From Candidatus Micrarchaeota archaeon (GTDB lineage: Archaea > Micrarchaeota > Micrarchaeia > Norongarragalinales > SBBD01), in contig JAHJQN010000004.1 in assembly GCA_018819225.1 (NCBI GenBank), positions 128,001 to 192,000 on the forward strand: a stretch of DNA of 64,000 nt, given 5' to 3'. Position 1 is the first letter of the stretch. Every line of letters begins with the position of its first letter. Both the position numbers and the translations under genes were made by a program. The notes under the pieces were generated by a model. That model saw only the letters and a program-made list of their open reading frames with translations, had not been told where the DNA came from and ran no database searches. Of the stretch, positions 1 to 64,000 are shown in pieces.

Positions 1-1
1 C

Positions 2-739
2 CGCTTCGGTTTCTCTCCGGCATATCACCATCATGGAGCGATGGTAGGCGGTTTCGCTGAAGGCGCCGCGGCCTACTCGTATCTGTTTTATTCAGGCATG
101 TACAACGCGTTAACCGATGGCACTCCATCCATGAAGAAATCGGCCGTAAACGCCTTGGGATTCGTATCCCAAAAATACGCCGTCGTCGATACTCCCGTTG
201 ATTTTCCAAAATTCCGACAAGTGGAATGCACTCTAGACTATTGCATTTACGAAAATGAACAATTTCAACCCCACCTGCGCCTCGTTCAAAAAGTCGCCGG
301 CGCCACCGGAAGCATTCAAGCCATTTACGAAGGAATCACGAATGACGTTCGAGAAGGCCGTTTAGACTTATTGGATGCTCCCATCGTTCTATCGGATGAA
401 GCATTGGAGGATTACAGTGGTCAGGCCATGCTTCAAATGCAAATCATCGAGAAAAGGCCGGGATTCGTGCATGTGCGAATTCAAGGAGCCACGGATCAAA
501 ACAAGGGGTATTTGGTTTTATCCGACGCGTACTATCCGAAATGGAAGGGGTACGTAAATGGAGTGCGAACACCCGTATATCAAGGCATTCCGACCGTGAT
601 GGTTTTACCGATTGACAATGGAGACGTCATACTCAAATATGAACTGGGACTAATGGGATGGATGGCCGGCATAATGTCCGTGCTCGCCATGATGACGCTC
701 ATCGGTCTCCTGGTTTACGGACACGCATCCAAACAATAA
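2..739 (+). CDS. YfhO-like membrane glycosylation protein, C-terminal part (5'-truncated by window edge)
   Basis: Frame open from position 2; motif GYLVLSDAYYPKWKGYVNG and C-terminal TM helix typical of YfhO-family C-termini. Confidence 0.6.
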   Translation, partial: RFGFSPAYHHHGAMVGGFAEGAAAYSYLFYSGMYNALTDGTPSMKKSAVNALGFVSQKYAVVDTPVDFPKFRQVECTLDYCIYENEQFQPHLRLVQKVAGATGSIQAIYEGITNDVREGRLDLLDAPIVLSDEALEDYSGQAMLQMQIIEKRPGFVHVRIQGATDQNKGYLVLSDAYYPKWKGYVNGVRTPVYQGIPTVMVLPIDNGDVILKYELGLMGWMAGIMSVLAMMTLIGLLVYGHASKQ

Positions 740-757
740 ACCAAGGACGTTACGCGC

Positions 758-2944
758 TTAGTCCAGGAAATCCTTCGCGGTAGGAACGATTTCTGAATCG
801 CCTTTGCGCTTACGGATTTGTTGCACAATCTTGGATTGCAAATCACGCGGCAATTTCTCATACCCCGCGTACTCGTAATACCAAACCGCCCGCCCTTGAG
901 TTGCTCCGCGAATCTCATTGGCAAATCCAAACATTTCGGAAACAGGTACTTTGGCTACCACGGCAACGGCCTCGCCCTCCTGTTCAATATTCGTGACCTG
1001 ACCGCGACGACCTTGAACCTTCAAGGTAATATTGCTCAAGTATTCGGCTGGAGCATTAACAAAGAGGTTTTGCTTGGGTTCCATGAGCACGCAATTGGCA
1101 TGCAACATGCCCGCGTAAATCGGGCGTTTAATGGCCGGGAATAACTGGGCGGGACCACGGTGGGCAGGATCCACGTGAATGGCGGCATCCGTCAACTTGA
1201 CTTTCACGCCCACGCACTTTTCTTTAGCGAGTGGTCCTTGCACCATGGCTTCCTGGAACGCGGTCACAATGGATTCTTGAATGTCTTTAAGATACTGAAC
1301 GCCTTTCGTCATGTCCAGGAATAAATTGCTATTGTGCATGGCAATCACGCTTCGCGCTTCATCGCGCGGCAGACCCGCCTCAATAAGCAATTTTTGAAGT
1401 TCCTTACCCTTTTTCTGAGACGTAATCGTTCCGTCGTTCATGGCATTCAAAACGCCTTCCTCCATGGGTTCCACCATCATCTTGAACTTGTTGTGCTTGT
1501 TCGGAGACTTGCCTTCCAAAATCGGGCCTTTTTCGAACAAGGTTTCATTGTAAACGACGATGGGGGGCGACGTGACGATATCCACTTTCTTTTCATTCCT
1601 GATTTTAAACTCGATGATTTCCAGATGAAGTTCGCCCATACCGGAAATCAAGTGTTCACCCGTGTCCTGATCGATTTCCACGCGCAACGTCGGATCCTCT
1701 TTCGCCAACTTTTTCAGCGAATCAATCAGCCGGACAAGATCCCGCGGATTCTTGGCCTCAATACTTTTAGTGACGACTGGAACGCTGTGGTGTTTGATTT
1801 CCTCAAACGGTATTAATTCCCCTTCCGAAACGGTTTCACCGGAAAAGGCTTCCTTGAGTCCCACCAGCGCCACGATGTTTCCGGCTGGAACCTCATCAAT
1901 CATGATGCGGTCTTGCCCCATGTATACGGCGACTTGTTGCAACTTTTCGTGTTTGAATTGGGAGGCCAAGTAAAGTTCCTGACTCTTGTGAAGGGTACCG
2001 GCATACAATCGACCGACCGCGACCTCTCCGGCATGTGGATCCACTTGAATGGCCGTCACCATGAAACACGCTCTTCCGTTGGCGTCGCACGTCATCATCG
2101 CTTTACCCGATTCACTCTCCAGATCGCCTTTCCAAATAACGGGAATACGATACGTTTGAGCGGTCAACGGATTCGGTAAATGTTGAATCACCACATCCAT
2201 GAGGACTTCTCCAATGGGAAGTTTTTTCTCCAATTCCTTGTGGTTTTCATCCGCACAGGCTTGATAAATGTCTTTAAAGGTCATACCGGACTTTTTCATT
2301 TGCTTGCCGGAAACCGCCCATTTATGAAACGCGGTTCCGAAGACGACGTTGCCCTTCATGACCTCGATTTGCCATACCTCTTTGAATTCCTCAGACGCAT
2401 AATCTTTGATTAACTTGTTAACGCCCATAATCACTTTCATGAATTTGTCCTGCATGCCTTTCGAGTCCAGCTTCAATTCGTTGATCAAGCGATCAATCTT
2501 GTTGATAAATAGAACGGGTTTCACTTTTTCCTTTAATGCCTGCCGTAACACGGTTTCCGTCTGAGGCATAATGCCTTCGACGGCATCAATAACGAGGACG
2601 ACGCCATCCACCGCTCGCATCGCGCGCGTCACATGACCTCCGAAATCCACGTGACCCGGAGTATCAATCAAATTAATGAGATAGTCTTGCCCCTCATACG
2701 CATACGGAATGGAAACGTTAGCGGACTTGATCGTAATACCGCGCGCCTGCTCTTGTTGATCATAATCCAAGGCGCGTTGTTCGCCGGCCAGCTCGGTTGA
2801 AATCATCCCGGCGAGCGCGATTAACGAGTCGCTTAACGTCGTTTTACCATGATCGATATGAGCGACGATGCCCATGTTACGAATGTTCGGCCGATTGCCC
2901 ATCAGTTTGGATACGTCTTGTACAATGGTTTCCTTTCGTGCCAT
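758..2944 (-). CDS. fusA: Translation elongation factor 2 (aEF-2)
   Basis: AHIDHGKTT, RGITI, DTPGHVDF and NKID GTPase motifs; GMGELHLE; diphthamide loop HRGPAQ; ATG at 2944 preceded by GGTGA. Confidence 0.98.
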   Translation of the reverse strand: MARKETIVQDVSKLMGNRPNIRNMGIVAHIDHGKTTLSDSLIALAGMISTELAGEQRALDYDQQEQARGITIKSANVSIPYAYEGQDYLINLIDTPGHVDFGGHVTRAMRAVDGVVLVIDAVEGIMPQTETVLRQALKEKVKPVLFINKIDRLINELKLDSKGMQDKFMKVIMGVNKLIKDYASEEFKEVWQIEVMKGNVVFGTAFHKWAVSGKQMKKSGMTFKDIYQACADENHKELEKKLPIGEVLMDVVIQHLPNPLTAQTYRIPVIWKGDLESESGKAMMTCDANGRACFMVTAIQVDPHAGEVAVGRLYAGTLHKSQELYLASQFKHEKLQQVAVYMGQDRIMIDEVPAGNIVALVGLKEAFSGETVSEGELIPFEEIKHHSVPVVTKSIEAKNPRDLVRLIDSLKKLAKEDPTLRVEIDQDTGEHLISGMGELHLEIIEFKIRNEKKVDIVTSPPIVVYNETLFEKGPILEGKSPNKHNKFKMMVEPMEEGVLNAMNDGTITSQKKGKELQKLLIEAGLPRDEARSVIAMHNSNLFLDMTKGVQYLKDIQESIVTAFQEAMVQGPLAKEKCVGVKVKLTDAAIHVDPAHRGPAQLFPAIKRPIYAGMLHANCVLMEPKQNLFVNAPAEYLSNITLKVQGRRGQVTNIEQEGEAVAVVAKVPVSEMFGFANEIRGATQGRAVWYYEYAGYEKLPRDLQSKIVQQIRKRKGDSEIVPTAKDFLD

Positions 2945-3081
2945 ACCGGTATTCACCATTAATGCATTAATCGAATCAGGCCCCATTCGACCTGCCACTG
3001 TTGTTGCAAGCTTTGAAGAAGCAACCGGAAAACAGGAAATAGGTTAAGCAAATGAAGTTTTTTAAACGTTGGGAGATCCGG

Positions 3082-5736
3082 TTACCGTTTCCCTCGTGCT
3101 AAACGCGCCGTCCCACCGCCTGCTGCACCCAATTTCCTTAATAGATCTAACGCGTTCCGGCCACTCTTTTCATGCGCAGCGCACGTCACGACTCCGTGCT
3201 CATTATATAGGCACGCCGAGAATCCGGGAACCGCCGCAATTTGAAGCGCTACTTTCGTTAGCAGCGCAGAAGGTAACGAAACGCATTGTTCGATGTGAGT
3301 GCTTTGAATGTTTTTCGCTTGGGAAATCAAGCGGTCAGCCAAATGATCGGCAACGTGCCGGTGCACCCGATCCAATTCATTGCCGCGTTGTTTCCATTCA
3401 TCAAAAAAGCGTTTAGACACTTTAGGCAACTCCTCTTTCTGAACGGAAAACGCGGAGGATGCGACATCCAATAACTCTTCATGGGTTTGCACGAGTTCCA
3501 ACGCCTTCAGGCCCGCAACAAATCGAATGCGAATCACGCCATCCTGAACCTGCTCCACGGATTTGATCTTGAAAAAACCGATATCCCCCGTATTGTGAAC
3601 GTGCGTTCCCCCACAGCACTGCACATCAAAATCCTTCACGTCAATGACGCGAACCGTTTTCCCGATGGCTCCAGCCCCAGTGTATAAACGAAAACCGTAT
3701 TTTCGTTCCGCTTCGCCGCGTTCCAAATCATAATGCGTGACGGGAATGCGTTTCAAAATCGTTTCATTAACGAGCAATTCAATGGCGCGAACCTGTTCGC
3801 GCGAGGGTTTTTCATAGTGGGTGATATCCAAATGGGCTTCATGCGTGTCTTTTCGTGCGCCCGCCTGCCAGACGTGACTTCCCAAAATGCGCATGCAGGC
3901 TTGCAGAAGCAAATGCGTGGACGTATGATGACGCATGATGGTGCGGCGACGCGTTTCATTGACCGCTCCCTGCACGGACTTGCCTACGGCGAACGCATTT
4001 GGTTTATCCACGTAATGCAGGATAATGTCATCCACTTTTTCCACGCGGATAACCCGCGCATTTCCAAGCTCTCCGGTATCATAGACTTGTCCGCCGCCTT
4101 CCGGATAAAACGCGGTGGCTTCCAAAACAATCGCGTCCCCGAATATCGCAAGGACTTTGCTTTTGAAGACCATGGGATCGGATTCGTCATAATAGAGCAT
4201 CCGCGTTTTAGGCAGGGATTGAAAGCGCGGGTCCTCCATGAGACCGTGCCTCTTTTTCGACCCCTTATCCATGACGTGCTTTTCCGTTAGCTTATGATAA
4301 AAATCCGTAGGCACATGCATTACAGATCCGGATTGACGGGCCACCCGCTCGATGATTTCGGGCGTCAAGCCATGCGATTCGTATAAAAGCATCATACGCT
4401 CCGAAGAAATGGAACCCGCTTTAATGATATCCGTTGCGAGCTTCGTCGCTTTATGAGTGGTCTCGTCAAACTTGCGTTTTTCAACGTCCAGAATTTTTCG
4501 AGCCGTAACCAAATTTTCCGAGAGCTCGGGAAACACGTCGCGGTATTCGCGAGCTTGCTTCTCCATGATATCATACAACTCAAATTGAAATTCGTTGTTT
4601 TCAATGAACGAAAATGCGCGGCGGGCTAAAACGCGCAAATTATAGCCGCCTGCGCTATTGGATGGAAGCGCGCCATCCGATAAGGCAAACAACAACGCGC
4701 GTGAATGATCGGCTATGGCGTAAATATTTTGGAGCGGCAACACCGTCTTCTCAAGCTCCGTTAAAGAAACCCCCAAATCCTTCGCAATACGCTGCTTTTC
4801 TTCTTTAACGCTTTTGACTTCCTCGACATTGAGTTTAGCCGCCAGTTTGGAATATCGTCTAAACAAATCATCGTGTCCTGAAAGTCCGACTTGCTTTTTC
4901 ATGAAAGCTATTTCGCGGGGAAAAACCGAGTCATAAACGGATGGAGTGCCATTGTAAAACCAAAGCAACCGCTCGAACCCCCATCCGACATCAATGACCT
5001 TCAACGGAAGTTCCTCTTGTTTTCCGTTACTCCACCGATAATTCATGAACACGGAGTTCACCAACTCGAGGCCGCCGGAAAAGCTTTCCATGGACGGGCC
5101 ATACGCTGAAAAGTCGGGCATCGCCCACAAATCCTCAACGTAGGTAATTTCATTCTTAGGAATCTTGAGAACCTGCGTCAGTAAATTATAGTTATGTTGA
5201 ATGCACTCATCCATCCAATATCCGTCTTTTTTTCCTTTGGATTGGAATGCGTGCTGGCCGGCCATCGTAAAACAACTCAAGTGGCGACCGGTCACACCGA
5301 CATTGGCAATGTCCACAAATCGGAGGCATATTTGAGGAACCATCAAGGGATTTGCGGGATATTCGAATACCACCTTGCCGCGTTCCAAGCGCTGAAAATC
5401 AACGATGCTGGCAATCGTAAAATACAAGTCATCACGCCACCTGGAAATCACGGGATAACGGGGTATGACTTCATGCCCGGCTTTCTTCCAGAACGAGGCA
5501 AACTTCTTCCAGAATGCAGCGTAATCCAGTTGTTCGCCCTCCCGGCGCTTTCCTATAAATGAATAAGGGTTATGACTGGAATCCCCGCAATTGGACTCTT
5601 CAGAGGTACTCCAGAAAGCATGCCCGCACGTGCGGCACATTTTGCGCGAGAATTCGTTTTTCTTGAACAACTCCACGGAGTAATAGCGAGAAGAATCCTT
5701 CGCGAAAGCTTCGGAAAGCCCTAATTTAGTTGGCAT
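3082..5736 (-). CDS. alaS: Alanine--tRNA ligase (archaeal type)
   Basis: N-terminal CxxC..FWS..CGD, RWRDDLYFTIASIVDFQ, IDVGWGFERL, IADHSR, TAFYPEGGGQ, editing HHTSTH and CGGTH motifs. Confidence 0.97.
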   Translation of the reverse strand: MPTKLGLSEAFAKDSSRYYSVELFKKNEFSRKMCRTCGHAFWSTSEESNCGDSSHNPYSFIGKRREGEQLDYAAFWKKFASFWKKAGHEVIPRYPVISRWRDDLYFTIASIVDFQRLERGKVVFEYPANPLMVPQICLRFVDIANVGVTGRHLSCFTMAGQHAFQSKGKKDGYWMDECIQHNYNLLTQVLKIPKNEITYVEDLWAMPDFSAYGPSMESFSGGLELVNSVFMNYRWSNGKQEELPLKVIDVGWGFERLLWFYNGTPSVYDSVFPREIAFMKKQVGLSGHDDLFRRYSKLAAKLNVEEVKSVKEEKQRIAKDLGVSLTELEKTVLPLQNIYAIADHSRALLFALSDGALPSNSAGGYNLRVLARRAFSFIENNEFQFELYDIMEKQAREYRDVFPELSENLVTARKILDVEKRKFDETTHKATKLATDIIKAGSISSERMMLLYESHGLTPEIIERVARQSGSVMHVPTDFYHKLTEKHVMDKGSKKRHGLMEDPRFQSLPKTRMLYYDESDPMVFKSKVLAIFGDAIVLEATAFYPEGGGQVYDTGELGNARVIRVEKVDDIILHYVDKPNAFAVGKSVQGAVNETRRRTIMRHHTSTHLLLQACMRILGSHVWQAGARKDTHEAHLDITHYEKPSREQVRAIELLVNETILKRIPVTHYDLERGEAERKYGFRLYTGAGAIGKTVRVIDVKDFDVQCCGGTHVHNTGDIGFFKIKSVEQVQDGVIRIRFVAGLKALELVQTHEELLDVASSAFSVQKEELPKVSKRFFDEWKQRGNELDRVHRHVADHLADRLISQAKNIQSTHIEQCVSLPSALLTKVALQIAAVPGFSACLYNEHGVVTCAAHEKSGRNALDLLRKLGAAGGGTARLARGKR

Positions 5737-5800
5737 AGGCCCATTAATCATCATGGGAATCCATTTAAGAGTTTGTGCTGAACTTCCTGTAGGTGAAAAT

Positions 5801-6505
5801 ATGCCTCAACAGAATCCTGAACGGGAAATAACCGGAAGAAGAGAGTACGAACCCGTTTACCGCGCATTGCATTCCGTCTATTTGGAGGAACAAAGATTGA
5901 GGAGAACCGTCCGCGATGATCCAAGGAAATCCATTTCAAGCATGTGGTCGGCAATTAATGCGGCATTCAAACCTCTTGAGAAAAGACATGGCAAAATCAT
6001 TCTGCCCATCCGCTCGCAACTATTTCATTTCGAAGAACGTCCACCTAATAACCAAGTTCTTTTTGATTATGAACAACCATTGCATGGCATTGAAAAAAAT
6101 GAGTCCATTGACCCGGAATACGGATTGCGCTTGGCGCGGGGTATTGCGGAAATCGGGGCGTGGATGGCCATGTCACGCATCCGAGCATCTTCCCCTAAAG
6201 TGGGAACTGCAAAAGGAATGAAAGGCAAACAAGTGGGGCAAATAAAGAAAATAACGCGAGAAGACCCGTTAAGCATCATTTCACAAATCCGGGATTTAGT
6301 GGAAAGAAGAAAGCACGGAAGCCGTTTTGATGCCATGGTTGCAATGGCCCGGCACCAAATCAATCAGCACGAAGGAAGATCGGGACCCGAAAGAATCCAT
6401 TCGGTAAGAATGAGCCCTTACGAGCCTACCTTCGCGTCCACGGGATATCGCAAAGTATTGGATTTCGTTCGTGAAATAAAAAAACCTGGAAAAAAGGATA
6501 GGTAA
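5801..6505 (+). CDS. Hypothetical basic (Arg/Lys-rich) protein
   Basis: Long ORF filling the gap; AGGTGA SD before ATG 5801; no recognisable motif. Confidence 0.7.
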   Translation: MPQQNPEREITGRREYEPVYRALHSVYLEEQRLRRTVRDDPRKSISSMWSAINAAFKPLEKRHGKIILPIRSQLFHFEERPPNNQVLFDYEQPLHGIEKNESIDPEYGLRLARGIAEIGAWMAMSRIRASSPKVGTAKGMKGKQVGQIKKITREDPLSIISQIRDLVERRKHGSRFDAMVAMARHQINQHEGRSGPERIHSVRMSPYEPTFASTGYRKVLDFVREIKKPGKKDR

Positions 6506-6515
6506 CGCTTACCGG

Positions 6516-7646
6516 CTATTTCAAAATGAAGTCCATGTCGCCACGTTTCTCGAATACGCGATTCAATTGAAGCGTGTTTCCGATCTGCAAAGCGAAGTCG
6601 GTTAAAGACGAATTGAATAATCGGTAGGTGCGATGCAGACCATAATGAACGTCCAATATGCGTCCGTGTTGTGCCCTCCAACACGACTCGTACTCCAGCG
6701 TCTCCTTTTCGTTGGAAAGAAAAGCCGTCGCTTCCTCCGCAAGGGCGCGTGCACATTTACTGCCAAAAATGACCCCGCCTCCGGTTGTCGCCTTGACTTG
6801 ACCGGCCGCATCCCCAACCAATAACCCATAGGCTTTCCCGAAGCGCTTCTGGGTTTGCTTGCGGTACCTCAACGGGATCGTGTAATGGAAATCGAACGTT
6901 TTCCTAGCCCCTTCTATTTGGTCGGCAATCGCCGGATGGGAAAAGACGGCTTTCCGAGCCTTATGAATTTGGGCCATGTCAGTTGTTGCGACGCCGACGC
7001 GAATGCGTTCCTCATTGACGGGTATGGTCCATGCAAAAAAATGCTTGTACGCGTCCGTATCCAACAGTACGTCGACCATTTCCCGATCCGGTACGTTAGC
7101 ATTTTCAAATTCGGCCTGATACGAGAGCACGAGATCGCTGGTTTTAAACGGAGGCAACTGCCATTTTTTAGCTGCAAGGGAACCGACGCCATCGGCTGCA
7201 ATCATTACCTTTGAAGAAAACGTGCCGTGGGTTGTAAGCGCTTTCATTGAACCATTGGAGGAGTAGTCGGTGACGCGATGGTTGAGTAACAAGTGCGCGC
7301 CCGATGAAACGGCTTGATCCGCGCAAAGCTCGTCGAATTGCTGCCGGTCCAGCACCACTCCTTTGACCGAAGAGGATTTGATCCGCATTTCTTTTTTTCG
7401 CGATAAAATTCGGGCACCCTTTACCTCGTTCAGCAGAATGCGCCGGTAGGGAACGCCGGTCTGGTCCATGCCTTCCTTTGAAAAGATGCCTCCACAGCGA
7501 TTAAACTTACCGGCTTTTGCATCCTCTTCCAAAAGAGTCACGTCCAAGCCCTTATCCGATACGTATTTAGCGGACAATGAACCGACGGCTGACGCGCCAA
7601 TAACCACTACGTTTTTATTCCTTGGATCCATAGTAAGCGTTTCCAT
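6516..7646 (-). CDS. Geranylgeranyl reductase family FAD-dependent oxidoreductase
   Basis: Degenerate Rossmann VVVIGASAVG, CGG, LDRxxFD, IAADG, WxIP, LVGDAAGQVKATTGGG. Confidence 0.9.
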   Translation of the reverse strand: METLTMDPRNKNVVVIGASAVGSLSAKYVSDKGLDVTLLEEDAKAGKFNRCGGIFSKEGMDQTGVPYRRILLNEVKGARILSRKKEMRIKSSSVKGVVLDRQQFDELCADQAVSSGAHLLLNHRVTDYSSNGSMKALTTHGTFSSKVMIAADGVGSLAAKKWQLPPFKTSDLVLSYQAEFENANVPDREMVDVLLDTDAYKHFFAWTIPVNEERIRVGVATTDMAQIHKARKAVFSHPAIADQIEGARKTFDFHYTIPLRYRKQTQKRFGKAYGLLVGDAAGQVKATTGGGVIFGSKCARALAEEATAFLSNEKETLEYESCWRAQHGRILDVHYGLHRTYRLFNSSLTDFALQIGNTLQLNRVFEKRGDMDFILK

Positions 7647-7665
7647 TAAGAAGTGTTAAAACAAT

Positions 7666-7980
7666 ATGGTTGAACCCGTTCTCGTGATTCAAGGCATTAT
7701 AGGGGGAATCCTCTTCTTTCTTACGGGATACGTTTTGTCGCTCGTTTTCTTTAAAGAAGGAGAAATCGATAACGTGGAACGCGTCGTGTACAGTATTACA
7801 TTCAGTATTCTAATTCCCGCCATAGCGGTTTTTGTGCTTAACATTCTTTTGAGGATCCCCATTTTTACAACGGAAGGCGTGTATGCGGTATTCATCGTAT
7901 TGAGCGCTGGATCGATAGGATACTTGCATTCCAAGAATCGGAATCCCTTTACTATGCAGCGTAAATACGGAAAACGTTGA
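7666..7980 (+). CDS. Small membrane protein (DUF1616-like N-terminus)
   Basis: Three TM helices, motif GYxLSLVFF..EIDxVERxxYS. Confidence 0.65.
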   Translation: MVEPVLVIQGIIGGILFFLTGYVLSLVFFKEGEIDNVERVVYSITFSILIPAIAVFVLNILLRIPIFTTEGVYAVFIVLSAGSIGYLHSKNRNPFTMQRKYGKR

Positions 7981-8828
7981 TGACCATGCGGTTGGGATCC
8001 ATTCTCGTACTGTACTCTTTTCTTAACGTCCAGTTGTTTGCGCTCATTGTCGGAGTTCTATTTATAGTAAGTAATACTCAACCCATTAATAGCGACCCCT
8101 CTGCTGTAGAAAATTCATTTTCGTTCATGGCGTACATTATTGTGGCGGCCATAGCGATTCTAATTGTTCTGAAATACTACAAGGGAAAAATGTTGTTTTA
8201 TATCCTGGAATTAGCGCTCGTATTCATTACGAGTTGGACGTTCTTCTCATTATTTCTGAATGAATCGTATGGGTTGGGACTCGCGATCGTTGCCGTGATT
8301 GCGCGCCTCTTGTTTAAACAGCATCGAAACATTTTCCTTTTATTCTCCTCGTCCGTCATTGGAGCACTCCTTGGGATTTCGTTCGATATTCTCCCGGCGG
8401 CCGTGTTTGCGATACTGCTTTCCGTATACGATTATGCGGCCGTGTTCTTGACCAAACACATGATAACCCTTGCTGAAGGATTGCGATCCCGTGAAGCCTC
8501 TTTCAGCATCTCGTTCCCCAGTCACGCTCCATCGAAAAGCAAACAGCGTCTTTCCCAAACGCCGAAAAAAGGATATCGTGCCGTGAAAGTCGAGTCCATT
8601 GAATTGGGAACCGGTGATTTGGTGATTCCGGCCATGCTGATCGTGTCGGCCTTGAAGCTATCCCTTGTTCACGCGTTTATCACGCTTCTGGGGAGCGTGG
8701 CGGGCATCACGTTGCTCTTCTACTATATTGAAAAACGGAAGGGATACTGGCCGGCATTACCCCCCATCGTCGGCTTATCGCTCGCGTTCTTGCTCGTTTA
8801 CATGGGAGTCCTCTGGTTCATGGGATGA
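7980..8828 (+). CDS. Presenilin-family (A22) intramembrane aspartyl protease
   Basis: YD (SVYDY), GxGD (LGTGDL) and PAL (WPALP) motifs in a multi-TM protein. Confidence 0.92.
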   Translation: MTMRLGSILVLYSFLNVQLFALIVGVLFIVSNTQPINSDPSAVENSFSFMAYIIVAAIAILIVLKYYKGKMLFYILELALVFITSWTFFSLFLNESYGLGLAIVAVIARLLFKQHRNIFLLFSSSVIGALLGISFDILPAAVFAILLSVYDYAAVFLTKHMITLAEGLRSREASFSISFPSHAPSKSKQRLSQTPKKGYRAVKVESIELGTGDLVIPAMLIVSALKLSLVHAFITLLGSVAGITLLFYYIEKRKGYWPALPPIVGLSLAFLLVYMGVLWFMG

Positions 8829-8846
8829 AGTGAAGGAAAAAAAGCG

Positions 8847-9659
8847 TCATCCCTTCAGGGCTTTTCGGAACGCGAACGGAATGGCATCCACCAAATCATC
8901 CGCGTTATACGCAATATCCATTTTTTTCTTAAGCAGGTCCCCCGCATAGCCGTTCAAATAACAGGCCGCTTTTGCCGCAAGAAACGCTTGATTATGGCAG
9001 AAAAAGGCCGCCGCCAAACCCGATAAGGAATCGCCGGTTCCACCTTTGGTCATGCCGACATTTCCCGTCACGTTTCGAAACAATTGTTTTCCGTCGGATA
9101 CCAAGTCGTAGGTTCCTTTCAAGACAATCGTGCAATCGTATTCGCGTGCTTTTTGAATCACATGAAGGGGTGAAGGAGGAACTCCAAATAATGAATAAAA
9201 CTCGTTGGTATTCGGCGTGAGGATCATATTGTTGCGGAGTTCCTGAAGCTTCACCATACGCAACGCCCCCGCATCCAACACCATGCGGGTTCGCGGATAG
9301 GATTTCAATAGGGCATGCAGACGGCTCCGGCATTCTCCCGTGGTCAATACCCCATTGCCGATCAGTACACATTCGCTTCGTTTTATCGCCTCCGGCAGCT
9401 TTCGTTCATCCACGGCAATAAACGCGCATAAACGGGGTTTTAAGAACCGGATCAATTCAGCATTATCCCGCTCGATGGAATGAAAGTACACCAAATCCAC
9501 GAATCGCGAGGCCGCTTTCATGGCAAGCAAGGGGGCTCCGTGATACGTCTTGGACCCTCCAATCACGGTCATCACGCCGTTCTGACCTTTGTGACTGTCC
9601 GCCTTATAGGTATGAAGCTCTTTCAATATGCTACGGGAAATCAGTTGCGAAGAGATCAT
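8847..9659 (-). CDS. nnrD: NAD(P)H-hydrate dehydratase (YjeF C-terminal)
   Basis: SHKGQNG, GGSxxYxGA, VLDAGAL, ILTPN, GGTGDxLSG. Confidence 0.92.
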   Translation of the reverse strand: MISSQLISRSILKELHTYKADSHKGQNGVMTVIGGSKTYHGAPLLAMKAASRFVDLVYFHSIERDNAELIRFLKPRLCAFIAVDERKLPEAIKRSECVLIGNGVLTTGECRSRLHALLKSYPRTRMVLDAGALRMVKLQELRNNMILTPNTNEFYSLFGVPPSPLHVIQKAREYDCTIVLKGTYDLVSDGKQLFRNVTGNVGMTKGGTGDSLSGLAAAFFCHNQAFLAAKAACYLNGYAGDLLKKKMDIAYNADDLVDAIPFAFRKALKG

Positions 9660-9699
9660 AACAACACGATTGAATGGTAGAGATAGTGTACGATACTAA

Positions 9700-10941
9700 T
9701 TAAAAGTCAAACGCAATAGGATCCGAAGAAAGAGTTTCAAGATCCTTTTTTAATTGTTGGATCAGCCGGTTTCGCGATTCCGCCGCAGCCTCTTGCTTCG
9801 ATTTCATCAAAGAATATTGTTTTTGAAGATGACCGCGTTCCCATTCTTGGGATCGTTGAACCGATTGTTCTCCTTCCAAATCAAGACGTCGGCGCTCGAG
9901 ATCGGCTAACTGCTTATCTATCTCTTGCGTGCGTCGGAACGGTTTATCCACACCGCCTTCCAAAATTCGGCGAATAACCTGCCGGGCTTTCGCGTTCTGT
10001 TTTTCGTCGGATTCAAGATCACCTTTCTTTAATGATTTTTCGATTTCCGTACACAATTTTAATAAATGAGGATGGCCAGGCGATTCCGCACTTAATGCGT
10101 CCCACGCATTTTCAGAATAATCACGCGCCGTGCGAGCCGTATCCTTTTCCAAACAAACGCGCCCAAATTTGCGGAATAATCGTTGCAACGACGTAATCAG
10201 GGAGAGCGCTTCGGATTTGGCGAGGGATCCAGACGATTGCACGTTAGAGATTTGGGAACGGATATCGCGCAATACCGGTTCAAGCCGTCTAACCTCGGCC
10301 GATGATTCAACGGGCATATTATCAATGGACTGCAATAATTCCGTTAACCGTTTTTCACTTTCCTGAATTTCGCGCTCGGATTCAGCCATTCGTTTCATGG
10401 AATCTTGAATGCGATCAATGCGCTGGATGCGCGGACGAAGGCCGTCCAACCACCTACCCAATGCATCGGTTTTCTTAACCAATTCTTTTAACACGAGACC
10501 CATATTCTCAAAGTCTTCTCGATACATGGCAATCAAGTACCGGTTATCGGATGCGATCTTGTTCAAGTTTTGAAGTTGTTCAAGAACCGACCGTTGAAAC
10601 GCATCCACGTCGTGATAATCCGTTCGAGGAGGCACCCGAATTTCTTGGGCCTGGGAAACCCGTTTCAAATAATTTGTTTTCATTTGTTTCGCGATGCGAT
10701 GGAATGCAATGTTATCGGATTCCAAGGGCTTTTGAAAAAGGGAGCCCATGATCTCTTGCAAGTGTTTGAAATCGGACTGAATGCCGTCCATGAGCCGCTG
10801 GGCGTCTGAAAGCGTGGGTTGAAGGGACTTTTCCTTTAGTTGGTTGACGAACGAGTCGACATCGGTCCAGGACAGATGAATGGGTTCACGCGGCGGTTCA
10901 GGTGCCTTCTGTTTACGAAATAAGCGATTGAAAAGACCCAT
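9700..10941 (-). CDS. Coiled-coil hypothetical protein
   Basis: 413 aa, heptad-rich; amphipathic N-terminus MGLFNRLFRK. Confidence 0.75.
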   Translation of the reverse strand: MGLFNRLFRKQKAPEPPREPIHLSWTDVDSFVNQLKEKSLQPTLSDAQRLMDGIQSDFKHLQEIMGSLFQKPLESDNIAFHRIAKQMKTNYLKRVSQAQEIRVPPRTDYHDVDAFQRSVLEQLQNLNKIASDNRYLIAMYREDFENMGLVLKELVKKTDALGRWLDGLRPRIQRIDRIQDSMKRMAESEREIQESEKRLTELLQSIDNMPVESSAEVRRLEPVLRDIRSQISNVQSSGSLAKSEALSLITSLQRLFRKFGRVCLEKDTARTARDYSENAWDALSAESPGHPHLLKLCTEIEKSLKKGDLESDEKQNAKARQVIRRILEGGVDKPFRRTQEIDKQLADLERRRLDLEGEQSVQRSQEWERGHLQKQYSLMKSKQEAAAESRNRLIQQLKKDLETLSSDPIAFDF

Positions 10942-11095
10942 GACTGTTTCCTATCGCGCGGAACGCTAATAAATCCGCGGTTTTACATTCAAATGAAAAC
11001 CCGTTCGAGAACGTTGGTTTATTATTCGCTCACTAAAACCCATGTTTTTTATTCCTTAGGTTCGTATGGATTTGCGCACGAGGTAGAATCATCCC

Positions 11096-12346
11096 ATGAA
11101 AAAACGTCCAAAACCATCCAAGAACATGCCCAAAGGAGACCGAAAGGTAGCTCATGAGACATCGCGTCTCCGTTTAACGAAAATGCACGGAATGGGCGTG
11201 GCATTGATCGTACTCGCATTTGCGGTATTGTTTGTATGGTTTAACGGATTCCCCGGGACCCAACCTGCCGTGACCCCGACACCGCCCGTGGTGACTCCTT
11301 CCGCCACGTTTCCAACCGTTCGACTCGTTAAAATCACCACGAATGATTGCACGGATTGCTTTGATGCGGAACTCATGACCGATGCCGTTAAGCGGACCGG
11401 AATGAAAATTTCAAGCGAAGAATCGGTGGATTACCGGTCATCGGAAGGGCAAACGCTGATCCAAACGCATGCCATTGAAGGCGTGCCGACTTTGCTCGTG
11501 TTCGTGAAAGCAGGGGATGCCGCCGTCGCGAAAGAAATCAGCAGCTTTATGGAAAACAAGGGAGGCGGCGTGTACGCTTTTGATCGCCTCATTCCCATCT
11601 ACTACGATACCCAGGCACAAAAAATAGTCGGGAGGATTACCGCGACATTCATTGACGACCCCCGTTGCCTGAAATGCGTGGCATTAAGTTTGGCGCCCAT
11701 CGAAACGGCTGGAATCAAAATTTACCGGAAGAACCGGGTGGATTACGATTCCCAACCGGGTCGGGAACTCATCGAAAAATTCAAGATCACTCGCGTACCC
11801 TCCCTCATCCTATCCTCGGATTATGAGGCGTACGAGAATTTGCGCATCGAATTATTGAAAATTGGAACCGAGGCAGAGGATGGAACGTATATCTTCCGCG
11901 ATTACAATCCGCCATTTCGAAATCTCGAAACCGATGAAATTGAAGGGTATGTAAGCTTCATTTACATCGATGATATGGATTGTCCGGGTTGCTATGAGCC
12001 GGAAACCCACCGGCGCGCGATGGAAAACCGGGGCGTGAATCCGGTGTCGGAATCCGTTTACGACGTCAACTCAATCATCGGGAAAGAATACATCGAAAAA
12101 TACGGTATTGACAAAATTCCAACGGCCATTATCTCGCCGGAGATTGGCACGTACCCATCCGTGGCCACCATACTCGAACAAATATTTTCGGAAGAAAAGG
12201 ATGGATGGTTCGTGTTTCGGAAGTTCGACGCGCTGCCTACCGCCAATTACCGCGATCTGGAAACAGGAGAAATCGTCATTCATAATGATACGATGAGTGA
12301 ACTCGTGATCCCGGTTGGACCCGACGGCGAGATCCTCATCGAGTAA
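11096..12346 (+). CDS. Membrane-anchored protein with three tandem CxxC thioredoxin-like repeats
   Basis: N-terminal TM; CTDC, CLKC and CPGC each followed by S..G..LI...I..VP cis-Pro-type motif. Confidence 0.8.
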   Translation: MKKRPKPSKNMPKGDRKVAHETSRLRLTKMHGMGVALIVLAFAVLFVWFNGFPGTQPAVTPTPPVVTPSATFPTVRLVKITTNDCTDCFDAELMTDAVKRTGMKISSEESVDYRSSEGQTLIQTHAIEGVPTLLVFVKAGDAAVAKEISSFMENKGGGVYAFDRLIPIYYDTQAQKIVGRITATFIDDPRCLKCVALSLAPIETAGIKIYRKNRVDYDSQPGRELIEKFKITRVPSLILSSDYEAYENLRIELLKIGTEAEDGTYIFRDYNPPFRNLETDEIEGYVSFIYIDDMDCPGCYEPETHRRAMENRGVNPVSESVYDVNSIIGKEYIEKYGIDKIPTAIISPEIGTYPSVATILEQIFSEEKDGWFVFRKFDALPTANYRDLETGEIVIHNDTMSELVIPVGPDGEILIE

Positions 12347-12414
12347 ATAAACCAAATGTATTTATACGTGGAAAGCCGCGGAACGGTATAACGCATTCAA
12401 TTAGGGGAGTAAGC

Positions 12415-12777
12415 ATGAAAACCAAAAATATTATTTTATTCGGGGTCCTAGGCGTGGTGGGATTGATTCTCATTCTCGGCGTCATGGCATCATCACCCGG
12501 AAACGAACCGTATTTGGATGATTCGTCGCCCGTCATGTATTTCCATAGCGATTCCTGTCACTTTTGCGCGCAACAGAAACCGATTCTACGCGAGCTGGCC
12601 TCTGAAGGATATCGCGTCAAGCTCATGGACGTGGGCAGAAACCCCGCGTTATGGCAAGAATACGGTATCACGGGAACCCCCGCGTTTATTGCAGAGAACG
12701 GGGAACGCTTGTCGGGCCTGACTCAGAAGCAGGCGCTTCGAACGTTTCTGGCCAGTAACGGAGCCAAGATCGCGTAA
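12415..12777 (+). CDS. Exported thioredoxin-family protein
   Basis: N-terminal TM, CHFC active site, YGITGTPAF. Confidence 0.85.
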   Translation: MKTKNIILFGVLGVVGLILILGVMASSPGNEPYLDDSSPVMYFHSDSCHFCAQQKPILRELASEGYRVKLMDVGRNPALWQEYGITGTPAFIAENGERLSGLTQKQALRTFLASNGAKIA

Positions 12778-12786
12778 CCCCGCGTA

Positions 12787-13515
12787 CTACGCAAGCATTA
12801 GAACGAGCGATACTAAAATCGGTTGGTGAATGAGATAACCCACGAGCGTACGCCGGCCGAACCATGCCAGTGATCGGGCGAGTACGTGGTTTCGAAGACT
12901 TCTTTGAGCTTTGGGCAGTTTGGAAAGTAGTATCGGAGCCGTGCTTATGCCCAGCAAGAAGGGAAGCGACCACGGAATCAGCGGAACGTAATCAAAAGAC
13001 TGAAAGCCCGCTGGAGGAAATCCAAACCATATTAGCCACGGGGACGCGTACGAAAGAGAGGGTAAGAGAGCAATAATCACGAGGACGATTAGGGCGGCGG
13101 CTCCTGCGCGTTTTGGATGTCGCGTTAATGGCCAGAATAATATAATGCATAGGGCTATGGCGTGGAGAATACCGAACCAGATCGTATTTTCAGGAAATAA
13201 ATTCATGGTCACTACCGTAATAAGTATGCCCGCACCAAGAATCTGGAAACCTCTTTTCATATGGTGTCCAAAGCGATGGCGCAATGAAAGTCTGGAATCG
13301 CTTAATACGAGAGAAATACCTGCAATGAATAGAAACGATCCCGCAATGCTGCGGGCCATCCAATACCAGAATCCGGTGTAGAGTTCAACGGGATACTCCT
13401 TAAAGAACACCAAATCGAATAATAGGTGATAGAGGACCATGCCTAAGAATATGATTCCTCGAATGGCATCCAATGCGATCCAGCGTTCTTTGGCCCTAAA
13501 TTGTCCGTATGCCAT
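12787..13515 (-). CDS. DUF1624/HGSNAT-like membrane acyltransferase
   Basis: R..xLDAIRG..MVxYH, DYVPLIPW, GRxTLxxYLIHQP. Confidence 0.85.
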   Translation of the reverse strand: MAYGQFRAKERWIALDAIRGIIFLGMVLYHLLFDLVFFKEYPVELYTGFWYWMARSIAGSFLFIAGISLVLSDSRLSLRHRFGHHMKRGFQILGAGILITVVTMNLFPENTIWFGILHAIALCIILFWPLTRHPKRAGAAALIVLVIIALLPSLSYASPWLIWFGFPPAGFQSFDYVPLIPWSLPFLLGISTAPILLSKLPKAQRSLRNHVLARSLAWFGRRTLVGYLIHQPILVSLVLMLA

Positions 13516-13605
13516 GCAGAGTTTAAAAAGATCCAACAGTTTATATAGGAGAATGACCTAATTAGATAGTACTGATCAGTGGTAATATTCAATGAGGAGG
13601 CTAAC

Positions 13606-14934
13606 ATGAACCCCTTGAAGATCGCTGCCAAATGGACCATTATTGCACTAATAGTACTGCCGTTAATGGTTCAAGCGAACGACGTAACGCGTTATTCCGA
13701 TCCCATTAACGGAGAAGTCATCGTACTGATAAAAGAGAGTTCACTTGGCGACTTTGAGCTTCAAAATCAACTAAACGCCCAAATCCCATCTGCGCAATTA
13801 ACTTACAAACCACTTCACAAAACAGAATTATCGACACGTGACGACAATTACGGGCCTCGGTTCATTAAAGTATATTTTGACCAGTCCATTTCTCCAATAA
13901 GCATCTCGGACTCATTGTCACAGCTATCATTCGTTGAGTTTGCAGAACCCGTATTTTACGGCATAGGGACCTGGATTCCCGATGACGAATATTTTGACGA
14001 ACAATGGGGGCTCGAACAAATCGAGGCTCCGCGTGCATACGGCTACGAAAAAGGGAATGCCGACGTGGTTATTGCCATAATCGATACAGGCGTGGATTTG
14101 GACCATGAAGACTTGCAAGAGAAGCTATTACCGGGGTATGACGCCGTTGATTTGGATCATGTTCCTGAAGATGATCACAGCCACGGAACGCGCATGGCCG
14201 GCATTGCTGCAGCAGTCACGGACAACGGCATGGGAATAGCAGGAACGTGTCCAAATTGTGCCATTCTGCCGGTACGCGCAGGGTATAACAATAACGGTTA
14301 TGCCTCGTTCCCCAATGACGCGGTATTCCTCGGAATCGAATACGCTATTAACAATCCAAGAAATATCGAAGGAATCCCCGAAAATCTGAATCCGGCCGAT
14401 ATTCTATCCATGAGCTTTACGTTCTCTTACGCCAGCGAAAGCATGAACACGAGCATTGCAGATGCGGCATCAGCAGGAGTGCTCATGGTGGCTGCAGCCG
14501 GCAACAACGGAAACGACGAACAACGCTATCCCGCAGCCTATAACGAAGTTATAGCTGTGGCGGCAACAGACGAAAACGATGCCCGGCTCTCATGGTCGAA
14601 TTACGGAGACTGGGTGAACGTGGCCGCACCCGGAAGACTCATCAAAACCACGTCCATAGGCAATAGTTATGCATTAAGTAGCGGAACCTCCGCATCCACT
14701 CCATTTGTTGCAGGACTAGCCGGACTCATGCTCGCCCGGTCAAAAGGAACGTCATTTTCAGCGGAGGATTTAATGTCCACATTGATTCAAACATCGGATC
14801 CCGTCAGTAATTTCCCGGCAATAGAAGGAGGAAGAATTAACGCGTATAACGCCATTATCCATACCCCGAAAAAGCAGTCCAAGAAAGGATATTTGCCGTA
14901 CGAACAATACGGAGAATGGGAGGGATCCGATTAA
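13606..14934 (+). CDS. Secreted S8 subtilisin-like serine protease
   Basis: Signal peptide and propeptide; triad IIDTG, HGT, SGTS; oxyanion AAAGN; GAGGAGG SD. Confidence 0.95.
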   Translation: MNPLKIAAKWTIIALIVLPLMVQANDVTRYSDPINGEVIVLIKESSLGDFELQNQLNAQIPSAQLTYKPLHKTELSTRDDNYGPRFIKVYFDQSISPISISDSLSQLSFVEFAEPVFYGIGTWIPDDEYFDEQWGLEQIEAPRAYGYEKGNADVVIAIIDTGVDLDHEDLQEKLLPGYDAVDLDHVPEDDHSHGTRMAGIAAAVTDNGMGIAGTCPNCAILPVRAGYNNNGYASFPNDAVFLGIEYAINNPRNIEGIPENLNPADILSMSFTFSYASESMNTSIADAASAGVLMVAAAGNNGNDEQRYPAAYNEVIAVAATDENDARLSWSNYGDWVNVAAPGRLIKTTSIGNSYALSSGTSASTPFVAGLAGLMLARSKGTSFSAEDLMSTLIQTSDPVSNFPAIEGGRINAYNAIIHTPKKQSKKGYLPYEQYGEWEGSD

Positions 14935-14973
14935 CAAGAGAAGCTTTTTATTCTCGGGTGCAACAAGCGTATC

Positions 14974-15333
14974 ATGCTACGACAACGACCGCATTCGGTA
15001 ACCAAGGAAGGCCTCAAATACGAGTTTGAATACGAAAAAACGCAGATGCAAAGTATATCGCAACTGATCGCCGCAGCCATACTATCTCTCGCGTTGTTTG
15101 CGACGATCTTTATCGGAGTCGTCACGATGAATTGTCAAACCACGCGGGATTGCGGGTATGACTTTACTGTTTTCTATGTGCTGACGATCATGCTCATGAT
15201 CTCTGCAACGGTTTCCATCATGTTCCAGGCGCGCCGACTCTGGCGTCTCACGCAAGCCATCGAAGCCTTTGAGCACCCGAAGAAACACCGCAAGAAAATG
15301 TCGCAGAACATTTCAACGGTTACACTCAAATAG
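14974..15333 (+). CDS. Hypothetical two-TM membrane protein
   Basis: Two hydrophobic helices; fits gene spacing. Confidence 0.6.
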   Translation: MLRQRPHSVTKEGLKYEFEYEKTQMQSISQLIAAAILSLALFATIFIGVVTMNCQTTRDCGYDFTVFYVLTIMLMISATVSIMFQARRLWRLTQAIEAFEHPKKHRKKMSQNISTVTLK

Positions 15334-15338
15334 GACGC

Positions 15339-15926
15339 GTGAAACGCATGTCGGCCAAACCTAAAGAAAAGAATGCAGTACGTACATCCATCCGAAAACC
15401 CACGTGGGCGGAAACGCGTCAAAAGCTTTTAGCCGCATTCTTTGCTTTTCTAGCCATCGCATTTACCTTGTTTTATGGAAATAATGCTGTTGAAATCATA
15501 CGGGAAGCGCAGGATGTGTTATTGGGAGTATACACCTATTGCGGATTGGAAATGACCCCATCGTGCATCACCTTCCTGCCCGAACGATGGATTCAAGGAA
15601 TCGCGAGCGGATTAGCTGCCCTCGGACTTCTATTCGCGTTCGCGCAAGCCGCCGGATCCGCATGGAGTCGACGCGCCAAACGATACGCGCTTGAATTCGA
15701 TCGCAAAGCCGTATATGCGCTCTCGATGGCGATGCTCGGATTGGCGATTTCGGGAATAATGGAAGCGTACAAATGGTTCCGTTTGTTTTGGTTTCACGAA
15801 AACGCGTTATTCCATATCGGGTTAACGGCAATCGAACTCATCCTTCTCCGAAAACTATGGAACGAAGTCAATAAAATGTCGGACGGCGAAGCCCTTTCCC
15901 TGGAATGGCACCGCCACACCCAATAA
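15339..15926 (+). CDS. Hypothetical four-TM membrane protein
   Basis: Four hydrophobic segments; follows previous ORF by 5 nt. Confidence 0.65.
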   Translation: MKRMSAKPKEKNAVRTSIRKPTWAETRQKLLAAFFAFLAIAFTLFYGNNAVEIIREAQDVLLGVYTYCGLEMTPSCITFLPERWIQGIASGLAALGLLFAFAQAAGSAWSRRAKRYALEFDRKAVYALSMAMLGLAISGIMEAYKWFRLFWFHENALFHIGLTAIELILLRKLWNEVNKMSDGEALSLEWHRHTQ

Positions 15927-15972
15927 ACCCATTTTTTAATTCACGGTATACGTTACTACATTGAGTTAAGAT

Positions 15973-17367
15973 ATGGTTCGAAAGGAGCGGCCAGTCGAAT
16001 CGAAGTATACTCTTCCGAACGTCATGGAAGAAGAGTTAATGGAAGAACTGCGTTGGCATGGTATTGATTCGCATCCCGTGGTCAACGGAAGCATTAAGCT
16101 TGCCCGAGAGTTTCATCTCCCTATTATGCGCGAGGATGGACGAAGCCAATTGACCGCGCATATCTTTCACGCCGCCAAACTCTACTTGGAATCCCTTCGC
16201 GCAGAAAATCAGAGAGCGGATCCGCTAAACGTCGCAAAAATTTTATTACATGATTCAAAAGAGATTGAGATTCAGCAACGGGAAAAACGAGACACGTATA
16301 TGCGAACTCAATTGAGTAGATATGGAACTCGGTCTCAAGTCGATGAGATAATGAGTGGAGTGGATGAACACACCAAACCTCCCGAATACGAATTTAACGG
16401 AAAGAGTAAAGCCGAACGAAAACGAATGCGCGACAAGGCATTTGATGCTCAATTTTCATTGGCCTCGCCAGACGCGCAGAGACGCCGATTGGCCGACCGC
16501 TTATCCAATCTAATGAGTCCGAATGTAAATGATGACCGAAGAAGATCGACCGCAAGATCATCGCATCGATACGTTGAAATCGCTCATTCGTTCCCATTTT
16601 TCAGAACCCGATTTCCAACCGCACTCAAGATATTCACGAAACCGCCGCAAGCTGTTCGTTACGAAATACCGCCGTGGCGCCGGAAAAAAGGACCGGTTTA
16701 CGTCGAGGAATTCAAACGCGGTTCGTTGAGATACTATAATGGAAGTACGAAGGAACACGACTCGTTACCCGTACGAATTATTCGTGGAAAATCCGATACG
16801 GCCATATTATTACCTTTTGCATTAAGTGAAAATTCTTCAGCTTTTATTAGAGACAATTGGTTAACGGGAACCCGACAATATCCTCAAACTCGCGGGATGC
16901 GCGGAAATGTCAGCGTTAAGACCGCAGCCGAACATGGGCCAGAACGTGATTTACTGTATAAGCCCATTCCAAAGGAAGCCGGCATCTGGGACGAGGTGCG
17001 CACACTCCTTTATTTACGAACCATGGGCTTGAGAACCGAAACGCCACTGGGGGTATACATCGATCGCAATAACAATGCCCGATATTTAATTACGCGCGCC
17101 TTACGGGGTAAATATAAACTCGTTCCGGATTCTCAACTACGGGAATTTAGAGGAATGATTCGAAAAGCGGGATTCCATGCCGACCGAAAATCATTCAACC
17201 GACACAACGTGTTATGGAAAGAAGAGAGAGGGGGCGAATCCAAACCATTTCTTGTAGGGGCATGGAAACTAAGGCCTCGAACGGATGAATTGGCTCGATT
17301 GACTCGCGTCAAACGAGCGAAAACAACGTGGACTCAACGTTTATTGGACAGAATACGGCGCGTCTAG
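15973..17367 (+). CDS. RelA/SpoT-type HD hydrolase-like domain fused to degenerate kinase-like domain
   Basis: H...R.DG....H, LLHD..E, HTK, LADRLSNL at N-terminus; E..TL.YL..MGL.T.TP..YLIT and H.D....NVL at C-terminus. Confidence 0.6.
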   Translation: MVRKERPVESKYTLPNVMEEELMEELRWHGIDSHPVVNGSIKLAREFHLPIMREDGRSQLTAHIFHAAKLYLESLRAENQRADPLNVAKILLHDSKEIEIQQREKRDTYMRTQLSRYGTRSQVDEIMSGVDEHTKPPEYEFNGKSKAERKRMRDKAFDAQFSLASPDAQRRRLADRLSNLMSPNVNDDRRRSTARSSHRYVEIAHSFPFFRTRFPTALKIFTKPPQAVRYEIPPWRRKKGPVYVEEFKRGSLRYYNGSTKEHDSLPVRIIRGKSDTAILLPFALSENSSAFIRDNWLTGTRQYPQTRGMRGNVSVKTAAEHGPERDLLYKPIPKEAGIWDEVRTLLYLRTMGLRTETPLGVYIDRNNNARYLITRALRGKYKLVPDSQLREFRGMIRKAGFHADRKSFNRHNVLWKEERGGESKPFLVGAWKLRPRTDELARLTRVKRAKTTWTQRLLDRIRRV

Positions 17368-17453
17368 TTACACCATAGCGCTATGTTTATATACGACGGT
17401 GCAGTCGAAGCGTTATATCACATTGATATTTCTGCGGATCAGGTTAGAACGGC

Positions 17454-17864
17454 ATGAGCGCATGGAACTACGTCAAACCTACGATGTTTCGCTTGCTATT
17501 GGTACTGGCCTTATTCATTATGGCCAACATCCCGTATATAGGAACCATTGTCAACGGAGAAAGCAAATGCTTGGAAGTACAATGCGATCCCTTGGATGCG
17601 CACTGCCGTTCCGACCGCCAATGTTTAACGTATTATGAAGCCCGACCGTCCGGGGTATTCTGGTGGCCTTATCCTGAATTCACGCTCACGTATTCTGAAG
17701 TGCAAGTCAGCGCGGACACCATACCCATTATTGCAATGACTCGAAATCAATCCGAGCTATTAAACGAACCAGCCCTCGCAACCACGTTCGCTTACTGGTA
17801 TTTGATCGCCCTGATCATTACGATTCCCGGCGCAAACGACGCCAGAAAACGGAATCAAGTTTAA
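17454..17864 (+). CDS. Hypothetical membrane protein with Cys-containing extracellular loop
   Basis: N- and C-terminal TM, four Cys in the loop; TTTATA-type box upstream. Confidence 0.65.
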   Translation: MSAWNYVKPTMFRLLLVLALFIMANIPYIGTIVNGESKCLEVQCDPLDAHCRSDRQCLTYYEARPSGVFWWPYPEFTLTYSEVQVSADTIPIIAMTRNQSELLNEPALATTFAYWYLIALIITIPGANDARKRNQV

Positions 17865-17878
17865 AGCAGGTGTAGAAC

Positions 17879-18376
17879 ATGGAAGAACCATCGGCATTGA
17901 CGACGAAACGCTTGGAACCCGCATCGCGCGGTATTCCCAGCAAAGAATCACTCTGGTTCGCGTACAGTAAGCTGCCCATGAGCACGGAAGCCCGTTGGGA
18001 ACCGGACGATATCTTGAAACTCGTGTTTCCCCCTCAATACAAGCGTTCCCAATACGATATCGCACTCAAACTCCTAAAGCATTTAAGCGAACGAGAACAA
18101 TTAACGGGCGACGAGCTCGCGGCCTGGCAAGCCCAACAACACATACCGAACTCGACGCTTCGAAATCTCGTGATCCCGCGCTTGATTGCCGTGGGACTGA
18201 TTGCCCGAGAACGCCGAAATCCCACGGGCCAAACCGAAAAAGACAAGCGCCATCACATGGTATTAAAAACCAGCAAACGTTTCGGCGAAGCCTTTAAACA
18301 CATCGGAGAACAATGGAACGCCATGGTGGAAACCTGGCGCGTTAAACGCAAGCAATCCATAGAACCCATGCAGTGA
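17879..18376 (+). CDS. Hypothetical protein, winged-helix-like
   Basis: IPNSTLRNLVIPRLIAVGLIARE resembles a wHTH recognition helix plus wing. Confidence 0.6.
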   Translation: MEEPSALTTKRLEPASRGIPSKESLWFAYSKLPMSTEARWEPDDILKLVFPPQYKRSQYDIALKLLKHLSEREQLTGDELAAWQAQQHIPNSTLRNLVIPRLIAVGLIARERRNPTGQTEKDKRHHMVLKTSKRFGEAFKHIGEQWNAMVETWRVKRKQSIEPMQ

Positions 18377-18384
18377 ATTGAAGC

Positions 18385-19821
18385 ATGCGTCGCGTCATCT
18401 GGATAATGTTGTTCGTCAGCTTGGCACTTGCGGCTCGGCACGACGGCTTCGGGCATTACCGCGTCCTCATTCAAGGAGACGTTATTTTCAATGAATACGA
18501 CGAACAACTACGCGTTCAAAACATCAATATGACGAACGATTCCGCGATTCTTCAAATGATTGATGCATCGGGAGCCGCGAATTACATGACGGTGATCGGG
18601 GGACAACAATACACGTATGGCGAAGAATGCATTCTCATCGATCTCATCTACTCAACGTCAGGAAATAATTACATCGAACTCACGTGGAGTCCGAATCCCT
18701 GCATTCTAGAATTTACCCCCACTCTTTATGACTTGTTTGTAGCCCATGCCGGAAAAAATTCAGCGGTGATCTCGTGGCTTACCAACCTGGAATCCAATGC
18801 GTCCGTCATCTACTGGTCCGAAAACGCGTCCGAAAAGGAGTCCGTTTCCCCGTCATTCGTTACCGAGCATTCCATAACGCTTCGGTACTTACGCCCCAGC
18901 ACCACCTATTACTTCAAAGTGAAGAACTGCAATGAAGGTAATAACAGCAATTGCACGTTATCCGTTCCCAAGCGATTCATTACGCTTCCGGGAGATGAAC
19001 TAGATCCCGAAGGTCTTCAAATCGTTGAATATCCGTTGCATATGGGCCGCACGCTCGCACTGCAAGGCTTTATTGTGGAACTCATCGAAGTCAAAGGAGA
19101 CACCGCAACCATTTCATTAAAACATGATGGGGAAGAGTTATGTTCTCAACAAGCCGAGGCGTGTCGAATGGTTCGACTTGTGGAAAACGTTCCTTTCGGC
19201 GAATTAACGGGCATGCACGCCAAGTTAATGGATATCGGAAAGGATACCGCCATCATGGAACTCGCCGTCTCCAGTGAAACCACGTTTCCCCCATCCATCA
19301 TCGTACGCCCCATTCAAACCAATCCCGAACGCAATCGACGAACTCGAATTGACGTGTTCGCGTACGACGTGAATCCGGAAGGACGCCTATTGCAAGCGAA
19401 TCTCTCATACGAGGAAAATGGCTCTATAATAACTCGGGAACTGGTTCCGGGCCAAAACGCCGTATCCCTAACATTTCAAGAAGAAAAAACGTATACGTTG
19501 AATGTTGACGCTGTCAATGACATAGGAAAAAAGATTAGCATCTCGAAAAAAATCACGGTCGTCAAACCCATCCACATTCCTTCGGTCCCGTCCGCCAGTA
19601 CTCATGTGAACAAAGCGTCCGCCAGCCCAACGCCCATTCAATCCAATTTGGAACAAATACGCCAAGAAATCGCGGAAAAGGAAGCCCGGAAAGGATTCGA
19701 CTTTTGGAGCTTGTTCTGGCCGTTTGCAGCCGTTGGATCCGGAATCGCGATCGCGTGGTTCGCTTACTTCTTTCTGCAAAAGCGGAAAAGTAAAGCGAAT
19801 AAAACGCCGCCCAAGAAATAA
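18385..19821 (+). CDS. Surface protein with fibronectin type III-like domain and C-terminal membrane anchor
   Basis: Signal peptide; SAVISWLTN...HSITLxxLRPSTTYYFKV; Ser/Pro linker, TM and basic tail. Confidence 0.8.
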   Translation: MRRVIWIMLFVSLALAARHDGFGHYRVLIQGDVIFNEYDEQLRVQNINMTNDSAILQMIDASGAANYMTVIGGQQYTYGEECILIDLIYSTSGNNYIELTWSPNPCILEFTPTLYDLFVAHAGKNSAVISWLTNLESNASVIYWSENASEKESVSPSFVTEHSITLRYLRPSTTYYFKVKNCNEGNNSNCTLSVPKRFITLPGDELDPEGLQIVEYPLHMGRTLALQGFIVELIEVKGDTATISLKHDGEELCSQQAEACRMVRLVENVPFGELTGMHAKLMDIGKDTAIMELAVSSETTFPPSIIVRPIQTNPERNRRTRIDVFAYDVNPEGRLLQANLSYEENGSIITRELVPGQNAVSLTFQEEKTYTLNVDAVNDIGKKISISKKITVVKPIHIPSVPSASTHVNKASASPTPIQSNLEQIRQEIAEKEARKGFDFWSLFWPFAAVGSGIAIAWFAYFFLQKRKSKANKTPPKK

Positions 19822-20685
19822 TTATTCAACCAGCGACACAAACGTTTGCTCGAGAACGGGATTCATCTCCGTACAGTATCCGTGATTCGGGCAAGGCGCT
19901 TCCTTGAACTCTTTCGGGGATTGGGCTCTCCAATAAACGTTTTTTGCGATCGATATGGGAATGCCGGGATCGTTCGGCGAATGAATTTGAACGAATGGTC
20001 GCGGCGCAAGCATAGACACATAGTTTTCAGGATCTATCGAGTGAACGAACCGCGTTTCCTGAACAGAAGGCCGTTTCTCCAAGCCGTAGCCCGAAGTGCT
20101 AATTCCCACCACTGCACGGACATCCGGAGCATTTACCGCAGCAATAATAATGCTCCGGGCCCCCATGCTTTCCCCGGCAAAAATAATGCGACGGTCATCC
20201 ACGTCGGAGCGTTGACGCAAATAGTCATACGCGCGAAGAATGTCGTAAACGTTTCGATGCACCGACGGCTCCTTTCCTTCGATAAACAAGGCATAATCCT
20301 CGGAGAGCGAACGTCCCAAAGCGCTGGTTTCTCCCACGCCGCGCGAATCCATGGCCATGACAATAAAATCGTGCGGAACCAGCAAATCGGCATAGGCTTT
20401 TCCCGCTTCCTTCCCCACTCCGGCGCCCGGAACGAATAAAATCGCGGGATACCTTCCATCGGAATTCGGTGTCCAGACCAGCGCCGAAACATTTCCATCG
20501 TTCAGTTGTAAGGTGACTTTATGCTCGACTCGATCAAGGGTATTCGCAAGCATTACCTCGGAATAAACAAGGGACTGGCGTTGAGTCGGGTAATGCAATT
20601 GACCGGATTCACTCACGGAATATGAATCCGGCGTCAAACATCCCAGAAGAAAAAGCACGGCCAGTACGACGAATAACGGGTTCAT
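19822..20685 (-). CDS. Alpha/beta hydrolase (lipoprotein-like esterase)
   Basis: LLGC lipobox-like; DSRGVGE; GESMG nucleophile elbow; ATGA overlap with ferredoxin stop. Confidence 0.85.
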   Translation of the reverse strand: MNPLFVVLAVLFLLGCLTPDSYSVSESGQLHYPTQRQSLVYSEVMLANTLDRVEHKVTLQLNDGNVSALVWTPNSDGRYPAILFVPGAGVGKEAGKAYADLLVPHDFIVMAMDSRGVGETSALGRSLSEDYALFIEGKEPSVHRNVYDILRAYDYLRQRSDVDDRRIIFAGESMGARSIIIAAVNAPDVRAVVGISTSGYGLEKRPSVQETRFVHSIDPENYVSMLAPRPFVQIHSPNDPGIPISIAKNVYWRAQSPKEFKEAPCPNHGYCTEMNPVLEQTFVSLVE

Positions 20686-20942
20686 ACGAGATAGTCGCCG
20701 GTTTCCAAATCCTTGACGCGAATGATGCGCACGGGACAACTGCGAGCGGCATTCAGCAAATCCTCCATATCCTCATCCTCCATCTCTTTCACGTACAAAC
20801 CATCGGATGCCTGCTTCTGGCCATTCAGTAAATCGGCTTTAACATCATCGGACATGATCCAGTTCTTTGGATCCGTTTGAACGCATATCGTGGCCCCGAT
20901 GCAAGCGCTCCGATCATACTCTATGCGGTATCGTTTGACCAT
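20682..20942 (-). CDS. Monocluster ferredoxin ([3Fe-4S] type)
   Basis: CIGATIC ... AARSCPVRII; second cluster Cys replaced by Ala. Confidence 0.88.
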   Translation of the reverse strand: MVKRYRIEYDRSACIGATICVQTDPKNWIMSDDVKADLLNGQKQASDGLYVKEMEDEDMEDLLNAARSCPVRIIRVKDLETGDYLV

Positions 20943-21008
20943 AGTATTCGATAGAACTAGGAACAAAACAAATAAAAATCACCAATACAAATTCCATTAG
21001 GGGGTCAG

Positions 21009-21248
21009 ATGGCTAAAGCAGGCAAGCGCTTATATCGTTCAAGAGAACGCGTTATAGGAGGGGTGTGCGGAGGAATCGCCAAATACTTTGACGTGGACCC
21101 CCGTATCGTGCGAATCCTCTGGTTGTTATGGGTGTTTGCAGGGGGTCTCGGTTTAATTGCGTACCTCGTCGCATGGATTATTGTTCCGTTAGAGCCTGCG
21201 ACCAGTGCTCCAAAGAACCCAAAAAAATCGGGGGGATCCCATGGCTGA
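21009..21248 (+). CDS. PspC domain protein
   Basis: [30 protein letters not shown]. Confidence 0.92.
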
Positions 21249-21696
21249 AAAAGTCAAACGACTCTATCGATCCAAAGATCGCATGATCGCCGGTATTTGC
21301 GGAGGGATCGCCAAGTACTTGAATGTCGACGTTTCATTGATACGCATTTTATGGCTGATTTGGGTGCTGATGGGAGGAACCGGCCTGATCGCATACATCA
21401 TCGCATGGATCATCATTCCCGAAGAACCCAGCGGCCGCGTGAAATACGATCATGCCGGATTAAAACGTTTTGCCAAGGAAACGAAGAAAATGGCTGCGGA
21501 AATGGAGTCTATAGAAGAGAAGCGAACGGATTACGGAGCGTTCTTTTTTGGGCTCGCATTCGTCGCCATTGGCGCAAGTCTTATCGCGCAACAATTTGGA
21601 TACCTGCGCGACGTCAATCTATGGGGGTTGTGGCCGGTGTTCATCATTATGCTGGGTTTAACCATGCTAGTAAATTTCGCGACGCGTTCCAGGTGA
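21241..21696 (+). CDS. PspC domain protein with LiaF-like TM C-terminus
   Basis: [19 protein letters not shown]; C-terminal [10 protein letters not shown]. Confidence 0.9.
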
Positions 21697-21701
21697 TACC
21701 G

Positions 21702-21872
21702 ATGAAAATGGGATTTGGATTCTTTATAGGAGTTTTCCTCGTACTGTGGGGATTATTCGAGCTCGCGCGAAACTTCGGATATATTCCAAGAGAACTTAAT
21801 TTTCCGTGGTTTGCCATCCTGTTAATCGCCATCGGGCTATCCATGGTGTTGAAACGTGTCAAACCCCTTTAA
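21702..21872 (+). CDS. Small LiaF/LiaI-like two-TM membrane protein (56 aa)
   Basis: AGGTGA SD then ATG 21702; MKMGFGFFIGVFLVLWG...FPWFAILLIAIG; the longer ORF call from 21297 is an artefact. Confidence 0.75.
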   Translation: MKMGFGFFIGVFLVLWGLFELARNFGYIPRELNFPWFAILLIAIGLSMVLKRVKPL

Positions 21873-22019
21873 ATTACGCATTCCATCGACACGTACTAAG
21901 GACATGCATTCCGAAGACTTGGACATTCCACGAACGCGTGCCCCGGAAATCCGATCGCAAGAAAGATCAAAACAGGATACGGATCGATTGCATCGTCGCC
22001 GTCATTCCCATCGAGAAGA

Positions 22020-23456
22020 TTAGTCATCCTTTCCGTCCTGGATAACGGACTCGACGTAAATGGGTGCCTCCGTTAATTCAATGTCTTGAGCGTCCATCAT
22101 GCGTTCGACTCCCAAATGCGTCGTGACCAAAACACGACCCTCTAACTCTGAGGGAATTCGGTCGCCGGTTTCGCCCCACAGAACGTACGTTTTCCGATAA
22201 GCATCCTTTTCAAACACGTACTGATTCGCTTTGACTCGCCTCACGGATTGGAAGACGTTGAGTTTTTTTACCAACGTTTTAAGCGCTTTAAACACGGGAC
22301 GACGTTGACCCCGACTTGTCACCAAGGCCTCGGATTGTTTCTCTTTCGTGTCCAAATCCATGGCTTGAATGCGTCGATAGAATACTTTTTCAGCATCCGC
22401 AGCAAACGCTTTCACAAACCCTTCGGTAAGAATCAGCGCTTGTTCCTCATCCGTAATAAAGTAATCCCGATATTGCGCTTCATCGGATGGCGGGAATTCT
22501 CCGCTTCCAATTGAGTATCCAGTCAGCCATGCTTCCTTGAACAGGTTCCGCGTGCGCAGGAAGTCGGAGAGCTCGCCTATGCGGCCGTCCTCGGCTTCGT
22601 TGAACGAATGCAATGCCGCGATATCAAAATGGGTTTCAGCCCCTCCGGCCATGACATCCTGGAAATAACTGCGGTGTTCCGGCGAAAAACCAGCCATACT
22701 CCCCAAGAGAATTTGACAATCCTCGCACGCTTCACGAATCGCCGAGGACGTTAACTCTAAAAGGGTCAGATAATCTTTCACGTCTCCTTTAAAGAACTGA
22801 CGGGACGCCGTTCGGATCGAAGGTTCTGGAAACACTTCCCAGTATTTTACGGGCAGTTCGCGCGAGTTATTAGAATAACGCGAGACCGTCGCGCGAACGA
22901 ATGCGTGATAAGCGGTTTGATTGCAGGGAAGACAGCGTTTGACCGCCAGGTTTCCAAACGAAGGCGTGTTGCATGAAACCGGTCGACACGCCACCTGATC
23001 CCAATCGGCAAACGGCCATAAAATGCCTGCAATGATGAGATCGTTTTCAGCTGCTGCTTGAACGTATTCGTCGGCATCTGAAAAATCATAGGTTCCGGGT
23101 ACGCGTTCAATGCGCTGCCAATTGAACGGGCCTTCGAACGGCCGATCCCAATGAATTCCCAGTTCTTTAGCGAAACGAAAATCAAGTTCGCCCATCGAAT
23201 CGGAACCGCCTGCAGACATGACTCCAATACGCGCCTGCTCCAGTTCATGAAAACGTTCCGAAAAAGGCCAAGGAGTCGGGGAAGGCGATGCGGTTGCCGA
23301 AGGCGTCGGTGAAAACGTTGGAATCGTCGTAATGACGGGTCCTTCCGATGACACCGGCGTAGTCATTACCGTAGGAGTTGACTTGGCGTCTTGACCCGGC
23401 AACATGCAGCCCGCAAATATCAACGCAATAAAAATCAAGGGAAGAATCAAACGCAT
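22020..23456 (-). CDS. Clan GH-A glycoside-hydrolase-like lipoprotein (probably catalytically impaired)
   Basis: IFAGC lipobox, Thr/Pro linker, FNWQRIE..G.YDF, YWEVFPEP, FDIAALHSF, AWLTGY. Confidence 0.75.
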   Translation of the reverse strand: MRLILPLIFIALIFAGCMLPGQDAKSTPTVMTTPVSSEGPVITTIPTFSPTPSATASPSPTPWPFSERFHELEQARIGVMSAGGSDSMGELDFRFAKELGIHWDRPFEGPFNWQRIERVPGTYDFSDADEYVQAAAENDLIIAGILWPFADWDQVACRPVSCNTPSFGNLAVKRCLPCNQTAYHAFVRATVSRYSNNSRELPVKYWEVFPEPSIRTASRQFFKGDVKDYLTLLELTSSAIREACEDCQILLGSMAGFSPEHRSYFQDVMAGGAETHFDIAALHSFNEAEDGRIGELSDFLRTRNLFKEAWLTGYSIGSGEFPPSDEAQYRDYFITDEEQALILTEGFVKAFAADAEKVFYRRIQAMDLDTKEKQSEALVTSRGQRRPVFKALKTLVKKLNVFQSVRRVKANQYVFEKDAYRKTYVLWGETGDRIPSELEGRVLVTTHLGVERMMDAQDIELTEAPIYVESVIQDGKDD

Positions 23457-23508
23457 GAACCTCGTAGAAGGCGGGAGGAATTTAAAGGCTTCGGACCTAA
23501 TGCTTGGC

Positions 23509-23736
23509 ATGTGTTTGGCGATACCCGGAAAGATCGTGGCATTAAAGAACGAAGGTCGAACGGCCATCGTAAGTTATGGACGCGAGAAACGAGAAGCCGA
23601 CAATTCGATCACTCATTCGGTGGTGGGGGAATGGGTATTGGTGCAACAGCGCGTGGTCGTCGAAAAATTGACTGAACAAGATGCGGAAGAAGCATTAGCG
23701 GGTTGGAGACACGTCACGGAAAACGAACGCGGTTGA
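23509..23736 (+). CDS. hypC: Hydrogenase maturation chaperone HypC/HupF
   Basis: MCLAIPGKIV N-terminus, GEWVLV; TTTAAA box 28 nt upstream. Confidence 0.88.
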   Translation: MCLAIPGKIVALKNEGRTAIVSYGREKREADNSITHSVVGEWVLVQQRVVVEKLTEQDAEEALAGWRHVTENERG

Positions 23737-24448
23737 TCCGTTGCATGTTTTCATCCGTGTAATATTGCAGGCGCTTCACCTCCTCGAATGAAAGGGTTTC
23801 AACGGCTTCGTTCCAGTGAATGGAGATCCAATCGCCTTCGCGCGGATTAGGCAAACGTCCTTGCTGGACTTCGCGAACCATTTCACCAATGGAAAAACCG
23901 CGTTCATTCACGCTTAACCACGTCCCTTTTACCGTCAAATTCTCGTCGTGAATGGATTCGACGCGCCCCGCGTGAATCAAACAGTTATTCAAGTGCGCTT
24001 GAATGGGAGCGACTTTCGACGTCATGAAATTAATGTAGAGAACATGAAACGCGTGATTGGGAAACAAGGATTCTTTCAATTTCGAGGCCTTCTCCTCCGC
24101 AACGCGTTTTGGCAATAACCGCGGGGCACCCAATTGATCACGGATCATGCGTTGCAATTGAGATAGCGAAATGGCGTCCAGCAACGCGTTTCCGATCCAA
24201 TACGCTTCAATGACCTCCGAATCTAACGGATCGCGCCCATTGGAATGTGCAATCAGCGTCAAATAAGCGTACAACCCCTCAAACGAAGGGAATAAGGAGC
24301 GAACCGTGTTTGCATTTTGTTCGGAAGGCTTTTCAAGAAAGGCTTGAAATGACTTGAATGCGTCCTGCGCTCCACAATACTCTTTTTTGTTCGTAATGAA
24401 CGCGTAACGGCAAGCGCGTTTCAACGCTTCAAGACCGTTTTCCGGCAA
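23714..24448 (-). CDS. DUF6390-family protein
   Basis: RYAF..N..xYCG, FEGLYAYL.LIA, VIEAYWIGN, PNHAFHV, NCLI, ISIHW. Confidence 0.75.
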   Translation of the reverse strand: MPENGLEALKRACRYAFITNKKEYCGAQDAFKSFQAFLEKPSEQNANTVRSLFPSFEGLYAYLTLIAHSNGRDPLDSEVIEAYWIGNALLDAISLSQLQRMIRDQLGAPRLLPKRVAEEKASKLKESLFPNHAFHVLYINFMTSKVAPIQAHLNNCLIHAGRVESIHDENLTVKGTWLSVNERGFSIGEMVREVQQGRLPNPREGDWISIHWNEAVETLSFEEVKRLQYYTDENMQRINRVRFP

Positions 24449-25346
24449 GAATAAGACCCGGATTCTTCAATGAGTTGAACAACGCAGAGATTCCGACGAC
24501 GGTGATAGCACCCGTAACCATTAACAGCAACCCAATGCCTTTCTCCAAGGAAACCGTCTGGCCGAGGAATGCGAAAGAGAGCATGGCGGTAATGGGTTGA
24601 CCGAGCATGAGAATCGCGGTAGCCATACTCACCCGGATGTACTTCAACCCCGTATACCAGAATAAAACGAATAGCGTCAAGAAAGCGGTGGTCAGGAATA
24701 CCCATTGCCATTGCATGACGGATAAGGCCCCAACACCCGCCCATTTTCCGGTCAACGCCAAGTATCCCAATAGGAAGAGCGATCCGAAGAACATGCGTCC
24801 AAACGCCACGATGCGTCCGTTCAGGCGAGAGAGCACGTGCTTTGCCCACACGTTATCCGATGCCCAGAGAACCGTAGCCAATAGAATCATGGCATCCGCC
24901 ATCGAGAACGCCGCAAGATCCGAGAAAAAGAAGAAGTTGCCAAGAAGTAACAAAGCCGCTCCGGCTGCAAAGCGTACATCAAGCTTTTCCTTCAAGAATA
25001 TGACTGCGAGAAAAGACGCCCAAATGAATAACGTTTTGTGAATGAATCCCGCATTAACAGCCGTCGTCTGCTGGAGAGCATTAAAGAACAACAGAAACGG
25101 AAGAAAACCGCCAATAAAACCAATTCCGACGAGTGATATCCACTGACGCCCAGAAATCGCCTGCAGGTCCCTCCATTCCCTTAACAAGAACAGTACGGAT
25201 AGCAGGAAAACGGCCACCAAGCCATTCTTGAGAAAGGTGAATAAGGATGCATCAAACCCCCCAACCGCAAATTGATTCAGGAAAATAGATACTCCCGAAA
25301 TGAACGCAGTAATCAACGCGAAAACGATTCCCTTGGATTCCGACAT
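24429..25346 (-). CDS. EamA/DMT family transporter
   Basis: About ten TM helices in two repeats, FLKEKL motif. Confidence 0.88.
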   Translation of the reverse strand: MSESKGIVFALITAFISGVSIFLNQFAVGGFDASLFTFLKNGLVAVFLLSVLFLLREWRDLQAISGRQWISLVGIGFIGGFLPFLLFFNALQQTTAVNAGFIHKTLFIWASFLAVIFLKEKLDVRFAAGAALLLLGNFFFFSDLAAFSMADAMILLATVLWASDNVWAKHVLSRLNGRIVAFGRMFFGSLFLLGYLALTGKWAGVGALSVMQWQWVFLTTAFLTLFVLFWYTGLKYIRVSMATAILMLGQPITAMLSFAFLGQTVSLEKGIGLLLMVTGAITVVGISALFNSLKNPGLILAGKRS

Positions 25347-25403
25347 GCCATACCCCTCCGCACGAGCACGGTATTAAAATAACGAGGGAATAAAAGGCTT
25401 TTC

Positions 25404-25814
25404 ATGAAACGTAAAACCGTATTGGTTTTCGGGAATCCGTTAGTGGAAAACGACGCATTAGCCTTGAAAATCATGCCCGCACTCCAAAAAGAGTTTCCCG
25501 AAATTGAATTTAAGGAGTTCGATACCGCGGAAGATTTGGAAAAAGAGGGCCGTACCCTTCTCATATTGGACGTGGTGGAAGGATTGGAGACCGCGAAATG
25601 CATTTCAAATTTCGAGCAACTGCACACGCAAACCGTGTACTCATTACACGATTTTGACTTGGGAGTCACATTAAAACTTCTAAAAAAATTGGAGATCTTG
25701 GACGCATTTACGGTTTTTGGCCTGCCCATGAATGCGCGCCCAGACGACGCCCTTAAACAAGTGATTCCCTTGATCAAGTCCAGTTTACTTTCAGAAAGTG
25801 AGACGCGCAACTGA
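25404..25814 (+). CDS. Hydrogenase maturation protease-like protein (HycI/HybD family)
   Basis: VFGNPLVEND, ILDVVEG, SLHDFDL metal-binding motifs. Confidence 0.75.
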   Translation: MKRKTVLVFGNPLVENDALALKIMPALQKEFPEIEFKEFDTAEDLEKEGRTLLILDVVEGLETAKCISNFEQLHTQTVYSLHDFDLGVTLKLLKKLEILDAFTVFGLPMNARPDDALKQVIPLIKSSLLSESETRN

Positions 25815-27069
25815 AGCACGGATCGTATGCTCGAATCAATTTTTCCATTTCGAACGTGATTTTCTCCTTGCTCTTATCCAGATGCTCCGTCACCAACAAC
25901 TTCAAATCATCCTCCATATTGATTTGATTCTGGGCCGAAGGCGTCACAATGTTCGCGTATTGAATGGAACCGTCGGGTTTGATGGAAACCATGTAGTAGA
26001 GATTGCCGCGCGGCGCTTCAATGACCGCAACCCCCGTTGAATCCGTGTTCTTCGGTAAAGGAGCCGGTTGCACCGCCGCTTCCTTCTTGAAATCAGCGCC
26101 TTCCAGAATATCCAGGGCGTGGTCAATGCCGTGTAAAATCTCAATGCCTTGCGCCAAATTGTTATGAAAAATATTATTGGACGGAAACACGCTGATGAAT
26201 TTCTTCGCGTCCCTGATCGTATGGGGATGCAACGCCGCACGATTCAAGTTCATGCGCGGCAACGCCCCGACCATGTAATCCATTCCCTCAAATTCATATC
26301 CGGCGGATTGCGAGTACGGAATGACGACGCGCGTCAAATGCTCTCCGTAATGCTCTTCATGAACGCACAATCCTCGCGAGCTATGAATCATTCCATCCAA
26401 ATAATCGTATTGATCGGATACGAGCGCCACGTTGTGCGTCGTCCTCCGGAAATCGAACGGACAATCCAAGTAAATTTGAAGCAGATCCAGCACGTACGGG
26501 CGCACGTCCCTCAATTCCTTAATAACGGGTTGGATTTGTTCGGTAGTCGGTGCGACCGAATACCCGCCCACTTGGGAATAAATGCCGTGTATGGCGCGCC
26601 CGAGAATCATTTTTGACAACGCGTTTCCGGCACTTTTTACGTGAAACGCTTGGTGAAGCAGCTCCTTTTCCGGCCCTTCCAGATCCAGGACCGAATCTTT
26701 TCCCAACACGTCCGGAAGCGAAAACAAGTACAAGTGCATGGCATGATCCCGAATCATGAGCCCATCCATAGTCAATTGACGAAAGAGGCGCGATTGATCC
26801 GATATCGTGATATCCACCGCCTTTTCAACGGCTTCCAAAGAACAATTCAAATGAGCCACGCTACAGGTCCCACAAATACGGGAAACGAGTTGGGGCACCG
26901 TATGAAAGGGTCGGCCGCGCACCGCCTGTTCGTAAAATCGCTTGTTTTCATTTACTTTCAGCTTAACTTCCTGCACTTCCCCGCTTCGAATCTTCACATC
27001 GATTTCCGCGTGCCCTTCAATCTTGCTGATCTGATCAATCGTGATATCCAAATCCTGTTGATGCGACAA
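25774..27069 (-). CDS. [NiFe]-hydrogenase large subunit (group 3-like)
   Basis: IEGH, L1 RICGTCSVAH, EAPRG, L2 YDPCFSCASH plus 7-aa C-terminal tail. Confidence 0.95.
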   Translation of the reverse strand: MSHQQDLDITIDQISKIEGHAEIDVKIRSGEVQEVKLKVNENKRFYEQAVRGRPFHTVPQLVSRICGTCSVAHLNCSLEAVEKAVDITISDQSRLFRQLTMDGLMIRDHAMHLYLFSLPDVLGKDSVLDLEGPEKELLHQAFHVKSAGNALSKMILGRAIHGIYSQVGGYSVAPTTEQIQPVIKELRDVRPYVLDLLQIYLDCPFDFRRTTHNVALVSDQYDYLDGMIHSSRGLCVHEEHYGEHLTRVVIPYSQSAGYEFEGMDYMVGALPRMNLNRAALHPHTIRDAKKFISVFPSNNIFHNNLAQGIEILHGIDHALDILEGADFKKEAAVQPAPLPKNTDSTGVAVIEAPRGNLYYMVSIKPDGSIQYANIVTPSAQNQINMEDDLKLLVTEHLDKSKEKITFEMEKLIRAYDPCFSCASHFLKVNWT

Positions 27070-27070
27070 A

Positions 27071-27550
27071 TTACGTCACCCCGAACTCCTTCAAATAATT
27101 CTCCATCACTTTAACGAACGTCGGCTCAATAATCGGGCACCCCGGAACCACGGCATCCACCCTAACGAACGCGTTCAAAGGCTGCACCTTCTCCAAGTGC
27201 TGGAATTGTTGTAAAATGGGCCGAATTTCCTCGCGCGTTGCCTCATCAAAAAAGTTGCGATGATTGGAAGGCGCTCCGCTGATCGCGCACGTGCCAATGG
27301 CAACCACTTTCTTTGAATTCTCGCGAATCTCCAAAAGCTTTCTCCGGTCTTTATCGGAAGCAATCGCGCCTTCGACAAAAGAAACATCAATATCCGCCAT
27401 ATCGTTCTTGTTTCGCAAAACGCGAGCATGCACGAAATCAACCTTGTCCGCCCAATCCCTGATCTTGTAATTGAGGATTTCAACGAACGTAATAACGCAT
27501 CCTTCATCCCCCGTAAACGAGAAGATGCCCACCCGCAGTTTCTTGCCCAT
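27071..27550 (-). CDS. [NiFe]-hydrogenase small subunit, truncated (proximal-cluster domain only)
   Basis: FTGDEGC, VEGAI, AIGTCA, VPGCP; ends about 20 aa after GCP. Confidence 0.88.
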   Translation of the reverse strand: MGKKLRVGIFSFTGDEGCVITFVEILNYKIRDWADKVDFVHARVLRNKNDMADIDVSFVEGAIASDKDRRKLLEIRENSKKVVAIGTCAISGAPSNHRNFFDEATREEIRPILQQFQHLEKVQPLNAFVRVDAVVPGCPIIEPTFVKVMENYLKEFGVT

Positions 27551-27593
27551 GCGAAACGAACAACGCGAGCCTAAAAAAAGGTTTCCATTCTTT

Positions 27594-28370
27594 TCATTCA
27601 AAAAACGCGTCCATGGTTTTCTGCTTCCTTTGGAGACCCTTGATTTTCGCCGAAGGATTCCGGATTTCGTACTCCAGTTTAAAGTATTCCAATCCGGAAT
27701 GCTCCAACATCTTCAAGGCATTCGGCGTCACGTGCGGGGAACACAAGATGCCGCGAACGTGTTTCCCTTTGCGCTTGGACAGCTCCTGCACGTATCGCGA
27801 TAACTGAGACACGGCATCCAATCCGGCCTCGCGACGCTTGACTTCGATAACGACCAAATTCCGATCACGATCCTCCGCCAGAATGTCAATCGTGCCCTTA
27901 CGCATCTCGGATTCCTGTTGAAGCGGGATTAAACCCTTCTCGATGAGATGAAGATCCTGCATCAACAAATCGGATAACTCTCTCTCCGAACCAAACAATT
28001 TGAGCTTCTGGTCGTCCTTCAATGAAAACGCGTGCGCGGAATACACGTTAAAAAAGTGCACATCAATTCGTTCATTCAAACCCGTCCGCTTCTTACGAAC
28101 CGCGGATATGACCAGCGCTTCCTCCCCGTTTTCCCTTGAAATTCGGGTCGAAACCACCGCACCCGGGCCTTGATAATTGATGGCCGTCATCCCCTGGGTT
28201 TGATGCACTAAAAACGTGCCGTCATTCTTGATGAGTACGACGCGATCCCCTTCCGACAGCTTCGAGGCCGCTCGACCTTCATAACGGACCCGACAGCTCC
28301 CCACCAGTAAAGTAAACGCGCCCTCCTCTAAAGCGCTATTAACGACTCGCTGGGCCTCCATCAATTCCAT
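27594..28370 (-). CDS. nucS: Endonuclease NucS/EndoMS
   Basis: C.V.YEGRA.S.L, K.DGTFLVH, NYQ, IDILA.D, VVIEVKR, AVSQL.RY. Confidence 0.93.
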   Translation of the reverse strand: MELMEAQRVVNSALEEGAFTLLVGSCRVRYEGRAASKLSEGDRVVLIKNDGTFLVHQTQGMTAINYQGPGAVVSTRISRENGEEALVISAVRKKRTGLNERIDVHFFNVYSAHAFSLKDDQKLKLFGSERELSDLLMQDLHLIEKGLIPLQQESEMRKGTIDILAEDRDRNLVVIEVKRREAGLDAVSQLSRYVQELSKRKGKHVRGILCSPHVTPNALKMLEHSGLEYFKLEYEIRNPSAKIKGLQRKQKTMDAFFE

Positions 28371-28384
28371 AAATAAAAACAAAT

Positions 28385-28891
28385 CTAGTTCAATAGCAAT
28401 TTGGAAATGGCTTCACCAAAATCCTTGGCCGCCTTCGGGCCGTTTGCCGTGACAATCATTCCATCCACCGTTACCGGCGCTCCCGTATACTCCGCGCCCT
28501 TTTCTTTCAAACGCGGGGCCTCACTTTCGAAACACGTGGCTTGTTTTCCCGCCAACACACCCGCGTTCGCCAACGTAACCGGCGCAATGCATATGGCCGC
28601 CGTCGGTTTGCCCGCTCTCGAAAACGCGCGACAAAGATCATGCGCACGAGCGTCATTAAAGTAAATGCTGGCTCCCGCGCCGCCCACAAAAACAACGGCA
28701 TCATATTTTTCCGTTTGGACGTCCACGAACATCACGTCCGTAGACACCCGCTGGCCAAACTTGCTCGTGGACATGCGCTCGTACGAAGTCGTCACCACTC
28801 GAAAACCGCGGTTTTCAAAGACTTGCTTTGGATGAAAATATTCCTCATCCCGAAAATTCTTAGTGGAAATGACCATCAGAATTGTTTTCAT
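28385..28891 (-). CDS. DJ-1/PfpI family protein
   Basis: FRDEEY, YDAVVFVGGAG, AAICIAP, IVTANGP. Confidence 0.92.
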   Translation of the reverse strand: MKTILMVISTKNFRDEEYFHPKQVFENRGFRVVTTSYERMSTSKFGQRVSTDVMFVDVQTEKYDAVVFVGGAGASIYFNDARAHDLCRAFSRAGKPTAAICIAPVTLANAGVLAGKQATCFESEAPRLKEKGAEYTGAPVTVDGMIVTANGPKAAKDFGEAISKLLLN

Positions 28892-29020
28892 TTTGGCGAC
28901 TACCTTCCATGCGTTACACGGAGAAATTAGGCTGAGAAGTATAAAAAAGAGTTCGGTTGATCCCGAGCAGCCAACACAAGCCATTAATACTGGTCCAGCC
29001 ATAATCATTAAGTGAATACT

Positions 29021-29302
29021 ATGAAAACCGAATGCGACCACATTAAAGAAAACTCGGATCTTCCCAAAAAAAAGCGCGAATGCAACGAATGCGTGAAGGA
29101 GGGGGCGCAATGGACGTCATTACGCCAATGCCTGACCTGCGGTCACGTGGGCTGCTGTGATTCTTCCGAAAAGAAACACGCCACCAAACACTTTCATGAC
29201 CTTCGGCATCCCGTCATGCAATCATACGAAAAAGGCGATTCGTGGAAGTACTGCTATGTCCACCAAGATTTTGTTAATGCGAAATACGATACGAAATTTT
29301 GA
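29021..29302 (+). CDS. UBP-type zinc finger protein
   Basis: CDH..CNEC..W..LRQCLTCGHVGCCDSS..KHA.KHF..HP. Confidence 0.9.
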   Translation: MKTECDHIKENSDLPKKKRECNECVKEGAQWTSLRQCLTCGHVGCCDSSEKKHATKHFHDLRHPVMQSYEKGDSWKYCYVHQDFVNAKYDTKF

Positions 29303-29359
29303 AGCCTAAACCGCATCCATATATTCCCGAGCCGCTTGGTATGGCTCGGTGATTCAGGC

Positions 29360-29749
29360 ATGGATAGGGTTACGCACTTCGATGTCCCAGTAAACGACGT
29401 AAAACGCGCCAAGCAATTCTATGCGGAAGCGTTTCAGTGGCAATGTTCGGATGTTCCCGGAATGGGGTATACGATGATTACCACTACCGCAGTGGATGAT
29501 CAGCAAATGCCTAAACAACCGGGCGCCATCAATGGAGGAATGTTCAAGCGAAACAAGGAGCATCCGGTCCAGAATGTTACCGCGGTGGTCGCCGTGGATA
29601 ACCTAGAGGAAAAAATGAAGGCCGTTGAAGCGGCCGGGGGAAAAATCCTTGCGCCCGTTCAAAAAGTGGGCGAAATGGGTTTGCATGCGCTGGTCGAGGA
29701 TACCGAAGGAAATACTTTCGGAATTTGGCAATCCATCAAGAAAGGATAG
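29360..29749 (+). CDS. VOC/glyoxalase family protein
   Basis: VTHFDVP..D..RA..FY, GAINGG, DTEGNTFGIWQ. Confidence 0.9.
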   Translation: MDRVTHFDVPVNDVKRAKQFYAEAFQWQCSDVPGMGYTMITTTAVDDQQMPKQPGAINGGMFKRNKEHPVQNVTAVVAVDNLEEKMKAVEAAGGKILAPVQKVGEMGLHALVEDTEGNTFGIWQSIKKG

Positions 29750-29759
29750 ACGGCGTCCA

Positions 29760-29906
29760 TTAAATGTATCCGTGCATGGACGCATACAATAATACGCCGA
29801 TCAGGAAAAATGTGCCTCCCCAATACGTATTCCCTTGACTCAAAAGCCACGCTCCCATTCCTAACGCGACAAATTCCACGTAAAAAAATTCAGCGTGAGC
29901 CCGCAA
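29760..29906 (-). CDS. Putative 48-aa two-TM membrane peptide (not in ORF track)
   Basis: TTG 2 nt after FTR1 stop; MRAHAEFFYVEFVALGMGAWLLSQGNTYWGGTFFLIGVLLYASMHGYI fills the gap. Confidence 0.5.
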   Translation of the reverse strand: MRAHAEFFYVEFVALGMGAWLLSQGNTYWGGTFFLIGVLLYASMHGYI

Positions 29907-29908
29907 TG

Positions 29909-30739
29909 TCAAAACCCTCGATGTTTGGAATAGCGCGTATAAATTAAATACAACGAACCCACGTATAATGCATACGCCAATAATTGAAGCGCCGAAGGAT
30001 TCCCATCGTATCCGACCATGCCCTTCAACACACCCCCGATCAACCCCTTTTCATGCCAAAACGGATAGGAACCATCCGCTGATACCGGAGGATTCACGTT
30101 ATACACGTGCTCAACAAACGTGGGCAACACGTTCGCTTCCTGCAATTCATGGATGCCTTGAGAAAACAATCCCGCCGCAAGAAGAAGTAACAAGAGGCTC
30201 GTGTACTTGAAAAACCGGTTCAGATCCAGGTGAGCCAAACGCGAGAAAAACACGTAAGCAAGCAAAACGGCTGCAAGGGCCCCCAACACCACGCTGAACG
30301 CATTCAACGATCCGGTGCTCAGCGATATTCCTCCTAAAAACAAGACGACTTCCACGCCTTCCCGGAATACGGCCACAAAAGCAAACAACACGAGGCCCAA
30401 ACGATGCTCCTCATCCATCGTCACCTTCAGTTTTTGGTGGATGCGTTCCCGCAACCGCGTTTGTTGAAGCATCCACACCAGCAGCCATGTGACGAACAAG
30501 GAAGCCACCACCAGCAGAACGCCTTCAAACAACGCCTCGTTCGCTTCAAATCCTCCGGCAAACGTTTCGAAAGCGAATGCGGAGGCGATGCTCGCCAAAA
30601 CCGCTAATACGACTCCGAGATACACGAAGCGGTTGAATCGGGTGTTCCCTGTCTTATACAAATACGCGAGAATGATGCCGACCAGCAACGCAATCTCAAA
30701 AAATTCCCTGAAGGATACGACGAACTCTGCGAGTGACAC
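29909..30739 (-). CDS. FTR1/EfeU family iron permease
   Basis: Two RExxE motifs (FREFFE, FREGVE), about seven TM, HELQEA. Confidence 0.92.
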   Translation of the reverse strand: MSLAEFVVSFREFFEIALLVGIILAYLYKTGNTRFNRFVYLGVVLAVLASIASAFAFETFAGGFEANEALFEGVLLVVASLFVTWLLVWMLQQTRLRERIHQKLKVTMDEEHRLGLVLFAFVAVFREGVEVVLFLGGISLSTGSLNAFSVVLGALAAVLLAYVFFSRLAHLDLNRFFKYTSLLLLLLAAGLFSQGIHELQEANVLPTFVEHVYNVNPPVSADGSYPFWHEKGLIGGVLKGMVGYDGNPSALQLLAYALYVGSLYLIYTRYSKHRGF

Positions 30740-30870
30740 TTCGACACCTCAAACGAAAATAATCAGATGCCCCATTATATCGGGTATGATTTAAATACTT
30801 ACGGGTATCCGCATACGGATTAAACAACGCGTTTAAATTGCATGCACGCTTTAGATACTCGGTGAAAAAC

Positions 30871-31449
30871 ATGTCGTTGAACATCGCCGTCATTTACGGA
30901 TCCGTTCGAAGCGCTCGCGTGGGGTTGCGCGCCGCGAAATACATGGCCAACAAATGGAAAGACCGCGGACATGACGCGGAGATCATTGACCCTCAACAAT
31001 ACAATTTACCGATCATCGACAAGAAGTTTGCGGAATACCCCAAAGGAAAAGCCCCAAAAAACATCGCGGAAGTCGCTAAGAAACTGAATCAAGCGGACGG
31101 CTTCATCATCGTATCCGCGGAATACAATCACACGATTCCGCCGGCACTCAGCAACCTCCTGGACCACTATCGAACCGAGTATTCCTTCAAGCCCAGCGCC
31201 ATCGTCTCGTACTCGAATGGCAGTTTCGGAGGCGTGCGCGCCGCCGTTGCGTTGAGAACCATGCTCCCGGCATTGGGCATGCCCCCGATTCCCGCTTCAT
31301 TCCCTTTCCCGTACATCGAGAAAGCGTTGGATGCGGATGGCACGCCATTGGATCCCGCTTACAACCGGCGCATCAAGAAATTCCTGGATGAGTTCGAATG
31401 GTACGTAAATGCATTGAAGAACGCGCGAGCCAACGGCTTGCCGTACTAA
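30871..31449 (+). CDS. NADPH-dependent FMN reductase
   Basis: GSVR..R.G, AEYNH..P..L.N.LD, FGGVRA. Confidence 0.92.
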   Translation: MSLNIAVIYGSVRSARVGLRAAKYMANKWKDRGHDAEIIDPQQYNLPIIDKKFAEYPKGKAPKNIAEVAKKLNQADGFIIVSAEYNHTIPPALSNLLDHYRTEYSFKPSAIVSYSNGSFGGVRAAVALRTMLPALGMPPIPASFPFPYIEKALDADGTPLDPAYNRRIKKFLDEFEWYVNALKNARANGLPY

Positions 31450-31486
31450 ACGCTATGTTTTAATTCGCTGGACGCGTACCGATTCC

Positions 31487-32350
31487 ATGCCGCAAGAGCC
31501 CTCCCTAGTCGAACGGTTCAAGAAAATTCACTTTGAAGAGCGCGGGGGAAGCATGGCGGGCGTACGCATGGACGCTGCCCTTCAACAGCACGTGGAAACC
31601 GTTAAACAGACCCTGAGAAAGGACCGAAGCGCAGATGTTTCAGGAGTGCTGCAGGACCTTCGAAGTTTATTGCTGCACCAGCCGGCGAAAAACGAACCCG
31701 GTTTTCACACGCTTCACTCGCAGACCATGGAAAGTATCGCTGAACTCGGCGCGCGAAGCAACCGACCTGAAATCCGGAGAACGGCTGCGGATACGCTGGC
31801 AGAGTATTTTGCCGCGCATGGAAGCGGCATGTCTCCTGCGTTATCCGAAGAACTCGAATCCCACTTGAATTCATTGGAAGACCCTCGTGCACGACTTGTA
31901 CGCGCGAAACGAAAAAAACAAGCTCTTGCAGGGAAACCCGCTGGGCCATCCTTTTCCAGTGAAGAATGGATGCGCGTTCGCGGAACCCTGAAACAACATA
32001 TCCAAAGATACAATCCTCGTAAACCCGACTTTTGGGACCAACTTTACGACTTCCTCGGTGAAAGACAACGATGGGCGCAATACGCGCGCTTGATTACGCG
32101 AAATTTGAACGCCGACGAGCATTCCGTGGAATGGCACGATACGCACGAACACGCCGTTTCCGTTATAGCTGCACCCAAACATGTCGCGAATATCCGAGAA
32201 ATTTTTAAGCGAGCCGGCTTCGACGTGGATAGCCGCGAAACCCGTCAAGGCGCGCAACTGACCTTAACCCCCCGAGAATCCTTGAAAGAACTGCTTCACC
32301 CCCGCGAAATGAGCAAGCTGCGCAAAGAATACGGTCAGCGACCTATTTGA
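31487..32350 (+). CDS. Hypothetical protein
   Basis: 287-aa ORF with TTTTAA box upstream; helical N-half, no recognisable motif. Confidence 0.7.
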   Translation: MPQEPSLVERFKKIHFEERGGSMAGVRMDAALQQHVETVKQTLRKDRSADVSGVLQDLRSLLLHQPAKNEPGFHTLHSQTMESIAELGARSNRPEIRRTAADTLAEYFAAHGSGMSPALSEELESHLNSLEDPRARLVRAKRKKQALAGKPAGPSFSSEEWMRVRGTLKQHIQRYNPRKPDFWDQLYDFLGERQRWAQYARLITRNLNADEHSVEWHDTHEHAVSVIAAPKHVANIREIFKRAGFDVDSRETRQGAQLTLTPRESLKELLHPREMSKLRKEYGQRPI

Positions 32351-32438
32351 ATCGCGCTTCACTGGAACTCGACTCTCTCTTTCCCGTTATTAACGCAGCC
32401 TCTCCAGCAAGAAAGCGGCTGCAGCTGAGAGGGGGATC

Positions 32439-32711
32439 ATGGGAAGAAGCATTCCGTCGGTTACCTACCGCGTAGAGAACAAGCGACGCGACTGGGAATT
32501 ATTTCGGAAGGCCTTGCCGCCCCACGAACAAGAAGCGTTCGAGGAACTCTTGACCGTTATACGCAACCGCCGCACCGCCATTGATGCAGCGGAAGAACCC
32601 GATATTGCGGTGGCGATGCTGCTCGCCATAGTAACCCACTTGCAAGGTGCACTGCATGTTCGAACCCGCCCGGCTACCCAACAAAAAAGGCTTGACCACG
32701 GGACGCAATGA
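32439..32711 (+). CDS. Small helical protein of the PolB2 cassette (arCOG07300-like)
   Basis: MGRSIPS..W..FRKAL..EQEAFEEL signature and position upstream of PolB2. Confidence 0.75.
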   Translation: MGRSIPSVTYRVENKRRDWELFRKALPPHEQEAFEELLTVIRNRRTAIDAAEEPDIAVAMLLAIVTHLQGALHVRTRPATQQKRLDHGTQ

Positions 32712-33336
32712 CTTGGATTCACTGCTTGCCTTGCCGGACGGACTGTTCACGCTGCGCTGCCGGAGCACCTCCTGGCTTTTTTGGATGGCAAGCACGCTGA
32801 TTGCACGAAACACCGAGCCCGGTTTCCGCATACTGTACTTGCAGTGGGTCGATTACCACGACCGCTACTGGAGCATCGACTACGATTTGTTGATTCGCCT
32901 CGCGAAACGCGCGCAAACCGATCCCCAACTCATGCTCGACAATACGATTATCATGCGCGTGTTCTCGCGCGACGGCGTGGAAGAAGAAGAGAACTGGAAA
33001 CAATTGTTTGCGCTGAACGGACCGTTCCGTTTCATCATACTGGATTCCATCAACGGCTTGTACAGCAAGTTCAAGCGCGAGGTAAACGCGAAGCCCATGG
33101 GATACAGCATCGGAAGATTCTCGCAGTTGTGCATGGAAAAACGTTGTGCGGGAATAGTGCTCGACGATTCTTCGGCGCCATTGCACCCGTATCTCGGCGA
33201 GCTTTCCTCCGTCATATTGCAATTCACGCACAAGGGCGCGTGGTTCGCGCACTTGCAGAAGCACCCGCTGCAACCAGAGATCGAGAAAGAGATCGCGTTC
33301 CGCGCGCAGCGGACACTGGCGAGGTGGCTCGCGTGA
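32656..33336 (+). CDS. Inactive RadA/RecA-like protein (ImuA-like)
   Basis: TTG..DLDSLL start, IMRVFS, IILDSI Walker-B-like; no Walker A GKT. Confidence 0.65.
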   Translation: MFEPARLPNKKGLTTGRNDLDSLLALPDGLFTLRCRSTSWLFWMASTLIARNTEPGFRILYLQWVDYHDRYWSIDYDLLIRLAKRAQTDPQLMLDNTIIMRVFSRDGVEEEENWKQLFALNGPFRFIILDSINGLYSKFKREVNAKPMGYSIGRFSQLCMEKRCAGIVLDDSSAPLHPYLGELSSVILQFTHKGAWFAHLQKHPLQPEIEKEIAFRAQRTLARWLA

Positions 33337-35420
33337 AATTCAATGCATGGCTTTTAGATGTAAGCGTGCACGGAAGTGAAGCGATCCTCGCCATCAAAAC
33401 GAATGAAGGAGAGCGCGTGGAAGTACGGGACGCGTTCTATCCCTATTTCTACGTGATCCTGAAAGGAAACGCAGAAGAAATCGCGTGGTACGTTTCGCAG
33501 CACCCGCACGTGGCACGCGTCACGGAAGAACAAAAGTACGCGCAGGTATTGAGGCAGGAAAAAGAGCCCGTGCTGAAAGTCGAAGTGGAGTCCACGCGAT
33601 ATTTTCAGCGCGTGATCATCGATGTGAAAAAGGTTCCGGGAGTTGCGGAACTCGCGGAAACACGCATGCCCAACTACTTGAAGTACTGTTTTGAAAAACG
33701 CCTCACGTTCTTCTCGTTTTACGAATGGGAGTGCACGGAAAACCGGCGACTGAAACGCATTCAAAACATTCCGCAAACGCGCTTTCCGTCCCTGAATACC
33801 GCGTACCTGCAAGGCGGTGAAACGGGGGTGCTGCAGACCCCACACGAAGCGATTTTATTGCAACCCGAAGCGCTCGAAGCGATGTTGCGCGAAAAGAACG
33901 TGGACGTGTTGTTTACGTTGAATGGAGACGCGTTCCTCAAACCATTTTCCAAAACGCATGCGTTTCATGGCGTTCAGCTGAAGCACGGCATTCACATCGA
34001 CTTGCAGAAGGATTTGGGCATTGACATCTACGCGGAAGGAGAAGGAGCGCGTCTGACGCCTGAAAACGTGCTCGCGTTCGGGACGGCGCGATTGGAACGC
34101 ATCATGGAGCTCTCGCAGACCGCTTGCGCGAAAGCAGCCATTGTCTCGCGCGTGTCGCCAGGCAGATTGAACACGTACCTGCACATGATGGCCGCCAAGC
34201 GCAAAGACTACTTGATTCCGGATTCCAAAAAGCTCGTGGAACGGCCTAAAACGCTGCGCCTGCTCAAATCATTGGATAAAGGCGGCACCATCTTTTACCC
34301 CGAGCCGGGAGTCTACGAAAACGTGGCCAAATTCGATTTCTCGAGCATGTACCCCAGCATCATCGTGAACTACAACATCAGCCCCGAAACCCTGCACTGC
34401 GATAATGCCTCGCAATTTCTAATAGTGCCGGAAGCGCTTTGGAGGATTCGCACGGACGCGCAAGGCATTATCCCGCAAGGCATTCAACACGTGCTCGAGA
34501 AGCGCTTACTATTGAAAAAAATGGCGAAAACGGAAAAGGATTCCAGGTTGCGTGAAGCGTATACCACGCGACAAAAAGCCTTGAAAAATATTTTGGTCAC
34601 GTGTTTCGGATACTTGGGTTTCAACAACTTCGTGTTCTCTAACGTGGAATGCAAGGAGTGCGTCATATTGTTCGGACGCGTCATCCTTCAACGCGCGAAA
34701 GACATTGCGGAATCCATGCACCTGAAAATCGTTTACGGCATCGTGGACAGTCTCTTCATTACGGGAGGAAGCGACGCGCAATACGCGGCGTACCAGAAAC
34801 GCGTCAGCGAGGAAATCGGCATCGAACTCGACCTCGAAGGCATTTTTCAGCGCATCGTGTTTCCTTCCGCGAAAGACGCGAGCGGAACGGCCAACAAATA
34901 CTACGGTATCACGCGCGACGGAAAACTGGAGGCGCGCGGAATCAAGTGGAGGCACTCGGATGCGTGCGTACTCGTCAAACGCTTCCAATACCAAGCGATG
35001 ATGCACTTGCTAAACGAGCCGTGGGAAACCGCTCGCAAGAACGCGGAGAAGTTGTTGAAAGAGTATTCGCGCACACGTTGGCCGTTACCGGATTACGCCG
35101 TGCATATGGCGCTGCGCAAGCCCTTGCAAGAATACCGGGCAAATGCGGCGCACGTGCGCGCAGCCAAGCAATTGAAAGAAGAAGCGCTGAGCATTGCGTT
35201 TGTACATACCGTACACGGACCCCTACCGCTCGTGCGGGCGAAAGCAGAGGAAATCGATCGGGAGAAGTACGCGTACTTGTTGCAGCAAAGCTTGGAGGAA
35301 CTTATTCGCGTTCCGTTGGCTTTCGTTGCGAACGTCCCGTCGGTGGCGCTTGAGGTAACGCCTCGTAACGAGGGTCCAAGGAACGCTGGAGGAAATAAAC
35401 AACGCCTCTATAAGGACTGA
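33333..35420 (+). CDS. polB2: Family B DNA polymerase, PolB2 subfamily
   Basis: DFSSMYPSII, KNILVTCFGYLG, YGIVDS (PolB2-type in place of YGDTDS); eroded exonuclease; GTG start overlaps upstream stop. Confidence 0.9.
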   Translation: MKFNAWLLDVSVHGSEAILAIKTNEGERVEVRDAFYPYFYVILKGNAEEIAWYVSQHPHVARVTEEQKYAQVLRQEKEPVLKVEVESTRYFQRVIIDVKKVPGVAELAETRMPNYLKYCFEKRLTFFSFYEWECTENRRLKRIQNIPQTRFPSLNTAYLQGGETGVLQTPHEAILLQPEALEAMLREKNVDVLFTLNGDAFLKPFSKTHAFHGVQLKHGIHIDLQKDLGIDIYAEGEGARLTPENVLAFGTARLERIMELSQTACAKAAIVSRVSPGRLNTYLHMMAAKRKDYLIPDSKKLVERPKTLRLLKSLDKGGTIFYPEPGVYENVAKFDFSSMYPSIIVNYNISPETLHCDNASQFLIVPEALWRIRTDAQGIIPQGIQHVLEKRLLLKKMAKTEKDSRLREAYTTRQKALKNILVTCFGYLGFNNFVFSNVECKECVILFGRVILQRAKDIAESMHLKIVYGIVDSLFITGGSDAQYAAYQKRVSEEIGIELDLEGIFQRIVFPSAKDASGTANKYYGITRDGKLEARGIKWRHSDACVLVKRFQYQAMMHLLNEPWETARKNAEKLLKEYSRTRWPLPDYAVHMALRKPLQEYRANAAHVRAAKQLKEEALSIAFVHTVHGPLPLVRAKAEEIDREKYAYLLQQSLEELIRVPLAFVANVPSVALEVTPRNEGPRNAGGNKQRLYKD

Positions 35421-35946
35421 GTAAAGCGCGAAACGCGTTCTTGCGAGCCAACGTAATATCATGAATTTGTACTTGACCATGTTTCGATCCCATGCGTGTA
35501 AAAATGACTTTTTTTGCAGGCTCCCCGGATGGCTGTTCAGGAGAACGCACCACTCTCAACTCCTTTAAGTCTAATAGATCTTTTGCCTTGACTTTAGAGA
35601 GTTTACCCGATGCAAAGCGGTGAAGTATGTTTAATGTTCGAAAACGAGATAACCCCCGGTCTAGGTCAGCAAGATTCACCGTAAAATGCTTGCTAAAATG
35701 AATATCCGGATCAAACCCTAGTTGATCTCGTTCTTTTTTTGGCATCGCATCCATTTCCTTGCGAATCGCTCTTCCGAATCGCCTGATTTGACGCATCGAT
35801 TGTAAACTGCGCAATGAAGAGAGTGGTTCTTCGCTAAAACGAGCGTACGGACTTGACATGCTACCGAGATGAGGTTTTAATAACGAAAAAGCCGCCTGGT
35901 GACGTTCTAAAAGTTCTTGGATCCGCGGGCTCTTCTGCAACATCAT
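35302..35946 (-). CDS. Hypothetical basic protein
   Basis: 214-aa ORF with GGTCAGTGA upstream; 3' end overlaps polB2 tail by 119 nt. Confidence 0.55.
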   Translation of the reverse strand: MMLQKSPRIQELLERHQAAFSLLKPHLGSMSSPYARFSEEPLSSLRSLQSMRQIRRFGRAIRKEMDAMPKKERDQLGFDPDIHFSKHFTVNLADLDRGLSRFRTLNILHRFASGKLSKVKAKDLLDLKELRVVRSPEQPSGEPAKKVIFTRMGSKHGQVQIHDITLARKNAFRALLSPYRGVVYFLQRSLDPRYEALPQAPPTGRSQRKPTERE

Positions 35947-36072
35947 AAGCGTTCACTGACCATACTGAAAATCAGTAATTAAATGCCTTACCATACGCGT
36001 AAAAGGATACACGAATAGTTATATAGTGGGATTTTCATAACGCAAATAATGCAGTGAGCGAGATGATAGGCG

Positions 36073-36309
36073 ATCAACTTCACCCAACGCAAGAAGAAAC
36101 GCTTAGCCTGCAGACTCGATGCTAAAAACCGCTTGGTTCTACCGCTGGAGATCCGTTTGCAACTCGACATCGTGAGCGGTGAGTTCGTGTTTCTAGAACC
36201 CATTGAAAACAATAACGGGGTTTTAGTGCGTTTGGAATCCCGAAAATCTATGAAGGGATACCGAAGGGTATCAAAAAACAATTGGGAGGTGAATGAAAAT
36301 GGAAAGTAA
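36073..36309 (+). CDS. AbrB/MazE/SpoVT-family DNA-binding protein lacking a canonical start (possible ATC start or frameshift)
   Basis: Frame reads RKKKRLACRLDAKNRLVLPLEIRLQLDIVSGEFVFLE, an AbrB signature; absent from ORF track. Confidence 0.6.
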   Translation: MNFTQRKKKRLACRLDAKNRLVLPLEIRLQLDIVSGEFVFLEPIENNNGVLVRLESRKSMKGYRRVSKNNWEVNENGK

Positions 36310-36422
36310 ATCGACGGAAAAAGGAGGTTCGCTTCACGAAAGCCATTCTACGAATTCAACGTGAGATCCCCGCCGGCGATTCTATTGCCAACGTACAGCA
36401 AGGATCGCTATCTCAAGGATTC

Positions 36423-37463
36423 TTGCAAGAAAAACTGAAACCGTTAAGTGATATTGAGCGGGAGTATATAGCGGAACAATTTCAAAGCGTTTTTCAAAGA
36501 TGGCGAGCCATTGAACGCATCGTGGTACCCAATATCTCTGAATTTGTCGAGGTGTTGTTAAAAAAAGATCCAGTAGTGTACAAGGGGGTGAGTTACAATC
36601 CGTTGATTGGTACTCTTGGAGAAAACGTGAACCTCGTTGATTTCTTTGGATGGGCCAAAGCATCGGAAATGAAGTCCGTGATACTCAACGCGTCGGTTTA
36701 TGCAATCATCAACGAATCGCAAACTTCGCCCGTTGAACGATTCAGTGAAAACGCTGGAAAGGAAGCTATTGACTTCATGAGAGAACAGTTGAAATCATTT
36801 CCAACCATTGAGCAGATATCGAACAAGCGGGATAACTACTTGAGAGCTATTGCGCTCTCGTTGTTTCCACCCAGCGAACAACCCATGGTGGTCGATTCAA
36901 GGAATATGTTCCAAAGTCGGAGGTATCCGGAATGCCTGCAGGAAGCCATTTCTTTTTGCGCGGAAAATCCGAAAAACGGCGAGGTTATCCAATTCAAGAA
37001 ATACGCGAACTATATTCGTTATAATACCCCGTATCAGCGTTGGTATAGCGCGTTCGTATTAGCAGAAGCCCTTTACTTGTATAGAGCGTTTGGGGTCAAT
37101 ATCAAGTTGGGGCCGACCACGGAATCCAATTTTGACTCGTTGATACGCGATTTCATGAAACAGAAAGGCATCCCATACGGATTCGTTTGGTACGACCGAA
37201 GCATTGAGAAGCAAGTGCCGTACACGAATGCATTAACGTTCGATGATGGGCTGGATGCCATATCGCAGAAAATGAGCAATGAAACGGTGCGTCAGTGGGT
37301 GTACGAGCTCGTTCAACCCTTTGAGCAGTTTCAAAGTCTCGACATTCAAACCGCAATCGAAATGCTGATTGCGACCGTTCGGGAGAATAGCTTGAAACCC
37401 ATTCCCAAGCTGAACGCTGAAGGCGAGTGGTTTCTTACGTTTCCCCCTGGAGCCTGCGATTAA
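36423..37463 (+). CDS. Hypothetical protein (5' end uncertain; frame open from 36297)
   Basis: 346-aa ORF; strong GGAGGTGA SD and ATG at 36293/36299 are in another frame. Confidence 0.7.
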   Translation: MQEKLKPLSDIEREYIAEQFQSVFQRWRAIERIVVPNISEFVEVLLKKDPVVYKGVSYNPLIGTLGENVNLVDFFGWAKASEMKSVILNASVYAIINESQTSPVERFSENAGKEAIDFMREQLKSFPTIEQISNKRDNYLRAIALSLFPPSEQPMVVDSRNMFQSRRYPECLQEAISFCAENPKNGEVIQFKKYANYIRYNTPYQRWYSAFVLAEALYLYRAFGVNIKLGPTTESNFDSLIRDFMKQKGIPYGFVWYDRSIEKQVPYTNALTFDDGLDAISQKMSNETVRQWVYELVQPFEQFQSLDIQTAIEMLIATVRENSLKPIPKLNAEGEWFLTFPPGACD

Positions 37464-37516
37464 CTTCTAAGCATTGCTAGGGGTGGACTAAGAACCGTTA
37501 TCGTTCGAGGGTCGAC

Positions 37517-37783
37517 TTAAAACTTTTTGTGCTTCTGGAAGCAGTCACGGCAGTATACCGGACGACCTTCCGTAGGCTCAAAAGGTACATCGCACTCCTT
37601 TCCGCAGTCAGAACACACGGCTTTGTGCATGGTACGTGGTCCTCGGAATCCACCGCCACCACCACCGAAGCGTCCGCCGCCACCACGTCCGCCGCCGAAA
37701 TCTCGGTCGCCGCGACCGCCACTTCCATGCTTGTCAAAGTGACCGCCTCCGCTTCCACCATGTCGTTTCTTGCTGTATCCCAT
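37517..37783 (-). CDS. CxxC-x17-CxxC zinc-ribbon protein with Gly/Arg-rich N-terminus
   Basis: MHKAVCSDCGKECDVPFEPTEGRPVYCRDCF; RGG/FGG repeats. Confidence 0.92.
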   Translation of the reverse strand: MGYSKKRHGGSGGGHFDKHGSGGRGDRDFGGGRGGGGRFGGGGGGFRGPRTMHKAVCSDCGKECDVPFEPTEGRPVYCRDCFQKHKKF

Positions 37784-37944
37784 TTATTTATCCACCATAT
37801 TGTGCAGTACGCATCTGAATGCCGTTAAAACTAATTGAGTCCATTAGCAGAACCAGCCACAGCTGCATACGATAAATCTAAAATATGCAGATATCGGTAT
37901 TTAAATGCGCGCATTGAGACCCATTTACGTCCACAAAGAAGGCA

Positions 37945-38436
37945 TTATTTGATGAGAGCTATGTCTTCTGCCAAGCTCTCCAAATCCTCTTCGTGCTCCA
38001 CTTCATCTTCCAGGATCTTGCGGATCATGTGAAACGTGATCGGGTCGTTTCCGAGCTTGACTTTCTCAAGTATTTGGTGGTAAATGGCTATGGCGCAACG
38101 CTCGCCTTGAATATTCTGCTTAAGAATCTTCAGCACATGAGGATCCGACGGCGCGGCATACCCGCAAGCACTCGCTTTCTTGATTTCATCAGGGGAGAGA
38201 AGCGGTTGCCCTCCCAATTGAATAATGCGTTCCGCCAGCATATCCGCGTGCTTCAATTCGTCGTTAGCATGTTCAATGAGTTCTTTCTGCACATCAGGTC
38301 TCATGGGACCTTTCACGATCTTGGAACCCACCCAGTACTGATAATAAGCCAGCCATTCATCCGCCAACGCTTTATTCAGCATTTCAATGAGTTCGGTCAC
38401 GTTCATTTTGACGATTTTAGTTCCCGTGCTTCCCAT
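37945..38436 (-). CDS. Ferritin-like DpsL/bacterioferritin-related protein
   Basis: LNKALADEWLAYYQYW, ELKHAD, ERCAI, DEVEHEED ferroxidase motifs. Confidence 0.92.
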   Translation of the reverse strand: MGSTGTKIVKMNVTELIEMLNKALADEWLAYYQYWVGSKIVKGPMRPDVQKELIEHANDELKHADMLAERIIQLGGQPLLSPDEIKKASACGYAAPSDPHVLKILKQNIQGERCAIAIYHQILEKVKLGNDPITFHMIRKILEDEVEHEEDLESLAEDIALIK

Positions 38437-38551
38437 GCGATTCACCCGAATAGCTGACAGCATTTCTCTTTATAAAATGAATGAACAAATCCAGCGAAAA
38501 AAACGGTTTATATAGGACTAGACAATACCGAAGGTATTAGAGGCGAATGGA

Positions 38552-39349
38552 ATGAGAAAAAAGACCGGGGCGTTTAACCATCCCTATTTCGACTTGCAAG
38601 CCGAATGGGGGATTACAAAACACTTCAACGGAATCACGTCCTCAGAAGAACTGGTTCGTTTCTGCCGCATCAACCGTTATTCATACGTTTTGGACGTGGG
38701 TTGCGGCGTAGGAATCAGCACGTGCCGGATCGCAAAAAAGCATCGCTGTCGCATGGTCGGAGTCGATATTTCAAAACGCATGGTGGAACGCGCGCAAGAA
38801 CGCGCCATCGAAACCGGAATCGATGATCTCGCAACATTCCGGGAGGCAAATGCAGCGAAACTGCCCTTCAAAAATAATTCATTCGACGCGGTGATCGCGG
38901 AATCCGTAACCGCGTTCACGAAAAACAAGCAAAAAACCTTGAAGGAATACGCGCGCGTCGTGAAAAAAGGGGGGTATGTTGGAATCGTGGAAAGCACGTG
39001 GCTTCAACCACCTAAACCAGAAATTGAAAACTATTTAGTGCGTACAATGGGTTCGCTGCATCCGGCATACGAATCGGAATGGAAATCGTGGTTTAAGGGG
39101 GCGGAATTGACCCTGGTTGAGTCGCGCGTCGTAAAAATGGAGGTTTTGAAACAAGGTTTCGCGGAATGGCAATTGGCCGGACTACTCGTGTTTTTCCGAT
39201 CCATGTACCGAATGATCAAGTTGTGTGCGACCCGTCCGGAATACCGTAAAGCGACCATTCAACTGATTAAGGAAGCCAAACGCGCCCCGAAAGGCCTAAC
39301 GGACACGTTCGGGTACGGAGTATACGTGGGGAAAAAGAAGATGAAATGA
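38552..39349 (+). CDS. Class I SAM-dependent methyltransferase
   Basis: VLDVGCGVG, VGVDIS, LPF.NNSFDAVIAES, RVVKKGG. Confidence 0.92.
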   Translation: MRKKTGAFNHPYFDLQAEWGITKHFNGITSSEELVRFCRINRYSYVLDVGCGVGISTCRIAKKHRCRMVGVDISKRMVERAQERAIETGIDDLATFREANAAKLPFKNNSFDAVIAESVTAFTKNKQKTLKEYARVVKKGGYVGIVESTWLQPPKPEIENYLVRTMGSLHPAYESEWKSWFKGAELTLVESRVVKMEVLKQGFAEWQLAGLLVFFRSMYRMIKLCATRPEYRKATIQLIKEAKRAPKGLTDTFGYGVYVGKKKMK

Positions 39350-39434
39350 ATCCGTTCATTCGTTCGTCAAGGAACCCCGCCGTTCCTTAACGATTCTGCC
39401 GTTTCCCAACCGAAAAGCATTGGAAAACGCGGAT
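39350..39434 (-). other. Candidate structured RNA / double hairpin
   Basis: 10-bp and 12-bp stems that pair fully only on the minus strand (G-U wobble), closed by ATCCG/CGGAT. Confidence 0.4.
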
Positions 39435-39712
39435 GCTCAATGAGTCATATCGAGCGCGCAACGATTGAGGAGGCGTTCATCAATAATATTATTAATCAGT
39501 TTTTGGGAGGCTCGTCTTTCCCGCTCGGCGAAGGAGTGATAGCCCCGGATGTCGATCCGGTGCACTCACGGTACGGATTCGTCTGTCCATCGTTATTTTG
39601 GATGATCATTTCGATGCGCCTGAGCTCGGCAATCCCGGCGGAAACGCTCCAGACCGCGCGCGCAATTCCAACAAATTTTTTTCGATGAAATCCTGGAGAG
39701 GATTCAGGTCCG

Positions 39713-39880
39713 TTAGTCCTTCCCGGAAAGGAATGCGATCAGCGCCTCGTCCAAGTCGGTTCCCTCCAGCATGTTCGTTCCATGTCCAGCGCCTTCATAG
39801 TCCCTCCACACTTTGTATCCTTGGAACTGTTCATACAAATGTCTGGAAGACGCATACGCGTATCCATCCTCCTTGCTGGC
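39713..39880 (-). pseudogene. C-terminal remnant of an alpha/beta hydrolase
   Basis: ASKEDGYA...LY...YEGAGHGTNML (catalytic Asp/His region) with no N-terminal part. Confidence 0.6.
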
Positions 39881-40166
39881 GTCAATAGGTTTTTTGGCAG
39901 CCATATATTTCACGTTCTTGCTCTGGAGCGAGACTAAGCGAGAACGCTATTGGGCGTCCTTCATGATGGCCGTGCTTTCTATGGGCGTCAGGGAATGGAT
40001 CGCGATTCCGGTTGAATTGCATTGGCTTTCTCGCGAAACCGGGTTATTGATTCAAGAAATAGCCGCCATTGTGGCCGCCCTGACCATTGCCTATGCGGCC
40101 TACGGACTATACTATTCCATGAAGCGGATTCGAGAACGAATGGGTTCGGTTCCCAAAAGGCGGTAA
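39873..40166 (+). CDS. Three-TM membrane protein, probably 5'-truncated
   Basis: Hydrophobic helices start abruptly at LLASIGF, abutting the hydrolase remnant. Confidence 0.55.
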   Translation: MLASIGFLAAIYFTFLLWSETKRERYWASFMMAVLSMGVREWIAIPVELHWLSRETGLLIQEIAAIVAALTIAYAAYGLYYSMKRIRERMGSVPKRR

Positions 40167-40170
40167 GGCC

Positions 40171-40434
40171 TTGAAATCCGTACTGTTTTATTGGAGCAAG
40201 GGTGCAGAATCGCGTCGCCGCATTATCCTCCTCATGTTAAAATGCGAGCAGAAGAACCAACCTTGTTTCGTTAGCGCGCTTTCGAGGAAACTGAAACTGA
40301 GCCACGTTGCGATTCTGCGGCATTTGGATCTGATGGAAGAGGACGGCTATGTCGAGGTTCTGAATCCAGGGGGAAAACCCGCCTTTCTAGCGTTGACGGA
40401 AACGGGAAAGACTGTCGCTAATGAATTTTCGTGA
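40171..40434 (+). CDS. ArsR-like winged-helix transcriptional regulator
   Basis: SRRRII..L, LSRKLKLSHVAILRHLDLMEEDGYV. Confidence 0.8.
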   Translation: MKSVLFYWSKGAESRRRIILLMLKCEQKNQPCFVSALSRKLKLSHVAILRHLDLMEEDGYVEVLNPGGKPAFLALTETGKTVANEFS

Positions 40435-40457
40435 GCCATTCCAAACAAAAGTTGTCA

Positions 40458-40718
40458 TTACTGAGGCAACCGATTCCAGATCCAGGCAAAAAGGCCTCCT
40501 GCAACCAGGCCGCAAATAAATGCGCCAAAGATCCCCAATAGCGCCATCACCGGATCAAATGGCGTCACTAATAACTCGTACGAGAGAAAGTGTATCCTTG
40601 ACAGGCTATCGGCCACGCCTTGACCCGATCCTACCGCAACAAGAGTTACCCATACGGCATGCATCAATGCGAAAAGCAAGCCTAACGTCAGGCCTGCCCG
40701 CTTTACTTCAAACTCCAT
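40458..40718 (-). CDS. Small two-TM membrane protein (DUF5676-like), last gene of cop operon
   Basis: GLTLG...MHAVW..IHF..G.LFAWIWNRL. Confidence 0.7.
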   Translation of the reverse strand: MEFEVKRAGLTLGLLFALMHAVWVTLVAVGSGQGVADSLSRIHFLSYELLVTPFDPVMALLGIFGAFICGLVAGGLFAWIWNRLPQ

Positions 40719-40752
40719 CTGGATCACCTCACAATTCGCTGCTTGAAATAAT

Positions 40753-42984
40753 TTATTTTGACCTCAAAGGAGGTCTGTAAAATTTCATGAACGAGGCGCT
40801 CGTGGTAACGGAAACGCTGCTCATCGCCATAGCCAACCCCGCAATCGCCGGGTTCAACAGGAAGCCGTTGACTGCAAACAATACTCCCGCCGCAACGGGA
40901 ATGCCTACTACGTTGTAGATGAACGCCCAGAAGAGGTTCTGTTTGATTTTCCGCATCGTATAACGGCTCAAGTCAATCGCAGTAGCCACGTCGCGCAAGT
41001 CTTCTTTAACGAGCACGACATCCCCGGTTTCAATAGCGACGTCGGTTCCGCTTCCGATGGCGATTCCCACGTCCGCAGCTGCAATTGCGGGCGCGTCATT
41101 GATTCCGTCGCCCACCATCGCCACTACCTTTCCTTCTTTCTGGAGCTTTCTCACTTCTTTCTCCTTGTCTTCCGGAAGCACTTGCGCCAGCACGCGCTCG
41201 ATTCCCACTTGTTTAGCAATAGCTTCTGCCGTACGCGGGTTGTCTCCCGTAATCATCACCGTTTCCAATCCTTGCCGCCTCAATTCTTTCAGCGCCTCGT
41301 CCGCATGCTCCTTCAACGTATCTGCAACAGCGAGCACTCCAGCCAGCTTTCCTTGAACGGCTACCAGCATGGCGGTCTTGCCTCGCCGCTCCAATTTCTG
41401 AAGAGCTTGTTCCGCGGCCTCTGGAATATCTATTCGGTTGTTTTTCATCAACCGCCTGCTTCCTACCTTTACGGCTTTCCCGTTGACCGTTGCCTCTATG
41501 CCTGCGCCCGTCACTGCATTAAACTTCGATGGCGCCTGAAGAGCAAGTTTTCGTTTCTTCGCTGCTTCCACGATGGATTCGCCGAGGGGATGCTCGGAAC
41601 CGGACTCCGCTGAAGCGGAATATTCCAACAACGTTTTTTCGCTGAACCCCTGGAAAGGAATCAAGTCCGTAAGCGAAGGTTCACCTTTTGTAAGAGTACC
41701 GGTTTTATCGAATACGATGGTGTCGAGTTTCTGCATTTTTTGCAGGGAGGCCGCGTTCTTGAACAACACGCCATTCTGGGCTCCCAACCCCGTACCCATC
41801 ATGACGGCCGTCGGAGTCGCGAGTCCGAGAGCGCAAGGACAGGCAATAACGAGAACGGTAACAAACACGGTCAATGCAAACGCAAAAGGCATGGCCGCAA
41901 CAAAATACCAGAAAGCGAAGGAGAGAATAGCGATTCCAAGCACGAAGGGCACAAATACCGCGGATAGCCGGTCCACAAGCTCTTGAATAGGGGCTTTGCT
42001 TGCCTGCGCGTCCTCCACGAGCTTGATGATCTGCGCGAGCATCGTCTCTTTGCCAACCTTTAGAGCTTTGAACTGGAAGCTTCCGTGCTTGTTGATCGTA
42101 GCGCCGATTACCGGATCCCCTTTTTTCTTGGAAACCGGGATGCTTTCCCCTGTCACCATGCTTTCGTCGACTGCGCTCTCCCCTTCCGTGACCACTCCGT
42201 CCACGGGAATCTTTTCTCCTGGGCGGATGACGATCGTATCCCCTACCCCGACTTGCTCGATCGGGATTTCCAACTCCTTGCCCTTTCGGATGACTCTCGC
42301 GGTTTTTGCCTGCAGGCCAATCAGCTTCTTGATTGCCTCAGACGTGCGTCCCCTCGCCTTCGCCTCCAGCCACTTGCCTAAAACGATGAACGTGAGCACG
42401 AACGTGCCTACCTCGTAGTACAATTCCCCTTCGAAGCCGAGGGTTACCGCCGCACTGTACAGGTAAGCGGCGCCGACGCCGATGAGAATCAGGGAATCCA
42501 TGGTGGGGTTGCGATTGAAGAACAGCGCCCGGAACCCGCGTACGAAGATAATGCGGTTCACCCAAATCACGGGAGTAGCTAGCATCAATTGGATCCACGC
42601 GTTGAACGGGAGTACCGCGTTTGGAAGGAGAACGGGAATCCAGTTCAGGTGACCGAGAAACAGCACGAGGAGCGGCGTACTAAGCGCTGCGGAAATCCAG
42701 AAACGTTTCCGGTAGTCCGAAATTGCCTTTTCCCTTGCCTCCTTCTCGGCATCACGCTGTGCCCCTTCCTCAATCAATTCGGCCTCGTAGCCCGCGTTCT
42801 GAACGGCTTTCGCTATCGTTTTAAAGTCCAGCTTGCTTTCGTTCACTTGAATGACGGCTTTCTCGATCGCGAAATCGAATCGCCCTTCCAAGTAGCCGTC
42901 CATTTTCTTGAGAGCGGATTCCACGACGCCCACGCAATGAGGCGAATCCATTCCGGAGACATGCATCTTGATTTCGTTCGTCAT
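40753..42984 (-). CDS. copA: Copper-translocating P1B-type ATPase
   Basis: [26 protein letters not shown] and MAMSS Cu(I) ligands; N-terminal HMA with GMDSPHC. Confidence 0.96.
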
Positions 42985-43008
42985 GCTTTGCTTACCAGTA
43001 CTTTAATT

Positions 43009-43152
43009 TCATGGAATGGCATGCCGGATGATTTCGAGGTTACAGCTTTTGTGCTCCGCGCACCATAACTCACATTGTTCAGCGGTTTGTTGGTCCGCGT
43101 ATTTAAGGCCGCATTCTTCGCACGCGTACCGTTGGTTTTTCTCCGTTACCAT
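43009..43152 (-). CDS. 47-aa Cys/His metal-binding micro-protein (not in ORF track)
   Basis: MVTEKNQRYACEECGLKYADQQTAEQCELWCAEHKSCNLEIIRHAIP between copZ and copA. Confidence 0.8.
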   Translation of the reverse strand: MVTEKNQRYACEECGLKYADQQTAEQCELWCAEHKSCNLEIIRHAIP

Positions 43153-43170
43153 GTTTTTCCCATATTTCGT

Positions 43171-43398
43171 TTACTCGATGTCTGAAACTTTCGCTTCATA
43201 GCCCTGTTTGACGATGGCGTCCTTGAGTTTGGTCACGGTGGTTTTTCCTTCCTCGAACTCGACTTCGGCTTTTCCACTCGTAAAACTCACGTTCGCGCCT
43301 TTCACGCCTTCCGTTTGCTTCAGTGATTTCTCGATGCCTACGCTGCACGAGGCACAATCCATTCCGCTCACGGAAAATACGGCTTTACGGTTCGTCAT
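43171..43398 (-). CDS. copZ: Heavy-metal-associated copper chaperone
   Basis: VSGMDCASC HMA motif, about 75 aa. Confidence 0.92.
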   Translation of the reverse strand: MTNRKAVFSVSGMDCASCSVGIEKSLKQTEGVKGANVSFTSGKAEVEFEEGKTTVTKLKDAIVKQGYEAKVSDIE

Positions 43399-43480
43399 AT
43401 TCATCACACTCGTTACTTAACAACATCCTCCGGGTCCCATCATATCGATTCACCTTTGGTATTTCTATCCATTTCCAGCA

Positions 43481-43509
43481 TATATCAAAATCGGATATAA
43501 CATTATCCG
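43481..43509. promoter_or_regulatory. Candidate PadR operator palindromes in copZ/padR divergent promoter
   Basis: TATATC-N7-GATATA (43481-43499) overlapping CGGATA-N6-TATCCG (43492-43509), next to TATATATAA box. Confidence 0.5.
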
Positions 43510-43545
43510 CAATACGTATATATAACCCTTTGCGCGTATTCTACC

Positions 43546-44007
43546 ATGCCCGAACTGAAGGTATCGAATTTCAGCCGTTTTTTCGCATTGCTACTCTTGT
43601 ACGAGAAGCCTAGGCACGGTTATGAACTATTGAAGGAAGTGGGCCATCGCCTGGGCCAGCGGCAGAGTGCCGGACAAGTGTACCCCTTTCTGCGAACGCT
43701 GCAACGAAGGCATTATGTGTCCGTAGAGCAAACGGGAAATCGACGCAAGAAAGTGTTCGAGCTGACTCCCGAAGGCCGGAAGTTCGTGCGTTCGCTACTG
43801 GAAAAGTTCGATACGTTGCTCGAGGCATCCGTTCGGTCTCACCTCCGCACATGCTCGCACTGCAAATGCACTTTATATGAAAGCGGGATAAGAAAGCGCA
43901 TCAATGGAAAAACTAGATTTTTCTGTTGCGAAAACTGCGCCCGCGCCATCCAGCACTCCAAGCAAGAAATCCAACACGCCGCTCGGCACAAAGAACGGGT
44001 GAGTTAA
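43546..44007 (+). CDS. PadR-family regulator with C-terminal TRASH-like metal-binding domain
   Basis: PRHGYEL..S.GQVYP.L..RRKKVFELTPEGR; CSHC...FFCCENCA. Confidence 0.88.
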   Translation: MPELKVSNFSRFFALLLLYEKPRHGYELLKEVGHRLGQRQSAGQVYPFLRTLQRRHYVSVEQTGNRRKKVFELTPEGRKFVRSLLEKFDTLLEASVRSHLRTCSHCKCTLYESGIRKRINGKTRFFCCENCARAIQHSKQEIQHAARHKERVS

Positions 44008-44008
44008 C

Positions 44009-44398
44009 ATGAACATCGAAGAATTCGCGTACGAAGTTGAAACGGAAAAAAAATTCGGGGACGCCGTGGTCTCCGTCTTAAAGTCGGCGGAACAAAAAGG
44101 ATGGGCTTTGTTCCAAGTATACGATATAGCGGAACGACTGGCCGCCAACGGATTTGAGCAGAAGCCCGTGAAGATAATTGAGATTTGTTCCGCCAAGCAT
44201 GCGAACCAATTCATGAACGCGAATAGGCTGGTGGCGCTATGTCTCCCGTGCAAAATCGTCGTCCTGGAAGACAACGGAAAAGTGCGGATTGCCGGAATGA
44301 AGCACGCGCTTGTTTCACAGTTCTTTCCCGAAGTATCTCCAGAACAAACGGTGCAGGCCGATACGGAAATCAGGGAAATCGTGGACAACTCGCGCTAA
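44009..44398 (+). CDS. DUF302 family protein
   Basis: IIEICS.KHA, LCLPCKIVV. Confidence 0.88.
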   Translation: MNIEEFAYEVETEKKFGDAVVSVLKSAEQKGWALFQVYDIAERLAANGFEQKPVKIIEICSAKHANQFMNANRLVALCLPCKIVVLEDNGKVRIAGMKHALVSQFFPEVSPEQTVQADTEIREIVDNSR

Positions 44399-44440
44399 AC
44401 CCACAAAAGCATGCCCGTGCATTTTTTGGAAGGGGTCAGA

Positions 44441-44770
44441 CTAACCCAAAATTTCCTCCAGCGTTCTTCCCGTCGCTTCCTTCAAGAAAGCGGGATCCAC
44501 TTGCCGCAAACAATCCTCGAAGCGTTCGGGATGATGGCTCAAATGCTGTACGTTGCTTTCGTCCGTCATGTCCCCGCACTCGCTCCCCGTTTGATCCGCC
44601 TGATTCTCAAAAATCTGCTCGTTGTTCGTAGTCTCCAGAAGCATGCCTTCGCTGTCCGTATCCAATACCGGAACCGGTTTAGCGGCAGGCGGAGACAATA
44701 ACGCGATCGCCGAAAACGACAGCACGCCAACCATGACAAACAACACCGCGTATTCCATTACACTTACCAT
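44441..44770 (-). CDS. Membrane-anchored hypothetical protein with Cys/His motif
   Basis: N-terminal TM; CGDM..VQHLSHHP..FEDCL; GAGGTGA SD. Confidence 0.7.
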   Translation of the reverse strand: MVSVMEYAVLFVMVGVLSFSAIALLSPPAAKPVPVLDTDSEGMLLETTNNEQIFENQADQTGSECGDMTDESNVQHLSHHPERFEDCLRQVDPAFLKEATGRTLEEILG

Positions 44771-44775
44771 TTCCT

Positions 44776-45330
44776 TCACCTCGATAAAACGAATCTCACC
44801 ACGTACGAAAAGAATATGGCAGCCAGTCCTACCAACGTCATTCGAAGCCTTTCCTTGGACCCGAAAATACGTTGTACTTGAACAGGAAATCCGGACGAAA
44901 GCCCGAATTCATCATGCTTAGATAAAAGGTACGCGATTCCGGCCGCATTCGAGAGCACGCCAAGCAACAAGAACACCTCCCGGTAATCGAACAGGAAACC
45001 CGCGACGCCCGCGAGCCCCACGAACGGAAGAAAGTCGGTTACGTGATGCGCGCAGCAGGCCACCATGGCCGTTCCGGAAACGCCGGCAGACGCAACCATT
45101 CCAGCGGAAGCCGCCCGCTCCTTCAACTGCTTTTGAAGATGCAGGTGAAGACGCGCTTGGATGCCGAAACCTATTGCGAGCGCAATGATCCACGGCCAGT
45201 CAACAGAAAACTGCTGTTGAGCATGCTCCAAGGAATTCGCGAGCGTGATGATCCCGAAATAGAACGCGAATATCAGTGCGGCGGCCAGCACGCCCGCAAT
45301 ACCCGAATGGTTTTCAAGCCAAGTTTTCAT
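44776..45330 (-). CDS. Membrane protein with ACCAHH motif
   Basis: Multi-TM; GTAMVACCAHHVTD. Confidence 0.75.
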   Translation of the reverse strand: MKTWLENHSGIAGVLAAALIFAFYFGIITLANSLEHAQQQFSVDWPWIIALAIGFGIQARLHLHLQKQLKERAASAGMVASAGVSGTAMVACCAHHVTDFLPFVGLAGVAGFLFDYREVFLLLGVLSNAAGIAYLLSKHDEFGLSSGFPVQVQRIFGSKERLRMTLVGLAAIFFSYVVRFVLSR

Positions 45331-45428
45331 ACTCTTTTTTCCTCCGCCTTCTTTTTCTCGCATTCCTTGCAGGTGTCGCTGACACTGCAACAGTTAAAAA
45401 AAACCTTACCGCAAACTTTGCAGTTCAT
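45327..45428 (-). CDS. 33-aa six-Cys micro-protein (not in ORF track)
   Basis: MNCKVCGKVFFNCCSVSDTCKECEKKKAEEKRV; ATGA overlaps at both ends. Confidence 0.75.
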   Translation of the reverse strand: MNCKVCGKVFFNCCSVSDTCKECEKKKAEEKRV

Positions 45429-46108
45429 AGTATCCCCCCGTAAAGAATGAACAGACCGAGCAACAGCATGCCGGCTCCCAGAACAAGTTTAAAGTCGTTC
45501 AAATGCTTCTGCTCCATTCCCTCGATCCACTCCAACACCTTTCCGTTAGATGAAAACACGAGCGCGAGGATCAAAGGCATGACGAACATGACGTTGTAAA
45601 GGAAAAGGTAGAACAGGCCTTCCCCGAACGTGGCATGAGCGGAAACGAGTCCGAGTACGGCCACGTACAGGCCTCCCACGCAAGGGAACGCGCACAGACC
45701 GACCAAGAATCCGGCTATCAAGGCCGCTGGAACCGTTGCTTTCCGAATCGTGGATTCCACGTTTTCGGAGAATGCGAGGCCTGGAAGCTTCCAATTCATT
45801 CCATAGCGGTTGGCCACGACCGAAAGAATATTGAGCAGCCCCAAAATAATCAGAAGCGTTGCGCCGACCTGCGCCATGAAGTGACCTGAGAAGAACGTAA
45901 AGACTTGGAGGATGCCGAGGCCAATGAGTGAATACGCAAGGAATACTCCGGCGATATACGCCCATCCCATGCTTAGAATCTGTGATCGCGTTCGCTTGAT
46001 GGAAAACAGGAAGGCAATGAAGAAGAGCAGCACCGCAAACCCGCAGGGATGAATACCGTCCAGGAAACCTCCTACGACGACAAGCGGAATCAGGGAAACG
46101 GCGTCCAT
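45425..46108 (-). CDS. CcdA/DsbD-like transmembrane electron transporter
   Basis: DGIHPC and CAFPC..G.Y motifs, about six TM. Confidence 0.85.
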   Translation of the reverse strand: MDAVSLIPLVVVGGFLDGIHPCGFAVLLFFIAFLFSIKRTRSQILSMGWAYIAGVFLAYSLIGLGILQVFTFFSGHFMAQVGATLLIILGLLNILSVVANRYGMNWKLPGLAFSENVESTIRKATVPAALIAGFLVGLCAFPCVGGLYVAVLGLVSAHATFGEGLFYLFLYNVMFVMPLILALVFSSNGKVLEWIEGMEQKHLNDFKLVLGAGMLLLGLFILYGGIL

Positions 46109-46112
46109 TTGA

Positions 46113-46685
46113 TCACCTGAACTTGAGAATCAATCCAAGTGGGACCGTCACGATCAGCAACACCAATGCCCACCCGGCATAATCCGCGGTTTGCGGAGTG
46201 CCGGCCAGCGTCACACTTTGACGGGCACAATCAATAATCTCCTGAACAGCCTCGCAGTTCTTTATTTCACCGTTTTCCGTCATGACAATAAAAGGTTCTG
46301 GCTCCCCGCTCATGCTATCCCGAAACACCACCATTTTTTCCGGGACCGGGTTTTTCAAAAAAACCTTGACCTTGTCCGCGGGAACGTGACCCTCGAACAA
46401 GTACTGATTGTCCACCACGGTCACCATGTGGCCTTGCAACGTCAACGGTACGGAAAATGATTCCTGTAGCAACGCAAGTTCTTTCCTCACCGCCGCATCG
46501 TTGATGAACTCCTTCTCCACGATATCGGTCAACCCAATTTCCGTCAAGGCATCCTTTAGATCGACGAGGTAAGGCCCGCAATGCCCGCATCCTGCATTCT
46601 TGTAGATCGTGACCTGCGACGCCTCGACCTGCGCCGAAAGCCCGACAACGGCCAAAACGAGCACTAACCACGTCGCTACTTTCAT
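46113..46685 (-). CDS. Exported CxxC (DUF411/thioredoxin-like) protein with C-terminal TM
   Basis: Signal peptide, YKNAGCGHC, GHM, FEGHVP. Confidence 0.75.
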   Translation of the reverse strand: MKVATWLVLVLAVVGLSAQVEASQVTIYKNAGCGHCGPYLVDLKDALTEIGLTDIVEKEFINDAAVRKELALLQESFSVPLTLQGHMVTVVDNQYLFEGHVPADKVKVFLKNPVPEKMVVFRDSMSGEPEPFIVMTENGEIKNCEAVQEIIDCARQSVTLAGTPQTADYAGWALVLLIVTVPLGLILKFR

Positions 46686-46700
46686 GCAGAAAACCTCTTT

Positions 46701-46958
46701 TTAACAACCGCCGACCTGGGCAGGCAAATTAGCGATATTCCCGGGAACCTGCACATTCGTTGTCTTTGGCTGCGACGCGGCTTTCTGCACTTGCAGAGGC
46801 GCTTCCTGAGACGTGGAACCCGGCGAGATCTTAACGTTTTGAACCGATGTTGTCAGATCGTTCAGGTTGCCTGACAACGCCGAAAGCTGTACGGCTTGGA
46901 TGAGCGTGATGCCCAACAACACGCCCAACAAACCGGTTACCAACCATTCCGTTTTCAT
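46701..46958 (-). CDS. Membrane-anchored protein ending in QVGGC
   Basis: N-terminal TM, low-complexity stalk, LPAQVGGC*. Confidence 0.75.
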   Translation of the reverse strand: MKTEWLVTGLLGVLLGITLIQAVQLSALSGNLNDLTTSVQNVKISPGSTSQEAPLQVQKAASQPKTTNVQVPGNIANLPAQVGGC

Positions 46959-46974
46959 GTTTAACCACCTTTTG

Positions 46975-47295
46975 TTATTGGCCATGCATGGTCTCATGCA
47001 TTTCCCGCATACCCTCAAACCCTTCTTCTCCATGCCATTTCCCGCAATCCTCGAACGAAAAATCGTCTCCGTGCATGGCTTCGTGATGCGCGTTCATGGT
47101 ATCCAATGACTCTGGAGACGCGTGCATATCCATGTGCGATGCTTCCGTATTCCAGAAGCTTCCGTGCATGCGTTCCATGAAATCGCCCCCAGAACGCGGA
47201 GTATCCGCTTCCCCTAATCCCCCATGCGCCTCCACCCCGAAGGCAATCACAGCCAACAATAGTACCGATCCAATGACCAACCAATGTTCTTGCAT
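46975..47295 (-). CDS. Exported His/Met-rich metal-binding protein
   Basis: Signal/TM then MERMH, HMDMH, MNAHHEAMH, MREMHETMH repeats. Confidence 0.75.
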   Translation of the reverse strand: MQEHWLVIGSVLLLAVIAFGVEAHGGLGEADTPRSGGDFMERMHGSFWNTEASHMDMHASPESLDTMNAHHEAMHGDDFSFEDCGKWHGEEGFEGMREMHETMHGQ

Positions 47296-47312
47296 TTAGA
47301 TCGCCTAATTTC

Positions 47313-48134
47313 TCAACATCCGCCGACTTGTCCCGGCAATTCAACGGACGCTCCAGAACCGGCGGTCAAACCTTTTCCACCGCGATACTTGTTCGACTGA
47401 AGGTTCACGTAGTTCAAATCCACGCCGTTTTCCACGAGAAGAACGGCTTTCTTGACCGAGTCACGCGGGAAGTAAATCGTCTTCCATGCCCCGATTTCCT
47501 CCAGCATTTCATCGTCCGACATCTCGGGATGTTCCGTCACCAAGTATTTCAGTAGTCCGCGCATGGCAAACGAGTGCGCGCAACCGCAAGCCGCCTTTCC
47601 GGTCGGAAACAAAATGGATTGAGCGCCGCAACAATACTCGCAGGAAATCTGCAGCCCGATGCGCGCGTACCGTTCATTATCTTCCGCGTTCGGAAGCGCG
47701 TTTCCGTCATCGAGCTTGGCCATGATGTTCATGCTATTAACGGGATCATCAAAACTAACGCCGAGCTCCGACCCATATTTATTGGGAACGCCCGTTGGAA
47801 TGACTTGCGCCACGAGCGCGTTCAGGTCAAGCTCCCCTGCCGTCGTAATCGGTTGCGTGGTGGTGTCGGCAACCTGAACGGTTTTCTCCGTGTTTTCAAT
47901 GGAACGGGATGGTGCGCTCGCCAGTTTCGCGGACAGAGTCGCAATGCTTCCGGAAACGCCGACCGACTGGACGTTAATGTTATTGATCGTGTACTGGTTG
48001 AATGCAAGAACCAGTGCGATGAATACGATCAAGGCGTAGTGCGCCACGCGCATGTCGAAAACCACTTCGTTTTCCCGATGCCTGGCAAACGTTTTTTGCT
48101 CTTCATGCGCATGCTCTTCATATTTTGGTTTCAT
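47313..48134 (-). CDS. Membrane-anchored Cys-cluster protein (PCYCGC-like) ending in QVGGC
   Basis: TM; SCEYCCG...ACGCAHS; LPGQVGGC*. Confidence 0.8.
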   Translation of the reverse strand: MKPKYEEHAHEEQKTFARHRENEVVFDMRVAHYALIVFIALVLAFNQYTINNINVQSVGVSGSIATLSAKLASAPSRSIENTEKTVQVADTTTQPITTAGELDLNALVAQVIPTGVPNKYGSELGVSFDDPVNSMNIMAKLDDGNALPNAEDNERYARIGLQISCEYCCGAQSILFPTGKAACGCAHSFAMRGLLKYLVTEHPEMSDDEMLEEIGAWKTIYFPRDSVKKAVLLVENGVDLNYVNLQSNKYRGGKGLTAGSGASVELPGQVGGC

Positions 48135-48147
48135 TCAATCACCCAAA

Positions 48148-48237
48148 GCTTTACAAACGATGTAAAGCAACCCTATAAACATACGGATTTATAAGGCTTC
48201 CGTTACAAGGTATGTAAAGCTTAAACATTCGGTGTAA
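48148..48237. promoter_or_regulatory. Three BlaI/CopY-type operator palindromes TTACA-N5-TGTAA
   Basis: GCTTTACA-aacga-TGTAAAGC (48148-48168), TTACA-aggta-TGTAA (48203-48217), AAACA-ttcgg-TGTAA (48223-48237) in divergent promoter. Confidence 0.75.
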
Positions 48238-48284
48238 TGATAAGCTATATATAGAACGGTTCCTACCAAACCAAGGGGAATGGA

Positions 48285-48674
48285 ATGCGAAGCGCAGAAC
48301 GTGTCCAAAAATCCGAAACGCTGGAGAAGGGAGTGGCGTCGATGTTGAGTCCGCTCGAGACGGAAGTCTGCATCGCATTGTGGAAATACTGCAGTGGTTT
48401 TCGTCGCATGCGCGTGCGCCAAATCCACGCCAAATTGAAAGGAAAAAAAGTCGCGTTGACCAGCGTCGCCGTGATCCTGGACCGGCTCTACAAGCAAGGA
48501 CTCGTGGACCGCGAATCCGGCACGGGTAGGGGTGGCGTATTCTATTTGTATTATCCAAAGGCCACGCGGAAAGAGGTCGAGCACACGCTCATCGATTCCG
48601 CCGTCAATAATTTGATCAAGAGTTTCGGGCCGTCAGCCGTCACGTACTTCAACGAACGTTTTTCAAAAAGTTAG
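48285..48674 (+). CDS. BlaI/MecI/CopY family repressor
   Basis: LSPLETEV..ALW, VRQIH, ALTSVAVILDRLYKQGLV.R, Y.Y.P; no C-terminal CxC. Confidence 0.9.
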   Translation: MRSAERVQKSETLEKGVASMLSPLETEVCIALWKYCSGFRRMRVRQIHAKLKGKKVALTSVAVILDRLYKQGLVDRESGTGRGGVFYLYYPKATRKEVEHTLIDSAVNNLIKSFGPSAVTYFNERFSKS

Positions 48675-48682
48675 GTGCTTGA

Positions 48683-49435
48683 ATGTTCGAGTGGGTTACA
48701 GAACACGTTCCATGCATGATCTCTTTCGCGTCCAACCCCGCATACGTGGGGCTCTCGCTCGCCTCCATTATTCTGGCCGCGTTCATTTTCCTGAAATTTA
48801 GGGCCGAACAACGTTCCCTGAAACGCAAAGTGATTTTCGCGTACGGATTCTTTTCGTTGCTCGTGTTTCCGTTGATGCTGTTCCTTTACACGATGGCTTG
48901 TTCTTCGAATCCACTGGCGTGCCACGCCATGGGTTCGCTCGAAATCGCGACCATCCTGATTCCTGGAACGCTCGTGGTCTCGCTGGCAGCGGGCGTAGTG
49001 GGCATTCCGTGCCTATTCATTTTCTCGACTAAAAGCCGTCGCGTAACGGGTCGAGAAGCGCGGTGGGTCCAACGCCAAGCGCGCCGGATGGGCATTCGAA
49101 CGCCTCAGCTTTACGTGATCGACGATGCGCGACCGCAAGCTTTTTCATTTTCATCCGTTCTTTCCGCCGTATTCATTTCATTGGGTGCAATGGAATTGCT
49201 CTCCAAGAAGGAACGCGAAGCCGTACTCATTCACGAACTGGGACACATCCGGTCCGGAGCTTCTTCGCTGAAGTTTTCCGCGTTATTATTGAAGTTGGCC
49301 ACGCCCGTTTCTGCCAAAGCGTTCCATTCGACGTTGTCAACGGAAGAAAAGAATGCGGATGATTTGGCAGCTGCCGTGCAGGGAACGCGCAAGTACTTGA
49401 ACTCGGCGAAGAAAAAATTCGATGCGTTTGCGTGA
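48683..49435 (+). CDS. BlaR1-like (M56/M48) membrane zinc metallopeptidase without penicillin-binding domain
   Basis: Three N-terminal TM, P.AFS, E.EAVLIHELGH, EEKNADD; directly downstream of BlaI. Confidence 0.85.
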   Translation: MFEWVTEHVPCMISFASNPAYVGLSLASIILAAFIFLKFRAEQRSLKRKVIFAYGFFSLLVFPLMLFLYTMACSSNPLACHAMGSLEIATILIPGTLVVSLAAGVVGIPCLFIFSTKSRRVTGREARWVQRQARRMGIRTPQLYVIDDARPQAFSFSSVLSAVFISLGAMELLSKKEREAVLIHELGHIRSGASSLKFSALLLKLATPVSAKAFHSTLSTEEKNADDLAAAVQGTRKYLNSAKKKFDAFA

Positions 49436-49456
49436 TGTAAGGAGGGTGTAGGATTC

Positions 49457-49972
49457 TTGAATAAAATCTTTTGGGGAGGCGGCGCCGCAATCATTGTATT
49501 AGCGGTTTTGGCGTTCGCGTTAATGGGTTCGCCTAACCAGTCTGCGGGAAACCGTTTGCAGCTTGAAAGCGGGAATGAAGATGAAAACGGTCACGTGGCG
49601 CTTGAATCCATGCAAGTCACGCTTTACAAGTCGCCGAGCTGCGGTTGCTGCATCGGTCACACCAATTATCTGCGGGGAGAAGGCGTGCAGGTTAATATTG
49701 AGGAACGGGACGACATGGCGTCCGTCAAAGCAAAGTATAACATTCCTAGGAACATGCAGAGCTGCCACACCGCCGTATTCGGAGACTATTTCGTGGAAGG
49801 ACACATCCCCTTGGAAGCCATCGCCAAACTATTGGAGGAGCAGCCGGACATTGATGGCATCGCCTTGCCGGACATGCCTGCGGGTTCTCCGGGTATGCCG
49901 GGTCAGAAGAACGGGGACTGGACGGTTTACGCGATCAAGGACGGAAAAACGTCTACGTTCATGGTCATCTGA
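49457..49972 (+). CDS. DUF411 family metal-binding protein
   Basis: YKSPSCGCC, SCHTA, VEGHIP, MPAGSPGM. Confidence 0.92.
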   Translation: MNKIFWGGGAAIIVLAVLAFALMGSPNQSAGNRLQLESGNEDENGHVALESMQVTLYKSPSCGCCIGHTNYLRGEGVQVNIEERDDMASVKAKYNIPRNMQSCHTAVFGDYFVEGHIPLEAIAKLLEEQPDIDGIALPDMPAGSPGMPGQKNGDWTVYAIKDGKTSTFMVI

Positions 49973-49988
49973 ACGGTGAATTCAATCT

Positions 49989-50426
49989 TTGAATAAGCAA
50001 CTATTTGAGAACAAGGCGTGGTTTCTGGCAACGGTCATCCTGTTGTTGTTCGTCGCCATCGTCATCGTGCCTCCGATGTTTGCGCACCCGAACATGGAAC
50101 ACCGGCGCGGCGAATTCATTTCATTGAAAGAGAACATTCAGGACGACATGCGTCATGAGGAAAACTACCAGTGTTGCTTGGAGAAACCGTGCATGTACTG
50201 CATCGAGAAGACGCCGGGTCACGGCGAGGGGGCTGAATGTCAATGCCTGGATGACATCGTTAACGGGAGGCACCCGTGCGGGGAATGCATCGGCGAAATC
50301 CTCGAGGGACATGGGAACCCGCATTTAACAGAGTATTTCGCGGTCGCCATTGCAGAGGAAGTCGGGGAAGAGCACTTGCCTACGCTTCAGATGATCATCA
50401 AGGAAAAGTACGGCGAGGACGCGTAA
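49989..50426 (+). CDS. Membrane-anchored Cys-rich protein
   Basis: TM then YQCCLEKPCMYC, CQC, HPCGEC. Confidence 0.75.
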   Translation: MNKQLFENKAWFLATVILLLFVAIVIVPPMFAHPNMEHRRGEFISLKENIQDDMRHEENYQCCLEKPCMYCIEKTPGHGEGAECQCLDDIVNGRHPCGECIGEILEGHGNPHLTEYFAVAIAEEVGEEHLPTLQMIIKEKYGEDA

Positions 50427-50484
50427 GCAACTAATGATCCTCAAACATCACAGTTCATCTTCATGCAGAAAACGAATGGGCGCC

Positions 50485-53064
50485 TTATCCCCGCTTTCTA
50501 TAAAGATAAAGCGCGGCCGACAAAAAGAACGGAATCAGGAATACCGAAAAATCCGGTACACTTCCTGCCACTGCGTTAGGACGTTGGATCGAACACGTCG
50601 CGCTACCAAAAGAAGTCTCCGCCCTCAATTGATAATCGCCCGCCAGTTCCGTTTCAACAGAATAAGTTAACGCATTTTTTTCCTGACTGATAAACGAATT
50701 GGGCGAACCCGTCATTAATATGTCCGAATTGGAACACGCCACCCCGTTCTTCAAACACTGAACAACCACATTCGTCAAATCGGATGCAGTCAAACGGGGA
50801 CAATCCAGTAAAAGCAGATTCGATGGAGGCTGGGAATAATTGGGGTCCTGTGGGCCGTTGTTCCCGTCATTTCCATCACCCAATGCCACAATAACGATTG
50901 CTTGATCCTGACCTTCTGCACCCTCATCGTCCGTAGCCCATAACTGCACGGTATAAACGCCGACTTCCGTACAGGAAAGAAGGGCCGTCGCAGTAACCAA
51001 ATCGGTTCCAATCCCTTCATAAGCCATATCGTTCAGCGTACAAGGAGGATTGCTTATCAAAGACCATTCCGCTTGTTCGATAATGTCACCGGTATCCGAA
51101 GCGGTTCCCGCCAAAGAAATCGTTCCGAACACGTCAGCTGCATAACCGGATCCTGCATCCACAATCGGAGGCTCATTCGGCCCGCACGAACACGAAAACG
51201 GGTTGCATACATCTCCTGGATTCAGACAGTCGGAATCGTCTTCGCATGCTGCACCGCAAGAGCCTATGACACATTCGTACACTCCGGGAACGCACGAACA
51301 AGAGGTTGGGTTGGCGTCGCATGAAAAACCTTGGTACGTTTGCCCGCCCGAACAAGGAAGATTGCAGTCGAAATCATCATTGCATTCAGCGCCGCAAATC
51401 TGCACGGATTCCCAACACGTACCCGGAGCCCAATCTCCGAAAGAACATTCGCAGGCATCCGGACACCCAAACGTCCGTCTTTCAAAGATATTTGACGGCA
51501 TGCATTGCCATGCATCACCCGAGCAATCCGCATCCACCTCACATCCGCACGACTCTACGGTTGTACGAATACTGTCGACTACCGGCCTCATGGAACCGTC
51601 TGAAGTTCTCAATTCAGAGCGCCAACGCACCAGCGCCGAGCGGGGGTTCACGTTGTACCAAACGCCGGGAATAACGGAAGACCACGCGTTTCCCAAACCG
51701 TAATTCAGGAAATAGGATACCGATGTTAGAGGATCCAAGGCATCCACTTTCGTCAATTTCGCTCTTTTAATTTTTCGACCGTCATCCAGCACCGCACCGC
51801 CCAGATCCAAAGACTGGCCGCGCGCCAAGTCCGCGTAACGCGTTTTCGACAAGTCAATGAGAACGCCGCGATTCGGAAATTGGGGCCCACCGACACTGTA
51901 ACTCGTATACCCCGTTTCCGAAAACACGTCGAATCCATAAGCGAAATAAGCGACAGACCCAACGCTGCCGAACCATTTTTCTCCAAGCGATGAAATACCG
52001 TCGATGTTCGTCAAATCGAGTACGTAAAGGGGGTTTGGGTTTCGGGTCGATGAAAAACAAGTAAGATAACCGGTATGATCCTCGATTTGAAGGAAAATGA
52101 TTGTGCCAGGCCATTCGTTTTCGACGCAATCCGCAGGAAATTCCGGCGATGGAATGATGCGGCGGATCGATGGCGCGTTCGGATCGGAGACGTCTAGCAC
52201 ATAGAATTTTGCCAACTTCGGGGCCGTAAACGAATCGTCCGCGACCCAAAGAAATCCGTCGAGCCATTCCGCCTCCACTCCCCCGTCGATTAGAATATTT
52301 CCGCGAACTTGGTAATTGTTAATCAACGAAACATCCAGGACATGCATTCGGACGTCGGATGGGGAAATGATGTATTCCGCAACGTATAGGAAATTGCCTT
52401 GTTTCTCCAAAATTTTGGCCGTATTCGAGATTCCGGGCAACGTGTTACTAAAAATTTCAGTAGGCACAGCCGGAGTGGAAACATCGTATATAAAGAAAGA
52501 TGTTCCGAGCGTGGCGTACAGTCTGTCCCCGACAACCACCAACGAAGAATGCCCGCCGCGGAAATGCGATCCAACCAACACGGGATTCAACGGATCGGAA
52601 ATGTCCCATATGGACAATCGTTGGTCTCCTGCAAGCTTCTCGGAAAGGAACAAGTAATTATCGTCGTAATCGTAGGCCGTAACCATGCCATCGAGTTGAA
52701 ATTCGCGTTCGTACACCGGATTTTTTGGGTCCGACAAACCGTACACGATCATTCGATCACTAGGAGGTAGACAGGAGTTGACAGAGCCTCTCGGAAGGTA
52801 ATACAACGCCTGACCTTTTACTACGAGAGGAATCGAAACGCAATGACGGTAAAAACGGTCGGCCCACGCCAGATTTTCCAAAGACGGAATCAGAGGCAAG
52901 GTGAGTACGCCTGGAGGCGCCGTATCCCACGAAGCGTTCGTTTCCAAGATATCTTTGTAGAGTTCGTCCGTGAATTCTTCCGTGTAAAACGTTTCCTGCA
53001 ACGCGGTAGCGGGTAGGAAGAGAACCGCTAGGAACAGGAGCAACCGCAAACCATGATTTTTCAT
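50485..53064 (-). CDS. Surface protein: LVIVD-type repeats, Cys-rich repeats, PKD-like domain, PEF-CTERM-like sorting signal
   Basis: Signal peptide; IWDISDP.NP/DVSDP repeats; CxxDxDC x3; PPIVDAG..TDDEG; VPDF-TM-RKR tail. Confidence 0.82.
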   Translation of the reverse strand: MKNHGLRLLLFLAVLFLPATALQETFYTEEFTDELYKDILETNASWDTAPPGVLTLPLIPSLENLAWADRFYRHCVSIPLVVKGQALYYLPRGSVNSCLPPSDRMIVYGLSDPKNPVYEREFQLDGMVTAYDYDDNYLFLSEKLAGDQRLSIWDISDPLNPVLVGSHFRGGHSSLVVVGDRLYATLGTSFFIYDVSTPAVPTEIFSNTLPGISNTAKILEKQGNFLYVAEYIISPSDVRMHVLDVSLINNYQVRGNILIDGGVEAEWLDGFLWVADDSFTAPKLAKFYVLDVSDPNAPSIRRIIPSPEFPADCVENEWPGTIIFLQIEDHTGYLTCFSSTRNPNPLYVLDLTNIDGISSLGEKWFGSVGSVAYFAYGFDVFSETGYTSYSVGGPQFPNRGVLIDLSKTRYADLARGQSLDLGGAVLDDGRKIKRAKLTKVDALDPLTSVSYFLNYGLGNAWSSVIPGVWYNVNPRSALVRWRSELRTSDGSMRPVVDSIRTTVESCGCEVDADCSGDAWQCMPSNIFERRTFGCPDACECSFGDWAPGTCWESVQICGAECNDDFDCNLPCSGGQTYQGFSCDANPTSCSCVPGVYECVIGSCGAACEDDSDCLNPGDVCNPFSCSCGPNEPPIVDAGSGYAADVFGTISLAGTASDTGDIIEQAEWSLISNPPCTLNDMAYEGIGTDLVTATALLSCTEVGVYTVQLWATDDEGAEGQDQAIVIVALGDGNDGNNGPQDPNYSQPPSNLLLLDCPRLTASDLTNVVVQCLKNGVACSNSDILMTGSPNSFISQEKNALTYSVETELAGDYQLRAETSFGSATCSIQRPNAVAGSVPDFSVFLIPFFLSAALYLYRKRG

Positions 53065-53143
53065 GATAAAACAACGCCATAAGTCAATTTAATGGTAACG
53101 ACTGCGAGAGAAGCCGGAAAACTCCGATAAACGGTTAGAATAT

Positions 53144-54805
53144 TCACGCATCCCGAGATCGAGGAGGCTCATTTATTATTTTCGTTTGCCCTTGCCTTGA
53201 TGAAAAATAAATGGCGGCTGTCACTATAACAACTACCAACGCGAAAGCCAGTGCAGCATACTTACTAGAAACACCGTACGCGGCCTTCCGCACGTTCCGA
53301 ACGAACGAGCCCCAGGCATCCCGTGCTTCCAGCTCGCGTTTCTCGCGCATGTATTCCTCGTAGACGCGAAGAGCGGCCTCTGATTCCTGCGGATCCTCGC
53401 CCAACTGCTTCAAACGCTTCAGCACCTCCGTCTTGTCTTCGTCGGAGACCGCGCTTCCCATGTATGACCAATCCACGGCCACTTCGTCGTTATCCTGTTG
53501 AATTGTTTGCTGAACGTTTTCTGGAATTATTGAGCTCGACGGAATAGGGGTTTCGTTACTATTACCAAGCGGATTGTCCGTTGGAGTCCCCGGAGGTTGA
53601 GAAGGAATGGGGGAGGGAGTCGTGGTAGGCGGTAACGGAGCTGTGGGCGAAGCGTTTCCAGGCGGTGTTGGTTGAGCAGGAAACGCGGGCAACGTGAATT
53701 CGAGCGTTCCGTAACCATTTACTACCGCATTAAATTCGTGCTCCTCTCCTTGCAAGCTAAATGAAAAAACGTAAGGATTATGATAACTCATTCCCTGCGT
53801 GCTGGAATTCGTATGGTTGAAAAGGGGGATCCACGCTCCTTCCTCCCCGACATTCGTTTCAAAAACGATTTCTCCGGATTGGTCACGAACCGTGAGCTCA
53901 CCTGATGCAGGGGAACCATCGGAGTAGAACAACTTGACGAGCACGTCCCAGCCAATGGCGAACTTCCAATTCATCCAAGCCGGGCCCGTGTTGGGAGCGA
54001 ATCCCTCGGGCGCATTAAGAAACCGATTGAATCCGTTCTGTTCGATGTCTTTTTCGTTGTTATTAAATGTGGAATTGCGGATCGTGAACATGTTGCTGGA
54101 ATGGGATACGCCGTAAGTGAGGTTGATAAATGAATGGTTAACGTAGGAATTGGAAGCGGTGTTGTCGTCATCAACCAACCCGTAAGTGGAATATTGCTCG
54201 CGGTTTCCTAGTATCGTGTTGTGCTCGATCCGATTGTGGCGGGCTCCTCCGGACTCCGGGTTGTCGGATATGACGATGCCCAGGAGGTTACGTTCCAGCA
54301 TATTGCTCTTGACAAAATTGAAATTCGCCCTCTCGAAACGGTAGGAGGCCAAAATGGCGATCCCGGTTTTCGCATCCGACACCCGATTGTTCTCTATGGT
54401 GCAGTTGTTCACGGTTTGGAGACTGACACCTGCACTCTGGAGGGAATGCAGGACGATTTCGTTTCCCCGCACGGAACAAAAATCTGACCGTTCACCGAGA
54501 ATGGCGGTCGGCACGCCATGCTCCCACGGATATTCCGTTGCTTGCAACCGGCAGTTGGCAATGGAAACATTTGGCGCATTAGTAAAATTGATGCCACGGT
54601 AGTAAAAAATGATGGAATGGCCTGCGCAGTCAAGGCCTACGTCGCCGGAAATGATGTTGAAACACGGTGGTTCCAGCGAGGTGGAAACGTTGTTGGCCAG
54701 CACGTAAGCGCCCGGTTGATCGATTACGGAACAGGACGTGAGCACTTGCGCTCCCGCTGTCCCGATTCCCACTAAGAATGCCAGCAACAAGAGCGCCTTT
54801 CGCAT
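53144..54805 (-). CDS. Surface protein with right-handed beta-helix (NosD/CASH) repeats
   Basis: Signal peptide; C.VI..PG.Y.L..N; repeated N.I.NN..GI; Pro/Thr linker; C-terminal TM. Confidence 0.82.
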   Translation of the reverse strand: MRKALLLLAFLVGIGTAGAQVLTSCSVIDQPGAYVLANNVSTSLEPPCFNIISGDVGLDCAGHSIIFYYRGINFTNAPNVSIANCRLQATEYPWEHGVPTAILGERSDFCSVRGNEIVLHSLQSAGVSLQTVNNCTIENNRVSDAKTGIAILASYRFERANFNFVKSNMLERNLLGIVISDNPESGGARHNRIEHNTILGNREQYSTYGLVDDDNTASNSYVNHSFINLTYGVSHSSNMFTIRNSTFNNNEKDIEQNGFNRFLNAPEGFAPNTGPAWMNWKFAIGWDVLVKLFYSDGSPASGELTVRDQSGEIVFETNVGEEGAWIPLFNHTNSSTQGMSYHNPYVFSFSLQGEEHEFNAVVNGYGTLEFTLPAFPAQPTPPGNASPTAPLPPTTTPSPIPSQPPGTPTDNPLGNSNETPIPSSSIIPENVQQTIQQDNDEVAVDWSYMGSAVSDEDKTEVLKRLKQLGEDPQESEAALRVYEEYMREKRELEARDAWGSFVRNVRKAAYGVSSKYAALAFALVVVIVTAAIYFSSRQGQTKIINEPPRSRDA

Positions 54806-54851
54806 GAATTCGTTGTTGCGTGAACTCCTATATTAAAGCGCTCGGAATCGA

Positions 54852-56654
54852 TTATTGGTCCGCAAACGTCGCCGGATTGATGAACATCGGTTGGTTGTTT
54901 CCGTATACTTCCAACAAGTGGTTCGGGAACGGAGAAAGCGTATCATGAACCGTTCCAAATGCACCGGACCAGTCGCCTGCGTACGCCTCCGTTGCAGCAC
55001 AGGCTAGGCCAATGCAGATTGCCGCAGGTCCCAAATACCTTTTTCCATTAGAAGCAAGCCGTAACAGGCTACGGCCGAGCAAACGGGACTCCGACTTGAG
55101 TGCCGATGAGAAAAGACCGGACTTGATCGCTCCTGGAACGTATTTAAGGGGCGTCTTGAGTACTTCACGATATTCGGCTATCCACGGAGATTTGGCGCTG
55201 GTCCAATAAAAACGTTCGAACGACTTAAAGCCTCCAAGCGCTGCAACTTCTTCTGCCTGCAATCCAAGCGGATTGAACCGCTTGGTCAACGTGGCCTGAA
55301 CGCGCGTTGCCGCATATTCCTTCAACACGTGGCTTTTTGCAGACGCTGATCCTAGATAAGTGCGTTGCGGGATGCCAGACGACCTTTTCAACAACTCGGA
55401 ATTGGAATGAACGCTTTGGAACTGGCCCAAGGCATGCGAAGCCTCGTGAGCGAACACGCCGATGTCGACATTACCCGGGAATACGAGTAATTTTTCCGAC
55501 GCGTCGAAAAACGCTTTATTCGTGTACGGATTAATTCCGACTTGATAACCTGCCTTTATGGGAGCCAACAACCTGCTGAAACCGGATGACGCAAGCGTAT
55601 CGTAATGGAGAGACAAACCGCTCGGAAGGTTTCCGACAGGAGGACCACTCTGAAATCCGTCAGGATCCACGAACTTTAACGGGTTGTTTTCCGCATACGC
55701 GTACGAATTGCCTGTTCCGTCGAACAACGGATCGACGGCCAAAAACCTCCCGATGGAAGGATGGTAGTATCGCGCGCCGAAATACGCAAAACCGCTAGCG
55801 TCAAGCTCGTTTCCGGAAAACTTGAAAGGAGTCAACGCGGCAGGAGACAATGCTTTCCCGAACGGTTCGTAATGCGAATTGCTTACTACCACGGTATCGG
55901 AATTGACGTCTTTGGAGACCACGCGCGAGCTTCCAAGGTAGTCAGCGGCCACGTACTCCAATTGCTTGACTCCCTGGCGCGGCACTTCCTGGGCAACCAG
56001 TTTATCCCCGCCGTAATAGAATTCGGAAGCAGCCGGAGATGGGGTAGGAGTCGGCGTAGGCGTGTTGGTAACCGTTGGGGAAGGCGTCGGAGTGTTCGTC
56101 ACCGTTGGAGTAGGCTCGTTATAGTAACAATTTCCAGAACAGCACACCAAGGTTTCAGAACAGTAGCCTTGGGGGCGGTCATAGCACTGGTAGAAATCCG
56201 AGCACGAACCCGGTAAGCAACGGGAATTCACGTAATAACCGCAGGGAGTAGGAGTCGGTGAGGCCGTCGGTGCTCCCGGACAATTTCCACTACAACAGAC
56301 AAACCCCGTTGAACATCCTTGAATACCGTCACCTACACTATGACAGTCTTGACCAAATCCAAAGCAATAAGAATGCTCACCGTCTTGAGCTACGCAGCGT
56401 CCACCCAATTCATTGCAGAACGCGCCTCCACCGCCTCCACAGTCTTCGCCAATACAGTTACCCATACCGGGCTCAATAAGGCCAATCCAACCTAGGGAAG
56501 ACGCTATACCGCTCGCACCCTTCCAGTCTAAGGCTATCCAAATTATTGCGAGGACCAACAATATGGTGAAAAAGGCTGCCAATGTTTTCTTCGTGAACAA
56601 AGAATGGGTGCGCTGGTGCCACGATTCCTTTTTTCTCCGTTGGCTGGTTGGCAT
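54852..56654 (-). CDS. Membrane-anchored Rhs-associated core protein with HExxH C-terminal (toxin-like) domain
   Basis: N-terminal TM, Cys-rich repeats, PT linker, DYLGS..YEPFG..FSGNELD..YFGARYY..GRFLAVDP..YAYAENNPL..DPDG, then HEASH. Confidence 0.9.
   Translation of the reverse strand: MPTSQRRKKESWHQRTHSLFTKKTLAAFFTILLVLAIIWIALDWKGASGIASSLGWIGLIEPGMGNCIGEDCGGGGGAFCNELGGRCVAQDGEHSYCFGFGQDCHSVGDGIQGCSTGFVCCSGNCPGAPTASPTPTPCGYYVNSRCLPGSCSDFYQCYDRPQGYCSETLVCCSGNCYYNEPTPTVTNTPTPSPTVTNTPTPTPTPSPAASEFYYGGDKLVAQEVPRQGVKQLEYVAADYLGSSRVVSKDVNSDTVVVSNSHYEPFGKALSPAALTPFKFSGNELDASGFAYFGARYYHPSIGRFLAVDPLFDGTGNSYAYAENNPLKFVDPDGFQSGPPVGNLPSGLSLHYDTLASSGFSRLLAPIKAGYQVGINPYTNKAFFDASEKLLVFPGNVDIGVFAHEASHALGQFQSVHSNSELLKRSSGIPQRTYLGSASAKSHVLKEYAATRVQATLTKRFNPLGLQAEEVAALGGFKSFERFYWTSAKSPWIAEYREVLKTPLKYVPGAIKSGLFSSALKSESRLLGRSLLRLASNGKRYLGPAAICIGLACAATEAYAGDWSGAFGTVHDTLSPFPNHLLEVYGNNQPMFINPATFADQ
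56039..56117 (-). repeat. Pro/Thr tandem linker (PTVTNTPTP x2)
   Basis: EPTPTVTNTPTPSPTVTNTPTPTPTPSP. Confidence 0.7.
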
Positions 56655-56669
56655 GTCCGAAAACCTGTT

Positions 56670-59600
56670 TCAACTACAGCTGATCCCGCTGACAGGAACA
56701 TCCGATAACGTCTGGATGACGTTGCCCCCACTGAAAGCGTAATAGGTAGCAAGTGCTTGCGAAGCGGTTTTAACGACTTTTTTCACGCGGTTGCCGCTTT
56801 CATCGTAATAGTATTGCTCGCAGTTTCCGTTCGCATAACGAATCCGCTTCAAGTTTCCTTCGTAATCGTAATCCAGTTGCCGATCGTAAGATGAACCGCC
56901 GACGCAGTTCGTCATACTTATGACGTGGCCCTGCGAGTCGTACGAGTAAAGACAGCCATTTCCTGTTCCGGCATCTCCTGCACGCTGCAACCGGTTGGTT
57001 CCCGAATAGTACGAATACGTTCGCGGGGGTTCATCCGAATCCTCTTCCGTCATTCGGTTGCCCACGGAATCGTACGAATATCCCATCATGCCTTGCGGGA
57101 AACCGTAGTATCCGTCGTACGCCCAAATGGCGGTCAAGCGGTCAAGGGCATCGTATGAGAAGGCCGCGCCTTTCCCGAGATCCGTCCGGTGCAACGAATC
57201 CAAATTCCCTCCGGGAGTGTAAGCGTACGTTTCCTGCCACAACGGATCCCCATTTTTCGCATAAAACGAATCCGATTCCAAAAGGAAACGGTTATCGTAA
57301 TCAAAGGATTGCCAGGCGTCATGCCCAAAAGTAATACGACTTTGCCGATTATACCCATCGTACGCATATTTTGCGAGTCTCGCGAACGCTCCGTTGAGAG
57401 GCTTCCGCAGGATTTCATCTAATCTTCCCAACGAGTCGTACAGATATTTTATTTGCGTTCCTCCAGGATAAGTCGCTATTTCGAGGAGACCCGCGTTATT
57501 GTAGGTATATGTCAGCCGGAAGCCTACCGAAGAGAAAGGCTTGCCGTTATTGGACTGGAACCGCGTGCATTCGCTTGCGGTTACCGATCCATCCCTATCG
57601 AAGTCGAGCATGGGATGGTAGTACGATCCGGCGTAAGACGCAGGGGTATTTGAACACGTCTGACCCATCTCGGTTACATCCGACGAATCCACGAGGCCAT
57701 CCATATTGATGTCAGGGCACCCGTAGGAAAACACTTCCCCAGTGTCGGTTCGTTTGCACGACCCATGGAAAAACTGCGTTTCCCGCGAGACGTATGCTCG
57801 TGAGTCGTATTCAAACCAATGCGCCGTAACTTTGTTGGATGAAGCAAACAATTTTCCTTTATGGTAAGGCGACGCGGAGGAATCGAAAGTATAATAGCGA
57901 TCAGGAACCCCTCCGAACGACACTTTGCGCAGCCGGTTTATCGCGTCGTATTCGTAATTGAATATTTTTTCGCCTCCGTTCACAGTTTTCGTAACCTCGT
58001 TTCCGGCATCATCATACGCGTGATGGAGTGAACCCGCGTCCGGACTAGAAACGTCCGTGGCACGGCCCAACAGATCGTATACGTTAACCGAAATCAAACC
58101 ATTTGGAGCGAACACCGTGGTGGGCCGCCCAGCGGAATCCCGTTCGTACCACGTAACCCCTCCAGTGGGATCTCGTTCCTCATAAACGCGCCCAAGAGAA
58201 TCGAGATACGACATGTACAAGTTACCACCCGTATCGGAAGAAACGGAGATACCGGGAGTTTCCGCATTATTCTGAAACGAGTCAGCGAATACCTGGAAAT
58301 GTTTGTTTTTCTGCCGGTTGCTGACGACGATGCGCGCTGTAACGCCGTCCGCATAAACACTCGCCCGATAGGAATGCCCCGCTTTCAAGAAAACCGTCCG
58401 CCTGGAATCGGTGACTTGGGGAGCGTAAAACCCGTAAGAACACGTATGCATCGACACCCGACCCACGTAATTGTTCCAAAGTTCTGAAGAGGTTATCGTC
58501 AGGTCTTCAAGTTGTGCTGAAGCAATGTCACCATCTTCCGCACCAGATATACTACAGTAAACGTCGTAGAATCCATCAGATGTAATCATAAAACCAGTCT
58601 CTCCATAACCGCTCGATCGACTAAGATCCGCCCATACCGCTGATTGCACTACTTCCCAGGAAGGCTGGCTTCCCGCAGGGTAGTCGGCCTCCAGAATTCC
58701 TTCCGGAGAATCAGCGAATTCTTTCCTCCAATAGACAGGAGGCAACGAAGCCGTATGCGGTACCGACGATTGAACAATCCGCGAGTACGCGTCGTACGCT
58801 GTTTCCGATATCAAGTCCGAATTGCCGTTCTCGACTTCCGTTCGAATAAGCCTTCCCAATCCATCGAAGTAGCTACGCGTTTCCTTCCAAAGCTCGCCGG
58901 AAATGCGTTCCCGTTCGGTTATGCGGTTAAGGTTTGAACCGGATAACGCTTCGCCAGCAATATAATAATCAAACGTCGTAGACGGAGTTGAATCTCCCGG
59001 TTTCAAGACCGTTCTCAAACGACCGAACTCGTCATAATTATACGTTGTGCGGCTTCCGTCGGGTGCGGTCATACGTTCGAGCATGCCTTTGGAATTGTAT
59101 TTGTACGTCGTTGCTAGCCCCACAGCGTCTTCCGTACACGTGATGAGAGCGTGCGCCCACTGGCCACCTCCGTTGCTGCATTGGTCGTTGTTCCCGAAAT
59201 AAAGCAGAGTTTGTTTTCCGTTCTCATCGCGCTGGAGAGTGGGATTGCCGTACGAGTCGTAAGAATCCGTGAACGAAACGACTTCCGAATTCGCAGTTTT
59301 CGACTCATGAAATTCCTTCGGCCTCTGTACTCCCGAAAAATCGGAATAGACGTTTCTTGAAGATGCAACCAGTTGTCCGTTGGAAGTAACTTGGGAACTC
59401 TTGACTTCAGAAAACCGATTTGCATCGGCCAGCAGATCATTGGTTTCCCATTCATACTCATTTGTGACCACGCGTTCGTTGAAACCGCCGGGCTCCACCG
59501 TCGTTGAACGCATAAAACCATTAACTCCGTCGTCCACGTAATCGTACGATGTTTTCGACCCCACACCGCGAACAGCGGACTCGATCTCCATTGTTCGGGA

Positions 59601-62255
59601 CAGTCTCGAATACTGCTTAGCGATTTCATTTCGACCGATCACTTTACCCATTAGAACGGAATGGTCGTAATTATTCTCGGTAACGGAAACAACGCCTCCA
59701 CGAGCATCGTAAGTCGTGGTCCGAATCGGAAGGCCGTGCAAATCCGTGGAATCAAATCTCCCTCCGAATCGTTGGCCTTCAGGGAGTTCCATCGCATCGC
59801 AGTTGCCGTCCGCGTTACCGTCAAAACAAGTGTAACCCCCATCACCCGAATAATAAGTCACTTTAAGGTGCGCATCATGATTATCGGAATCCGAACACGA
59901 ACCGTACATGGGAATTAACCAGTAGGTTCCGGATGCTAAATCGTTACCGTTGTTGTTTTTCCACCTCAATTGGCAATAACCGTCGGAATCCGTCGTGCAC
60001 TGAACCCCCACATTTTGACCTGCACCAAACGCTTCAACATCAACGTTGGGAGGGCCGAAAAAGAGCGTGGGCTTGCTGGCCGGGTTTCCTCCAATGGAAA
60101 GGGGATAGTTTTCACAGTTGTATCGCGAGCGGACATAAATTTTTCCCGTGCTGGGAAAATCAATTGAAGTCGTGAAATCGTTAACGGTATAACCGTAAGG
60201 AGCGATGGGCTCTACTTCTAAAAAGTGGTCGGAAGTAACGGTCGTAACACGGGAATAACGAACCTGAGCCGGAGTATATCCGCCTCCGAATGACAAGCGG
60301 TCTTCTCCAGCAAACCGAGTTCTCGATCGCGGTTCCAAGGAAGCCACTCCGGAGGTCTCACCACCCGAGTAAACATCATCGTATCCGTCATCCTCATCCG
60401 CATCAAACGGATGGACATTATAGAAATAACGCGTGTGAAAACAATTACCTAGGCCGTCACATGTTGCCATTAGGGATACTCGGGCACCTCCACCATAATG
60501 GGCGTCGTCGCGGTTTGCGAAATTGTTTCCAAAGAGGAATTGGTCGGGGTAGAAGTTGTTGACGCGGTTGTAGCGATCCGATTCGTAAAAAATGGAGGTA
60601 TCGCCACCGGTGGGCCACGTGATTTTGGAAAGCGACCAAACCGTAGGATCTATGCGCGAGGCACCTTGCGGATTGTCGTCATAAGCAGAACAATCCGCGC
60701 AATAATAGCCCCAGCGGTCCGACTTGTATTTCTCGTAGCGCGGATTGGAATATTGGCCTGGGGCGGCATCCTGCGCGTATTCGAATATCGTGGTCTGCAG
60801 CTTCGTTCCGTCGCTCCCGTGTTCTTCGATGCGTTCGAGGGCCAGCCGGCCTTTTCCATCTTGTTGAACGTCTAGAGAGCCTACTGCCAATAAATTCGTC
60901 TCGTGAATTAAGTTAACGCTCTTAAGCTCGTTGCTGAGGTCGTTATTGGAATACAGGCGGATGGAACGCAGACGCGGAGCTTGTGCGGAAAAGTCGCTAC
61001 TGAAACCATCGAAACGCGCATCGTCGTAATCAAGGAACGCGGTATGCGTATCCGTCTCGATGCGGCTGAGAACTTTCACTTGCGTAAACAGTTCGCTTTT
61101 TGCATGCCAATTGTTGTTATCCAGAACGTTCCAAGACCCGTCGTACGGGTACTTGACTCTAAATAAGGGTTCCCACTCGTCATAGAAAAAGGAAATGTGA
61201 TTTGATCCGTCAGGGGATGTAATCGATGATAGCATCCATTCCGTATTGAAATCCTTGAGGAAACGCATCTCATAGAATTCGCTCGAGTCATGAGAATTTT
61301 CGCTGCGGGACATCAAGGCATGCGCTTCACCAAGAGGTTTGAACACCGAAACCGTTCCGCCGTTCCCGCCATATTCGTATCGAGTACCGTCGACCGTTGT
61401 AACCGTGAATGCGTTGATGGTTCCTCCGGATTTGCTCATCAGCACTTCTTCGGCAAATCGTTCCGAAGAGCCAATTTGAAGGTATCCTTTCGACTTGGAA
61501 AAAACGAAGGAATCCTCTTGTGCGTACAAGATGCGCCCTGCCACATCACTCCCCGTGACGAAAAAGATATCGGGCGTGACATTGTCCGAACCGTTGAAAT
61601 AATTGGGATTATTTGAATAAAAATAGCCGGTAGCCCCTCCTTCGTTGCCATTTCCGTTCACCACCAATTCGTCGCACGGAATAGAGCGGCCATAGGTATC
61701 CGCATGATCGGGAAGCGGATCAATATTAAGCGAAAAAACCGCGCGCCCCTTGGCCGAACTTCCCGTAATCAACATCGTCATCACAGACGGAGCAATCGAT
61801 GTGACGAATTTGTTGAAATGCACAAGCAAATACCCGAATTTGAGCCATGGATCACCACTGCACTTAATGAATTGTTCCGTTCGAACCGTATCGCCACCGG
61901 ATGGATAATACTCGTCGGGAATGCCGATGACTTGACGGCTCACGGATCCGACATCCAAACTCCAGCCGAGGCCCACGGAAGAAGCGAATTGCTCCAACGG
62001 AATACCCGCCGTGTAACGAAGCGTGACCGGAAAGTCCATTCCCCCTCGGCCGGGAACGGTCATCACATTGAGGGGAAGCGAAAAATCTCCAGTGGAGAGG
62101 TCGACGGAAGCGCTAGATGAAGCGTCTTGAAAAGAAGAAGGCACCGGAGAAGTGGGAGCAGCCGATGTACCAGTTGAAATCAATGTCAGAAAAAAGAAGC
62201 TTACCAGGAGATGAATTTCGCGCGATTTCATGAATTTATTATGTATCGTACGCAT
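56670..62255 (-). CDS. Secreted Rhs/YD-repeat shell protein (TcB/SpvB-like N-terminus), lacking Rhs core
   Basis: Signal peptide; VDLSTGDF..P.TLRY..VGLGWSL; many YD..GR repeats; dockerin-like insert; ends before core. Confidence 0.9.
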   Translation of the reverse strand: MRTIHNKFMKSREIHLLVSFFFLTLISTGTSAAPTSPVPSSFQDASSSASVDLSTGDFSLPLNVMTVPGRGGMDFPVTLRYTAGIPLEQFASSVGLGWSLDVGSVSRQVIGIPDEYYPSGGDTVRTEQFIKCSGDPWLKFGYLLVHFNKFVTSIAPSVMTMLITGSSAKGRAVFSLNIDPLPDHADTYGRSIPCDELVVNGNGNEGGATGYFYSNNPNYFNGSDNVTPDIFFVTGSDVAGRILYAQEDSFVFSKSKGYLQIGSSERFAEEVLMSKSGGTINAFTVTTVDGTRYEYGGNGGTVSVFKPLGEAHALMSRSENSHDSSEFYEMRFLKDFNTEWMLSSITSPDGSNHISFFYDEWEPLFRVKYPYDGSWNVLDNNNWHAKSELFTQVKVLSRIETDTHTAFLDYDDARFDGFSSDFSAQAPRLRSIRLYSNNDLSNELKSVNLIHETNLLAVGSLDVQQDGKGRLALERIEEHGSDGTKLQTTIFEYAQDAAPGQYSNPRYEKYKSDRWGYYCADCSAYDDNPQGASRIDPTVWSLSKITWPTGGDTSIFYESDRYNRVNNFYPDQFLFGNNFANRDDAHYGGGARVSLMATCDGLGNCFHTRYFYNVHPFDADEDDGYDDVYSGGETSGVASLEPRSRTRFAGEDRLSFGGGYTPAQVRYSRVTTVTSDHFLEVEPIAPYGYTVNDFTTSIDFPSTGKIYVRSRYNCENYPLSIGGNPASKPTLFFGPPNVDVEAFGAGQNVGVQCTTDSDGYCQLRWKNNNGNDLASGTYWLIPMYGSCSDSDNHDAHLKVTYYSGDGGYTCFDGNADGNCDAMELPEGQRFGGRFDSTDLHGLPIRTTTYDARGGVVSVTENNYDHSVLMGKVIGRNEIAKQYSRLSRTMEIESAVRGVGSKTSYDYVDDGVNGFMRSTTVEPGGFNERVVTNEYEWETNDLLADANRFSEVKSSQVTSNGQLVASSRNVYSDFSGVQRPKEFHESKTANSEVVSFTDSYDSYGNPTLQRDENGKQTLLYFGNNDQCSNGGGQWAHALITCTEDAVGLATTYKYNSKGMLERMTAPDGSRTTYNYDEFGRLRTVLKPGDSTPSTTFDYYIAGEALSGSNLNRITERERISGELWKETRSYFDGLGRLIRTEVENGNSDLISETAYDAYSRIVQSSVPHTASLPPVYWRKEFADSPEGILEADYPAGSQPSWEVVQSAVWADLSRSSGYGETGFMITSDGFYDVYCSISGAEDGDIASAQLEDLTITSSELWNNYVGRVSMHTCSYGFYAPQVTDSRRTVFLKAGHSYRASVYADGVTARIVVSNRQKNKHFQVFADSFQNNAETPGISVSSDTGGNLYMSYLDSLGRVYEERDPTGGVTWYERDSAGRPTTVFAPNGLISVNVYDLLGRATDVSSPDAGSLHHAYDDAGNEVTKTVNGGEKIFNYEYDAINRLRKVSFGGVPDRYYTFDSSASPYHKGKLFASSNKVTAHWFEYDSRAYVSRETQFFHGSCKRTDTGEVFSYGCPDINMDGLVDSSDVTEMGQTCSNTPASYAGSYYHPMLDFDRDGSVTASECTRFQSNNGKPFSSVGFRLTYTYNNAGLLEIATYPGGTQIKYLYDSLGRLDEILRKPLNGAFARLAKYAYDGYNRQSRITFGHDAWQSFDYDNRFLLESDSFYAKNGDPLWQETYAYTPGGNLDSLHRTDLGKGAAFSYDALDRLTAIWAYDGYYGFPQGMMGYSYDSVGNRMTEEDSDEPPRTYSYYSGTNRLQRAGDAGTGNGCLYSYDSQGHVISMTNCVGGSSYDRQLDYDYEGNLKRIRYANGNCEQYYYDESGNRVKKVVKTASQALATYYAFSGGNVIQTLSDVPVSGISCS

Positions 62256-62507
62256 ATTAAAATCTTGGTTAAAACGGCTTCAAACGTGTTGGAAAGTGTC
62301 CAGTGAGTAGTCACGCACTTTCATTTTATAGAATGAAGTTGAAAAGCATTTTCGGACATAAGGGTAAATCATCAAGGAGTGCACGGCGAGGACGTGTAAG
62401 CGACAAAATGGCATTCCGAAGTAAACGGAATCACCCGTTTCAGCATAACATACCGTGTTAGACGTTCGCGGACACACGCTTTTATAGATTAGATGAATAG
62501 TTTTCGC

Positions 62508-64000
62508 ATGACACGCATTCTGTTCGCAGCAGTGTTGTGGACGCTCATATTTCCAATTGTTTCAGCCGCCAGCATCAATAGCCCGATTATGCTCGAGGAA
62601 TACTTCAATCAAGGAACGCACTCCGGCACGGAAGTCGTCGCGGGCAAACTGCAGCTCGTTCAAGGCGGCGGACAATACGTAGCTAGCGGCACCTGGGTTT
62701 CACCGGCATTCGATGCAGGAGGAAGCGCGCTCTGGAATTCAATGGAAGGAAGCGCCAATTGGGAAGCGTTCGGCCTCAACCTTATCCAGAATGGGGGGTT
62801 TGAACAGCCGCTTGAAGGCTATTGGTACACCAGCGCGAATCGCGGTACCCAGGACTGCACGGACCGTTTTTCAGGCTCTTGCTCGATGAAGCTGGTTAAT
62901 CCGGCGGGAGAAGCCTCTGCAACATTCCGATCGCAAATCAATCCCAGTGGCGGACAGGAATCCGAACAGCACAACATTTTCCGCGTGCTGCCAACAGAAA
63001 CCGTACATTTTACTGCCAGGTTGAAAACAGATATTCCTTCAGGAAAACTGAGTCCGATGCTGCTGTTCATGAAGAAAACGGCCGATGGACGGTATTACGA
63101 TCAGCCCATGGTCGGCAGCTGGCGCGGAATTCCCGAAGTCTGGTTTGGCGGTAGGACCGGAGAGTTTGTACGCTTCCAAGGCGAATGGCGCATGGACGAG
63201 TACCTGCCCAACGATGGCGGGGAATACTACGGTTACCCTTACGCAGGACTGGAATGGCTTACCAATTTCGCTCCCACGAGAACATTCAAATTGGACGATA
63301 TACGGATATTCAAGGACTCCCGCATTAAGGTTGAGGCGCGTACGACGGACGCGCCGGACTGCACCGACATATCCAGCAAAACGTTTTATGGACCACGACT
63401 TCTTTACGACAACGAGATCGCTATTCCTGCTCCGGGAGCCCGATGCATCCAGTTCCGGCTCACATTCACGCGAATCGACTCGACGCATACGCCTGAATTA
63501 AACTCGCTTTCAGTAAAATTCTCCCGCGCGTATCCGTTTACTCGACCAGCCCTCGACACCGTTCCCGCGCCATTCAATTACATTACAAACAATGTGGACT
63601 CCCAAGGCCGCGTGGTTTTGGATCCATCCGATGGTGAACTACGCTACCAAATAACCGGAAAAAAAGCCAAGTTTTTCGGTACCCAAATCGACCCGATACC
63701 CGACGGATTTACCCCGGATACGTGGGGGGATTACATCTGCCATTATGCCGAAAAATACGGTTTCAACTTGATCAAGATGCTAGAGGACAGCGCCCGTTAC
63801 GGCGTGTTCATTGAATCCGAGGCCGATGTCCGGGCGGGACTGGATAAGATGGTTCCATTATTCCGTTCGTGCAGGGCGAAAGGAATTCGGATGTTTTTCC
63901 GAATGATTCCAAACGGATACCTTAACGGAAGACTGGGCAACCACTTGTGCGATGCCTACTACTGCGGCTCATTTGAATTCGTGGACGATCAGGTAACTGA
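62508..64000 (+). CDS. Secreted protein with CBM4/9-like domain and probable glycoside-hydrolase-like domain (3'-truncated; absent from ORF track)
   Basis: MTRILFAAVLWTLIFPIVSA signal; NLIQNGGFEQ..W..FSG..S.KL..LDDIRI; then GKKAKFFGT..GFNLIKM; frame open to window end. Confidence 0.75.
   Translation, partial: MTRILFAAVLWTLIFPIVSAASINSPIMLEEYFNQGTHSGTEVVAGKLQLVQGGGQYVASGTWVSPAFDAGGSALWNSMEGSANWEAFGLNLIQNGGFEQPLEGYWYTSANRGTQDCTDRFSGSCSMKLVNPAGEASATFRSQINPSGGQESEQHNIFRVLPTETVHFTARLKTDIPSGKLSPMLLFMKKTADGRYYDQPMVGSWRGIPEVWFGGRTGEFVRFQGEWRMDEYLPNDGGEYYGYPYAGLEWLTNFAPTRTFKLDDIRIFKDSRIKVEARTTDAPDCTDISSKTFYGPRLLYDNEIAIPAPGARCIQFRLTFTRIDSTHTPELNSLSVKFSRAYPFTRPALDTVPAPFNYITNNVDSQGRVVLDPSDGELRYQITGKKAKFFGTQIDPIPDGFTPDTWGDYICHYAEKYGFNLIKMLEDSARYGVFIESEADVRAGLDKMVPLFRSCRAKGIRMFFRMIPNGYLNGRLGNHLCDAYYCGSFEFVDDQVT

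Follow-up and report, generated by a model that had tools for sequence, protein, structure and literature searches.

A candidate two-part Rhs cocoon, built from a shell and interchangeable plug-toxin cartridges, in a Micrarchaeota (DPANN) archaeon

Two adjoining genes of a Candidatus Micrarchaeota archaeon encode the parts of an Rhs/YD-repeat protein on separate chains. The first, P0001, codes for a YD-repeat shell without an Rhs core; the second, P0002, is a stalk-core-toxin gene (SCT) that supplies the core and a variable tip behind a leader and a stalk of its own. Both lie in the window analysed here, the whole 64,000-nucleotide stretch at positions 128,001 to 192,000 of contig JAHJQN010000004.1. 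The explanation favoured with moderate confidence, from sequence comparison, is a two-part Rhs cocoon that would be assembled outside the cell from the shell and interchangeable plug-toxin cartridges. That the break point recurs at a second locus and among related archaea argues for a real system, probably a modular weapon, and not for a broken gene.

Organization of the shell and stalk-core-toxin genes

The features of the pair, all on the (-) strand, are the following:

56670..62255, (-): coreless Rhs shell gene P0001 (ORF, 1861 aa; RHS_repeat without TIGR03696 core)
62157..62255, (-): putative Sec-type signal peptide of P0001, aa 1-33, ...LLVSFFFLTLISTGTSAA (from reading the sequence)
61917..62093, (-): start-of-shell motif of P0001, aa 55-113, TGDFSLPLNVMTVPGRGG...GLGWSL, resembling the first ~55 SpvB/TcB positions (PF03534)
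56712..59162, (-): recognisable YD/RHS repeat array of P0001, aa 1032-1848, with "strand A", ALATYYAFSGGNVIQ, as its last element (Pfam and NCBIfam repeat matches; junction alignments; beta-hairpins in a low-confidence model)
57570..57713, (-): dockerin-like calcium-loop insert in P0001, aa 1515-1562 (Dockerin_1, E 0.0035, below cut-off)
56673..56711, (-): short C-terminal tail of P0001 past the break, TLSDVPVSGISCS, with a near-terminal Cys (a Cys is found in the post-break tail of 8/8 coreless shells)
56655..56669, (-): spacer of 15 nt between the shell stop codon and the P0002 start (ORF coordinates)
54852..56654, (-): stalk-core-toxin gene P0002, 600 aa (ORF; TIGR03696)
56529..56654, (-): charged N-end (aa 1-23) and hydrophobic segment (aa 24-42) of P0002, a putative signal anchor or long signal peptide (sequence)
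56127..56456, (-): two Cys-rich modules of P0002 with 10 and 8 Cys, aa 67-176, each closed by CCSGNC (sequence)
56031..56117, (-): Pro/Thr stalk of P0002, aa 180-208 (sequence)
55653..56030, (-): "strand B", EFYYGGDKLVAQE, and Rhs core with Asp308, Asp330 and the predicted cleavage site between DPDG and F, aa 209-334 (TIGR03696; PDB core matches)
54855..55652, (-): variable C-terminal tip of P0002, aa 335-600 (266 aa), beyond DPDG
55434-55448, (-): HEASH (HExxH) in the tip (sequence)
54975-55037, (-): Gly/Cys-rich hydrophobic stretch in the tip (sequence)

Use of the alternative start Met9 gives P0001 a length of 1853 aa, which is that of the public gene call. The protein matches RHS_repeat (PF05593) in a Pfam profile search (E 2e-20 for the whole chain, 4.5e-26 for its carboxyl part), and the TIGR03696 profile search detected no Rhs core in it. 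Its carboxyl end reads ...GNRVKK..ATYYAFSGGNVIQTLSDVPVSGISCS, directly followed by the stop codon. The best word-based matches of the carboxyl part are large WapA-type proteins of Firmicutes and Actinobacteria, at ~25% identity; in its AF2 model (pLDDT 49.8, pTM 0.23) only the beta-hairpin secondary structure is credible. A preliminary description had assigned to P0001 a TcB/SpvB-like amino terminus. The resemblance holds for the first ~55 of the 287 SpvB positions only (profile positions 4-59; E 0.0014), at a score of 18.3 bits that lies below the cut-off of 22, and compares with 26.3 bits in the paralogue and 51.9 in fused family members. It does not extend to the FG-GAP/VCBS propeller, which found no match in P0001 in the Pfam search and is matched in fused family members. 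Sub-threshold dockerin-like matches are present in 2/5 coreless shells and no cohesin was found in the P0001 genome; anchoring of the shell by a dockerin-cohesin contact is therefore unsupported.

The core absent from P0001 is found in P0002, where TIGR03696 (Rhs_assc_core) matches residues 262-333 at 75.2 bits against a cut-off of 32.5, directly before the tip, with DPDG at residues 330-333. A PDB sequence match to the TccC3 and YenC2 cores has E ~4e-13. The first Rhs-type sequence after the stalk is FYYGGDKLVAQ, and strand B (~50 residues) is all the Rhs sequence that the SCT has ahead of its core, a break much later than the TcB/TcC split, as had been proposed. The hydrophobic segment, the Cys-rich modules, which match no Pfam family, and the Pro/Thr stalk precede this point, in agreement with the first reading of the gene. 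Most relatives of P0002 likewise have stalks, rich in PT/PS or in N-glycosylation sequons. A public gene call starts at an internal GTG and gives 416 aa; the long form of 600 aa is favoured, since its Cys-rich repeats are in frame and a leader plus stalk is present in all of the relatives. The one feature suggesting that P0002 is perhaps tethered to the membrane is its hydrophobic segment behind a 23-residue charged amino end. The same type of leader, followed by an SxGFxxLGK-like motif, is found in P0018, L097, L103 and L022.

The tip of P0002 matches no Pfam family. P0018 has the sole homologous tip (28% identity), with the H, E and H of the motif conserved, and a word search with the P0002 tip brought no further homologues. 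Protein-atlas leads are all zincin-like and sub-threshold (M48, M27, Tox-MPTase4 and Zn_peptidase_2; scores <=0.81, TM <0.5), and the AF2 model of the tip has pLDDT 34.8. The tip is probably a zincin-like metallopeptidase. SCT tips are polymorphic within the family, with only 3 related pairs found in a set of 15, and HExxH is present in 6/15. DPxG and both Asp residues show no variation across 15/15 SCTs. Asp308 and Asp330 of P0002 are 22 residues apart, the spacing of D1407 and D1429 in TseI, whose mutation blocks self-cleavage (PMC7170923). By this match to the self-cleavage residues of TseI, the SCT core is a predicted autoprotease.

P0002 is followed by a gene for a 553-aa surface protein with signal, beta-helix, stalk and TM (53144-54805). 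No immunity gene adjoins P0002 and there is no conserved small gene behind its G001 orthologue. A search for TcA-like genes (PF18276, PF03538) gave no match in this 90%-complete genome, nor did it in the control genomes.

Recurrence of the break among relatives

A second pair of the same genome, 160 kb away, is formed by the shell P0004 (1983 aa) and the SCT P0003 (499 aa). They are 33-40% identical to P0001 and P0002 and the break is at the same strand. Their ORFs overlap by 7 nt if P0003 starts at GTG and are separated by ~13 nt if it starts at ATG; the P0003 leader looks like an ordinary cleavable signal peptide. Eight coreless shells in all end after strand A: P0001, P0004, G001:C9, G001:C12, G002:C16, G003:C37, G006:C7 and the metagenomic L107 from a groundwater contig. 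The split thus recurs in a diverged paralogous pair, in four related archaeal genomes and in groundwater, which bears out the earlier view that it is neither a frameshift nor a lone decayed copy; the relatives are not all fused.

Junction alignments give the order GNRxxK, strand A, strand B, core in fused archaeal and bacterial Rhs proteins. Against these the partition is seamless. The shell provides strand A and the SCT starts with strand B; nothing is duplicated and nothing is missing, so that P0002 does resume where a one-piece Rhs would go on, as initially described. Strand B is kept ahead of the core in 15/15 SCTs. The core stands in the same chain in 111/119 bacterial homologues of the P0001 carboxyl part, and its absence from these shells is thus a derived state.

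Rhs cores were found in 9/10 other genomes of the family, mostly in reading frames of 440-750 aa with a leader plus stalk. Complete SCT-type proteins account for 66 of the 149 best matches that P0002 has in a set of 1.84 billion representatives. On a tree of the cores the label SCT versus fused changes 6 times, as compared to 41-48 times in five of 200 label shuffles, and the fused cores of the family itself form a separate clade.

SCT and shell genes are linked in some loci and apart in others. Four SCT genes directly follow a shell gene on the same strand. SCT genes away from any shell are found in G006 (two genes), G003:C55, G010:C38, G004 and G001:C40, and one archaeal SCT contig has no shell within 10 kb. 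In G001, which codes for 4 SCTs and 2 shells, the P0001 orthologue (C12) and the P0002 orthologue (C57) do not share a contig. The suggestion of an exchangeable plug plus cargo fits these data, as SCT genes outnumber shells, are often unlinked to them and have polymorphic tips. No YD repeats were detected in G004 (68% complete) and G008 (84%), two incomplete genomes with SCT. P0002 and P0021 used as queries for related loci in genome contigs gave no matches.

Proposed assembly and alternative explanations

The first gene would yield a Sec-exported YD shell that ends one beta-strand short of the core entry of a one-piece Rhs. The second would yield a separately exported SCT, in which a leader or anchor, the Cys-rich modules and the Pro/Thr stalk are followed by the last strand that the shell lacks, a core plug with aspartyl autoprotease residues and a variable toxin tip. 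Sec-type export, anticipated in the preliminary description, is consistent with the predicted leaders on both parts. Both chains would pass through Sec unfolded. The SCT would then complete the shell with its strand B and plug it with its core, enclosing the tip, and the core would cleave between DPDG and F. The stalk, perhaps with the membrane anchor in P0002, would keep the loaded cocoon at the cell surface, and the same kind of shell could be loaded by different SCT genes. To our knowledge, the enclosure in trans of a ~260-aa tip in a cocoon assembled outside the cell has no experimental precedent. A disulfide between the terminal Cys of the shell and a Cys ahead of strand B was considered and rejected: the SCT beside the G001:C9 shell has no stalk Cys, and Cys parity fits 1/2 pairs of the P0001 genome.

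The main rival, which we regard as unlikely although it accounts for several observations, is that the two genes descend from a fission and now work apart. The SCT would be a stand-alone exported pro-toxin whose core acts as a self-cleaving release module, and the shell a cargo-free teneurin-like surface adhesin or receptor. Its appeal comes from the SCT genes that are unlinked to shells, sometimes amid housekeeping genes, from the two incomplete genomes with SCT and no detected YD repeats, from a leader-core distance of only ~40 residues in many metagenomic SCTs, and from the extra binding-type modules on shells (dockerin-like inserts, Cys-rich C-domains). It is opposed by a complementary break that falls at the same strand every time, by the retention of strand B ahead of the core in all 15 SCTs, and by the four SCT genes directly 3' of a shell on the same strand, with the 15-nt gap in P0001/P0002 and the overlap or ~13-nt gap in P0004/P0003. 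In the solved Rhs and Tc structures (4IGL, 4O9X), moreover, the core lies inside the shell, as its plug.

Another reading, very improbable, takes the SCT genes for silent cassettes of the classical "orphan" rhs C-terminal type, kept for recombination into a full-length rhs gene. Polymorphic tips and the presence of several SCTs per genome would agree with it, as would the true leaderless orphan fragments found downstream of fused Rhs in G005. An SCT gene, however, has a start codon, leader and stalk of its own, and in some cases further domains; the adjoining shells have no core or tip to displace, and the SCT cores stand apart from those of the fused proteins in the family. The splitting of a one-piece Rhs by assembly error, frameshift or recent pseudogenisation, to which the internal P0002 start of one public gene call might point, is already contradicted by the comparative data and has the least probability of all, given ~210 in-frame codons (leader, Cys-rich repeats, stalk) between the shell stop and the resumed Rhs, the same layout in the paralogue and other assemblies, and two intact ORFs of 1861 and 600 codons.

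Relation to known Rhs and Tc systems and biological meaning

Shell, core and tip in a single polypeptide are the usual feature of Rhs/YD toxins; here they are distributed over two ORFs in a conserved layout. The closest parallel is the Tc BC subcomplex (TcdB2-TccC3, 4O9X; YenB-YenC2, 4IGL), likewise a YD cocoon made from two separately encoded chains, known in the present case at the gene level only. Its second chain also bears a core plug, an aspartyl autoprotease and a variable C-terminal toxin. The two differ in that much of the shell is contributed by TcC but only one strand and the plug by the SCT, in that both archaeal chains have predicted Sec leaders and the SCT adds the putative amino-terminal anchor, Cys-rich modules and stalk, and in that TcB has a full SpvB domain and FG-GAP propeller gate, neither of which is found in P0001.

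WapA-type toxins of Gram-positive bacteria share the signal peptide, YD shell, core, polymorphic tip and Sec export, but are one chain, whereas the archaeal core and tip are coded by a separate gene with its own leader. T6SS Rhs effectors such as TseI, RhsA and Tse5 have the shell, core and two-Asp self-cleavage signature in common with the pair (PMC7170923; PDB matches), which differs from them by its Sec-type signals, its two genes and the lack of a PAAR or VgrG-binding amino part and of a T6SS context. Orphan rhs cassettes of Enterobacteriaceae are short genes from the last part of the core region with alternative tips (PMC2935791). They stand behind a complete rhs without start codons, leaders or stalks, all three of which SCTs have. 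Rhs-type polymorphic toxins of probable bacterial origin are also found in the archaeon Methanosarcina acetivorans, where Zhang et al. 2012 (PMC3482391) describe them as similar to the cognate bacterial systems, with toxin cassettes and immunity proteins alongside the stalked RHS toxins; neither a split nor a coreless shell is mentioned there. Teneurin-like proteins of bacteria are likewise YD shells that leave by Sec, are anchored at the surface and end in a small polymorphic toxin, but each is a single chain, equipped with an FN-plug and an NHL domain, and no separate plug-toxin gene was described for them (PMC13018210). No description of a coreless shell with a separate core-toxin gene was found in the literature covered, which excludes Makarova et al. 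2019 (mBio, archaeal polymorphic toxins).

The fuller reading of the two-part cocoon is one that we hold to be about evenly balanced. DPANN archaea would build cocoons outside the cell from Sec-exported parts, with a plug-less shell, sometimes in several pieces, that accepts in trans one or another of a set of interchangeable stalk-plug-toxin cartridges, and these small-genome symbionts would use them as a mix-and-match surface weapon or host-interaction device without an injection machine. The prevailing view of Rhs and Tc cocoons is that shell, plug and cargo must fold together, either in one chain or by co-expression of TcB and TcC in the cell. If the proposal is true, a separate Sec-exported plug with its cargo would mean that a cocoon can receive its plug and cargo in trans once outside the cell, and this bears on how encapsulation works. 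It bears also on the diversification of toxin repertoires, which would proceed by swaps of small genes, as against the recombination of gene ends in bacteria. P0001 and P0002 would offer a simple protein pair for studying the completion of a two-part cocoon. We know of almost no weaponry or host-contact factors in DPANN archaea, and the pair may bear on how those that are wall-less or carry an S-layer act on hosts or competitors.

Architecture of the split Rhs pair

Judging from sequence, the split between the Rhs shell P0001 and the small protein P0002 is real and conserved. The two open reading frames are intact and spaced by 15 nt, and the core missing from the shell is found only in P0002, the downstream gene product in which the Rhs protein resumes, as the preliminary description had it. 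The pair is surrounded by large surface proteins (50485-54805, minus strand; 62493-63998, plus strand) and its neighbourhood looks like a surface-protein island.

50485-53064, minus strand: LVIVD/PKD protein, 859 aa
53144-54805, minus strand: surface protein, 553 aa, with signal, NosD-like beta-helix, PT stalk and C-terminal TM
54852-56654, minus strand: P0002, intact 600-codon ORF
56670-62255, minus strand: P0001, intact 1861-codon ORF
57570-57713, minus strand: dockerin-like module within the shell, sub-threshold Pfam score
62493-63998, plus strand: unassigned ORF of more than 502 aa

The source genome (G000; 1.37 Mb, 8 contigs, 90% complete) is assigned to a DPANN archaeon, as guessed earlier, because the window (G000:C2:128001-192000) carries archaeal-type genes, including those for EF-2 and family B DNA polymerase, and the nearest EF-2 genes in named genomes come from Candidatus Micrarchaeota / Norongarragalinales MAGs (76-80% identity).

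P0001 starts with a signal-peptide-like segment. The TcB/SpvB-like amino terminus proposed earlier amounts to a motif behind it that resembles about 55 positions at the start of the SpvB/TcB N-domain, with a score (18.3 bits) slightly below the Pfam cut-off; scores are 26.3 bits for the paralogous shell P0004 and 51.9 bits for fused relatives. RHS repeats are present (E 2e-20) and a search of P0001 for the Rhs core (TIGR03696) found none. Its carboxyl terminus reads ...GNRVKK-VVKTASQAL-ATYYAFSGGNVIQ-TLSDVPVSGISCS. Dockerin-like calcium-loop modules with sub-threshold Pfam scores are common to several coreless shells, lying carboxyl-terminal, beyond the break, in those of G003:C37 (L100) and G006:C7 (L022); no cohesin was found in the 90% complete G000.

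P0002 features a 23-residue charged amino end and a 19-residue hydrophobic segment, then two Cys-rich modules (10 and 8 Cys, each closed by CCSGNC), a Pro/Thr stalk and EFYYGGDKLVAQE. Its Rhs-associated core (TIGR03696, 75.2 bits versus a cut-off of 32.5) matches those of TccC3 and YenC2 (E about 4e-13), with DPDG at residues 330-333 and a 266-residue tip beyond. Asp308 and Asp330 are 22 residues apart, the same spacing as D1407/D1429 of TseI, which loses C-terminal self-cleavage when these residues are mutated (PMC7170923). A public gene call starts P0002 at an internal GTG (codon 185, 56101-56103) in the Pro/Thr stalk, giving 416 aa without leader and Cys-rich modules, probably an annotation error.

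Break point and conservation of the split

Fused archaeal and bacterial relatives carry, in order, GNRxxK, strand A (xYxWDxxxxxxxvvxE), strand B (xYxhAGxxliAE) and the core motif xYYxxDxLGS. P0001 is alignable through GNRVKK and contributes strand A, while P0002 is alignable from strand B on; without tails, the GNR-to-DxLGS spacing over both chains is about 49 residues versus 52 in fused family members. A seamless partition is favoured by the count of these elements, MAFFT offering an alternative with strand A slid onto strand B, the strands being alike. The core lies in the same chain in 111 of 119 bacterial homologues of the shell carboxyl-terminal part, and the coreless shell is therefore, by this comparison, the derived state.

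The same split recurs in a second pair in G000 and in coreless shells of G001, G002, G003, G006 and L107, a groundwater metagenome contig. The second pair (L010), 160 kb from the first, comprises coreless P0004 (1983 aa) directly followed by P0003 (499 aa). The latter opens with a classical signal peptide and continues through a stalk bearing 11 N-glycosylation sequons to strand B, core, DPTG and an unrelated tip. The two pairs break at the same place and share 33% identity in the shell carboxyl-terminal part and 40% in the core. The other coreless shells all stop after the same strand: G001:C9 (3331 aa) with a stalk-core-toxin protein (SCT) on either side; G001:C12, with no adjoining SCT; G002:C16; G003:C37, continuing into dockerin-like modules and a PT tail; L107 (2178 aa), with an SCT 3.4 kb away; and G006:C7, consisting of three consecutive leader-bearing genes (690, 689 and 801 aa).

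L022 (G006:C7:297001-317000) 4854-11448, plus strand: three-gene shell

Three SCT genes, encoded on the other strand, flank this shell. Rhs cores were found in 9 of the 10 other genomes of the family, in none of 30 genomes from other families of the order, and in 11 of 301 genomes phylum-wide. One-piece Rhs proteins with FG-GAP-like repeats are also found in the family (G005, G006, G009, G010), classical leaderless orphan fragments lying behind the fused gene in G005. At the sequence level, such fused loci illustrate the ordinary form of an Rhs locus in this group. The G005 locus L023 (G005:C5:112001-128000) has DESG at the expected DPxG position, and its two leaderless orphan fragments repeat the last ~230 pre-core residues of the fused protein.

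SCT genes and their tips

Frames of 440-750 aa, made up of leader, stalk, strand B, core and a 180-260-aa tip, house most of the family's cores. Searching 1.84 billion representatives with P0002 (phmmer) gave 109,969 matches; among the best 149, 66 are complete SCT-type proteins (Met start, hydrophobic amino end, core within 450 residues, 131-288-aa tip) and 11 are long. For one SCT gene the neighbours are archaeal housekeeping genes (NAC, Sec61-beta, class I LysRS), and a stretch of 10 kb around it holds no shell. In a core tree of 136 rows, limited by a short alignment, FastTree and similarity-biased sampling, the SCT/fused label needs 6 changes versus 41-48 in five shuffles (of 200 run); fused cores of the family form a separate clade and its SCT cores mingle with metagenomic ones. 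The SCT is, on this evidence, a gene type of its own. P0018 (G001:C57), the P0002 orthologue, and the G001:C12 shell, closest to P0001, are on different contigs, and shell-SCT adjacency is therefore not required. Note that four metagenomic proteins of about 3300 aa (P0025, P0073, P0093, P0164) match the Rhs core mid-protein (about residue 1300-1400), three of them having a second matched stretch and P0025 a DPxG near residue 3054; a tandem or nested arrangement of Rhs units is possible.

Two SCT leader classes are observed. One has a long charged amino end, a TM segment and a conserved motif (SSGFIALGK, SVGFATLGK, NGFAGFAFK or GVFGKFGFG), perhaps a signal for sorting or processing (P0002, 56529-56654, minus strand; loci L026, L097, L103 and L022; protein P0027). 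The other consists of ordinary signal peptides. Membrane tethering is not a predicted general feature of SCTs, because the leader of P0003 looks cleavable.

The 15 family tips are polymorphic, with 3 related pairs only; 6 carry HExxH and one looks kinase-like, which is uncommon for the cargo of an Rhs protein.

L100 (G003:C37) 3863-4621, plus strand: SCT with protein-kinase-like tip motifs (HGDxxxxN ... DFG)

The P0002 tip, whose one homologue is the P0018 tip, is probably, with low confidence, a zincin-like metallopeptidase, a reading based on its HExxH motif, the conservation of H, E and H in P0018 and weak protein atlas leads. Single-chain structure models of this tip and of the shell carboxyl-terminal part were both poor. 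No immunity gene was found at the P0002 locus, which, speculatively, would suit a tip acting on foreign surfaces.

Relation to known systems and a putative assembly

The nearest analogue is TcB-TcC, whose break, unlike that of P0001/P0002, lies deep in the repeat array and whose chains are both cytoplasmic, whereas P0001 and P0002 both bear Sec-type leaders. TcB has a propeller gate, whereas P0001 has no FG-GAP match; TcB-TcC docks on TcA, for which the 90% complete G000 gave no match, control genomes likewise. The P0001 shell is closest in sequence to Sec-exported one-piece Rhs proteins of Gram-positive bacteria. Classical Rhs toxins were reported in Methanosarcina, polymorphic toxins being described as rare in archaea (Zhang et al. 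2012, PMC3482391). Literature searches returned no account of a coreless shell paired with a separate core-toxin gene that has its own leader; a mention in the 2019 mBio archaeal polymorphic toxin survey is possible.

The two-part system proposed in the preliminary description is supported in its architecture, its mechanism being putative. The main rival reading, that SCTs act alone and shells are surface proteins without cargo, appears rather unlikely; unlinked SCT genes speak for it, as do two incomplete genomes with an SCT and no detected YD repeats. The data are consistent with an SCT that completes the shell in trans and plugs it. Because both chains have Sec-type leaders, this assembly would be extracellular; the tip would be enclosed in the shell and afterwards released by the core autoprotease, and the stalk would keep the particle on the surface of the cell. 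A role for SCTs as interchangeable cartridges would agree with their polymorphic tips, with the existence of unlinked SCT genes and with there being several SCTs to a shell.
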